Source: Tubulanus polymorphus
Taxonomy: Eukaryota; Animalia; Nemertea
Length of the DNA stretch: 64,000 nt
Direction: 5' to 3'
NCBI RefSeq assembly: GCF_964204645.1
Contig: NW_027437441.1
Location: forward strand, 62,001-126,000
Under the pieces are notes generated by a model. The model was given only the letters and a program-made list of their open reading frames with translations. It searched no databases and was not told the origin of the DNA. Shown piece by piece: positions 1-64,000 of this stretch. Within the stretch, counting starts at the first letter, position 1. Every line of letters begins with the position of its first letter. The position numbers were made by a program, and so were the translations under genes.

Positions 1-103
1 AATACACTAGATTATATAATAAGTTTAAATGGTAATATTACAGTTGAAGAACAAGATAAATTATTAAAAGAATTAATAAATTATTAATTCTTTTATTATA
101 TAA

Positions 104-1405
104 ATGGGGTTTCCAAAAGCTTTCCAATATAATAAATCAATTAAATATAATATTCCTGCAATAGATTTTAACAAAAATATTACATATAAAAATTTAGTTT
201 TAAATTCATTAACTAATTTAGAAATTTATGTTACTGAATCACAGTTTTTTATTTCTAAAATGGAAAATATATTTAATACATATGAAGTTACTTTTACTCG
301 AGATGAATATCATATATATAAAGTAAAATCTAATATGAAATATTGGCAGAATCAATTAAATTTTGCTGTTTATTGTGCAACAACTGGTTGTGGTATAAGT
401 TGGAATGATCATTTGAATAACTTAGATAAAAATTTGAAAATTCTGATTTAAAATTAATTCACACAATATTTAGATTTCACACATATTTTCAAATCAGAAT
501 AATATTAAATGAATTAGAATGTCCTTTACCCGGATCTAAGTATTTTAAAGAATTGGATGATAATATTAATCTATCTAAGTTTTATAAAATATGTAATGAA
601 TTTAATATAAATATTAATTCTGATTTTAGAGCGCATGGTAAATTGCAAGGTATTGGTGAAGAGTATGAAATAAAAAGAAGTGATTATATGCATAGAATTT
701 CAGCTTATCATACTTATAAAATTGATAATAATAATGGTTGGATTGATTTCATTTTAGAAAATAGTGAAGGTCTTACAAAATCAGGCATACAAAGAATAAA
801 TCAATCTATTAGAACTTATTTAATTTGTATTTTAGGTGCACAAGTTGAAACAAGATCACCAATAGTTGGAAATGATAGTACTTCATTTGATGCGCAGAAA
901 CAATTCAAAGTATTATTTGAAGATTCCATTCATAATGATAAAAATAGATCTATTCCAGAAAACATTGTAAGATATCAAAATTATTTAGATAAATCACATA
1001 TTAGATTAAATTATTGTATAGGCCCTAATCTATTAATTATTTCTAATGATTTAGTATTAAAGATGGGAAATATAATTGGTTATAATAATCTAATTAAAAC
1101 TGCAACAATAAATAATTCATTTGGATTAAATGATATAAATAAAAAGATTATTGCTGCTTCAAAAATTAATGGAAGGTGAAAAAAATAAAAAACATATTCA
1201 ATCAACAGAAACTAAAACTATGAATATTAAATTGGATAATGATTCTAAAATAAAAGATTACAATACATCAGAAAATATTAAAACTGATAATATTCAACAT
1301 GAAATAATTAAACTAAATGATGATAATAAATCCCATGAAAATGCTAAATTAGCTTTAACTTGTATTTTAGTTAGGAATTGTAATCGGAGGAATATTATAT
1401 TTTAA
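104..1405 (+). pseudogene. Conserved Polinton protein with WQNQLNFAVYCATTGCG motif and C-terminal membrane anchor; frameshifted (ORFs 104-451, 553-1179, 1151-1405)
   Basis: Three consecutive ORFs align colinearly to 35272->33915 (-) of Polinton-2. Confidence 0.75.
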
Positions 1406-1428
1406 ATTTTAATTTTTTTATTATGTAA

Positions 1429-2871
1429 ATGGATGTAGAAGGTGGAGACGCTTATGAAATGGGAGAAATGGGAATTAATAATGAAGGATATATTGATGAT
1501 GATTATAATGATGCAGAAACTAATATTGATAATGATGATGAATCAGCGTATAATTCTAATTCAGCAGATAGTGCTTCTAAAGGCCCATCAACAGATGAAT
1601 TTGATAGAAGAACTAGATCGAGAATAAATCCTGAAAATCAGAATCCAGATTTAGTAAGACAGAATTTAGAATATAATGAATATGTTTATAATTTCAAACC
1701 TACATTTGAAAAATCTGGATATAATATAAATGCCAGAGGCGCCAGACTTTTAGTAAGAGAATTAAACATTTAGATAGTGAATATTATTATCATTTGAAAG
1801 ATGATTATTATATTAATATCTCTTATAAAAATCAAAGCAAAATATTAGCAGAATAAACTTTGAGTAATTTAGAACCAGAATTAAAAGAATAAGTAATGGT
1901 AATGAAATAGAAAATGTAAAACAAGAAAAAATAAATCAAAATAGAAAAGTATTTAAACAAAGAATTAATAATTTATTTGAAACAATCGATAATAAACAGA
2001 AACAACTTCTGAACAGAATATAACTTCCAAAACTAGTAAACCTAATTCAAGAAGGAGTTCAAACCGAAAAACTTTTACCAAATGGATTACTTGATGCAAC
2101 AAAACAAGAATTAGAAGATTTAAATATATTTTCTGATAAAGCAATTAGAGAAATTATTAGTATACAAAATAAAGCTGATAAATTTGCGCATGATAAAAGT
2201 ATGAGATTTTAGAATTAGAACTTTAGAAGATGAATTATTTAAATCAAGAAGAGAATCAGAACAATCAAAATTAGATAGAGATAATAAAGTCATTGAAGAA
2301 ATTGAATTTACAAAAAAGAAATGCATATTTAGAAAAAGAAATTGATAATTTAGAATATAACATAGAATTTCAGAAAGAAGAAATAAAATTATTAAAAAAA
2401 TCATATGATTATTGTATTAATAGATTAAAAGTTGTTGTTAAAGGTTTAATAATTAAACCAGATTCTGAAATATCATTGAAAGATAGAATAAAATTATTAT
2501 TTAAGTTTGAAGGAATAGCAATTCTTTCAATTCTAACAGCTGTAACTATGGTATTTACAACAATTGGTTTAGCAATATCAAATTCATTGAAATCTACTCC
2601 TGCTCCCAATAAACCAGATAAACCCCCGAATGATAATAATTCTATACAAGATAAAGTTAAGGATGGTTTAAAGAAATTAGGAAAATATTTATGGAAACTA
2701 TCTAAAAAATCTGCTGCAGCATTACCCGGAGTTATTGCATCAATTGTTGGTTTTATATTGAAATCTGCTGGGAATATTCTTAACTTTGCTGCTGAACATA
2801 TTATTTTATTTTTAATTACAGTTGTAAGTGCAATTATTTGTGGATTAGTTAACATGATAAAAAATAAATAA
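1429..2871 (+). pseudogene. Acidic N-terminus / coiled-coil / two hydrophobic helices membrane protein; frameshifted
   Basis: ORFs 1429-1773 and 2293-2871; the C-terminal ~130 aa are nearly identical to 38223-38621; same position upstream of the capsid gene. Confidence 0.7.
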
Positions 2872-2891
2872 TTAATTTTTTTGTTAAATAA

Positions 2892-4139
2892 ATGAGTGGG
2901 AGTTATATAAGTCCTTCTAAGAATCATAGAATATCTAATGCTATTAAAGCAAAAAGATCACATCATATAATTACTCATAACCCTTCTAATATTAATCCCG
3001 ATGAAACTTTATATGTTAGAATTCCTCGATTAACACAAAATACTTTTTATGTTCCAAATGGTATTTATTTATCAGCCGATATAAAAGTAACTGGTAATAA
3101 TAATAATTATGTTGTTGATAATGTTGGGAGATATTTGATTAAAAAATTAGCTGTAAAGATTGGACCAGAAACAGTTTTCTCATTAGATGATTATAATTTA
3201 TTTATGCATTATAAAGATTTATGGTTAACAAAAGAAAATAGAAATAATATGATATTTCAAGGCATCCAATCAGAAAACCAAAATAAATTAAGATCTGGAG
3301 CTAATAATGCAGTAGAAACTAATGCTACAGATAATTTGATAAAAAAGATTTATGGAAGCAAATATAAAATTCCATTAGACTTTGAATTGATAAATAATAA
3401 TGCGCCTTTATACAAATATGTTATACAAGAAGATATTATATTCGAAATAACATTTGCTCCTGTAAATGAAATTGTATTTTCTAGCGTTAATAAAGATATG
3501 GGATATGAATTATCGAATATATGTTTGGAATTTGATACAGTAACTGATGAAAATATTGCTAGCATAATTCAAACTCAATACAACCAAGGATTTTCATTAT
3601 TATATGATTATATTGAAAAATTTAAAACTGTAACTATTAATGCAAATGATGAAATAATTAATGAGAATATTAACATCCCAAGAAGATCTTTTAAAGGTAT
3701 ATTAATATTTTTTACCATTGCAACATGTACTAATGGTTCAATAAATGTTGATAATTATTGTAATCCTGAAATATCAAAAGTAGAAATAACAATTGAAGGC
3801 ATAGCAAATAAAATATTTCGTCAAGGAATGAGAATGATAGATCAATGGCCAGAAATTAGAAAACATTTTATGAGTGAAAAAGTAAAATCATTTGAGAATT
3901 GTAGTATTAATCAAATTGATTATTATACCGGTAATAAATATGCATTATGGTTAGATTTTAGAACAACAGAGGATAATTCATTACATGGTTCTGGGAAAAA
4001 ACTACAAAATACTAAAGATGGAATACTATTATTCATGAAAAAGAAAAAAGGAAGTTTAAATTTCAAAATGCGCGTTTATATTATATCCGACGCGCCATTA
4101 AATATTGTAAATTCACAATTAGATAGTATTATGTTTTAA
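2892..4139 (+). CDS. Major capsid protein (double jelly-roll, hexon-like) of Polinton-1
   Basis: Intact 415-aa ORF, beta-rich (NPSNINPDETLYVRIP..VVDNVGRYLIKKL..YKDLW..YALWLDFR); size and context fit a Polinton MCP; close paralog at 38662. Confidence 0.75.
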   Translation: MSGSYISPSKNHRISNAIKAKRSHHIITHNPSNINPDETLYVRIPRLTQNTFYVPNGIYLSADIKVTGNNNNYVVDNVGRYLIKKLAVKIGPETVFSLDDYNLFMHYKDLWLTKENRNNMIFQGIQSENQNKLRSGANNAVETNATDNLIKKIYGSKYKIPLDFELINNNAPLYKYVIQEDIIFEITFAPVNEIVFSSVNKDMGYELSNICLEFDTVTDENIASIIQTQYNQGFSLLYDYIEKFKTVTINANDEIINENINIPRRSFKGILIFFTIATCTNGSINVDNYCNPEISKVEITIEGIANKIFRQGMRMIDQWPEIRKHFMSEKVKSFENCSINQIDYYTGNKYALWLDFRTTEDNSLHGSGKKLQNTKDGILLFMKKKKGSLNFKMRVYIISDAPLNIVNSQLDSIMF

Positions 4140-4188
4140 GTGTTATGAAATATTAAAATTTTAACTTTGATAAAAAATCTTATATTAA

Positions 4189-5378
4189 ATGGAAGGTGGA
4201 ATATATGAAATACAAACTCCAAGTGAAATGATATCAGATATATATTATATATTACCTTATGATGAATACAGTAATTATTTTGGAGAATACTTTAATCAAT
4301 TTAAATATAGAATAAGTAAAATAGATAAGAATATTGAAACAAAAAAAGAAAATAATATTGAACCTAAAATAGAAGATAAGAATGATATTGAATATAAAAT
4401 AGAAGATAATACTGAAACTAAAATAGAAGATAGTAATAATATTGAAACAAAAAAAGAAGATGTAATCTACATCTTATAATATACCCTCTACATGTGATAT
4501 TGAATCAAAAAAAGATTATTATAATCAAAAATATTGTGATGTATGTAGAAATATATATCATATAAAAATTGGGCATCACATAAGAAATCAAAGAAACATA
4601 TAGAAAAAGAAAAGAATAATAATGATAATAATATATCTGGTAATAATATAATAGATAATATCATAGATAATGTTAATACAATTGAAACAAATGATTCCAT
4701 AGATAATATAACAGATTATGTTGGTACAATTGAAACTAATGATAATGAAACAATTGATGATCCTAAAAAACATAATAACATTTGTGATTTAGATATTTCT
4801 AAAAGTAATTTTTCTAAACATAAAAAATCTCAAGCGCATATCGAAAATGAAAGGAAGTTAGAAGAACATGAAAAGAAATTAGAAGAAATAGAAAGAAATA
4901 AAATGTGCCAATGTTGTAATAAAAAAATTGAACCTGTTGATGAAAATACTCATTATAAATCAAAATTACATCTAATAAATGTTTATAAAATAATGGGTAT
5001 GATACCATTGTTAAATAACCCAGGGAAATATATCAAATATTTCAATCCTAAAACTAACCAATATTATATACACTATAAGTTGTTTTTTGATAAATTATAA
5101 GCTTATGCAGAAGATAATCCTGAACAAATCTATTTTTTATTATATTTTAGAAAAATAGATTTAAGTTATCTAATAAAACATTTTGGATATCAATTTGATT
5201 TTGATAATGATGATTTTGATGAATACTTAGAAAAATTAAGAGAAAAAGCTAATATACCTACGAATTATCATTCAAAGATGACTCGACTAAAATTAATAAA
5301 TCTACCTAAGACTTTTGATGAATTAGATATAAACAGAGATGATTTTATAAATGTATTAGAAACAAAATTAGAATAATT
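4189..5378 (+). pseudogene. C2H2/U1-type zinc-finger protein; frameshifted
   Basis: ORFs 4189-4479 and 4903-5100 (CQCC..NTHYKSKLH) plus further CxxC..H..SK.H fragments; positional equivalent of 39942-40766. Confidence 0.55.
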
Positions 5379-5395
5379 ATTATAAAACTATTTTT

Positions 5396-5720
5396 TATAT
5401 CTATGTACTAGACGTACGTAAGAATCTTGGCAAGAATCCAAGAAATCTTACTTTCTTACTCGTACGTCTAGTACGTAGATATATATAATAGCTTTCATAA
5501 AAATTAAAAACATAAAATTATTAATCTAAGTATAGAAATAGTTATAATATAATCTATTTTTATTTTTATTAAGAGAAAACATATAATTTATTCATTTTTA
5601 TATAATTCATTTAATAACTTATATATCTATGTACTAGACGTACGAGTAAGAATCCAAGAATTCTTACTTTCTTACTTTCTTAGCAAGAATCTTGGATTCT
5701 TACGTACGTCTAGTATATAG
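5396..5720. repeat. Two tandem hairpins (arms tatatctatgtactagacgtacg / cgtacgtctagta..tag) between convergent genes
   Basis: Stems 5396-5418 with 5461-5483, and 5622-5644 with 5703-5720; loops are made of aagaat(c/t) and cttactt repeats. Confidence 0.85.
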
Positions 5721-5759
5721 AAATACAAATTAGTTTCTATAATATTCCAAATTAGGATT

Positions 5760-7214
5760 TTATTTTATAAATTTATATTCATAGGGAAATTGAAGCCTCA
5801 GTAATAATATTGAACCTTTATTATTCTTTAATTTATTCATATATTCATCATGTAATTCAGTAGGTATAATTTGATTTTCTTCCAATGATTGTTGCATAGA
5901 TTTTCTATCTTTATTGTAGAATAAAACTAAAAATCTTATATTCTCCCTAAAGTCTTTAACAATTGAATTATATTTTTGATTTAAAACCCATGTTGTTATC
6001 CCAAAATGTCTCCCAGGGAAAACTAGATAACATAACTCACTTTCTCTAACTTTTGAATCATGTAAATTAGCGCAATCATCTATAATGAATAATGCATTTA
6101 ATCCTTTATAAATATCTAATGCTATTTTTATACAATTATCTAAATTTTCTTTTATTGTTTTAGGATCTAATATAATGAACTTTTTTATCTTAATTATATT
6201 TCTATTATATGTTTTATTAAGAGTTTTTGTTTTCAATACTTTTTCTATTTTGTATTCTATTTCATCTGGGTTTGGTACAAGTGATAATTCTTGTTCATAG
6301 AAATAACCTAATATTTCTTCATCTTTTAGATCTTCTAATTTATAAACAAATGGTTTAGTTAATATTATCTTTTTAATCTTAAATATTTCTTCAGTAAAAT
6401 TAGGGGTATAACCTTTATAAAAGGTTTTTCTATATTTAGATATTCTAACGTGTTGTCCAGTTTTAAATTTAGGTTCTCCAAAATCATGTGTTACAAACGC
6501 GCCATATAAATTATTCCAAACTATTTCTGAATTATCTTCTTTTCTAGCTTGTATAGGTTTCATATTTATAGAATTATGTTTAGAATTATTATAACCTTTC
6601 ACTAAATCATCTAACACATCGATATATTTATATGTTTCATTAGCAGTAAAGTATTTCCACATTCTAGTTTTCAATGTTTTATTAAATCTTTCTATAATAG
6701 ATGCTTTTTTATCTGAATGTGTTGAAAAATACTCTACATCGTTAACAGGTAATAGTTTTTTAAAATGTTTGTTATAGAATTCCTTACCTTCATCAAATTG
6801 TATCTTACCTGGAATAGCTTCTTTAGATATATTCTTAAAAGCATTTGTCACTTCTATTCCAGTTTTATTTTTGATTGGAATTGACCATGCGTATCTACTG
6901 AATATGTCTATAACATTCAGTATCCAGAAATATCCTTTGTTGTATTCTTCTAAGTTCTTCATGTCAATTAAATCTGCTTGCCATTGTTGATCGATATATG
7001 AAACCATAACTTTTCTTGTTGAATAAGTTTTATCCATTTTCTTGTGGATTTGATATGTTGGTTGATTTTGTAACCATGATCTTAATTCACTATATTTTAT
7101 ATTACCATTTTCTTTATCAGATTTAATTTAACCCCATAATTCTGAAACGTCAGAATATGATACTTCACTTTCTGGGTTATAATATAAATCTCTTAAATAA
7201 TGTTCTTTTTTCAT
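5760..7214 (-). pseudogene. Retroviral-like integrase joined to the C-terminal part of the packaging ATPase; early stop codon and 240-bp in-frame deletion
   Basis: WQADL..D, FDEGKEF and IIERFNKTLK (DDE) motifs; lacks the 80 aa (chromodomain core plus Walker A) present in 43975-45696; TAA near 7128 truncates the N-terminus. Confidence 0.85.
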
Positions 7215-7220
7215 CTTATT

Positions 7221-7589
7221 TTAATCCATTAATAATAATTTAGATTTAGTTTCAATGACTTTATGATTTGACTTATTTTCTGGTATAATAGGTTTATCAT
7301 CATTGGAATCATCTTTATCATCAGATTTGAATTTTGATTTATATATTACACCGGATGATATAATAATTCTGATTAACCCAATTGTAATATATAAGTAATT
7401 ATTTCTTCCAGCATTATAAGAATTAGATGGATTGTTATTTGAATCAATATCAGATAAAGTCTGTGATTTATTTATATCAGTTAATTTCTTTTTCTTAGCT
7501 TTTTTTAATTCTGCAGATCTTTTACCTAATTCTCTTGCCCATTTAATTTGTTTTTCAGATCTAACCTTTTTCTTAACGCCATCACTCAT
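7221..7589 (-). CDS. Small basic protein with one transmembrane segment (Polinton)
   Basis: Intact 122-aa ORF; paralog at 43609-43968. Confidence 0.7.
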   Translation of the reverse strand: MSDGVKKKVRSEKQIKWARELGKRSAELKKAKKKKLTDINKSQTLSDIDSNNNPSNSYNAGRNNYLYITIGLIRIIISSGVIYKSKFKSDDKDDSNDDKPIIPENKSNHKVIETKSKLLLMD

Positions 7590-7598
7590 TTATTTTAG

Positions 7599-8186
7599 TT
7601 AATTTTTGTTCTCATTTTCTGTTTCGCTGTTTGGTTGTAGTACATCTGTTTCGTTCTTACCTGATTTATATTCCATAGGTTTGATGTTCGAAAATGTTAT
7701 GACACCAGTAGAAATTAATGTCATAACCGATCCTAATTGAAATGAAGCGTAACCAACCCATTTTTGTAATTCAGTCATAACTAAGTAGTCATTTTTCAAA
7801 TCATTATATAATTTATTTTCATCATCAATTGGTATAAACTGGTTACATAACTTAGAGTAACATTTGATAATACCATCCGAAATAGAAACATTTATTCTAG
7901 CTAATCTAGCTTCTTCATAAATCTTAAAATATTTTATTACTTTATCTGGTTTCATAGAGTCTAGTTCTTGAAAAGTAATGGTCTTAGTTAAAAACTCCTT
8001 AGATTTCCCGCCAGCAATTAGTAATTCAAGATGGTGTTTACAATATAAGTAGTATTCATAATCAATATTGTTATTAACTTGAATATTATTTTCAATTTTG
8101 GTCGGAATATCCTTATTATCACTAATGCCCAAATCATCTAATGTTTTTTCAAAATCAATACTATTCTTACTCGATTTCTTTGACAT
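7599..8186 (-). CDS. Conserved Polinton hypothetical protein (195 aa)
   Basis: Intact ORF; paralog at 43014-43616. Confidence 0.7.
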   Translation of the reverse strand: MSKKSSKNSIDFEKTLDDLGISDNKDIPTKIENNIQVNNNIDYEYYLYCKHHLELLIAGGKSKEFLTKTITFQELDSMKPDKVIKYFKIYEEARLARINVSISDGIIKCYSKLCNQFIPIDDENKLYNDLKNDYLVMTELQKWVGYASFQLGSVMTLISTGVITFSNIKPMEYKSGKNETDVLQPNSETENENKN

Positions 8187-8392
8187 TTATATTAGAGAAA
8201 AAAAGCAAGAAAAATATAATAAGTATTCTTCAAATGATATTAGTATCTCTTTGGGTTAATACTAGCTTAGTTCAGTTAAAGAATTTTAGTATTAGTTATT
8301 GTTTTTTTTTAGTATTTTTTAAAACTGAATTCCTTCTAATCACGAGAGAGAATGTATCCTGTGTGTATGTACTGAGTTCTTATTATGAACGC

Positions 8393-9033
8393 TTAAGATT
8401 CAACGTATTTTTCATTATTTGGATCACTATTCCATAATTCAACAAATGTCTTTGCTTTAACCAGTTGATCTAAATATAACTGTAAATCTAGTTTATTAGA
8501 TTTAATTATGTTTTCCTTCTTTTCTAAAGGTCTTAAATTTCTCCAGCCCCATATTAGCTTCTTATTATATCTTATTATAATCATCACTCATGTCAAATTT
8601 CGAAATCGGCAACACATGATCAATATGAAAGTATTCACCATAATTATCTATATTCACTTTATCGTTGAATTGATATATTATCCATGATTTGAGAAATTCA
8701 TCTGTACAACCCAACAAATTAGATAGTGTTTCTGAATGTGTTTCTTTGTTGAATAATTGTGTGAATCTAGATCTTAAACATTGTTTCAATCTAAAATTAA
8801 GATCTGTTTTATATCTTTCTCTCATGTATTCTGTCATATAATCATTATAAGCTTCTCTGTTATCTTCTCGGTATTGTTTGACATATAGTTTAATACAAGT
8901 TTTACAGCAATATTGAAAACCAGCTTTGCTAATCTTACGCTTATTAAATTCTGTTATAGCTAATTTATCTAATTCACATTTAGAACATTTCTTTATTTGT
9001 AATATTGATTGTTTGTGGTTGTTCTGGTTCCAT
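8393..9033 (-). pseudogene. HNH endonuclease, frameshifted copy
   Basis: The start MEPEQPQTIN at 9033 and the fragments FHIDHVLP (8565-8837) and NLRPLEKKEN (8393-8587) match 41191-41841. Confidence 0.85.
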
Positions 9034-9038
9034 TTATT

Positions 9039-9210
9039 AGGGTTTTCTGTTATTTCACAGAAAACCCTATTTCTATTCCGCGTGATTATTATAAGGGTTT
9101 TCTGTTATTTCACAGAAAACCCTATTGATATCCGCATGATTATTATTAGGGTTTTCTGTTATTTCACAGAAAACCCTATTGATATCCGCGTGATTATTAT
9201 TATTATTATT
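9039..9210 (+). repeat. Three tandem copies of the palindromic HINE 5' head (~55 bp)
   Basis: agggttttctgttatttcacagaaaaccctatt repeated three times. Confidence 0.9.
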
Positions 9211-10531
9211 TTCTTCCACACTATTTTTACCAAAAGAACATAGGCTTTGTTACCTTACCGCTGTTTCATATACAATCCATATAATATCGTTCAGCTCACT
9301 GAGATCTACAAATAGCCCGCGTGTTTTTTCACGAATCATCGTTACAAAAGCGCTGTCGGCCGTAAACATCGAAAATTTAGCGACATGTTTTTCGAGTCGT
9401 CATCCCGAAATCAACCCGCAGGCCGACTGTCACTTCGATTATCAATTCAAGTATAAATGAACTAATTTATTGCCGCAGACTTCACATTCAGTCGCGGTCT
9501 TCAAACAGTGATTTTAACAATAGCCCATTTTCCTCATCAAATCATATTACCGATACACTGAAAATTTACTACTTTAGATTTTAAAAGCACTGTCGAGCCG
9601 TAAACATCGACGAATCGACGTGTGTTACTACATCGTCGTTCCGGGGATCAGCTGCGAGTTTCTCCTCATCATGAGAATCAAATCGAGTACAAATTAATTT
9701 ATTTCTACCAGTGATTTGGCTGCGGGTTTCAAGGAGTTAGTTTAACAATACCTATTTTTCTTTACCGAATTAACCGTGTATTTACTAAGATAACAGTCGT
9801 GTACCAGGGAATCGTAGGCCTAAACTAAACACGCCGAAGAGATATAGCGGAGAAAAGCTGTTATATCGACGAGGTATCAAAATAAAAAAATATATTACTT
9901 TATTCGGCCGCGGGCTTCAACCTCTATATCAATACCATCAATACGCTATATTTCCTACAGTACATACCGATCATTGTCAAATGAACAAGGTATTTACTAA
10001 ATACAAGTTTATAACACACTCCTTTCCGTATGCTGGACTCACACTTGACATTCGGAGTAAGCGTTCGCTGTCGGGGAAAGGAGATCGTTCGCTGTGTCGC
10101 TTGAAGTGTTTATCGAGTTTTACGCAGCTTTAGGCCTACCGGTATTGAGCTTTACTAAACAAACACAGTATAATTGTTGCGTTTATTAACGGACTCATTG
10201 GATTGAACTTCAAAACAAAATTTACGGCCTACGACCAATCTGTCCAGATTTTAGGCCTACGCATATACATAGGCCTACATAGGCTAGTAGCCTCTACTAG
10301 GTTAAAGCTAAGTTCACTGTAAAGGAGGAATCAAGATTTATTAAAATGCATGTTAATTAGTGATTAACTGGTTGTGACTTGCAACGATCAATCACATTTA
10401 TCAATTTTATTGCCAAAAATGAAGATTTTTTTGAAAATTTCGTCTGAGCAGACAGCTTTATAAGCCAGACTTTTCATTTGAGTTTTTTCATCATAAATGA
10501 AACTGGTATTTCATTAATTTCTTATGATTAA

Positions 10532-10859
10532 AGCAGGGCGTAGGTCGGCCTTGCGACGGCTTGTGATTCACTGCGACGCCTATCACTGCGACCGCCAGCG
10601 ACGATTGTGTCGCAACGACTCATCGACCTACGCTCCCTTGCGACGGGTTGCGACTTTCAGCAACGTCAGTCACAAGGAGTCGCACGTGTTCTACTTTCTG
10701 CGACGCGACACGACTGTCACAACCAACCGACGCGCTCTTGCGACTGGCAGAAACAAGTCGCACACAGTCGCTGACAATCGTATCGCAACCGACTTGCACC
10801 GAAACTTGCGATGCAACGCGAGGATCGCATCGCGTCACAAGGCTGACCTACGTCCGGCT
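10532..10859. mobile_element. MITE (~330 bp) flanked by TTAA; Kolobok- or Harbinger-like
   Basis: TIR agcagggcgtaggtcggccttgcgacg / cgtcacaaggctgacctacgtccggct; TTAA at 10528-10531 and 10860-10863. Confidence 0.8.
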
Positions 10860-11847
10860 TTAAGTTACTGCGGAGCCCCAGAAATATCTTTTTTTTTCGT
10901 TCAAAAGACCTTTCGCTTGAAAATTCTATGTCAGAACAAAATTTATTTTGTTCCGACCAATAATATTCTGTTCGATTGAACCAATTCGAAAAAAACGTTA
11001 GAACAAAGTTGAACAAACCTTTTTTTGTCCAAACGAAAGATTTTTGTTCGAACAATTGTTCGATTGAACAGAATCGTTTGAATTTGATCAGAATTTTCTT
11101 TTCAGAACATTAAGTTTTTCGTTCGAACAAGTATATTGTAAAAAGTTTTTTCTCCGAACCAAAAGTATTAAGTATTTCGTTCAACCGAACAGAATTGTTT
11201 TCATTCAAACATTCGTTCGAAAAAATTGTTTTTGCTCAACCAAATTTTTTTGCCGGGACAAAAAGTTTTTCATTTCAACAATAACAAAGCTTTCAGAATG
11301 AAGAAAAGTTTTGGTTCAAACAAAAAGCGCACAAGATTTTCTTGTCGGATCATTAAGTTTTTTGGTCGAACTGCGTGTTAAGGTCGTTTTGGAAATTTAC
11401 TCGGACTGGTATATTTTGGATTACTGTGTATGTCATTTGTCAGGACATTAAACAGAAGACGACTTAGGATACTACCTTGCGTGACTCGACTAGTTAGACC
11501 GACTTAATCCAAGATGAAGCGTTCCGTTGATTTCGGCTACAAGTTTTCGTTCAGAGATAATGCTGAGCCATTTCGGCAACCTATCATTGATACTGTTTCC
11601 TATTAGCCTTGTTTAGTAATGGCTGATGTTGTACCTTATTAAATGCTTTGTTAAAATCATAAAGAGTAATTATCGCCTAACAGTCGATTTTCCAGAGTCA
11701 AATAGGACATCTGGTTCAGTTGTCCATGGTTTCAAGAAGGTCTAATTGACTGTTCGTCGAGCTTCCTCTTATAAAACTGTATTAACCATTGAACAGGATT
11801 CAAAGACTGTGCAGAAAACCCGTTATCGCTGCTTTGCAGCTATATTT

Positions 11848-12205
11848 AGGGTTTTCTGTTACATCACAGAAAACCCTATTGAGATTCGCGTGTTTCTTAT
11901 TATTAGGGTTTTCTGTTACATCACATAAAACCCTATTGAGAGTCGCGTGTTTCGTATTATTATTATTATTATTATTAGGGTTTTCTGTTACATCACAGAA
12001 AACCCTATTGAGATTCGCGCGTTTCTTATTATTATTAGGGTTTTCTGTTATTTCACAGAAAACCCTATTGATATCCGCGTGATTATTATTAGGGTTTTCT
12101 GTTATTTCACAGAAAACCCTATTGATATCCGCGTGATTATTATTAGGGTTTTCTGTTATTTCACAGAAAACCCTATTGATATCCGCGTGATTATTATTAT
12201 TATTA
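11848..12205 (+). repeat. Six tandem copies of the palindromic HINE 5' head
   Basis: agggttttctgtta(c/t)..cacagaaaaccctattga repeated with (att)n spacers. Confidence 0.9.
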
Positions 12206-12979
12206 TTTTCTTCCACACTATTTTTACCAAAAGAACATAGGCTTTGTTACCTTACCGCTGTTTCATATACAATCCATATAATATCGTTCAGCTCACTGAG
12301 ATCTACAAATAGCCTGCGTGTTTTTTCACGAATCATCGTTACAAAAGCGCTGTCGGGCCGTAAACATCGAAAATTTAGCGACATGTTTTTCGAGTCGTCA
12401 TCCCGAAATCAACCCGCAGGCCGACTGTCACTTCGATTATCAATTCAAGTATAAATGAACTAATTTATTGCCGCAGACTTCACATTCAGTCGCGGTCTTC
12501 AAACAGTGATTTTAACAATAGCCCATTTTCCTCATCAAATCATATTACCGATACACTGGAAATTTACTACTTTAGATTTTAAAAGCACTGTCGAGCCGTA
12601 AACATCGACGATTCGACGTGTGTTACTCCATCGTCGTTCCGGGGATCAGCTGCGAGTTTCTCCTCATCATGAACCTACGTGAAGTGAGCCTGTTATTCCA
12701 GCCTCGTATTCAGATATAGTGTGTACACACTGTACAGCTGCCTTTAGATACTGGTTGACATGAAATGTATAACTTAGCATGACGGAGCGATGATAACTAA
12801 CGTTAACGTTAGTATATAGCATCGGATACTGATACTCAAATTTCTCTGAAACAAAAACTCCAGGTTTCGTAAAAACTGAGTATATTACTGAGTAGGCTCG
12901 ATTGTTCAAGTAGATATATAAAGTAAATGTCTGTGCATCGATTTGTTCAGGTATTATTTCAACTCACGATTGCATCATT

Positions 12980-14822
12980 CCGCGACAATTCAATATTTTG
13001 GTTTTGTCGCCCGCGACAATTCATTATTTTGGTTTTATCGCCCGCGATAATTCATTAATTTGTTTTTATCGCCCGCGACATTCCGCGACAATTCAATATT
13101 TTGGTTTTGTCGCCCGCGACAATTCATTATTTTGGTTTTATCGCCCGCGACAATTCAATATTTTGGTTTTATCGCCCGCGATAATTCATTATTTTGGTTT
13201 TGTCGCCCGAGACCATTCATTATTTTGGTTTTATCGCCCGCGTCAATTCATTACTTTGGTTTTGTCGCCCGCGACAATTCATTATTTTGATTTTGTCGCC
13301 CGCGACGATTCAATATCTTGTTTTTGTCGCCCGAGACAATTCATTATTTTGGTTTTATCGCCCGCGACAATTCATTAGTTTGGTTTTATCGCCCGCGACA
13401 ATTCATTAGTTTGGTTTTGTCGCCCGCGACAATTCATTAGTTTGGTTTTGTCGCCCTCGACAATTCAATATTTTGGTTTTGTCGCCCACGAAAATTCAAT
13501 ATTTTGGTTTTATCGCCCGCGACAATTCATTACTTTGGTTTTATCGCCACCGACAATTCATTATTTTGGTTTTGTCGCCCGCGACAATTCATTATTTTGG
13601 TTTTATATTTTGTTTTTGTCGCCCGCGACAATTTTCTTTTTTGGTTTTATCGCCTGCGACAATTCAATATTTTTGTTTTATCGCCCGCGATTATTCATTA
13701 TATTTGTTTTGTCGCCTGAGACAATTCAATATTTTGGTTTTATCGCCCGCGACAATTCATTATTACGGTTTTATCGCCCGCGACAATTCATTATTTTAGT
13801 TTTGTCGCTCGCGACAATTCATTATTTTAGTTTTGTCGCCCGCGACAATTCACCATTTTGGTTTTGTCGCCCGCGACAATTAACCATTTTGGTTTTGTCG
13901 CCCGCGACAATTAACCATTTTGGTTTTGTCGCCCGCGACAATTCACCATTTTGGTTTTGTCGCCCGCGACAATTCATTATTTTGGTTTTATCGCCCGCGA
14001 CGATTCATTAATTTTGATTTATAGCCCGCGACAATTCATTATTTTTGTTTTGTCGCCCCGACAATTCTTTTTTTGGTTTTGTCGCCCGCAACAATTCAAT
14101 ATTTTGGTTTAGTCGCCCGCGACAATTCAATATTTTGGTTTTGTCGCCCGCGCTAATTCATTAATTTTGTTTTATCGCCCGCGACAATTCAATATATTGG
14201 TTTTATCGCCGGCGACAATTCATTATTTTGGTTTTATCGCCCGCGACAATTCATTATTTAGGTTTTCTCGCCAGAGACAATTCATTATTTTGTTTTAATT
14301 GCCCGCGATAATTCAATATTTTGGTTTTATTGCCCGCGATAATTCATTATTTTCGTTTTATCGCCCGCGACAATTCATTATTTTGTTTTTATCGCCCGCG
14401 ACAATTCAATATTTTGGTTTTATCCCCCACGACAATTCATTATTTTGGTTTTATATTTTGTTATTATCGCCCGTGCCAATTTTTTTTTTGGTTTTGTCGC
14501 CCGCGACAATTCAATATTTTGGTTTTATCGCCCGCGACAATTCATTATTTTGGTTTTGTCGCCCGAGACCATTCATTATTTTGGTTTTATCGCCCGCGAC
14601 AATTCATTATTTTGGTTTTTTCGCCCGCGACAATTCATTATTTTGATTTTGACGCCCGCGACGATTCAATATTTTTGTTTTATCGCCCGCGACAATTCAT
14701 TAGTTTGGTTTTATCGCCCGCGACAATTCATTAGTTTGGTTTTGTCGCCCGCGACAATTCATTAGTTTGGTTTTGTCGCCCGCGACGATTCAATATTTTT
14801 GGTTTTGTCGCCCGCGACAATT
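12980..14822 (+). repeat. 31-bp satellite array (ttttggttttRtcgcccgcgacaattcaWta)
   Basis: Direct tandem repeats; they generate the periodic MVLSPATIHYFGFIARDNSLFW ORFs. Confidence 0.97.
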
Positions 14823-14823
14823 A

Positions 14824-16232
14824 TTTTTCAGTCCACTTGGGACTTTAGTCCCAGCGGGCTATTGCGTTCACTTTTCGTCCGTCCGTCCGTCCATAGACGG
14901 AATCCAGTTATTTTGGGAAGTTTTGAAGACGCTTCAAGGTAATGTCTTGATATTTGGTTTATACATGTATCTACCCTAGACACATCGTCAGCCCAAAAAC
15001 TGGCCCTGTCAGATTCAAGATGGCCGACTGGCAGCCATTGTTGTTTGCCAAAATCAGCACTTTTTAAACATTTTCGAAGTTTTCGTGGGAAATTTTGAAG
15101 ACGCTTCGATCAATTACCTTGATCTTTCGTTTATATTTGAATCTACCAAAGGCCCATCAGCATAATAAAATTGGGTCGATCTGACTCAAAATAGCCGTCC
15201 TATGACCTTTTTAGTTCCCAAAAATGTAAATTTTGGCCAGAATTCTAGGTCCTGTAGCTTCCTACTGGTTTGCCATTTCTCATTGCAATTGCTGATGGGT
15301 ATTCTTTAGAGAGGGATTTTTTATACCTGGGACAGGTATTTTTGATCAGCCTATTATGACGCAATTGACGGCCATCTTGGTGTCATCAGTACTCATTCGT
15401 AGGTGGGAAAAAGTTTTTCCACATTAAATTGATACCTAAGCATATTGTGTTACTATATTCAATTGGAAAGTTGTAGCCCATAACGTGTTCTATGAGTTTC
15501 AAGGTCTTTGGTTTTAGTATGTGGCCATCAGGGGGCGTTGAATAATACAATAACTTAGTATTGCTATATTATATTTGTACCAAGGCATATTTTGTTACCA
15601 TGATCAATTGCGAAGTTGTAGTTCATGACATCGTCTATGATTGTGGTGAGTTTTTAAGTACATTAGTTATTCCATATAGTCATCAGGGGGCGTTGAATAG
15701 TAGAATGGCTTAGTATTTCCTTATTAGATTGGTACCTAGGCATATTTTGTTACCATGATCCATTGCAAAGTTGTAGATCATGACATCATCTATGATTGTG
15801 GTGAGTTTTTAAGGACATTAGTTATTCCATATAGTCACCAGGGGGCGTTGAATAGTAGAATGGCTTAGTATTTCCTTATTAGATTGGTACCTAGGCATAT
15901 TTTGTTACTATGATCAATTGCAAAGTTGTATTTCATGACATGTACTACGATTGTGGTGAGTTTTAAGGTCATTGGGTTTTGCATATGGTCACCAGGGGCG
16001 TTGAATAGTAGAATAACTTAGTATTTCCATATTAAATTGGTAACGAGGCATATTTTGTTATCACAATCGATTACAAAATCATAGCTGCTCAAATGTTCTA
16101 TGATTGTGGTGGGTTTCAAGGTCATTGGTTTTTGTATATGGTCACTAGAAGGCGTTATGTATTGAAATTGTTAGATTGTTGAGCATTTGAAACCACTTCC
16201 CAAGTGAGCATGGTGTCCCTGGACCCCTAGTT
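14824..16232 (+). mobile_element. Second HINE/DINE-1-like family nested in the satellite, with ~155-bp internal tandem repeats
   Basis: subTIR cacttggga / tcccaagtg, 5' hairpin gggact-tt-agtccc, (gtcc)n microsatellite, 3' gtcc-ct-ggac stem and ctagtt end; cagggggcgttgaata recurs every ~155 bp. Confidence 0.75.
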
Positions 16233-16520
16233 TGGTTTTGTCTCCCGCGACAATTCATTATTCTGGTTTTCTCGCACGCAACAATTCAATATTTTGTTTT
16301 TGTCGTCCGCGACAATTCATTATTTTGGTTTTATCGCCGCGACAATTCAATATTTTGGTTTTAACGCCCGCGACAATTTATTGTGGTTTTATCGCCCGCG
16401 ACAATTCATTATTTTGGTTTTATCGCCCGCGACAATTCATTATTTTTGTTTTGTCGCCCGTGACAATTCCATATTTTGGTTTTGTCACCCGCGACAATTC
16501 ATAATTTTGGTTTTGTCCCC
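16233..16520 (+). repeat. 31-bp satellite
   Basis: Same monomer. Confidence 0.95.
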
Positions 16521-18062
16521 GTGGTTTTGTCGGAACATTAAGTTTTTTGGTCGAACAGTGTGTTAAGGTCGTTTTGGAAATTTACTCGGTCTGGTATATT
16601 TTGGATTACTGTGTATGTCATTTGTCAGGACATTAAACAGAAGACGACTTAGGATACTACCTTGCGTGACTCCACTAGTTAGACCGTCTCATTCCAAGAG
16701 GAGGCGTTCCGTTGATTTCGGTTACAAGTTTCCGTTCAGAGATAACTGCTGAGCCATTTAAACGACCTATCATTGATACTGTTTCCTAATAGCCTCTTTA
16801 GTAATGGCCGATGTTGAGCCTTATCAAATGCTTTGTTGAAATCCACCGTTGAACAGGATTCTAAGACTGTGCAGAAAACCCGTTATCGCTGCTTTGCAGC
16901 TATATTTATTATTATTTTCTTCCACACTATTTTTACCAAAAGAACATAGGCTTTGTTACCTTACCGCTGTTTCATATACAATCCATATAATATCGTTCAG
17001 CTCACTGAGATCTACAAATAGCCCGCGTGTTTTTTCACGAATCATCGTTACAAAAGCGCTGTCGGGCCGTAAACATCGAAAATTTAGCCCCATTCAATGG
17101 GGCGACATGTTTTTCGAGTCGTCATCCCGAAATCAACCCGCAGGCCGACTGTCACTTCGATTATCAATTCAAGTATAAATGAACTAATTTATTGCCGCAG
17201 ACTTCAAATTCAGTCGCGGTCTTCAAACAGTGATTTTAACAATAGCCCATTTTCCTCATCAAATCCTATTACCGATACACTGGAAATTTACTACTTTAGA
17301 TTTTAAAAGCACTGTCGAGCCGTAAACATCGACGAATCAACGTGTGTTACTACATCGTCGTTCCGGGGATCAGCTGCGAGTTTCTCCTCATCATGAGAAT
17401 CAAATCGAGTACAAATTAATTTATTACTACCAGTGATTTGGCTGCGGGTTTCAAGGAGTTAGTATAACAATACCTTTATTTCTTTACCGAATTAACCGTG
17501 TATTTACTAAGATAAATCTTTAGTGTACCGGGGAATCGTAGGCCTAAACGAAACACGCCGAAGAGATATAGCGGAGAAAAGCTGTTATGTCGACGAGGTA
17601 TCAAAATAAAAGAATATATTACTTTATTCGGCTGCGGGCTTCAACCTCTATATCAATACCATCAATACTCTATAATTCCTACAGTACATACCGATCATTG
17701 TCAAATGCACAAGGTATTTACTAAATACAAGTATATAACACAATCCTTTCCGTATGCTGGACTCACACTTGACATTCGGAGTAAGCGTTCGCTGTGGGGG
17801 AAAGGAGATCGTTCGCTGTGTCGCTTGAAGTGTTTATCGAGTTTGACGCGGCTTTAGGCCTACCGGTACTGAGCTTTACTGTCTCAAACAAACACAGTAT
17901 AATAATTGCGTTTATTAACGGACTCATAGGATTGAACTTCAAAACAAAATTTACGATATTTAGGTGGGTTGTTATTCAATAGGCCTACGACCAATCTGTC
18001 CGGATGTTAGGCCTACGCATAAACATAGGCCTACATAGGCTAGTAGCCTCTACTAGGTTAAA

Positions 18063-18478
18063 TACGAAAGCGATAAGGGGCCTCGAGATGTCGCGTTCCA
18101 ACTCGACAAGTCGCCATATTTATGTCGATATATCGCGATATATCGCGTCAAGTCGACATGAATATGTCGACATATCGTGACGTTTTCACGACAAATTTCG
18201 CTTTTTCGCCCATTTTCCACGGGACAAGCCGTCATTTGAAGGCACGTCTAAATGGAAGATGAGGAAACCAGTGAAATGACGACTGAGTTTCAAGTCGTCG
18301 TGAATATGTCGACTTGTCGCGTGGAAAGTGGTCGAGAGAACGAAATATATCGTCAAAACGTCACGATATATCGACATATTCATGTCGACTTGACGCGATA
18401 TATCGCGGTATGTCCACATAAATATGACGACTTGTCAAGTTTGAACGCGACATCTCGAGGCCCCTTATCGCTTCCGTA
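18063..18478. mobile_element. TAC..GTA MITE (~415 bp), IS3EU-like
   Basis: Long TIR tacggaagcgataaRgggcctcgag..; flanks gttaaa / gttaag; the empty site is visible near 20447. Confidence 0.75.
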
Positions 18479-18665
18479 GTTAAGCTTTCGCTGTGGGGGA
18501 AAGGAGATCGTTCGCTGTGTCACTTGAACTGTTTATCGAGTTTTACGCGACCTTAAGGCTTTAGTATGGTGGCTGATAAGGGCCATGCGTAAAAAAACAC
18601 GTATATGCAAATGAGGGCGACATTATGACAAAACGACAAAACTAAAATAACGCGACAAAACAATA

Positions 18666-19372
18666 ATTTTGGTTTTGTCGCCCGCGACAATTCATTATTT
18701 TGGTTCTATCGCCTGCGACAATTCATTATTTTGGTTTTATCGCCCGCGACAATTCATTAATTTGGTTTTGTCACCCGCGACAGATCAATATTTTGGTTTT
18801 GTCGCCCGCGACAATTCATTATTTTGGTTTTATCGCCCGCGACAATTCATTATTTTGGTTTTATCGCCTGCGACAATTTTTTTTTTGACGCGGTTTTATC
18901 GCCTGCGACACTTCAATATTTTGGTTTTATCGCCTGATGCGACAATTCAATATTTTGGTTTTATTGCCAGCGACAATTCATTATTTTGGTTTTATCGCCG
19001 GCGACAATTCATTATTTTGGTTTTATCGCCCGCGACAATTCATTAGTTTGGTTTTGTCGCCCGCGTCAATTCAATATTTTGGTTTTGTCCCACGCGACAA
19101 TTCAATATTTTGGTTTTATCCCCTGCGACAACTCAATATTTTGGTTTTATCGCCAGCAACAATTCATTATTTTGGTTTTATCGCCCGCGGCAATTGATTA
19201 TTTTGGTTTTATCGCCCGCGACAATTCATTAGTTTGGTTTTGTCGCCCGCAACAATTCAATATTTTGGTTCTATCGCCAGCGACAATTGATTATTTTGGT
19301 TTTATCGCCCGCGACAATTGATTATTTTGGTTTCATCGCCCACCACAATTAATTTTTTTGGTTTTGTCGCCC
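18666..19372 (+). repeat. 31-bp satellite
   Basis: Same monomer. Confidence 0.95.
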
Positions 19373-19461
19373 ACTTTATTAGCTTTTGAATAATTAAGCC
19401 AATTAATAACGTAATAAAGACTTATGCTTTCGCCTATTTGAAGTCGATTAATCTGATATAG

Positions 19462-19866
19462 TACGGAAGCGATAAAGGGCCTCGAGTTGTCGCGTTCAAA
19501 CTCGACAAGACGCCATATTTATGTCGATATATCGCGCCAAGTCCACATGAATATGTCTACATATCGTGACATTTTCACGACAAATTTCGCTTTTTGCTCA
19601 TTTTCCACGGGACAAGCCGTCATTTGAAGACATGTCTAAATGTAAGATGAGGACGCCAGTAATATGATGACTGAGTTTCAAGTCGTCATGAATATGTCGA
19701 CTTGTCGCGAGGAAAATGGTTGCGAAAACGAAATATGTCGTCAAAACGTCACGATATATCGACATATTCATGTCGACTTGACGTGATATATCACGGTATG
19801 TCGACATAGATATGGTGACTTGTCGAGTTGGAATGCGACATCTCGAGGCCCCTTATCGCTTCCGTA
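19462..19866. mobile_element. TAC..GTA MITE copy
   Basis: Same TIRs; gatatag duplicated on both sides; empty site near 53456. Confidence 0.8.
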
Positions 19867-20635
19867 GATATAGTGTCGAATATTAAGGTCATTTTGGCAG
19901 ATTCTTTTTTTTTTAAAGTGGTATTAAAGCGATCATTCAAGTGATCCTACTTAATGAAAGATCGACGGAAGCGATAAAGGGCCTCGAGTTGTCGCGTTCC
20001 AACTCGACAAGTCGCCATATTTATGTCGATATATCGCATTAAGTCGACATAAATATGTCGACATATCGTGACGTTTTTACGACTTGAAACTCAGTCGTAC
20101 GGAAGCGATAAAGGGCCTCGACATATTCATGATGACTTGAAACTCAGTCGTCATATCATTGGTGTCCTCATCTTACATTTAGAAATGGGGAAAGGGATCG
20201 TTCGCTGTGTCGCTTGAAGTGTTTATCGAGTTTGACGCGGCTTTAGGCCTACCGGTACTAAGCTTTACTGTCTCAAACAAACACAGTATAATTGTTGCGT
20301 TTATTAACTCATTGGATTGAACTTCAAAACAAAATTTACGATATTTAGGTGGGTTGTTATTCAATAGGCCTACGACCAATCTGTCTGGATGTTATTGTTA
20401 GGCCTACGCATATACATAGGCCTACATAGGCTAGTAGCCTCTACTAGGTTAAGCGTTCGCTGTGGGGGAAAGGAGATCGTTCGCTGTGTCGCTTGAAGTG
20501 TTTATCGAGTTTTACGCGACCTTAAGGCTTTAGTATGGTGGCTGATAAGGGCCATGCGTAAAAAAACACGTATATGCAAATGAGGGCGACATTATGACAA
20601 AACGACAAAACTAAAATAACGCGACAAAACAATAA

Positions 20636-21088
20636 TTTTGGTTTTGTCGCCCGCGACAATTCATTATTTTGGTTTTATCGCCCGCGACAATTCATTATTT
20701 TGGTTTTATCGCCGGCGACAATTCATTAATTTGGTTTTGTCACCCGCGACAAATTAATATTTTGGTTTTGTCGCCCACGACAATTCAATATTTTGGTTTT
20801 ATCGCCCGCGACAATTCATTATTTTGGATTTATCGCCCGCGACAATTCATTATTTTGGTTTTATCGCCCGCGGCCATTTTTTTTCTCGCGGTTTTATCGC
20901 CTGCGACAATTCAATATTTTGGTGTTTTATCGCCCGCAACAATTCATTATTTTGGTTTTATCGCCCGCAACAATTCATTATTTTGGTTTTATCGCCCGCA
21001 ATAATTCATTAGTTTGGTTTTGTCGCCCGTGACAATTCAATATTTTGGTTTTGTCACCCTCGACAATTCATAATTTTGGTTTTGTCCC
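20636..21088 (+). repeat. 31-bp satellite
   Basis: Same monomer. Confidence 0.95.
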
Positions 21089-22384
21089 CGTGGTTTTGTC
21101 GGAACATTAAGTTTTTTGGTCGAACAGTGTGTTAAGGTCGTTTTGGAAATTTACTCGGTCTGGTATATTTTGGATTACTGTGTATGTCATTTGTCAGGAC
21201 ATTAAACAGAAGACGACTTAGGATACTACCTTGCGTGACTCCACTAGTTAGACCGTCTCATTCCGAGATGAGGCGTTCCGTTGATTTCGGTTACAAGTTT
21301 CCGTTCAGAGATAACTGCTGAGCCATTTTAACGACCTATCATTGATACTGTTTCCTAATAGCCTTTTTAGTAATGGCTGATGTTGAGCCTTATCAAATGC
21401 TTTGTTGAAACCCACCGTTGAACAGGATTCTAAGACTGTGCAGAAAACCCGTTATCGCTGCTTTGCAGCTATATTTATTATTATTATTATTATTATTATT
21501 TTTTTCCACACTTTTTTTGTCAAAAGTAAATAGGCTTTTTTACATTACCGCTGTTGCCGATACAATCCGTCTGATATCATTCAGCCCACTTCGATCTACA
21601 AATACTCCGTGCGAATTGTGAAGAATCAACGTTACAAAAGCACTGTCGGGCCGTAAACATCGAAAATTGAGCCCCATTCAAAGAGCCGACATGTTTTTCT
21701 AAGTCGTCTTTCCGAAATCTACCGCACGTTTCTTGTCACATCGATTATCAATTCAAGCATAAATTAACAAATTTATTACCGAAAGATTGCACATTCTGTC
21801 GCGGTTTTTAAAAACTAATTTTTACAGTAACCCATTTTCCTCATCAAATTATATTACTGATACACAGGAAATTTACTACTTTAGATTTTAAAAGCACTGT
21901 CGAGCCGTAAACATCGACGAATCGACGTGTGTCACTACATCGTCGTTCCGGGAATCAGCTGCGAGTTTCTCCTCATTCTGAGAAACGAATCGAGTACAAA
22001 TTAATTTATTACTACCAGTGATTTGGCTGCGGGCGTCAAGCAGTTAATTTAGCAATACCTATTTTTCTTTACCAAATTTACCGTGTTTTTACTAAGATAA
22101 ATCATTAGTGTACCGGGGAGTCGTAGGCCTAAACTAAACACGCCGAAGAGATATAGCGGAGAAAAGCTGTTATGTCGACGAGGTATCAAAATGAAATAAT
22201 ATATTACTTTATTCGGCCGCGGGCTTCAACCTCTATATCAATACCATCAATACTCTATATTTCCTACAGTACATACCGATCATTGTCAATTGCACAAGGC
22301 ATTTACTAAATACAAGTATATAACACACTCCTCTCCGTATGCTGGAGTCACACTTGAAATTTGGAGTAAGCCTTTGACATTATT

Positions 22385-24692
22385 ATTTTGGTTTTATCGC
22401 CCGCGACAATTCATTACTTTGGTTTTATCGCCAGCGACAATTCATTATTTTGGTTTTGTCGCCCGCGACAATTCTTCTTTTTGGTTTTGTCGCCCGCAAA
22501 AATTCAATATTTTGGTTTTATGGCCCACGAAAATTCATTACTTTGGTTATTTATCGCTAGCGACAAATCATTATTTTGGTTTTGTCGCCCGCGACAATTC
22601 TTCTTTTTGGTTTTGTCGCCCGCGACAATTCATTATTTTGGTTTTATATTTTGTGTTTGTCGCCCGCGACAATTTTCTTTTTTGGTTTTGTCGCCCGCGA
22701 CAATTCAATATTTTTGTTTTATCGCCTGCGACAATTCAATATTTTGGTTTTAACGCCCGCTAAAATTCATTATTACTGTTTAATCGCCCGCGACAATTCA
22801 TTATTTTGGTTTTATATTTTGTTTTTGTCGCCAGCGACAATTTTCTTTTATTGGTTTTGTCGCCCGCGACAAATAAATATTTTGGTTTTATCGCCTGCGA
22901 AAATTCAATATTTTGGTTTTATCGCCCGCGATAATTCCTTATTTTGGTTTTGTCGCCCGCGACAATTCACCATTTTGGATTTGTCGCCCTGGGCAATTCA
23001 CCATTTTGGTTTTGTCGCCCGCGACAATTCATAATTTTGGTTTTATCGCCTGCGACAATTCAATTTTTTGGTTTTGTCGCCCGCGACAATTCATTATTTT
23101 GGTTTTATATTTTGTGTTTGTCGCCCGCGACAATTTTCTTTTTTGGTTTTGTCGCCCGCGACAATTCAATATTTTTGTTTTATCGCCTGCGACAATTCAA
23201 TATTTTGGTTTTATCGCCCGCGATAATTCCTTATTTTGGTTTTGTCGCCCGCGACAATTCACCATTTTGGATTTGTCGCCCTGGGCAATTCACCATTTTG
23301 GTTTTGTCGCCCGCGACAATTCATAATTTTGGTTTTATCGCCTGCGACAATTCAATTTTTTGGTTTTGTCACCCGCGACAATTCATTATTTTGGTTTTAT
23401 ATTTTGTGTTTGTCGCCCGCGACAATTTTCTTTTTTGGTTTTGTCGCCCGCGACAATTCAATATTTTTGTTTTATCGCCTGCGACAATTCAATATTTTGG
23501 TTTTATCGCCCACGATAATTCATTATTTTAATTTTGTCGCCTGAGACAATTCATTATTTTGGTTTTATCGCCCGCTAAAATTCATTATTACGGTTTAATC
23601 GCCCGCGACAATTCATTATTTTGGTTTTATATTTTGTTTTTGTCGCCAGCGACAATTTTCTTTTATTGGTTTTGTCGCCCGCGACAAATCAATATTTTGG
23701 TTTTATCGCCTGCGAAAATTCAATATTTTGGTTTTATCGCCCGCGATAATTCATTATTTTGGTTTTGTCGCCCGCGACAATTCATTATTTTGGTTTTGTC
23801 GCCCGCGACAATTCTTTTTTTGGTTTTGTCGCCCGCGACAATTCATTACTTGGGTTTTGTCGCCCGCGACAATTCAATATTTTGGTTTTGTCGCCCGCGA
23901 CAATTCATTATTTTGCTTTTATCGCCCGCAACAATTCATTAATTTGGTTTTATCGCCCGCTAAAATTCATTATTACGGTTTTATCGCCCGCGACAATTCA
24001 TTATTTTGGTTTTGTCGCCCGCGACAATTCATAAGTTTGGTTTTATCACCCGCGACAATTCACCATTTTGGATTTGTCGCCCTGGGCAATTCACCATTTT
24101 GGTTTTGTCGCCCGCGACAATTCATAATTTTGGTTTTATCGCCTGCGACAATTCAATTTTTTGGTTTTGTCGCCCGCGACAATTCATTAGTTTGGTTTTG
24201 TCGCCCGCGACAATTCATTATTTTGGTTTTGTAGCCCGCGACAATTCATTATTTTGGTTTTATCGCCCGCGACATTTCAATATTTTGGTTTTATCGCCCG
24301 CGATAATTCATTATTTTGGTTTTTCTCGCCCGCGACAATTCATTATTTTTATTTTGTCGCCCCGACAATTGTTTTTTTGGTTTTGTCGCCTGCGACAATT
24401 CATTAGTTTGGTTTTTTCGCCCACGACAATTCATTACTTTGGTTTTATCTCCAGCGACAATTCATCATTTTGGTTTTGTCGCCCGGGACAATTCTTCTTT
24501 TTGGTTTTGACGCCCGCGACAATTCATTATTTTGGTTTTATATTTTGTTTTTGTCGCCAGCGACAATTTTTTTTTTGGTTTTGTCGCCCGCGACAATTCA
24601 ATATTTTGGTTTTATCGCCCACGACAATTCATTAGTTTGGTTTTATCGCCCGCGACAATTCATTAGTTTGGTTTTGTCGCCCGCGACAATTC
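22385..24692 (+). repeat. 31-bp satellite with a ~292-bp higher-order duplication
   Basis: Same monomer; the variant block at 22913-23204 recurs at 23205-23496. Confidence 0.95.
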
Positions 24693-26077
24693 TTTTTCAG
24701 TCCACTTGGGACTTTAGTCCCAGCGGGCTATTGCGTTCACTTTTCGTCCGTCCGTCCGTCCATAGACGGAATCCAGTTATTTTGGGAAGTTTTGAAGACG
24801 CTTCAAGTTAATGTTTTGATATTTGGTTTATACATGAATCTACCCTAGAGACATCGTCAGCCCAAAAACTGGCCCTGTCAGATTCAAGATGGCCGAGTGG
24901 CAGCCATTGTTGTTTGCCAAAATCAGCACTTTTTAAACATTTTCGAAGTTTTCGTGATCTTTCGTTTATATTTGAATCTACCAAAGGCCCATCAGCATAA
25001 GAAAATTGGGTCGATCTGACTCAAGGTGGCCGTCCTATGACCTTTTTAGTGCCCAAAAATGTCAATTTTGGCCAGAATTCTAGGTCCTGTAGCTTCCTAC
25101 TGGTTTGCCATTTCTCATTGCAATTGCTGATGGGTATTCTTTAGAGAGGGATGTTTTATACCTGGGACAGGTATTTTTGATCAGCCAATTATGACGCAAT
25201 TGGCGGCCATCTTGGTTTCATCAGTACACATTCGTAGGTGGGAAAAAGTTTTTCCACATTAAATTGATACCTAAGCATATTGTGTTACTATATTCAATTG
25301 GAAAGTTGTAGCCCATAACGTGTTCTATGATTTTGGTGAGTTTCAAGGTCATTGGTTTTAGTATGTGGCCATCAGGGGGCGTTGAATAATACAATAACTT
25401 AGTATTGCTATATTATATTTGTACCAAGGCATATTTTGTTACCATGATCAATTGCAAAGTTCTAGTTCATGACATCGTCTATGATTGTGGTGAGTTTTTA
25501 AGGATATTAGTTATTCCATATAGTCACCAGGGGGCGTTGAATAGTAGAAAAGCTTAGTTTTTCCTTATTAGATTGGTACCTAGGCATAGTTTGTTACCAT
25601 GATCCATTGCAAAGTTGTAGTTCATGACATCGTCTATGATTGTGGTGAGTTTTTAAGGACATTAGTTATTCCATATAGTCACCAGGGGGCGTTGAATAGT
25701 AGAATGGCTTAGTATTTCCTTATTAGATTGGTACCTAGGCATATTTTGTTACTATGATCAATTGCAAAATTGTATTTCATGACATGTACTACGATTGTGG
25801 TGAGTTTTAAGGTCATTGGGTTTTGCATATGGTCACCAGGGGGCGTTGAATAGTAGAATAACTTAGTATTTCCATATTAAATTGGTAACGAGGCATATTT
25901 TGTTATCACAATCAATTACAAAATCATAGCTACTCACATGTTCTATGATTGTGGTGGGTTTCAAGTTCATTGGTTTTTGTATATGGTCACTAGAGGGCGT
26001 TATGTATTGAAATTGTTAGATTGTTGAGCATTTGAAACCACTTCCCAAGTGAGCATGGTGTCCCTGGACCCCTAGTT
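24693..26077 (+). mobile_element. Second copy of the nested HINE-like family
   Basis: Near-identical to 14824-16232, with the same downstream satellite variant. Confidence 0.75.
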
Positions 26078-26340
26078 TGGTTTTGTCGCCCGCGACAATT
26101 CATTATTTTGCTTTTGTCGCACGCAACAATTCAATATTTTGTTTTTGTCGTCCGCGACAATTCATTATTTTGGTTTTATCGCCGCGACAATTCAATATTT
26201 TGGTTTTAACGCCCGCGACAATTCATTATTGTGGTTTTATCGCCCGCGACAATTCATTATTTTGGTTTTATCGCCCGCGACAATTCATTATTTTGGTTTT
26301 GTCGCCCGTGACAATTCAATATTTTGGTTTTGTCGCCCGT
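26078..26340 (+). repeat. 31-bp satellite
   Basis: Same monomer. Confidence 0.95.
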
Positions 26341-27836
26341 GGTTTTGTCGGAACATTAAGTTTTTTGGTCGAACAGTGTGTTAAGGTCGTTTTGGAAATT
26401 TACTCGGTCTGGTATATTTTGGATAACTGTGTATGTCATTTGTCAGGACATTAAACAGAAGACGACTTAGGATACTACCTTGAGTGACTCCACTAGTTAG
26501 ACCGTCTCATTCCAAGATGAGGCGTTCCGTTGATTTCGGTTACAAGTTTCCGTTCAGAGATAACTGCTGAGCCATTTGGGCGACCTATCATTGATACTGT
26601 TTCCTAATAGCCTGTTTAGTAATGGCTGGTGTTGAGCCTTATCAAATGCTTTGTTGAAATCCACCGTTGAACACGATTCTAAGACTGTGCAGAAAACCCG
26701 TTATCGCTGCTTTGCAGCTATATTTATTATTATTTTCTTCCACACTATTTTTACTAAAAGAACAAAGGCTTTGTTACCTTGCCGCTGTTGTCGATACAAT
26801 CCGTCTGATATCATTCAGCTCACTTCGATCTACAAATACCCCGTGCGTATTTTGAAGAATCGTCGTTACAAAAGCACTGTCGGGCCGTAAACATCGAAAA
26901 TTGAGCCCCATTCAAAGAGCCGACATGTTTTTCTAAGTCCTCTTTCCGAAATCTACCGCACGTTTCTTGTCACATCAATTATCAATTCAAGCATAAATTA
27001 ACAAATTTATTACCCAAAGATTGCACATTCTGTCGCGGTTTTTAAAAACTAATTTTAACAATAGCCCATTTTCCTCATCAAATCGTATTACCGATATACA
27101 GGAAATTTACTACTTTAGATTTTAAAAGCACTGTCGAGCCGTAAACATCGAGGAATCGACGTGTGGCACTACATCGTCGTTCCGGGGATCAGCTGCGAGT
27201 TTCACCTCATGAGAATCAAATCGAGTACAAATTAATTTATTACTACCAGTGATTTGGCTGCGGGCTTCAAGCAGTTAGTTTAGCAATACCTATTTTTCTT
27301 TATCAAATTAACCGTGTAGCCTATTTACTAAGATAAATCATAAGTGTACCGGGGAGTCGTAGGCCTAAACGAAATACGCCGAAGAGATATAGCGGAGAAA
27401 AGCTGTTATGTCGACGAGGTATCAAAATAAAAGAATACATTACTTTATTCGGCCGCGGGCTTCAACCTCTATATCAATACCATCAATACTCTATAATTCC
27501 TACAGTACATACCGATCATTGTCAAATGCACAAGGTATTTACTAAATACAAGTATATAACACAATCCTTTCCGTATGCTGGACTCACACTTGACATTCGG
27601 AGTAAGCGTTCGCTGTGGGGGAAAGGAGATCGTTCGCTGTGTCGCTTGAAGTGTTTATCGAGTTTGACGCGGCTTTAGGCCTACCGGTACTGAGCTTTAC
27701 TGTCTCAAACGAACACAGTATAATTGTTGCGTTTATTAACGGACTCATTGGATTGAACTTCAAAACAAAATTTACGATATTTAGGAAGGTTGTTATTCAA
27801 TAGGCCTACGACCAATCTGTCCGGATGTTAGGCCTA

Positions 27837-28314
27837 AGTAATAGGGGTAATGGGCTTTCATACCAAAGGTCGAACGGTCGAGCTCATTAAAAAACAAAAC
27901 ATTAAAAGTAATTTAAAACTATAATATATTTTCATAAACGTGTGCATTTTATATTATAACTAAATATTTATTCTAAGATATCAATAATTTAAAAAGCATA
28001 TTATATTAAATCAATTGGTCGCTCCACTTCGCTACCGCTCCGCTCCGCGACCAATTGATTAATTTACAATACACACATTCATATAATCAAATATATTCAA
28101 ATAATAATAATATTCAACTGAAATGCACACGGTTATGAAAATATATTATAGTTTTAAATTACTTTTAATATTTGTTTTTAATGAACTCGACCATTCAACC
28201 TTTGATATGAAAGCCCATTACCCCTATTACTCTTAAAATAATCATATACATGAATAACATTTAAATTGACAGATTATTCAATATAAAAGTGTAAGCTCTT
28301 ATAGAATAGATATA
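27837..28314 (+). repeat. Left TIR of Polinton-2; 27837-28231 is itself a fold-back
   Basis: Reverse complement of 45704-46190 with a few substitutions and one small indel. Confidence 0.95.
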
Positions 28315-28464
28315 TAGATATATTTACAACATTATTTCAATATTCATATTTGTATGAGTTAGATTTTTAAACATTAAAAGTGTTAGTAAAGTGTGATTGA
28401 AATAATGCATAATATAAATCATTGAACTTCTAAAATCAATTTTAATAAAAAATTTAGTATTAAA

Positions 28465-28668
28465 ATGGAAGCAAATAAGTACTACTGCCCAACATGTAAT
28501 ATCAATATAGATAAATCCCAAAAAGCAAGACACAATAAAACTAAAACACATTTAGAGAATAAATTGAAACTAGAATATAAAGATGATATATTAGAAACTA
28601 AATTAGATGAATTAAAGAATGAAAAAGAAACATACATAGTGATAAAAGATATTATAATGAACATTTAA
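28465..28668 (+). pseudogene. C2H2 zinc-finger fragment, probably the frameshifted 5' end of the polymerase ORF
   Basis: YYCPTCNINI..ARHNKTKTH; a second finger remnant (EHLKSKSH) lies in the frame leading into 28692. Confidence 0.55.
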
Positions 28669-28691
28669 AATCCAAAAGTCATATTAGAAAT

Positions 28692-29408
28692 ATGAATAAT
28701 GATATTTTAGGTGAGGATTATATTGATAATGATAACGATAAGAAACATAAGACAATTAAAAGAATAAGAAATAAATTAAACAATAAAAGACCATACATGG
28801 AAGATGTAAGAAAATATATTAATTCATTAGATAATAAAAAAGATATAGAGATAACCGAAGCATTTAAAAGTGATATTGGCCCAGCAGCTATCGAGTTTAA
28901 ATTTCATAAAGGAAAAACATTAGAAGAAAATAAAAAACATTTAGAAAATATGAAAGAAATAATAAAAATAATAACTGATGTTGAATATCCTAAAATTAGT
29001 ATATCAGTTAAAGTTAAATTCATAAAATCTGAAGATAAACCAATATATAATATAAATTCTCATTCACAACATATTATATCTAAACAACATATAGATCATA
29101 AATTAGATAAATGTTGTAATGAAGTAAAAACTAAAATAGAAGAGAAATATTTTGAAGGATCAGGTTTGATATTTGATGAAATAATATCTATGACTTTACA
29201 TGTGTATAACACAAAATATAATAAGTTAACTAAATCAAAACCAATTGATGAAAATAATATATCATATTATAAAGAACCAGATATTGAAGCATCGAGTTAT
29301 ATTAAACTACCATTTAAAACTAATGCTGTTATGAATATACAAAATGAAGATGATAAATGTTTTCTATGGGCTATAATAAGTTGTTTACATCCAACAGAAG
29401 ATAATTAA
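28692..29408 (+). pseudogene. polB: Protein-primed family B DNA polymerase, N-terminal region (terminal-protein / OTU-like part)
   Basis: EGSG..SSYIKLP..NIQNEDDKCFLWAI motif typical of the Polinton pPolB N-terminus; followed by an apparent internal deletion. Confidence 0.75.
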
Positions 29409-29472
29409 TAATGAAATAGAAAGATTAAATTCAAATAGATCAAAAGATAAAATACCAACTTATAAATTTAGA

Positions 29473-29862
29473 ATGTTAGCTAAAACATCTGAGAATTATA
29501 TATCGTTCCAATTTGGTTGCCTAAGATTTATAGATTCATATAGATTTTTAAATAGTTCATTAGATAACTTATCAAAAGCATTTGTTGATGATGAATTAAA
29601 GATATTAAAACAACACTACCCAAATAATGATGATTTTCAATTAATGAGATATAAAGGAGCAATTCCATATTCATTTTATAAATCACATAATGATTTTAAC
29701 ATAACTGAATTATTGAAAGAACAATTCTATGATGAATTAAAAAATGAATATGTTAAAGATGAAGTCTATAATAGAACATTGAATATTTGGAATCATTTCA
29801 AAATAGAAAATCATGGGCAATTAGTAGATTTATATTTAAAAAATCAGATGTATTATTATTAA
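29473..29862 (+). pseudogene. polB: pPolB exonuclease-domain fragment
   Basis: LRFIDSYRFLNSSLDNL..KGAIPY..DLYL. Confidence 0.85.
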
Positions 29863-30539
29863 CCGATATATTCGAAAGGTTTAGAGATGTAAACCTAAAA
29901 TATTTTAACATTGATCCTTGTCATTGTTATTCATCACCAGGTTTAACATGGGATTGTGGATTAAAATTTACAAATATAAAAATGGATTTGTTAACAAATA
30001 TAGATCAATTATTATTATTTGAAAAATCTATAAGAGGAAGAGTTTCAGGTGTATTAGGTGATAGATATTTCAATGTAAATGATAACCCTGGATATAAGTT
30101 ATTATATATAGATGCAAATAATTTTTATGGTTGGGCAATGATGGAACCACAACCTTATGGAGTATTTGAATTAACTGAAGTTTTACAGAATGAAAATAAT
30201 GATAAATTTGATTGGAAGAAAAGAATCCTAGATATTGCAGATGATTCAGATACTGGTTACTTCTTTGTTGTAGACTTAGAATATCCTGAACATATTAAAT
30301 TTAAATCTAGAAATCTAGCATACTGTCCCGAACATAAAACTGTAACTCATGAAGAATTATCAAGTTATCAAAAAAGAATTAAACCCGAAAATCATATTCA
30401 TACAGAAAAGTTAATGGTAACTCAAGAAGATAAATTTAATTATGTAGTACATTATAGAATGTTAAAGTTTTATTTGAATCAAGGAATGATTCTAAAAAAG
30501 TACATAGATATATTTCATTTAGTCAATCTAAGTGGTTAG
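29787..30539 (+). pseudogene. polB: pPolB palm fragment (motif A)
   Basis: DVLLL.DIFE.FR, SSPGLTWD, YIDANNFYGWAM; frameshifts in A-runs on both sides. Confidence 0.9.
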
Positions 30540-30613
30540 AAAAATATATAGATTTTAACACCAAACAGAGAACTGAAGCTAAAACTGATTTCGAGAAAGA
30601 TTTCTTCAAGTTA

Positions 30614-31444
30614 ATGAATAATGCATTCTATGGTAAGACTTGTGAAAATATTAGAAATAGAAATGATATTGAGTTAGTCAGTAATGGTAAAAGAATTAGA
30701 CATTTACAAACATATCCTAAGTTCATTGGTAACAGAATATTTGATGAAAATTTAGCCGCAGTTAAGATGAGAAGAACATCAATGAAATTTAATAAACCAA
30801 TCTATGTTGGCGCTTCAGTTTTAGAATTATCAAAATTACTAATGTATGAATTCTATTATAATGTATTACAACCACTTTTTGGAGAAAAACATATAGAAAT
30901 ATTATATTTTGATACTGACAGTTACATATTAAAGATAAAAACTGATAACATAACTGATGATTTAAAAACATTAAAACGTCATTTTGATTTTAGTAACTAT
31001 CCTAAAGATCATGAATTGTTTAGCAATGATAATAAAAAAGTTCCCGGTAAATTCAAAGATGAATTAGGTGGTGAAGAAATGATTGAATTCATAGGTATTC
31101 GATCTAAAATGTATTCATATAAAACTAAAGAACATGAAGCTAAAAAGTTAAAAGGAATAACCAAAAATGTAGTAGAAAAGAATATTCATTTCAAAGATTA
31201 CATCAATTGTATATTCAATGAAGAAGTTAGAAAACATAAGATGAGATGTTTAAGATCTGAAGATCATGAAATGTTTATTGAAGAAATTGAAAAGATAAGT
31301 CTAAACCCATTTGATGATAAAAGATATATTCTGGATGATGGAATTCACACAGTTGCTTATGGTTGTAATTTAGATGAATACTTAAAATTTAAAAGAGAAG
31401 AAACAAAAGAGAACGAGATAATGAAAAGAATTCTAACGTGTTAA
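30614..31444 (+). pseudogene. polB: pPolB C-terminal fragment (motifs B and C)
   Basis: (KL)MNNAFYGKT, YFDTDS, GKFKDE, KMY, KLKGI, DDKR. Confidence 0.92.
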
Positions 31445-31473
31445 TCAAATTTTAATAAAAATATGTTATTAAA

Positions 31474-31827
31474 ATGGAGAGTAAACAAGCACACAGTGAG
31501 AACAACAAATTATTTCTAGATAGAATTAAAGATATAACAAATGTAAAATCTGTAGATTATAAATTCAAAAAGTTAAAAGAATTAACAATCCATAAGAAAT
31601 ATCTAATTACAAATATTGATACAGTTAGTAATAACTATGGAGATAAATTAGTTATACACTTAGAATATGAAGGATTAAAAGGAAATACATATAAATTCAG
31701 AACATATTTACCGGATAGATTTCATAGATTATCAAGTGAAGATTTAGAAGAATTATGTTCTGGAGATTTCTATTTCGTATACAAAGGTAAGAATGAAAAG
31801 GGGCACCATGAAATAGATTTCGAATAA
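31474..31827 (+). CDS. Small Polinton protein after polB, possibly OB-fold / ssDNA-binding
   Basis: Intact 117-aa ORF with its own AT-rich leader; the pattern FKKLKEL..Y.I....YG..V.L..YLP.RF; the fold is inferred. Confidence 0.55.
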   Translation: MESKQAHSENNKLFLDRIKDITNVKSVDYKFKKLKELTIHKKYLITNIDTVSNNYGDKLVIHLEYEGLKGNTYKFRTYLPDRFHRLSSEDLEELCSGDFYFVYKGKNEKGHHEIDFE

Positions 31828-31844
31828 GAAAATATGTAAAATAA

Positions 31845-32063
31845 ATGGTAGAATTAAAAGAATACAGAATATTTGTTGATTCTAGAAGACTTACAAATTA
31901 TAAATCACATAATTTAAAAGTTCAATTAGATAGAGAATTTAAGAATTGTGTTGATTTAAAATTAGTTAATATAAGTTTATGTAATTCTTTTTACAATATA
32001 TCGAATAAAACTGTTGAACATAGAGCTTTTTTAATTTTTGATAAAAATAAAAATGAATTCTAA
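31845..32063 (+). pseudogene. Minor capsid protein (penton), N-terminal stub
   Basis: IFVDSR..L..QLDREFKN..L.NISL.NSFYNI resembles penton N-termini; cut off by the piggyBac junction near 32058. Confidence 0.65.
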
Positions 32064-33249
32064 AAAGAAAACAGTCAGAACTCCATTTTTCAATGAAACC
32101 ATGCCTCGTGATCGATTTCTGCTGATATTGAAATTTTTTCATTGTAACGACAACGATGCTCGTCCTGGTGACAACCAGGATCGGTTATACAAAGTCCGCC
32201 CTGTCTATGATCACCTCACACGCAAATTTACCGAAGTTTACACGCCCACGGAACATTTATCATTAGACGAAGGGGTGTTGAAGTGGCGCGGGAGACTAGT
32301 GTTCCGTTGTTATAACCCCCAAAAGCCCGAAAAATATGGAATGAAGTCGTACATGGTATCGGAATCCGAATCTGGGTATTTGTACAGTTTTAGTCTCTAT
32401 TGTGGCATGAACCGGAATGTTCCTACCATATGTGATGATACCCTACAGCCTTTATATGGTAAGAACTATAAAGTTTACATGGATAACTTCTACAATAGCA
32501 GGAAGGTATCCCAGCACTTGCTCAATAATAGGACTCACACATGCGGAACTGTTCGTATAAACCGCGGTCTTCCAAAGGCGCTTGTTCAACAAAGCAAAGA
32601 ACTTCGACGTGGCGATGTCGCTTTCCGTCAAAAGGATGGAATAATGTTTCTGCTATGGCTAGATAAGAGACTGGTAAAAATGGTATCCACTTTACATGAT
32701 TCTTCTATGGCAGAAACAGGTAAACAGGATAAAGATGGAAATCTGATTAGAAAACCGCAATGCATAATTGATTATAACCATTTTATGTCTGTTGTGGACC
32801 ACTGTGATCAGATGTTGCGTTATTATCCGTGTGTTTTGAAAACTGTGAAATGGACAAAAAAATTAGTACTATATCTCATTCATCTATCAGCAGTGAACAG
32901 TTATTTCCTGTATCAAAAGAATCCCAATAAGGACAAACTTCATCTTCTGGAATTTTTGGAGCGTATAATTGAATCTATGGCTGAACTTGCGGGTGAAGTT
33001 CCCGTGGGACATCAGGCCAATAGGGGACCACAGGGAGATCCAGTTACAAGGCTTACAGGAGGGGCAGCTAATCATGCATTTGTTTTGATCCCCCCTACTG
33101 CCAAGAAACAAAACCCAACCAGAGTATGCAGGGTTTGCTCAAAAAAGGGCATGAGAAGCGAGTCTAGATATATGTGCCGCAACTGTGAAACCCCCCTTCA
33201 TCCTGAATGTTACTCTGCATATCACTCCAAAAAGATTTACTGGGTGTAA
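32038..33249 (+). CDS. piggyBac transposase (PGBD4-like), 5'-truncated
   Basis: MPRDRF, SLDE, KYG.K, MDNFY, CGTVR.NR, W.DKR.V, YN.FM..VD..DQ, and a C-terminal CxxC..CxxC..H cysteine-rich domain; GC content higher than the Polinton. Confidence 0.93.
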   Translation: MIKIKMNSKKKTVRTPFFNETMPRDRFLLILKFFHCNDNDARPGDNQDRLYKVRPVYDHLTRKFTEVYTPTEHLSLDEGVLKWRGRLVFRCYNPQKPEKYGMKSYMVSESESGYLYSFSLYCGMNRNVPTICDDTLQPLYGKNYKVYMDNFYNSRKVSQHLLNNRTHTCGTVRINRGLPKALVQQSKELRRGDVAFRQKDGIMFLLWLDKRLVKMVSTLHDSSMAETGKQDKDGNLIRKPQCIIDYNHFMSVVDHCDQMLRYYPCVLKTVKWTKKLVLYLIHLSAVNSYFLYQKNPNKDKLHLLEFLERIIESMAELAGEVPVGHQANRGPQGDPVTRLTGGAANHAFVLIPPTAKKQNPTRVCRVCSKKGMRSESRYMCRNCETPLHPECYSAYHSKKIYWV

Positions 33250-33410
33250 AATATCATAAAACCAAAGAATTAAAGACAAGAGTAAGGTAAGACATTATTT
33301 TTTCTTCATTTATTGCTCTTTTATTGAAGGACTACAAAATTTAACATTTTTTGGAAAAAACGTTAGCACAGGGGTATATACGCATTTCTAAAATTTCAGC
33401 AGTCAAAGTG
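32058..33410 (+). mobile_element. piggyBac-A, right portion, ending ..gcagtcaaagtg + TTAA
   Basis: TTAA at 33411-33414 corresponds to the uninterrupted TTAA at 37385-37388; left end absent. Confidence 0.85.
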
Positions 33411-33436
33411 TTAATTCAAGATTATAATACCATGAA

Positions 33437-33895
33437 TCATTTTTTAAATTCTAAATTATTCGTGAAATATGGGTCATCTTTAAAAATTTGTTCTACAACA
33501 TCTTCAGTATCAATTTCATCTATTACAACTTTTGGTAATAATTCGTTAACAATTGTATCTGTTACTCTAGATTTCATACTATATAATTCCATAGGTTTAT
33601 CAGGATATTTTTCTTGTTGTTTTACTAATAGTTCCATAAATTCTTTTCTTTCTGTTCTAGTTGAAATTCTACCACTTTCAGGAGCTTTTAAATATTTATT
33701 TAATTTTTCACGTAATTCGGAATTAATTCCATCATAATCATCATCATAATCATCATCTTCACCTAAATTAGTATTATATTCTGGCTCATTACCATCATTA
33801 AAACTTGTTTCACTAAAATCAGGTTGTGGTTCATCACTTATACCGGGGGTGTCACCAAAAGGATCCAATGGAAAACCTTCTCCACCTTCTGCCAT
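33437..33895 (-). pseudogene. Inverted duplicate of the 5' part of the acidic/membrane protein gene
   Basis: Matches 36900 onward; cut by piggyBac-A. Confidence 0.75.
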
Positions 33896-33914
33896 TTACA
33901 TAATACAAAAATTA

Positions 33915-35272
33915 AAATTTAAAATATAATATTCCTCCGATTACAATTCCTATACAAGTTATAGCTAATTTAGTATTTTCATGGGATTTATTATCATTAT
34001 CAGTTTTAATTATATCATGTTGATGTATTGTAATCTTTTATTTTAGAATCATTATTTAATTTAATATTCTTAGTTTTAGTTTCTGTTGATTGAATGTGTT
34101 TTTTATTTTTTACACCTTCCATTAATTTTGGAGGAGTAATAATCTTTTTATTTATATCATTCAATCCAAATGAATTATTTATTGTTGCAGTTTTAATTAG
34201 ATTATTATAACCAATTATGTTTCCCATCTTTAATACTAAATCATTAGAAATAATTAATAGATTAGGGCCTATACAATAATTTAATCTAATATGTGATTTA
34301 TCTAAATAATTTTGATATCTTACAATGTTTTCTGGAATCGATCTATTTTTATCATTATGTATGGAATCTTCAAATAAAACTTTAAATTGTTTTTGTGTAT
34401 CGAATGATGTATTCAAATTTCCAATTATTGGGGATCTTGTTTCAACTTGCGCACCTAAAATACATCAAATAAGTTCTAATTGATTGATTTATTTTTTGTA
34501 TTCCGGCTTTAGTAAAACCTTCATTATTTTCTAAAATGAAATAAACCCAACCATTATTGTTTTCTTGTTTTAAATTATCATAAAATGTCGGTAATTTATT
34601 GAAATTTAATGTTTCTAAATCCTTAGTTTCTATTTTACCATAACCTAATTTATTACTATAGATATTATACAAACTATAAGATGGTATGGGAAGTGCACAA
34701 TATTCTGCAATCTTTTTAGGGCAAGGAAGTGATCTTATTGTTCCAATTTTTGTTCTAAAATCAGAATTATTTATATCTATATTAAATTCATTACAAATTT
34801 TATAAAACTTTGATAAATTAATATTATTATCTAATTCTTTAAAATACCTAGATCCTGGTAAAGCGCACTCTAATTCATTTAATATTATTCTGATTTGAAA
34901 GTATGTATGAAATCTAAATAAACTTTGAATTAATTTATATTTATAATTATTCAAATGATCATTCCAACTAATTCCACAACCTGTTGTTGCACAATAAACA
35001 GCAAAATTTAATTGGTTCTGCCAATACTTCATATTAGATTTTAATAACCACTGTTTTTCATCTTTCAATTTTTTAAAATCAATTAAATATACATGAAATA
35101 TATTTTCCATCTTTGCATTAAAATTATTAGTTTCAGTAACATAAATTACTAAATTAGTTAATGAATCTAAAACTTCATTTCTATATGTAATATCTTTATT
35201 AAAATCTATTGCTGGAATATTATATTTAATTGATTTATTATATTGGAAAGCTTTTGGAAAACTATCTACCAT
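33915..35272 (-). pseudogene. WQNQLNF-motif protein of Polinton-2 (ORFs 34442-35272 and 34015-34416), frameshifted
   Basis: Colinear with 104-1405. Confidence 0.75.
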
Positions 35273-35289
35273 TTATTTAATAAAAAAAT

Positions 35290-35722
35290 TAATAATTTAT
35301 TAATTCTTTTAATAATTTATCTTGTTCTTCAACTGTTATATGACCATTTAAACTTATTATATAATCTAGTGTGTTCTTTAATTTATTAATTTCTTTTATA
35401 TTAGTTTTAATTTTTCTTTATTACTTTTTATATTTAATTTTGAACTTATACCAGTTAAAACACTTGAACTTAATCCTAACACACCAATTGATATAGCTAA
35501 AGGTGTTAATGGACTGAATATTGCTAGAAATGTTATTACAGAACTAATTGTAACCGAACCACTTATAATCAAATAATATATAATTTTACTTTTTAGATAT
35601 TTTTTCTTTTTAACTTTTAAGTCACTTTCAAATTCTAATATTTGTTTTTCTAAATATGTTTTTAATTTAGTTTTATTTATATCATGAGGAATAATATCAA
35701 TATTATCAACTTTATCTTCCAT
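35290..35722 (-). pseudogene. Small two-transmembrane-helix protein (ORF 35396-35722, C-terminus frameshifted)
   Basis: IIYYLIISGSVTISSVITFLAIF and LAISIGVLGLSSSVLTGI; the 3' end matches positions 1-88 of Polinton-1. Confidence 0.65.
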
Positions 35723-36899
35723 TTATTTAGCAAAAAAAAATTACTAATTAGTAAACTTATATGCTACAAATATAACAATAACAGTTCCACCTAAATTCCA
35801 TATTATTTCATATTTCTTCTGTTCATTACTTTGGGTATAATAATCTGATAATTTAGGTTTGTATAGATGTAATTTTTCTTTATTTGTTACTGCGTTATAT
35901 AAACTCATTGCATCAATAAAGAATTATATGATCAGAAGATTTCACACAGAGATTTTCAATCAGTTGATGATGCAATGAGTTTATATAACGCAGTAACAAA
36001 TAAAGAAAAATTACATCTATACAAACCTAAATTATCAGATTATTAAAATTGGAACAATAAGATCACTTCCTTGCCCTAAAAAGATTGCAGAATATTGTGC
36101 ACTTCCCATACCATCTTATAGTTTGTATAATATCTATAGTAATAAATTAGGTTATGGTAAAATAGAAACTAAGGATTTAGAAACATTAAATTTCAATAAA
36201 TTACCGACATTTTATGATAATTTAAAACAAGAAAACAATAATGGTTGGGTTTATTTCATTTTAGAAAATAATGAAGGTTTTACTTAAGCCGGAATACAAA
36301 GAATAAATCAATCAATTAGAACTTATTTGATGTATTTTAGGTGCGCAAGTTGAGACAAGATCCCCAATAATTGGAAATTTGAATACATCATTCGATACAC
36401 AAAAACAATTTAAAGTTTTATTTGAAGATTCCATACATAATGATAAAAATAGATCGATTCCAGAAAACATTGTAAGATATCAAAATTATTTAGATAAATC
36501 ACATATTAGATTAAATTATTGTATAGGCCCTAATCTATTAATTATTTCTAATGATTTAGTATTAAAGATGGGAAACATAATTGGTTATAATAATCTAATT
36601 AAAACTGCAACAATAAATAATTCATTTGGATTGAATGATATAAATAAAAAGATTATTACTGCTCCAAAATTAATGGAAGGTGTAAAAAATAAAAAACACA
36701 TTCAATCAACAGAAACTAAAACTAAGAATATTAAATTAAATAATGATTCTAAAATAAAAGATTACAATACATCAACATGATATAATTAAAACTGATAATG
36801 ATAATAAATCCCATGAAAATACTAAATTAGCTATAACTTGTATAGGAATTGTAATCGGAGGAATATTATGTTTTAAATTTTAATTTTTGTATTATGTAA

Positions 36900-38621
36900 A
36901 TGGCAGAAGGTGGAGAAGGTTTTCCATTGGATCCTTTTGGTGACACCCCCGGTATAAGTGATGAACCACAACCTGATTTTAGTGAAACAAGTTTTAATGA
37001 TGGTAATGAGCCAGAATATAATACTAATTTAGGTGAAGATGATGATTATGATGATGATTATGATGGAATTAATTCCGAATTACGTGAAAAATTAAATAAA
37101 TATTTAAAAGCTCCTGAAAGTGGTAGAATTTCAACTAGAACAGAAAGAAAAGAATTTATGGAACTATTAGTAAAACAACAAGAAAAATATCCTGATAAAC
37201 CTATGGAATTATATATATAGTATGAAATCTAGAGTAACAGATACAATTGTTAACGAATTATTACCAAAAGTTGTAATAGATGAAATTGATACTGAAGATG
37301 TTGTAGAACAAATTTTTAAAGATGACCCATATTTCACGAATAATTTAGAATTTAAAAAATGATTCATGGTATTATAATCTTGAATTAAATAGGAATACTG
37401 TATCAATTCAATTATCTAGAATGGGTCAAGAAAATATTTTTGAACCTGGAATGCGAGCATTATCTACAATTGAAGGTTCAAAAGGTGGTAGAGAATTTCT
37501 CAGAATTATATGGAATGCAATCGATAGAATAAATGAAGAAGAACCAATTCCTAATATTGATATAAACAAATATTCACCATTTAAAAATCCAAATCCAAAT
37601 CCTACTGATGTTGATCCAGAAACTGATGAAGATTTTGCAAATCGATTAGATAAATTAAGATCTTCAACGCCCGAAACATCGAGAAGAGACACTCAACAAA
37701 TTGATAATGATTCAAGTCAATTACAATTAACATTTGAAAAACAAATTGATAGATTAAGAGATTCAGAAGAACTGATGAATAGTATATCAGATACATCTGG
37801 TTCTGAAACTGGAATAAATCGAATACAATCTTTACTAGAAAAAGGATTACTTGATTTAACTGATGAAGAATTAAAACAATTTCCTGAAAAAGCACGTAGA
37901 GAAATTAAAGGTATGCAAGAATCAGCTGGTGAAATTGCTAATATTATGATGAGATTTTCTAAAATAACCATGTTAGAAAAAGAATTAACTAATGCAAATG
38001 AAGAATTAAAACAATTAGAATTAAATAGAGATCTTCAATTAATCGAGGAAGCTGATTATGAAAGCAGAAAGTTAGCTTTAGAAAAAGAAATAGATGATTT
38101 AAAATATAACAAAGAATTACAGGAAAAAGAAAGAGATACATTATTAAAATCATATGATCTTAATCATTTTAAATAATTAAAAGTTATTTTTAAAGATTTG
38201 TTGATCAGATTCTAAAATATCATTGAAAGATAGAATAAAGTTATTATTTGAATTAGAAGGAATAACAATTCTTTCAATTCTAACAGCTGTAACTATGTTA
38301 TTTACAACAATTGGTTTAGCAATATCAAATGCTTTAAAATCTATGCCTACTCCCAATAAACCGGATAAACCCCCAGATAATAATTCTATACAAGATAAAG
38401 TTAAAGATGGTTTAAAGAAATTAGCAAAATATTTATGGGAACTATCTAAAAAATCTGTTGCAGCTTTACCAGGAATTATTGCATCAATTGTTGGTTTTAT
38501 ATTGAAATCTGCTGGGAATATTCTTAACTTTGCTGCTGAACATATTATTTTATTTTTAATTACAGTTGTAAGTGCTATTATTTTTGGGTTAGTAAATATG
38601 ATATCAAAAAATATCAAGTAA
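36900..38621 (+). pseudogene. Acidic / coiled-coil / two-hydrophobic-helix membrane protein, broken into 36900-37220, 37421-38176 and 38223-38621
   Basis: Frameshifts in short runs; same architecture and C-terminus as 1429-2871. Confidence 0.7.
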
Positions 38622-38661
38622 ACATGATCAAAAATAAATAATTAATTTTTTTGTTAAATAA

Positions 38662-39909
38662 ATGAGTGGGAGTTATATCAATCCTTCTAAGAATCATAGA
38701 ATATCTAATGCTATTAAAGCAGAAAGATCTCATCATATAATTACTAATAACCCTTCTAATATTAATCCTGATGAAACTTTATATGTTAGAATCCATCGAT
38801 TAACACAAAATACTTTTTACGTTCCAAATAGTATTTATTTATCAGCCGATATAAAAGTAATCGGTAATAATAATAATTATGTTGTTGATAATGTCGGAAG
38901 ATATTTGATTAAAAAATTAACAATAAAGATTGGTCCAGAAACAGTTTTCTCATTAGATGATTATAATTTATTCATGCATTATAAAGATTTATGGTTAACT
39001 AAAGAAAATAGAAATAATATGATATTTCAGGGCATTCAATCGGAAAACCATAATAAATTAAGATCAGGAGCTAATGACGCAATAGTAACTCGTGCCACAG
39101 ATAATTTGATTAAAAAGATTTATGGAAGCAAATATAAAATTCCATTAGACTTTGAATTGATAAATAATAATGCACCTTTATATACATACGCAATTCAAGA
39201 AGATATTATATTTGAGATAACATTCGCTCCTGTAAATGAAATTGTATTATCTAGCGTTGTTAAAGATATGAGTTATAAATTATCGAATATATGTTTAGAA
39301 TATGATACAGTAACTGATGAAAATATTGCTAACACAATTCAAACTCAATACAATCAAGGATTTTCATTATTATATGATTATATTGATAAATTTAAAACTG
39401 TAACTATCAATGCAAATGATGAAATAATCAATGAGAATATTAACTTCCCAAGAAGATCTATTAAAGGTATATTAATATTTTTTACCATTGCAACATATAC
39501 TAATGGCGCAATAAATGTTGATAATTATTATAATCCTGAAATAACAAAAGTAAAAATAACTATCGAAGGAATAGCAAATAAAATATTTTGTCAAGGAATG
39601 AGAATGATAGATCAATGGCCAGAAATTAGAAAACATTTTACGAATGAAAAAGTAAAATCATCTGAAGATTGTAATATTAATCAAATTGATTATTATACCG
39701 GTAATAAATATGCATTATGGTTAGATTTTAGAACAACAGAGGATAACTTATTACATGGTTCTGGAAAAAAATTACAGAACACTAAAGATGGAATACAATT
39801 ATTCATGACAAAGAAAAAGGGAAGCCTAAATTTCAAAATGCATATTTATATTATATCTGACGCGCAATTAAATATTGTAAATTCACAATTAGATAGTGTT
39901 ATGTATTAA
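38662..39909 (+). CDS. Major capsid protein of Polinton-2
   Basis: Intact 415 aa, roughly 90% identical by eye to 2892-4139. Confidence 0.75.
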   Translation: MSGSYINPSKNHRISNAIKAERSHHIITNNPSNINPDETLYVRIHRLTQNTFYVPNSIYLSADIKVIGNNNNYVVDNVGRYLIKKLTIKIGPETVFSLDDYNLFMHYKDLWLTKENRNNMIFQGIQSENHNKLRSGANDAIVTRATDNLIKKIYGSKYKIPLDFELINNNAPLYTYAIQEDIIFEITFAPVNEIVLSSVVKDMSYKLSNICLEYDTVTDENIANTIQTQYNQGFSLLYDYIDKFKTVTINANDEIINENINFPRRSIKGILIFFTIATYTNGAINVDNYYNPEITKVKITIEGIANKIFCQGMRMIDQWPEIRKHFTNEKVKSSEDCNINQIDYYTGNKYALWLDFRTTEDNLLHGSGKKLQNTKDGIQLFMTKKKGSLNFKMHIYIISDAQLNIVNSQLDSVMY

Positions 39910-39941
39910 AATTTTAACTTTAATAAAAAATCTTATATTAA

Positions 39942-40766
39942 ATGGAAGGAGGTAAAGTATATAAACATATTTCATACATCGATACACATGAAAATAATGA
40001 TGGTTTATATTATGTAATACCTTGTAATATAGCTTTGATATTTGATCCTATTTTCAAAATTTATAAAACTAAACTAATAGAAATCGATAATAATAAAAGT
40101 GGTGTTGTTGATAATTTAAGTAATGTAATTGATAATAATGTAATACCTCCTACTACAGTAATACCTACTACAGTAATACCTACTACATCTAATAATGTAA
40201 AACCTACTACATCTAATAATGAAATAATATTAAATTTTAGTGAAAATAGAAATTATTGTGATTATTGTAAAGGTGAATTTTCAAACGCTCCATCAAATTG
40301 GAATAAACATATGAATACAAAGGTACATATTACTAATGTTATAGAACGTGTTGGTTTAAGAGAATTTATAGAACACCCATTTAGATATGTTACAAAATTT
40401 GTTTCAAATAAAAAAGTAAATGGTAAAGAATTATATGAAGATTTTTTATTAGCAACACCTAATAAAGATGAATTAGATTTAACCGATGCTAATAAAATAT
40501 TAGGATCATACACTGTAAATGAAATATTAGGAGCAAACACTAATAAAGATGATAATGAAAATGGCGCCATACGGCACCCACATGGTGATATAGTTACAGA
40601 TATTGATATTAAAGATTATGTGGACACACTTTTGGTGAAAGATAAAGAAGAAACTTTTGATGATGCGGTAGAAAGGATGAATAAGTATAACAATAAAACA
40701 ACTATTGATGATGATACGGTAGAGAGTTTGAATAAATTGTTAGGGTCTGATAGTGAAAGTGATTAA
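39942..40766 (+). CDS. Zinc-finger protein (YCDYC..NWNKHMNTKVH) with PTT repeats
   Basis: Intact 274-aa ORF with a TAAATG start. Confidence 0.65.
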   Translation: MEGGKVYKHISYIDTHENNDGLYYVIPCNIALIFDPIFKIYKTKLIEIDNNKSGVVDNLSNVIDNNVIPPTTVIPTTVIPTTSNNVKPTTSNNEIILNFSENRNYCDYCKGEFSNAPSNWNKHMNTKVHITNVIERVGLREFIEHPFRYVTKFVSNKKVNGKELYEDFLLATPNKDELDLTDANKILGSYTVNEILGANTNKDDNENGAIRHPHGDIVTDIDIKDYVDTLLVKDKEETFDDAVERMNKYNNKTTIDDDTVESLNKLLGSDSESD

Positions 40767-41190
40767 GATATTAATTATATTTTATTCAAATAATAATATT
40801 AGTTGAAAATTGTATAAAATAATAGAAAATAAAAAGGGGGTTTTAAGTATTTAAGGTATTTAAGGTATCTAATACATATCTAATACATATTATTTGAAAA
40901 TACCTTAAATAATATTTCTTTTTTAAATTTATGTTGAAACCTCAGTAATAATAAATAACCTTTATTATTTTCAAACTTATTCATATATTAGTTGAAATAA
41001 TAAAAATAAATTGGTTGAAAATTGTATAAATAATATTTATTTTAAAAAAGGGGGTTTTAAGTATTTAAGGTATCTAATAGGGTATCAGGTATTAGGGCAT
41101 CTAATAGGGTATCTAATACATAGGTATTCATGAATAACATATAAATGAATAACTTCTAAAATCAATTTAGTAAAAAAATATGTATAATAA

Positions 41191-41841
41191 ATGGAACCAG
41201 AACAACCACAAACTATAAATATTACAAATAACACTGGCGTTATAAACATATACTACAAGAAGTGTTCTAAATGTGAATTAGATAAATCATTAACAGAATT
41301 TAGTAAGCGTAAGATTAGCAAAGATGGTTTTCAATATTGCTGTAAAACTTGTACTAAACTATATACCAAACAATATCGAGAAGATAATAGAGAAGCTTAC
41401 AATGATTATATGACAGAATATATGAGAGTAAGATATCAAACAGATCTTAATTTTAGATTGAAACAATGTTTAAGATCTAGATTAACACAATTATTCAACA
41501 AAGAAACGCATTCAGAAACACTATTTAATTTATTGGGTTGTACAGATGAATTTCTCAAATCATGGATAATATATCAATTCGATGATAAAATGAATATAGA
41601 TAATTATGGTGAATACTTTCATATTGATCACGTGTTGCCTATTTCTAAATTTGACATGAGTGATGATTATAATAAGAAGCTAATCTGGTGCTGGAAGAAT
41701 TTAAGACCTTTAGAAAAGAAGGAAAACATAATTAAATCTAATAAACTAGATTTACAGTTATATTTAGATCAACTGGATAAAGCAAAGACATTTGTTGAAT
41801 TATGGAACTCAACACATAATGAAAAATACGTTGAATGTTAA
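41191..41841 (+). CDS. HNH endonuclease of the type common in large nucleocytoplasmic DNA viruses
   Basis: N-terminal CxxC..CKxC; LLGC..FL..I..QF..M..DNYG..HIDH..P..NL.PL...EN..K. Confidence 0.8.
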   Translation: MEPEQPQTINITNNTGVINIYYKKCSKCELDKSLTEFSKRKISKDGFQYCCKTCTKLYTKQYREDNREAYNDYMTEYMRVRYQTDLNFRLKQCLRSRLTQLFNKETHSETLFNLLGCTDEFLKSWIIYQFDDKMNIDNYGEYFHIDHVLPISKFDMSDDYNKKLIWCWKNLRPLEKKENIIKSNKLDLQLYLDQLDKAKTFVELWNSTHNEKYVEC

Positions 41842-43013
41842 ACGCTTAGAAAACCGGTTACTCTCAATCTATGTCAAACCGCCTGTATGTAATTGTATTA
41901 GGTTGTTTACAAAAACATCTGTGCCGTATTTCATATTCAGTTGAATGGGGCGCACCTCATTTGAATATTGATCGATTGTGCTATTTCAGTTGAAAAGGAT
42001 TAATCATAAAAGAACAAAGGAACATCTGTTGCACCAGACAGTGTTTAGCTAGTGAATAACTGGCAGTTATAAACGCGCAGCACATAAGCATAGGAACGTA
42101 TAGGATATTCTCTATTTTCAATTTTATTTCTCTATTTCTCACAATTTTAGGAGTTTACAGTTATAAATGTAAGTACTGTTTTTGTTGTTATTAAGGCGTT
42201 GGAAAACGCTAAACATGTAAAACTTATCCTGGTAAGATGCGCCACAAAATGGTCATGTTTAAGTGTTGTAATTAATATTTTACAACTACAACTTCAAGTT
42301 AGTTTTATTCTACGCTAGATATTTATCTTTTAGATAACTAAATGAAGACTATTGAATCAAGAAAGTGAAGATAGATGGATGTGGAATCAGAAATTATGGA
42401 TATATCAACTCATAAGACTGTAGCAGTTTAGCCATACTGTATAGGCTTTCAATGCATTACGTTTGTCGGAATATCAATTGCGTCATTAAGCTGTTGTTAA
42501 TGTCGCACAGTGACAGATGTTGTATTGTATTTTATTGATTCCTGCATTCCACGCATACCTTACCGCTCCTCTCTGGAGCGGCTTGGAATGTGGAAATCGA
42601 TAATGATTGTAGAATAAAATATACGTGTGTTTATGAAATAGTATTTCCAACAGTCGTTTCTTTGAATTTATTTTCAGTTTTAGGATTTATTATCGAGAAT
42701 CCGAAATGCCTTAACTGGACAGTTATAATTACTGCTCCTAATAGATAGACAATAGTAGTGAGATAATCTAAATCCTAATTTAAATAAAAAGTATTTAAAA
42801 AACAATAACTTCAACTAGTTAGTGAATTCTATTATATTTTTAATACTTTCTTTTCAAAAGAGAATACTTTATATTTTGAATAGATCCGAATAGAAATTCT
42901 TTAAACTCAAATAGCTAGTATCAGTAGTCAATACTAGAATTCTTTAGTTTTAACTAGCTAGTATCATTTTATAATACTTATAATATTTTTCTTATTAAAT
43001 TTCTCTAATATAA

Positions 43014-43616
43014 ATGTCAAAGAAATCTAATAAAAATAGTATTGATATTGAAAAGACATTAGATGATTTAGGTATTAGTGATAATAAAGATACAGTTGTT
43101 TCTAATTTTATTCAAGTTAATAACAATATAGATTATGAATACTATTTATATTATAAGCACCATATAGAACTATTGATTGCCGGTGGAAAAACTAATGAGT
43201 TTTTAAATAGAATCATTACTTTTCAAGAACTAGACTCTATGAAACCAGATAAAGTAATAAAATATTTTAAGATTTATGAAGAGTCAAGATTAGCTAGAAT
43301 AAACGACTCTATAAGTGATGGTATTGTCAAATGTTACTCTAAGTTATGTAACCAGTTAATACCAATTGATGACGAAAATAAATTATATAGTGATTTGAAA
43401 AATGACTACTTAGTTATGACTGAATTACAAAAATGGGTCGGTTATGCTTCATTTCAATTAGGATCGGTTATGACATTAATTTCTACTGGTATCATAACAT
43501 TTTCGAACATCAAGCCTATGGAATATAAATCAGGTAAGAACGAAACAGATGTACTACAACCAAACGTCGAAACAGAAAATGAATCAGAACAAAAATTAAC
43601 TAAAATAAATGAGTGA
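43014..43616 (+). CDS. Conserved Polinton hypothetical protein (200 aa)
   Basis: Intact; paralog at 7599-8186. Confidence 0.7.
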   Translation: MSKKSNKNSIDIEKTLDDLGISDNKDTVVSNFIQVNNNIDYEYYLYYKHHIELLIAGGKTNEFLNRIITFQELDSMKPDKVIKYFKIYEESRLARINDSISDGIVKCYSKLCNQLIPIDDENKLYSDLKNDYLVMTELQKWVGYASFQLGSVMTLISTGIITFSNIKPMEYKSGKNETDVLQPNVETENESEQKLTKINE

Positions 43617-43968
43617 TGGAGTTAAGAAAAAGGCTAGATCCGAGAAACAAATTAAATGGGCAAGAGAATTAGGTAAAAGATCTTCAGAATTAAAAAAAGC
43701 TAAGAAAAAGAAATTAACTGATATAAATGAATTATCTGATATTGATTCAAATAATAATCCATCTGATTCTTCTAATGCTGGAAGTAATTATAAATTATAT
43801 ATTACAATTGGATTAGTAACAGTTATTATATTATCTGGTGTAATATATAAATCAAAATTCAAATCCGATGATAAAGATGATTCCAATGATAATATACCTA
43901 TCATACCAGAAAATAAGTCAAATCATAACGTCATTGAAACTAAATCTAAATTATTATTAATGGATTAA
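43609..43968 (+). CDS. Small basic single-transmembrane protein
   Basis: YITIGLVTVIILSGVIY; paralog at 7221-7589. Confidence 0.7.
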   Translation: MSDGVKKKARSEKQIKWARELGKRSSELKKAKKKKLTDINELSDIDSNNNPSDSSNAGSNYKLYITIGLVTVIILSGVIYKSKFKSDDKDDSNDNIPIIPENKSNHNVIETKSKLLLMD

Positions 43969-43974
43969 AATAGA

Positions 43975-45696
43975 ATGAAAAAAGAACAATATTTAAGAGA
44001 TTTATATTATAACCCAGAAAGTGAAGTATCATATTCTAGTATTTCAGAATTATGGGGTAAAATTAAATCTGATAAGGAAAATGGTAATGGTGCCGTATGG
44101 CACCCACATGGTGGTATAAAATATAGTGAGTTAAAATTATGGTTACAAAATCAACCAACATATCAAATCCACAAGAAAATGGATAAAACTTATTTAACAA
44201 GAAAAGTTATGGTTTCATATATCGATCAACAATGGCAAGCAGATTTAATTGACATGAAGAACTTAGAGGAATACAACAAAGGATATTTCTGGATACTGAA
44301 TGTTATAGACATATTCAGTCGATACGCATGGTCAATTCCAATCAAAAATAAAACTGGTATAGAAGTAACAAATGCTTTTAAATCTATATTTAAAGAAGCT
44401 ATTCCTGATAAGATACAATTTGATGAAGGTAAGGAATTCTATAACAAACATTTCAAAAAACTATTATCTGATAACGATGTAGACTATTTTTCAACACACT
44501 CAGATAAAAAAGCATCTATTATAGAAAGATTTAATAAAACATTGAAAACTAGAATGTGGAAATATTTTACTGCTAATGAAACATATAAATATATCGATGT
44601 GTTAGATGATTTAGTGAAAGGTTATAATAATTCTAAACATAGTTCTATAAATATGAAACCTATACAAGCTAGAAAAGAAGATAATTCGGAAATAGTTTGG
44701 AATAATTTATATGGAGCGTTTGTTACACATGATTTCGGAGAACCTAAATTTAAAATAAGACAACACGTAAGAATATCTAAATATAGAAAAACATTTTATA
44801 AAGGTTATACCCCTAATTTTACAGAAGAAATATTTAAGATTAAAAAGATAATATTAACTAAACCTTTTGTTTATAAATTAGAAGATCTAAAAGATGAAGA
44901 AATATTAGGTTATTTCTATGAACAAGAATTATCACTTGTACCAAATCCAGATGAAATAGAATACAAAATAGAAAAAGTATTGAAAACAAAAACTCTTAAA
45001 GGAAAAAAGTATTCTTTGGTGAAATATAAAGGATACGATGATAAATTTAATGAATGGATTTTATCTAGTAAAATTAAAAAATTAATGAATAAAGATTTAT
45101 TTACATTTGAACCGCATAATATGTTAGTTACTGGAGTAACCAATTGTGGTAAAACACATTTCATATTAGATTTGTTAGAAACTATTTATAAGAATCATTT
45201 TGATAATATAATATTATTCTGTCCTACTTATGAAATGAATAAAACATATAATAGAGACATAGTTAAGATGAAAAAGTTTATTATATTAGATCCTAAAACA
45301 GTAACAGGAAATTTAGATAATTGTATAAAAATAGCAATTGATACTTATAAAGGATCAAATACATTATTCATTGTAGATGATTGCGCAAATTTACATGATT
45401 CAAAAGTTAGAGAAAGTGAGTTATGTTATTTGGCTTTCTCTGGGAGACATTTTGGGATAACAACATGGGTTTTAAATCAAAAATATAATTCAATTGTTAA
45501 AGACCTTAGGGAGAATATAAGATTTCTAGTTTCATTTTATGACAAAGATAAAAAATCTATGCAACAATCATTGGAAGAAAATCAAATTATACCTACTGAA
45601 TTACATGATGAATATATGAATAAATTAAAGAATAATAAAGGTTCAAAATTATTACTGAGATTACAATTTCCATATGAATATAAATTTATAGAATAA
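43975..45696 (+). CDS. Retroviral-like (rve) integrase + chromodomain + A32/FtsK-type packaging ATPase in one ORF
   Basis: DDE motifs; chromodomain YKIEKVL..YSLVKYKGYDDKFNEW; Walker A GVTNCGKT, Walker B LFIVDD, and the GRH..Q motif. Confidence 0.92.
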   Translation: MKKEQYLRDLYYNPESEVSYSSISELWGKIKSDKENGNGAVWHPHGGIKYSELKLWLQNQPTYQIHKKMDKTYLTRKVMVSYIDQQWQADLIDMKNLEEYNKGYFWILNVIDIFSRYAWSIPIKNKTGIEVTNAFKSIFKEAIPDKIQFDEGKEFYNKHFKKLLSDNDVDYFSTHSDKKASIIERFNKTLKTRMWKYFTANETYKYIDVLDDLVKGYNNSKHSSINMKPIQARKEDNSEIVWNNLYGAFVTHDFGEPKFKIRQHVRISKYRKTFYKGYTPNFTEEIFKIKKIILTKPFVYKLEDLKDEEILGYFYEQELSLVPNPDEIEYKIEKVLKTKTLKGKKYSLVKYKGYDDKFNEWILSSKIKKLMNKDLFTFEPHNMLVTGVTNCGKTHFILDLLETIYKNHFDNIILFCPTYEMNKTYNRDIVKMKKFIILDPKTVTGNLDNCIKIAIDTYKGSNTLFIVDDCANLHDSKVRESELCYLAFSGRHFGITTWVLNQKYNSIVKDLRENIRFLVSFYDKDKKSMQQSLEENQIIPTELHDEYMNKLKNNKGSKLLLRLQFPYEYKFIE

Positions 45697-45703
45697 CTAT
45701 TTG

Positions 45704-46190
45704 TATATCTATTCTATAAGAGCTTACACTTTTATATTGAATAATCTGTCAATTTAAATGTTATTCATGTATATGATTATTTTAAGAGTAATAGGGGTAA
45801 TGGGCTTTCATATCAAAGGTTGAATGGTCGAGTTCATTAAAAACAAATATTAAAAGTAATTTAAAACTATAATATATTTTCATAACCGTGTGTATTTCAG
45901 TTGAATAATAGAATTATTATTATTATTTGAATATATTTGATTATATGAATGTGTGTATTGTAAATAAATCAATTGGTCGCGGAGCGGAGCGGTAGCGAAG
46001 TGGAGCGACCAATTGATTTGATATAATATGCTTTTTAAAATATTGATATCTTAGAATAAATATTTAGTTATAATATAAAATGCACACGGTTATGAAAATA
46101 TATTATAGTTTTAAATTACATTTAATGTTTTGTTTTTTAATGAGCTCGACCGTTCGACCTTTGGTATGAAAGCCCATTACCCCTATTACT
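45704..46190 (-). repeat. Right TIR of Polinton-2; 45787-46190 is itself a fold-back
   Basis: Reverse complement of 27837-28314. Confidence 0.95.
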
Positions 46191-47026
46191 GGCCTACATA
46201 GGCTAGTAGCCTCTACTAGGTTAAGCGTTCGCTGTGGGGGAAAGAAGATCGTTCGCTGTGTCGCTTGAAGTGTTTATCGAGTTTTACGCGACCTTAAGGC
46301 TTTAGTATGGTGGCTGATAAGGGACATGCGTAAAAAAACACGTATATGCAAATGAGGGCGACATTATGACAAAACGACAAAACTAAAATAACGCGACAAA
46401 ACAATAATTTTGGTTTTGTCGCCCGCGACAATTCATTTTATTTTGGTTTTATCGCCCGCGACAATTCATTATTTTCATTATGAGTTTTCCGGTTTGCTCG
46501 GCTACCCGTACTGGCGGGGTAGTCTAGAGAGGCCGATGAAAACTCCGGTTTGCTGAACCACCCCTCTTTGCGGGGATGCGGTATGATGTTTGATCTGGCA
46601 GTTTCAAGTGGTTAATGGCTGTTTCAAGTGCTTACAACGATGCTTATTTCTTCGTGGTACATGGTGGTTTAAAAAATGATTTCATAATGATACGTTCAAC
46701 GCGTGGGCTTCGTAGAAAGACCACTACCTGTGACCTTCCCAAATTTTAATTGTCCTGTCCGATTTGGTTTCATCCAATTGAGAGACTGCCTTTTCCAGTT
46801 AGGGCATTTTTGGATCACGTCACTCCAGGAAATGACTTAACGCTTTTGGGCCCCTTCGTCGGTTCCACATGTTTCATTTGAGCTATAGGCCACAATGGTG
46901 ACACCATGATGGTCAGTAACTGACCAATTGAGATATCCCCGAGTCTGAACACTTGACTTCGAATTCCGGAAATTTATCATGTAATGTTTGTTTTCAAACT
47001 ACTAAGGAATCGTCATTGCAAATTCA

Positions 47027-47492
47027 TCACTGACCACCAATGACCAATTCAAACTTCTCGAATATGAAAACGATATACCGCGTTATGGTGTGAAACTAGA
47101 AAGGATTCGCCATTGAAAATTAATAAATTGACCATCACTGACCACCACTGACCAATTGAAACTTCTTGAAAGAACGATATACCGGTACCGCATTTGGTGT
47201 GAAACTAGATAGGATGCTCCATTAAAATTCATAAATTGACCATCACTGACCACCACTGACCAATTGAAATTTCTTGAAAGAACGATATACCGGTACCGCA
47301 TTTGATGTGAAACTTGAAAGGATTCGCCATTGAAAATTCATAAATTGACCATCACTGACCACCACTGACCAATTGAAACTTCTTGAAAGAACGATATACC
47401 GGTACCTCATTTGGTGTGAAACTAGAAAGGATTCGCCATTAAAATTCATAAATTGACCATCACTGACCACCACTGCCCAAGTGAAACTTCTC
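47027..47492. repeat. ~108-109-bp tandem repeats inside the TIR element
   Basis: catcactgaccacc at 47133, 47241, 47350 and 47458. Confidence 0.92.
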
Positions 47493-50400
47493 AAATATCG
47501 TGGTTGAATTCGAAAAAGCTTGTCGTCGTATTGCTATTTCTAGAAACCAGCAGAAAGTTTTGCTACTGTTTTTGAATGGCGTTGACATGATGGAAATTTA
47601 TTACCCATAAATGGGTTACACATCTGGATCACAGCACCTCACTTGCCGCAGTGCGTTATTTTCACTGCATAGTAATGCTAATACATAAACTTTTTTACTA
47701 ATTGACTACTTGACTCGAATCATCTGAACAGTACTGCGTTTGAAAACTCAACGAATAGAAAATGTTATAAATGTCTACAAATAAGTTATAATAAGATTAA
47801 TTAATCGATGCATGAAAAACAATTAAATCACAAGGTGACTAACACCCGTCTTTCAACCAATCTGCGCGATACCAATTAATTAAATCATTAAACGCATTGG
47901 GTTCCTAATATTTGGAATCATGTTGTACAATAGTTGTTCTTTAGACTTGGCCACTTTCATTTCAGAAAACCGCGTACTAGACCAGTGGTCACCGAGGCAT
48001 TAACCATTCCTTCAAGTTTTGAAAATTCGATGGTAACGCGGATTCTTCGCCTCTAAAATCTGTTTCGTTAATAGTTTTCTTTATATGAAAAGTGTTCATA
48101 GGAATTGAAATTTGGAGTGATATCAGTCACAGCTGTAACCCTTTTTCATTGTCAGTTCTTTTTTGGAATTCAAGTAGATTAGTGAAAATATCAATGATGA
48201 AGTTCACTTATTATATCAAGTACCGTTTTTACTGTCGCATGCGAGTCGAAACAAAAAGATCTATCCAACTGCATATCTTCGGGTATAAACTGTGATATCC
48301 TTCAGTATGTTATGAATATCTTTAAAAATTTGTGTTCTAGTATAATACCCGAAGGTTTAACTATCGGACACATAAAAGATTCGCCATAATCAAAGTTTTT
48401 AAGAAAATCTTTCTTCGAGAAAGAAAGATCTTTAAAAGAACGATTGGCGTCAAACTAATCCATAATGGACTGTTGTGAATTTATTGAATAATCCACCTGA
48501 GAAATTTAAAGATTTCGAAGCGAAATTTATTCATATAAATCAAAAATGCATGAATAACTTGACGTTATTTGCGGGTCTCATGAAACACTTTCGTGCGCTC
48601 TTTTTAAATCTAAAATAGCATTAATACATGCGTGTTTCGTTATAAACAAGGTTATATTCCAAACGCACATGAAATATGGAGCCTGTATCACACGATATAC
48701 ACATCTTGAATTTTCTCTTACTACGTAGGCCCTTTCCAAATGGGAATAGTTCAGTTTTTTAACGGCCGACATTCAGAGGCACCTAAAAAACCGGTTGTAT
48801 AGCACTTGAGATTTTCAGTGTAGGGCACATCTCACATCGACTCGGCTCGCGGTCGGTGGTTTAATGGGAACACATCTGGTTGTTACTAGTTTAACAGTTG
48901 ACGAATTCAGAAAACTTTTTTCAAATGTCTTTGATAACTTTTTAAACATAGTATTCTTCTTAATTACATTTCGCTGATTCCATAGATATTTTTTCATGAA
49001 AATTGATCCAGTTATAACGGATTTAAACGGATTTTACATACATGTAAAATGATTATTTTCAAAATATTCAATTTTCTCCGATTTTGAAGAAATTCTGACA
49101 CAATATCATCTCCACTCGACACATGATTTTACTTCGGCGCCTTTGAAGGGAGTGTCATTTGTTGTTGAGTTCATATTTAGTCCAACAAGAAGATATGCCT
49201 GATTCCTTTTTAGAATTTAGATTTCGACGGATATCATCAAATTACTAGAAAGGGACAGCAGCTTTCGGTCATCCGCAAAAAAATACCTAAAATGCTCTCC
49301 TAGGGTTATGGAAAAACATGTCACGAAACATACGGAAAATCCTTTGTTTGGTAGACTGAAATTATTGAACTCTTAAATAGCAACATTCAGAGAAACAAAA
49401 ACATAAGAATATATTCTCGCCCACCCTTTAAAAAAACAACGTGATTTCAATTGAAGATGACACGTAGCCTCATATCAAATGATATGAACGCAACAGACAG
49501 AGCCTATTCATTCTCTTTACGAGGATGGGTCTCCACATTCATAGGATACGATACGAGATTCGTGGGTACGAATGATGAATACAACTGATAAAGCGCCAAT
49601 TTCACTGATTCTTGCACGTAAAGGTGTTTGAGAGTAATCTAGTTAACAGGTGTGTTTTAGGAGTATTTTGAATTTAAACTCAAATCGGGGTTCATGACGA
49701 ATATTGAGCATTCTAGGGCTGGAGCAAGAAACGTGTGGGATCGTCCGCCAATGGTATCGCCAAAGAAATAATAAGGAGCCAGTCCGTGGTGGCTATTGAA
49801 AGCGACGACCGCATGTGAATGCATTGATTGAATGACATCTCAAAAGTCAGATTATATAAAATTGAACATGATATATGGATAGGTTATTCCATATATACTG
49901 GTAAAAATGATGCCCAATATGTGATATAAATGTTCAATTAAAAAGTAGAAACCGAATCCATAATTCAGTCTGGTATTGTTATAACATCAAACACTCAAAT
50001 TTAATCCTTTGTTAGATTGGTAGCCAGTGTAGACGAGCAAGAATAGTGGTCCCTAATTTTAATGTGGACTGTTCAACAAGTTGGAGTTTGTGTAGAGATG
50101 AATGAGTTTAAAATGGAGTGGAATTTAGATAATACTGTTTGAATGTCTATTACTCAATTTTTTTATTGATCATAAAAAATTGTGGTAAAATATTTGACTC
50201 TATGGTTGGTTTTAGATTGTATCTCTCCACGCCAGAGGTAATCACGGATATTGGACTACACAACATTCCTTGTGTACAGCTCAACTTATTAAATCCCTGG
50301 AAAAGCTCGCCACGGATATATCTCAGTAATTTTCCCACAAATTCTCCCCTTCGAAAAACCTAAACAACCAATGTACGCTTGCTCTAAGTTTGCCATCGCA

Positions 50401-52505
50401 CTATTGTTACCTTTTCTAGCTATTTGCACTAGCTGTTTGTCGCAAATAGATTGCATCCTCTATTACAGGAGTTAAGGAGTTAAGGACCCGTTTCTCAAAA
50501 GATAGTTTAAATTAACCATCATCCAATATGATACATGACTAAATACACTGAAAAAGATCAACTATGTACACATTTCAAATTTCAAACCATGTTTTATCAT
50601 TAGAAAATTACGACACAACGTTCGATCTCTCACTAGAGATAATCTTTTTGAATTTGTACACTGAGTTTTCGTATCGTATTATCGTATTTTCAATTCTCTG
50701 CTTTTGAGTCAACAAGTACAAAGTTATTTTAGCAATGAAAATTTAATTGTCATTATAAATGTTAACTATCCACTGGTAAACTTACTAACTTTTGGCAACT
50801 GACCTTAGATCGTGAAATGGTCTCACGTGGCCTGCTGATCCACTCTTTATTTATACCAGTAAAGAAATATTTAGTATAAGACGTAAAAAGTATATGAACA
50901 TTTTATTTATCTTTATATCGCGATAATTCGTGTACGTATGATTGAAAAACGATATTCTATCGAATCTCATGGTACTTATGATTATTGTGTATAGAATCAA
51001 TAATTAGCAACCCTCCACGGATACGAAGCAGCCTAAGTTTACATCCTACCAAAATTATCCTCGAAACTCTCAGCATTATTTCAAGGGTCGGTCTTAGAAA
51101 ATATATGAAGGACGTGTTCACAGGTTAACGAGGCCAAAAATCTTCCCCAAAATTTCAAATTTTTACAAGCAAAGATAATATACTTCATGCTTTTGGTGCA
51201 GAAAAAAATACATGTCCACAAAATGCAAATTGTGTTTTCAAAGTAAACGATTGAGTGTGGAATTGTTTCGAATTCAAGGTTTTCCCATTAACACTCCGGT
51301 ATTTTTCAATAAGATAAGTCAAACTATTGTTGTGATGGCCAGTTGAATACCTCATCATTATATTAAAAGATATGTTATACTTAATGCATCTTTTCTTGGG
51401 CCTTACAGCTTTCTCTATTGGTTAGCGTTGTGATCACTCAAAATTAACCATAAGTTTGAATTCTCACTGATCTACTACATCTCTATAACAAAAATATATT
51501 TCATATCAGGCAATTAGCTTTGATCTGTGGTCAGTGGACAGCAGCTACAAAACATTTAAAACTACTACATTAGCATTCCATCTATTCATATATATATATA
51601 ATATGATATGATATCTTCTTTGTTCAGTTTAAAAGTCTTGATCGTAAAAGTTTGACTAGTCTCGCATTAGGTACCGATACGCACGTTCACGCGAGTGAAA
51701 TGTGCACGTTACAGGCTCAAATGCGCACGTTACGATTACAAATGGAAACGTTGTTCGCTCAAAACCCTACGTAAAAATCTCATGCATTTTAGCGGAATTT
51801 CAAAGTTAGCTCGCTACCTACAACAAAAATCGGACAAGACTTTTTCAAGCGACAACTTTAAGAGCTAGTAGTACTAACGAAGGATGCACTAAACATATAA
51901 ATTACTTATGGGGGTTCTGGTTAGCACTGGTAACTGGTCTGTACTGGTCAAGCATTGGTCAGTTAAACAATTTTTAGATTAATGCCCACATCATATCTAG
52001 TTATTTGACACCAAACAACTTAATTGTTTGCAAACAAATAATTTACTATATGGTCAGTACTGGTCATGCAATGGTCAGTTAAAAGACCATGGTCCACGCC
52101 ACATTTGATACCAAACATGATTGGATTGTGTCGTTTCGAAAATTTATCTGTTGGGCAATTAGTGGTCAGCCCTGGTTCGTTAGGTTCTTATTTTGCGGGC
52201 ATTTTATCTCGAACCACCGAAAGACCGAATCACTAATTAATTCACCAGATCGTTAATTGCTGAAAATGAAGATTAATGTTTAACTAATAGTCCTTGTCTG
52301 AACAAAATGTCTCTGGTATGGGTCCTATGGAATCATGTCCATAACTGTACACCGTACTGTATCTTTGTACTGTATCTTTTTATGTTCACTACTACCGTAA
52401 TTAATTGACTGTGATGTTTTCAAGTGGTCTTAAGTACCGCTAATAGCCGAAAGTCGTTGATTTATGTGAAATTTACATACAGCGCCACCCGTTGATAGTG
52501 ATACT

Positions 52506-52921
52506 TACGGAAGCGATAAGGGGCCTCGAAATGTCGCGTTCCAACTCGACAAGTCGTCATATTTATGTCGACATACCGCGATATATCGCGTCAGGTCGAC
52601 ATGAATATGTCGATATATCCTGACGTTTTGACGACATATTTCGTTTTCTCGACCACTTTCCTCGCGACAAGTCGACATATTCATGACGACTTGAAACTCA
52701 GTCGTCATATCACTGGCGTCCTCATCTTACATTTAGACGTGTCTTCAAATGACGGCTTGTCCCGTGGAAAATGGGCAAAAAAGCGAAATTTGTCGTGAAA
52801 ACGTCACGATATGTCGACATATTCATGTCGACTTGACGCGATATATCGCGATATGTCGACATAAATATGGCGACTTGTTGAGTTGGAACGCGACATCTCG
52901 AGGCCCCTTATCGCTTCCGTA
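52506..52921. mobile_element. TAC..GTA MITE copy inside the TIR element
   Basis: Flanks gatact / gaaact; absent from the second copy (near 55870). Confidence 0.85.
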
Positions 52922-52984
52922 GAAACTAACCCGAGCAATAAGGGTGTTAAATAGACACGCTAGCAAACCGGCATTCTCATAATG

Positions 52985-53372
52985 TTGGTTTTATCGCCCG
53001 CGACAATTCATTAATTTTGTTTTGTCACCCGCGACAAATCAATATTTTGGTTTTATCGCCCGCGACAATTCATTATTTTGGTTTTATCGCCCGCGACAAT
53101 TCATTATTTTGGTTTTATCGCCCGCGACAATTCATTATTTTGGTTTTATCGCCCGCGACAATTCATTACTTTGGTTTTGTCGCCTGCGACAATTCAATAT
53201 TTTGGTTTTGTCGCCCGCGACAATTCATTTTTTTTGGTTTTGTCGCCCGCGACAATTCAATATTTTGGTTTTATCGCCAGCGACAATTGATTATTTTGGT
53301 TTTATCGCCCGCGACAATTGATTATTTTGGTTTTATCGCCCGCGACAATTAATTTTTTTGGTTTTGTCGACC
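52985..53372 (+). repeat. 31-bp satellite (continuation of 46408-46475)
   Basis: Same monomer, in register across the TIR-element insertion. Confidence 0.95.
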
Positions 53373-53578
53373 ACTTTATTAGCTTTTGAATAATTAGGCC
53401 AATTAATAACGTAATAAAGACTTATGCTTTCGCCTATTTTGAAGTCGATTAATCTGATATAGTGTCGAATATTAAGGTCATTTTGGCAGATTCTTTTTTT
53501 TTTAAAGTGATATTAAAGTGATCATTCAAGTGATCCTACTTAATGAAAGATCACATATTATTTCTTTTTCTAAAGATG

Positions 53579-54010
53579 TACGGAAGCTTATATGTCAAAA
53601 GCGATAAAGGGCCTCTTGTTGTCGCGTTCCAACTCGACAAGTCGCTATATTTACGTCGACATATCGCGATATATCGCATCAAGTCGACATGAATATGTCG
53701 ACATATCGTGACGTTTTCACGACAAATTTCGCTTTTTCGCCCATTTTCCACGGGACAAGCCGTCATTTGAAGACACGTCGAAATATAAGATGAGGACGCC
53801 AGTTATATGGCGACTGAGTTTCAAGTCGTCATGAATATGTCGAATTGTTGCGAGGAAAATGGTTGAGAAAACGAAATATGTCGTCAAAGCGTCACAATAT
53901 GTGGACATATTCATGTCGACTTGAAGCAATATAACGCGATATGTTGACATAAATATGGCGACTTTGTCGAGTTGGAACGCGACAACTCGAGGCCCTTTAT
54001 CGCTTCCGTA
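53579..54010. mobile_element. TAC..GTA MITE copy
   Basis: Same TIRs, with a small insertion in the left TIR. Confidence 0.8.
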
Positions 54011-54068
54011 CTTCCGTATATATGGGACCCGTACAAAACCGTCGCGACCTATCATTGTTACTGTTTCC

Positions 54069-54540
54069 TACGGAAGCGATAAGGGGCCTCGAGATGTCGC
54101 ATTCCAACTCGACAAGTCGCCATATTTATGTCGATATATCGCGATATATCGCGTCAAGTCGACATGAATATGTCGATATATCTTGACGATTTGACGACAT
54201 ATTCCGTTTTCTCGACCATTTTCCTCGCGACAAGTCGATATATTTATGACGACTTGAAACTCAGTCGTCTTATTTCTGGTGTCTTCGTCTTCTATATCGG
54301 CATGTCGTCAAATTTATGGCGACTTGTCGTGACCTTATTGCGACTTGTCGACAAAAAATGTCGTCATGTCACGAAGTTTATTCGACAAATCAACTTTCCA
54401 ATGTCAACTGTGAAGCCGTGTCACCGAAATCATGTCGTCAGATCGCGATAGCCTTCTCGATAACTCGACAAAATTTTGTCGACTAGCGAGGATACACCGA
54501 CAAGTCGATGCAGATTCGTCGACTCGTTTTGACGTCGCGA
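54069..54540. mobile_element. One-ended, longer relative of the TAC..GTA MITE
   Basis: Left TIR followed by extended gtcgac/cgacaag-rich sequence; no right TIR seen; right boundary approximate. Confidence 0.55.
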
Positions 54541-54761
54541 AAAGTGATATTGTTTCTAACATTGATGGACGTTAAGATTTAAGCAAAGCCTTTTTTGCAT
54601 GATCTAGAAGCCGTTAAAAAGCATTATTAAATTTACGAGGCAGAAAATAATATACCCAAGTAGCAATAGTTACGGACAATTTCAATCACCAAACCATCAT
54701 AGTTAAAAGTGTGATTATTAAGGAGCAGAAAACCCGTTATCGCTGCTTTGCAGCTATATTT

Positions 54762-55243
54762 ATACATATTTTTTACTAAATTGATTTTACACATTCTATT
54801 CATATATTTTATTCATTTATATGTTATTCATGTGTATAGGCTAGTTGAATTATTTCAATCACACTTTACTGACACTTTTAATGTTTAAAAATCTAACTCA
54901 TACAAATATAAATATTGAAATATGTTTAAAATATATCTATATATCTATTCTATAATGGCTCGACCTCCGACCTCTGGCTTGAAACCCCACTTTTCTAATT
55001 ACTTTTATATGTTATTCATATATATTTTATCCATGTAAATGAATATTTTAAGAGTAAATAGAGGGGAATGTGGCTTTCATATCAAAGGTTGAAAGGGTGA
55101 GTGAGTAAAAAATGAAAATAACAATAATTTCTAGTTGAATTAGGAGTGTGCGCGACTAATTCAACTGGAAATTATTGTTATTTTCATTTTTTACGAGCTC
55201 GACCTTTCGACCTTTGGTATGAAAGCCACATTCCCCTATTACT
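54762..55243. mobile_element. Right end and TIR of Polinton-1, with terminal fold-back 55053-55243
   Basis: 54850-54955 is the reverse complement of about 28300-28405; ends ..ttcccctattact followed by ggcatc. Confidence 0.88.
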
Positions 55244-55692
55244 GGCATCTGCCAAAACGGTTAGCTGAGGTTCCTAAACGCTGCAAAAACCCTACTTGTA
55301 ATCGACGTACCAGATTCTTCCGTATGAAATGCAACGTATATTTGTGCATCGACAAACACAGCGATTGCTTTTATGACTTCCATGTAACTAACTAAAAATG
55401 ACAGAGTAGATGTAATATCAAGTATATTTTGTATATAATTGATGAACCATTATGTAAAATCTAGTTCTTGAAGCATTTTATAATAAAAAAAATAGTGTTC
55501 TGTCAGAAGTCATTTTGTTATATTTTAGTTATCGGTGTGCATTCTGGACACAATTGTGAGTGGACCAAAAATGCCAAAATTTATTGAATTTGATAATTTC
55601 AAAAGGATGATCACTGTTATGGGTCCCTAAGTAGTTTATATTCCGAATTGCAAGTGAATATCTATAGATTAAGGCCTTCATGCAACAAAGGG
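55244..55692 (+). mobile_element. piggyBac-B 3' end (cysteine-rich tail 55246-55395; terminus ..aaaggg + TTAA)
   Basis: Translates HLPKRLAEVPKRCKNPTCNRRTRFFRMKCNVYLCIDKHSDCFYDFH; TTAA at 55693-55696 matches the empty site at 62829-62832. Confidence 0.8.
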
Positions 55693-55804
55693 TTAACCAC
55701 TTGAAACTGTCAGATCAAACATCATACCGCATTCCCGCAAAAAGGGGTAGTTCAGCAAACCGGAGCTTAGTACGGGTAGCCGAGCAAACCGAAAACTCAT
55801 AATG
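55693..55804. mobile_element. Terminal ~110 bp of a third copy of the CATTATGAG TIR element
   Basis: Matches 62829-62968 with a small deletion. Confidence 0.85.
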
Positions 55805-55810
55805 CGTAAG

Positions 55811-58800
55811 CATTATGAGAATGCCGGTTTGCTAGCGTATCTATTTAACACCCGTATTGCTCGGGTTAGTTTTACTATCAACGGGTGGCGCTGTATGTAA
55901 ATTTCACATAAATCAACGACTTTCGGCTATTAGCGGTACGTAAGACCACTTGAAAACATCATAGTCAATTACGGTAGTAGTGAACATAAAAAGATACAGT
56001 ACAAATATACAGTACGGTGTACAGTTAAGGACATGATTCCATAGCACCCATACCAGAGACATTTTGTTCAGACAAGGACTATTAGTTAAACACTAATCTT
56101 CATTTTCAGCAATTAACGATCTGGTGAATTAATTAGTGATTCGGTCTTTCGGTGGTTCGAGATAAAATGCCCGCAAAATAAGAACCTAACAAACCAGGGC
56201 TAACCACAAATTGCCCAACAGATAAATTTTCGAAACGACACAATCCAATCATGTTTGGTATCAAATGTGGCGTGGACCATGGTCTTTTAACTGACCATTG
56301 CATGACCAGTACTGACCATATAGTAAATTATTTGTTTGCAAACAATTAAGTTGTTTGGTGTCAAATAACTAGATATGATGTGGGCATTAATCTAAAAATT
56401 GTTTAACTGACCAATGCTTGACCAGTACAGACCAGTTACCAGTGCTAACCAGAACCCCCATAAGTAATTTATATGTTTATTGAATCCTTCGTTAGTACTA
56501 CTAGCTCTTACATTTGTCGCTTGAAAAAGTCTTGTCAGATTTTTGTTGTAGGTAGCGAGCTAACTTTGAAATTCCGCTAAAATGCATGATTTTTACGTAG
56601 GGTTTTGAACGAACAACGTTTCCATTTGTAATTGTAACGTGCGCATTTGAGCCTGTAGCGCGCACATTTCACTCGCGTGAACGTGCGTATCGGTACCAAC
56701 ATGCGAGACTTGTCAAACTTTTACGATCAAGACTTTTAAACTGAACAAAGAAGATATCATATCATATTATATATACATGAATAGATGGAATGATAATGTA
56801 GTCGTTTTAGATGTTTCGTAGCTGCTGTCCACTGACCACAGATCAAAGCTAATTGCCTGATATGAAATATATTTTTGTTATAGAGATGTAGTAGATCAGT
56901 GAGAATTCAAACTTATGGTTAATTTTGAGTGATCACAACGCTAACCAATAGAGAAAGCTGTAAGGCCCAAGAAAAGATGCATTAAGTATAACATATCTTT
57001 CAATATAATGATGAGGTATTCAACTGGCCATCACAACAATAGTTTGATTTATCTTATTGAAAAATACCGGAGTGTTAACGGGAAAACCTTGAATTCGAAA
57101 CAATTCCACACTCAATCGTTTACTTTGAAAACACAATTTGCATTTTGTGGACATGTATTTTTTTCTGCACCAAAAGCATGAAGTATATTATCTTTGCTTG
57201 TAAAAATTTGAAATTTTGGGGAAGATTTTTGGCCTCGTTAACCTGTGAACACGTCCTTCATATATTTTCTAAGACCGACCCTTGAAATAATGCTGAGAGT
57301 TTCGAGGATAATTTTGGTAGGATGTAAACTTAGGCTGCTTCGTATCCGTGGAGGGTTGCTAATTATTGGTTCTATACACAATAATCATAAGTACCATGAG
57401 ATTCGATAGAATATCGTTTTTCAATCATACGTACACGAATTATCGCGATATAAAGATAAATAATATGTTCATATACTTTTTACGTCTTTCTTATACTGTA
57501 TATTTCTTTACTAGTATAAATAAAGAGTGGATCAGCAGGCCACCTGAGACCATTCCACGATCTAAGGTCAGTTGCCAAAAGTTAGTAAGTTTACCAGTGG
57601 ATTGTTAACATTTATAATGACAATTAAATTTTCATTGCTAAAATAACTTTGTACTTGTTGACTCAAAAGCAGAGAATTGAAAATACGATAATACGATACG
57701 AAAACTCAGTTTACAAATTCAAAAAGATTATCTCTAGTGAGAGATCGAACGTTGTGTCGTAATTTTCTAATGATAAAACATGGTTTGAAATTTGAAATGT
57801 GTACATAGTTGATCTTTTTCAGTGTATTTAGTCATGTATCATATTGGATGATGGTTAATTTAAACTATCTTTTGAGAAACGGGTCCCAGAGCTGTATCCT
57901 TTACTCCTGTAATAGAGGATGCAATCTATTTGCGACAAACACCTAGTGCAAATAGCTAGAAAAGGTAACAATAGTGCATTGGCAAACTTAGAGCAAGCGT
58001 ACATTGGTTGTTTAGGTTTTTCGAAGGGGAGAATTTGTGGGAAAATTACTGAGATATATCCGTGGCGAGCTTTTCCAGGGATTTAAAAAGTTGAGCTGTA
58101 CACAAGGAATGTTGTGTAGTCCAATATCCGTGATTACCTCTGGCGTGGAGAGATACAATCTAAAACCAACCATAGAGTCAAATATTTTACCACAATTTTT
58201 TATGATCAATAAAAAGATTGAGTAATAGACATTCAAACAGTATTATCTAAATTCCACTACGTTTTAAACTCATTCATCTCTACACAAACTCCAACTTGTT
58301 GAACAGTCCACATTAAAATTAGGGACCACTATTTTTGCTCATCTACACTGGCTACCAATTTAACAAAAGATTAAATTTGAGTGTTTGATGTTATAACAAT
58401 ACCTGACTGAATTATGGATTCGGTTTCTACTTTTTAATTGAACATTTATATCACATATTAGGCATCATTTTCACCAGTATATATGGAATAACCTATCCAT
58501 ATATCATGTTCAATTTTATATAATCTGACTTTTGAGATGTCATTCAATCAATGCATTCACATGCGGTCGTCGCTTTCAATAGCCACCACGGACTGGCTCC
58601 TTATTATTTATATACCATTATACCATTGGCGGACGATCCCACACGTTTCTTGCTCCAGCCCTAGAATGCTCAATATTCGTCATGAACCCCGATTTGAGTT
58701 TAAATACTCCTAAAACACACCTGTTAACTAGATTACTCTAAAACACCTTTATGTGCAAGAATCAGTGAAATTGGCGCTTTATCAGTTGTATTCATCATTC

Positions 58801-61800
58801 GTACCCACGAATCTCGTATCGTATCCTATGAATGTGGAGACCCATCCTCGTAAAGAGAATGAATAGGCTCTGTCTGTTGCGTTCATATCATTTGATATGA
58901 GGCTACGTGTCATCTTCAATTGAAATCACGTTGTTTTTTTAAAGGGTGGGCGAGAATATATTCTTATGTTTTTGTTTCTCTGAATGTTGCTATTTAAGAG
59001 TTCAATAATTTCAGTCTACCAAACAAAGGATTTTCCGTATGTTTCGTGACATGTTTTTCCATAACCCTAGGAGAGCATTTTAGGTATTTTTTTGCGGATG
59101 ACCGAAAGCTGCTGTACCTTTCTAGTAATTTGATGATATCCGTCGAAATCTAAATTCTAAAAAGGATCAGGCATATCTTTTTGTTTGACTAAATATGAAC
59201 TCAACAACAAGTGACACTCCCTTCCAAGGCGCCGAAGTAAAATCATGTGTCGAGTGGAGATGAAATTGTGTCATAATTTCTTCAAAATCGGAGAAAATTG
59301 AATATTTTGAAAATAATCATTTTACATGTATGTTTAAATCCGTTATAACTGGAGCAATTTTCATGAAAAAATATCTATGGAATCAGCGAAATGTAATTAA
59401 GAAGAATACTATGTTTAAAAAGTTATCAAAGACATTTGAAAAAAGTTTTCTGAATTCGTCAACTGTTAAACTAGTAACAACCAGATGTGTTCCCATTAAA
59501 CCACCGACCGCGAGCCGAGTCGATGTGAGATGTGCCCTACACTGAAAATCTCAAGTGCTATACAACCGGTTTTTTAGGTGCCTCTGAATGTCGGCCGTTA
59601 AAAAACTGAACGATTCCCATTTGGAAAGGGCCTACGTAGTTAGAGAAAATTCAAGATGTGTATATCGTGTGATACAGGCTCCATATTTCATGTGCGTTTG
59701 GAATTTAACCTTGTTTATAACGAAACACGCATGTATTTATGCTATTTTAGATTTAAAAAGAGCGCACGAAACGGTTTCATGAGACCCACAAATAACGTCA
59801 AGTTATTCATGCATTTTTGATTTATATGAATAAATTTCGCTTCGAAATCTTTAAATTTCTCAGGTGGATTATTCAATAAATTCACAACAGTCCATTATGG
59901 ATTAGTTTGACGCCAATCGTTCTTTTAAAGATCTTTCTTTCTCGAAGCAAGATTTTCTTAAAGACTTTGATTATGGCGAATGTTTTAAGTGTCCGATAGT
60001 AAAACCTTCGGGTATAATACTAGAACACAAATTTTTAAAGATATTCATAACATACTGAAGGATATCACAGTTTATACCCGAAGATATGCAGTTGGATGGA
60101 TCTTTTTGTTTCGACTCGCATGCGACAGTAAAAACGGTACTTGATATAATAAGTGAACTTCATCATTGATATTTTCACTAATCTACTTGAATTCCAAAAA
60201 AGAACTGACAATGAAAAAGAGTTACAGCTGTGACTGATATCACTCCAAATTTCAATTCCTATGAACACTTTTCATATAAAGAAAACTATTAACGAAACAG
60301 ATTTTAGAGGCGAAAAATCCGCGTTACCATCGAATTTTCAAAACTTGAAGGAATGGTTAATGCCTCGGTGACCACTGGTCTAGTACGCGGTTTTCTGAAA
60401 TGAAAGTGGCCAAGTCTAAAGAACAATTGTATCACATGATTTCAAATATTAGGAACCCAATGCGTTTAATGATTTAATTAATTGGTATCGCGCAGATTGG
60501 TTGAAAGACGGGTGTTAGTCACCTTGTGATTTAATAGTTTTTCATGCATCGATTAATTAATCTTATTATAATTTATTTGTAGGCGCTTCCCGCAAACATT
60601 TTCTATTCGTTGAGTTTTCAAACGCAGTACTGTTCAGATGATTCGAGTCAAGTAGTAAACAAGAAAATTAATTTTAGAAAATTATTTGACGCTGCGAAAA
60701 AAATGTAGAATTTCTGGGCTAAGCTAATGTGGAATTGCAAATTTGAAATCGAAGTTTTAAGAAATTTGGGGAATGATGAGATTTTGCGATTGGGTAGATG
60801 ATACAGGTCTTCGACTCTAGTAGTGGTTTAAATTTTTTTATTGAAAATTCGTCAATAATTGATCGCGAACTTGCGACCGACTTCATTTACTTATGCCTCT
60901 AAGCTGGTCTGCAACTTCATTGCCTCCATGGTTGAAGAAAGAGCTCTTCTGATGTCTGCTTCATCATGACTTCGAGCATATCGTGTGGCCTAGCCAGCCG
61001 GCCCGGTCCCCGGGCCCGGGCCACGGGTTTGGCTGTCACTCGATATCCTAGAGTCTTGAGTCTGGGTGGGTTGAAGTAGACATTGTCATTTAAAATAACA
61101 TGCTTATGTTGTTCTGTATGAATTACCCGTGTGTCATGTATGTTGTATTAATTTATTTTAAAATTTGTATTTATTGAATTGGGAATTTTATCCCGGAATT
61201 TCAATGTAATAAGGATCAATAAAGAATTGAATTGAATTGTCACCTAATACACATGCCATCAGAGGACGCGGATCCGTATATGACAGCTATGCTATTATAA
61301 ATTGCTAATCTCATGAAACCTGCATACTCCTAATATCAATCATATTTTCTAAAACGTTTGAATATTGAAATTATATGTTTACACATTTTCATATTTACCG
61401 CTTGAAGCCGCTGATGAAATTCACGCCGGCCCTACACACATCGTAGATAGCTTCGTCATTCCACCGGCATGCCAACGTTAGGGTCTAAATTTTATATCAG
61501 ACTTCCAAATCGTGTATACATCCGCCATTTAACCGAATAATCCGATTTACTTATCATTTCTATTTATGCCTGCCGTTTCTGATATAATCATACATCCTTT
61601 ACTATTACAATACGTCTTCTAATGATATTCAATGCAATATAACATTTCGACGTTCAAATATAGGTCATTATATAATCACAGGAAGCCATTCTACATCTAT
61701 GTCAATAATATTTTGCCAGATAGCTTGTTTGTGTACACATAGACCTGTGACGTTTTGCACATCGATTTACGGCTGTCGTTTGTAAAATGACGCTGAATGG

Positions 61801-62968
61801 TTAACATTGTTTAGGTTTCATAATGGTAACGTTTTATAAGGCGTCAAAAAAGTTTATGTATTAGCATTACTATGCAGTGAAAATAACGCACTGCGGCGAG
61901 TGAGGTGCTGTGATCCAGATGTGTAACCCATTAATGGGTAATAAATTTCCATCATGTCAACGCCATTGAAAAACAGTAGCAAAACTTTCTGCTGGTTTCT
62001 AGAAATAGCAATACGATGACAAGCACTTTCGAATTCGACCACGATATTTGAGAAGTTTCACTTGGGCAGTGGTGGTCAGTGATGGTCAATTTATGAATTT
62101 TAATTGCGAATCCTTTCTAGTTTCACACCAAATGCGGTACCGGTATATCGTTCTTTCAAGAAGTTTCAATTGGTCACTGGTGGTCAGTGATGGTCAATTT
62201 ATGAATTTTCAATGGCGACTCCTTTCTAGTTTCACATCAAATGCGGTACCGGTATATCGTTCTTTCAAGAAGTTTCAATTGGTCAGTGGTGGTCAGTGAT
62301 GGTCAATTTACTAATTTTCAATGGCGAATCCTTTCTAGTTTGACACCATAACGCGGTATATCGTTTTCATATTCGAGAAGTTTGAATTGGTCATTGGTGG
62401 TCAGTGATGGTCAGTGATGAATTTGCAATTATGATTCCTTAGTAGTTTGAAAACAAACATTACATGATAAATTTCCGAAATTCGAAGTCAAGTGTTCAGA
62501 CTCGGGGATATCTCAATTGGTCAGTTACTGACCATCATGGTGTCACCATTGTGGTCTATAGCTCAAATGAAACATGTGGAACCGACGAAGGGGCCCAAAA
62601 GCGTTAAGTCATTTCCTGGAGTGACGTGATCCAAAAATGCCCTAACTGGAAAAGGCAGTCTCTCAATTGGATGAAACCAAATCGGACAGGACAATTAAAA
62701 TTTGGGAAGGTCACAGGTAGTGGTCTTTCTACGAAGCCCACGCGGTGAGCGTATTATTATGAAATCTTTTTTTAAACTACCATGTACCACGAAGTAATAA
62801 GCATCGTTGTAAGCACTTGAAACAGCCATTAACCACTTGAAACTGTCAGATCAAACATCATACCGCATCCCCGCAAAGAGGGGTGGTTCAGCAAACCGGA
62901 GTTTTCATTGGCCTCTCTAGACTACCCCGCCAGTACGGGTAGCCGAGCAAACCGGAAAACTCATAATG
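55811..62968. mobile_element. Second (inverted) copy of the CATTATGAG TIR element, 7.2 kb
   Basis: Reverse complement of 46476-52984; lacks the MITE and has an extra ~1.2 kb at about 60657-61845. Confidence 0.85.
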
Positions 62969-64000
62969 GACTCTTCCGGAGCATGATTAAATCCATTTTG
63001 AAGGAAGTGATTTCTAAAAAAACTGGCATTTATCTTCTTCGATAAAAATAAATTATTATTACATTGAGACTCGCAATATCAAAACAGAAACAGACGGAAT
63101 GAAACAGTGGATGAAATTGTATTGACAAAATGTTGTATTGGAAATAAAAGTTATAGTTCTTGTGGGATTCGAACCCATCACAAAGCACCTAAGTGACGTC
63201 ACGTTATGAACTGGGAAATCCGCCATAATACATAACCCGCCTATCTGAGGTATGGAAACGTAGCTCGACCCAGACGGACCTATATCGTCTCGAAATATAA
63301 TGAAAACAAGCCCCAAACCCTAGGCTAAGCCTCCCTGGAGAAAAGGAAAGTAATATTACACGCTACTCTTAGGTAAGTAAGACCTATTTAAAAAGTAGGG
63401 TGAGATGGGTAAAAAAGCATAAGTGCAGATCTGCACCTCGGCTCGGGGTCCATAGGGGCTCGTATCAGAGTTGTAGGTAATGTAAAAACGATAATCTGTT
63501 AATCCAATGTATATAGTATATATAAAATAACAAGGGGGCTAACGACGCTCACAAACAACTCATTTTCGGTCGCTTACTATTTCGTTATTTCTCATCCGAT
63601 TTAGATGATCCAGGCGTGATATGAAAGCACAGGGGCTCGTTACGATAGCTGGGGGTCCAAAATCAAAGATTTGACCCAGTATCCTGGGTACCACCTATAA
63701 AAAAAGAAAAGGGAGCTAACATTTTGACATACAAGAATTGACCTTCTCATTTCAACCCCTCATAACTTCGTAACCGATCGACCGATTTACACGAAATTAG
63801 ATTCGTTTCATTCCTAAGAGGTTACTTTTTCGTTTGAGACCTTCCGCGACAAAATCGGATAAGAGACACCCGAGAAATCACGACTCAAATCCGAAAAAAC
63901 GAGTCAAAATAGCCAAAGCCGGAATTACTAGGACGTCTCGGAGTAGTCGATTCCCGACGAAAAACGATGAGTTGACGCGGTTCCCGGACGTTAATCTTCA

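Follow-up and report, generated by a model that had tools for sequence, protein, structure and literature searches.

Polinton/Maverick elements are 13–25 kb long, with TIRs of 100–1500 bp and target-site duplications (TSDs) of 5–8 bp. Replication of Polintons has so far only been modelled, as protein priming combined with a whole-genome panhandle, and the standing model places the protein priming on a racket-like single strand (PMC4196379). The Polinton terminal protein (TP) is described as an LF/PAD fold with a serine or tyrosine located between helix 2 and strand 4 (PMC11161782). The terms 'hairpin' and 'palindrom' are absent from the main texts of PMC8097293 and 10.1101/2023.08.22.554363, and the available portions of PMC11296320, 10.64898/2026.10.13.758929 and 10.1101/2022.07.28.501842 add nothing on folded ends. 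Terminal palindromes and the idea of hairpin priming are already known for protist virophages and PLVs. In Halocafeteria seosinensis, TIR palindromes adjoin the TSDs of endogenous virophages (subtypes 1, 2, 5 and 6) and of PLV subtype 4, and hairpin priming has been proposed for them (10.64898/2026.07.28.741278). Casposons are also self-synthesising PolB elements with palindromic sequence inside some TIRs; they differ from the element described here in being prokaryotic and in using a Cas1 integrase, and their palindromes are described only as internal (PMC4046053).

The window analysed here is a 64,000-nucleotide stretch of DNA from the nemertean Tubulanus polymorphus, and it features a Polinton of 18,354 bp (18.4 kb, 27837–46190) whose two ends fold back on themselves. 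The end structure itself is real, selected-looking and well supported as structure. The preferred reading, which is given a probability of about 50%, is that it may be a single-strand end structure, apparently selected, that serves protein priming, end protection and repair, and that works, by analogy, like the telomeres of Streptomyces. The palindrome within the TIR, its position beside the TSD and the RVE-integrase element that carries it are features in common with Halocafeteria. The palindromes there belong to a protist host and to mostly non-pPolB elements and measure 52 nt (subtype 5), whereas the fold-backs here measure 90–404 nt and belong to an animal-type Polinton with a TP-bearing pPolB. 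The palindrome section of that report is silent on strand bias and co-variation and contains no test of orientation (10.64898/2026.07.28.741278). New here is a canonical pPolB animal Polinton with such ends, together with strand-biased wobbles, co-variation of the arms and a fixed orientation; long strand-biased fold-backs in animal Polintons did not come up in a literature search of sources other than subscription papers, Repbase entries and supplements. A conserved, strand-specific end structure names a concrete cis-element and its working strand, and it carries the record of terminal palindromes beyond protist non-pPolB elements into an animal family with many copies.

The Polinton is bounded by the TSD GGCCTA at 27831–27836 and 46191–46196 (plus strand) and by a left TIR of 513 bp (27837–28349, plus strand) and a right TIR of 519 bp (45672–46190, minus strand) that are 94.9% identical. 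Its size, TIR length and 6-bp TSD all fall within the Polinton/Maverick ranges, and its ends, AGTAAT//ATTACT, are one mismatch from the vertebrate motif (AGT)2//(ACT)2. The genes lie on the plus strand. A broken pPolB copy with frameshifts (28465–31444), from which the relatives' residues ~327–684 are absent, includes a terminal-protein-like domain recognised by predicted fold and alignment within the ORF at 28692–29408. The major capsid protein (38662–39909) is a predicted double jelly-roll (model pLDDT 89) with the PBCV-1 capsid as its top match (E 3e-16). An ORF at 41191–41841 has HNH-like motifs by eye and an atlas score of 0.86–0.88 to HNH clusters, which is a lead only. An rve integrase-chromodomain and an A32 packaging ATPase share one frame at 43975–45696, with Pfam matches (rve E 4e-9, Pox_A32 E 4.5e-10) that exceed the curated cut-offs. 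A DDE_Tnp_1_7 transposase at 32053–33249 (plus strand, Pfam PF13843, E 1e-65), which is presumably piggyBac-like, is inserted outside the Polinton core. The Pfam scan of 17 ORFs gave no match for 11 of them and no minor capsid protein or maturation protease among the 17, and a 276-aa ORF had no atlas match. The TIRs, 6-bp TSD, AGT...ACT ends, TP-fold pPolB, rve integrase, A32 ATPase and double jelly-roll capsid are those of Polintons/Mavericks (PMC11161782; PMC8097293; 10.1101/2023.08.22.554363). The differences are that most of each TIR is fold-back, that the end reads AGTAAT and not (AGT)2, and that the 17 ORFs yielded no separate maturation protease.

The window also contains related and rearranged sequence. 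Inside the Polinton, 33411–34750 and 36045–37388 form a 1.34-kb inverted duplication of 99.3% identity that flanks an inverted 1.3-kb core; it stems either from a recent rearrangement of fold-back type or from a join in the assembly. Positions 1–9039 contain another Polinton of this family (84–93% DNA identity), which is truncated and has no ends in the window. Its integrase-chromodomain and ATPase also share one frame (5760–7037), the integrase-ATPase block is inverted, and a repeat-built palindromic spacer lies at ~5390–5720 between convergent genes. In relatives the ATPase is a ~200-aa protein and the gene order is very variable.

The pPolB was recovered as five collinear pieces that are 67–84% identical to a relative of 1365 aa that has Exo and Pol A/B/C motifs and is one of three full-length relatives used (1319–1365 aa). 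The Pfam DNA_pol_B_2 match is weak (E 0.007), and a PDB sequence search with a full-length relative returned zinc fingers only. The N-terminal piece is predicted to form a sheet and two helices, with pLDDT >90 over the core. Its top eight structural matches are Y-family polymerases (little-finger domain), the best of them with Z 8.4 and an rmsd of 2.9 over 103 aligned positions, a Z near 8 being borderline by the tool, and its top viral match is an adintovirus protein. Ser157, in a G-S-G located between helix 2 and strand 4, is found in 55 of 57 aligned sequences. The fold and the position of the serine match the description of the Polinton terminal protein, and the protein-priming part is thus conserved in the clade, with Ser157 as the candidate priming serine. 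The three full-length relatives all have vOTU Cys and His motifs (by eye), of which the window copy holds the Cys part only. The same three (P0241–P0243) feature an endonuclease VII-like HNH insert at residues ~590–650, between exonuclease motifs I and II, with Pfam E values of 2e-4 to 1e-2 that are below the curated cut-off; an HNH-type insert in the polymerase recalls the pPolB2 group. VSR cuts at G:T mismatches. A link to the VSR domain of mollusc pPolB2 was considered and rejected, as Pfam gives an endonuclease VII-like and not a VSR insert in the three relatives.

Fold-backs are located at 27837–28231 (395 nt), at 45787–46190 (404 nt) and, at an orphan end, at 55053–55243 (191 nt). At both ends of the full element the fold-back begins at the first base, adjoining the 6-bp TSD, and occupies about three quarters of the TIR. 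In the left fold, a ~112-bp stem carrying a 2-nt bulge leads through an internal loop into a 14-bp stem, which is capped by a GC-rich tip of 24 nt. The coordinates given in an earlier note, made from the letters of the window, are exact, and the design that it described is confirmed. The predicted DNA energy is −116.9 kcal/mol for the minus strand and −111.8 for the plus strand. The z-score of about −23 on either strand, with 0 of 100 shuffles as good, rules out a fold-back by chance. The left outer arm (27837–27949, plus strand) starts at the element's first base and is C-type; the left inner arm (28121–28231, minus strand) is T-type, with T:G pairs on the 3'-end strand at 28205, 28197, 28193, 28185 and 28170. 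The right fold-back (plus strand) has T:G pairs at 45813, 45821, 45825, 45833, 45848 and 45893 and its tip at 45981–46004. A motif common to all arms is present once in each of them, which makes six copies in the window where none is expected, and the family-specific spellings that the earlier note had pointed out are seen in both arms.

The orphan is a right-type end of a sister subfamily (plus strand), with T:G pairs at 55082, 55090, 55098, 55102 and 55132 and with TIR-like sequence that extends inward to ~54846. It had been taken for the end of the Polinton whose genes lie at 1–9039. The shorter fold-back of the same design was found as described; the connection with those genes was rejected, since the window contains no partner end that has the orphan's flank. 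The 14-bp inner stem and tip of the left end (28009–28060, minus strand; tip 28023–28046) are purine-rich on the 3'-end strand and contain two GCGGAGC motifs. Such GNA-loop motifs at the tips are suggestive only, because GCGNAGC is not enriched window-wide (6 against 5.15 expected, 4 of the 6 being in the two tips, which are copies), because the orphan tip has no such motif, and because the complement of a GNA loop is described as about as stable (PMC5449611). A change at 28026, found in 35% of reads, creates a further GNA motif.

The mismatches in the stems are not symmetrical between the strands. At 8 of 8 sites with distinct transitions, the 3'-end strand has an inner T paired with an outer G. 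These sites are at offsets 27, 35, 39, 47 and 64 from both ends of the full element, at offset 109 of its right end, and at offsets 27, 35, 43, 47 and 77 of the orphan, where 43 and 77 are specific to the orphan. One C:A pair is located at the stem edge (offset 114), the few transversions are mostly in the orphan end, and the first 26 bp of the stem pair perfectly in the full element. Nine other inverted repeats in the window gave 31 G:T against 31 A:C, a count that omits two Polinton-internal repeats (1:2 and 3:0) and becomes 35:33 with them. The Fisher test gives p 0.007, or 0.035 when the stem-edge C:A is counted; the wobble sites are inherited, so 8 is the upper count of independent events and both values overstate independence. 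The strand-specific wobbles proposed in the earlier note are thus biased to the 3'-end strand beyond chance. The accompanying statement that C>T differences recur in all three ends applies to offsets 27, 35 and 47 and not to the others. The predicted energy gap between the strands is modest with DNA parameters, 5–10 kcal/mol of 68–120, and larger with RNA parameters, 23–39 kcal/mol; the small DNA value counts against the preferred reading.

A single wobble class would fit a constrained outer arm with tolerated C-to-T changes in the inner arm, and it would equally fit directional damage. The latter belongs to a decidedly unlikely account in which a strand-displacing polymerase made the inner arm through errors of fold-back copying, occasional conversion maintains the likeness of the arms, and C-to-T/A-to-G damage on an exposed strand left wobbles without selection on structure. 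All eight window sites are of one class, as directional mutation would give, and three of the eight are CpG. The recent 1.34-kb inverted duplication in the element, a hairpin length that ranges from 90 to 404 nt, and accidental annealing, which is named as an alternative for the protist palindromes (10.64898/2026.07.28.741278), also speak for a by-product. However, conversion should erase the wobbles, and they persist across subfamilies while both arms change at the neighbouring offsets 25 and 26. In ordinary strand displacement it would be the 5'-end strand that stays exposed for the longest time, which would predict the opposite bias, and chromosomal decay gives balanced classes (31:31). Additionally, the unrelated end sequence of a distant relative, locus L054, has the same design.

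Variation among genomic copies was studied with a whole-genome read set of the same species label, from which 12.9 million reads (~12% of the run) were sampled and 8,997 unphased reads were placed on 27825–28275. Ahead of the outer terminus there are 2,783 loose-end reads with an agreement of 0.33–0.37, which indicates many insertion sites. An assembly artefact was considered and rejected, as the reads support both arms, many flanks and the TSD. The depth of the outer arm (~4,100–4,350) is about twice that of the inner arm (~2,000); the inner arm may therefore be missing or diverged in as many as half of the ends. Single reads span short fold-back versions of 90, 96, 101, 122 and 150 nt in which the terminal stem is retained. 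Recurrent deletions of 150–185 nt at 28240–28425, just inside the inner arm, show that TIR length varies among subfamilies.

The variants considered are the best 40 of 119, which reach down to ~22%. Among these 40, a complementary variant at the mirror position accompanies 7 of 13 outer-arm variants (offsets 11, 16, 25, 26, 78, 105 and 109), with p 1.5e-5 by permutation of positions. A one-base insertion is also mirrored in both arms (27914/28151). The proposed co-evolution of the arms is borne out by these reads, with the limit that 140 of the 8,997 fit two places and that cross-mapping between arms can mimic co-variation. The reads reveal a ninth T:G site at 28204 (49%), for which no outer change is found among the best 40 of 119 variants. 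The bias holds in the window and is not universal among genomic copies: outer-arm T is present in 23% of reads at 27863, 28% at 27900 and 41% at 27945. These reads may come from subfamilies with Watson-Crick pairs, from inner arms mapped to the wrong place or from flipped ends.

The imperfect terminal hairpin with conserved mismatches and, in the predicted fold, a 3'-OH lying on template are features that the Polinton ends share with parvoviruses and poxviruses (PMC1185569; PMC8956199). Hairpin transfer swaps the arms, so flipped ends are expected from it; a flipped end would show G at 28205, 28197, 28193 and 28185 and host flanks behind 28231. No flipped variant was seen at the inner diagnostic sites among the best 40 of 119 variants, which places flipped ends below ~22%. 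No flipped loose end was seen at 28231 among the 6 of 186 positions listed, which corresponds to fewer than 281 reads against 2,783 (~10%) if the positions are ranked by support. Equimolar flip/flop is therefore not seen in these mostly integrated copies. The 17 ORFs include no Pfam match to a Rep/NS1 HUH nickase-helicase, 11 of them having no match at all, the terminal protein is conserved, and the element integrates with open ends and a TSD; in all these respects it differs from parvoviruses and poxviruses. With one dominant orientation, hairpin priming of the parvovirus/poxvirus type, which the earlier note had put forward as a possibility, is unsupported as the main reading. The same orientation test is repeatable in any genome with many copies.

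A rather unlikely variant of that proposal is self-priming, in which extension of the folded 3' end into the genome would make the second strand. Later the closed end would be opened asymmetrically, or the integrase would accept one orientation only, so that a single orientation is seen in integrated copies. The integrated copies could be a filtered subset, which leaves room for this variant. The predicted geometry is exactly that of a primer-template junction, and the flush 3'-OH on its inward-pointing template, as the earlier note had recognised, is a ready primer and a point against the preferred reading. Hairpin ends of a single orientation are described at the left termini of parvoviruses (PMC1185569), and conserved hairpin mismatches are functional in vaccinia (PMC8956199). 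The endonuclease VII-like HNH insert in three of three relatives is a possible resolving nuclease. Additionally, among 15 of 36 joints listed, strand-switch joints occur at mirror positions within the stem (27915/28155 with 7 reads and 27918/28152 with 9 reads); these 16 reads, however, are about 1% or less of a depth of ~1,900 and may be library artefacts. Against it, two equal orientations would be expected and one is seen in the variants and loose ends listed, the terminal-protein apparatus is conserved, the scan of 17 ORFs found no Rep/HUH, and the protist palindromes mostly accompany replicases other than pPolB (10.64898/2026.07.28.741278). A hybrid scheme is unlikely as well: the terminal protein would start the 5' ends, the T:G fold-back would prime the second strand, and the endonuclease VII-like domain of the polymerase would resolve the closed end asymmetrically, leaving one surviving orientation. 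If true, a single lineage of animal DNA viruses would link protein-primed with rolling-hairpin replication. Another possible role of the mismatches, by analogy with vaccinia, where they serve packaging (PMC8956199), would be packaging here.

The preferred reading, protein priming on a folded and protected end, takes the Streptomyces telomere as its works-like comparison. At these telomeres Tpg and Tap carry out protein priming on a folded 3' single strand. The sequence at its end pairs with an inverted copy farther in, the motifs of GNA loops (GCGGAGC) are present, and a truncated 3' end is repaired by fold-back templating, as demonstrated on a short terminal hairpin and not on long-range pairing (PMC5449611). 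Streptomyces differs in being bacterial and in having an internal origin, a Tap primase, several short palindromes and no family B polymerase (PMC5449611). The Pfam scan of 17 ORFs named no Tpg or Tap, and the Polinton has its own TP-pPolB, so the comparison is one of analogy without homology. In the Polinton, strand displacement from the far end, which is established for pPolB replicons, would free a full single strand. Its 3' end would snap back locally and would not await an 18-kb panhandle. TP-pPolB would then load on the protected, locally duplex end, prime on the terminal bases and displace the wobble-weakened inner arm, regenerating the same orientation in every round. A nibbled 3' end would be refilled from the inner arm, which would explain both the perfect first 26 bp and the changes common to the two arms. 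The pairs of inner T with outer G would preserve the fold of the 3'-end strand but weaken that of the opposite strand, so that a cruciform in the integrated duplex would be disfavoured, and they may mark the inner copy as a non-end for polymerase and integrase. The evidence for this mechanism is the structure, the bias, the co-variation, the orientation and the TP fold, and each priming step beyond these is inferred. End repair and a locally duplicated origin, which the earlier note had listed as alternatives to hairpin priming, both fit the data. Mapping of the ends would tell hairpin priming apart from protein priming that uses a folded end.

Relatives were collected by an ATPase profile search that yielded 83 loci, 80 of them from metagenomes (of 132 confirmed) and 3 from genomes. 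Most of the 83 have their ATPase in an internal position, and one reaches a recognisable end. TIR sequence gave short chance-level matches only among the 83 loci, the end motif had 0 matches in viral contigs, and searches of viral contigs with integrase-ATPase, capsid and ATPase confirmed no relative. A scan of the loci for AGT...ACT fold-backs gave 20 against 6–14 in shuffles, so only L054 was kept, as it is backed by an interrupted host frame. In L054, whose ATPase is 46% identical and whose end sequence is unrelated to that of the window Polinton, the host's reading frame extends to position 1179, where a 53-nt fold-back starting AGTAGTA takes over. The host frame, which we take to be hAT-like, has no Pfam match. 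The 3'-end strand folds better (−18.6 against −16.8), and two G:T pairs are present, one of each class. From its sequence, L054 is probably a Polinton end with the same strand direction, in one case. The terminal motif has a second, partial inner copy at 1252 (1180–1252), and an H-type lectin-like ORF (1319–1597, Pfam E 1e-3) follows and points towards the end on the wobble strand.

The genes beside the ends bear on a further account, which is highly doubtful. According to it, the fold-back is an RNA hairpin, a 3'-end or stability signal in a transcript that leaves via the end gene, and TIR homogenisation copies the structure to the other end. The integrase-ATPase gene, whose stop codon is 90 nt ahead of the right inner arm, has the wobble strand as its sense strand, the lectin-like ORF of L054 has the same direction, and the strand preference is greater with RNA parameters. 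Palindromes also follow an internal ATPase gene in several relatives; where the ATPase is internal, however, they have no clear bias (12:7 over 7 cases). An mRNA signal has no need of a stem flush with the element's last base, and the GNA-loop motifs of the tips are described as DNA structures (PMC5449611).

Palindromes lie directly past the ATPase in L001 (3013–3125), L003 (811–919), L005 (3554–3636), L016 (731–786) and L063 (1932–2004), often between convergent genes, and they are possible transcript-end signals. In the window itself, a large inverted duplication of ~98% identity (46476–52402 and 55967–62968) has at its centre MITE-like elements, a 31-nt array and the orphan Polinton end. 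The ~415-bp MITE-like family, which was used among the control inverted repeats, is found at 18063–18478, 19462–19866, 52506–52921 and 53599–54010 and is CpG-rich with long internal inverted repeats. Tandem arrays of a 31-nt unit and a 155-nt unit are located at 12967–15000, 22300–24900 and 52990–53370, and at 15403–15963 and 25247–25961.
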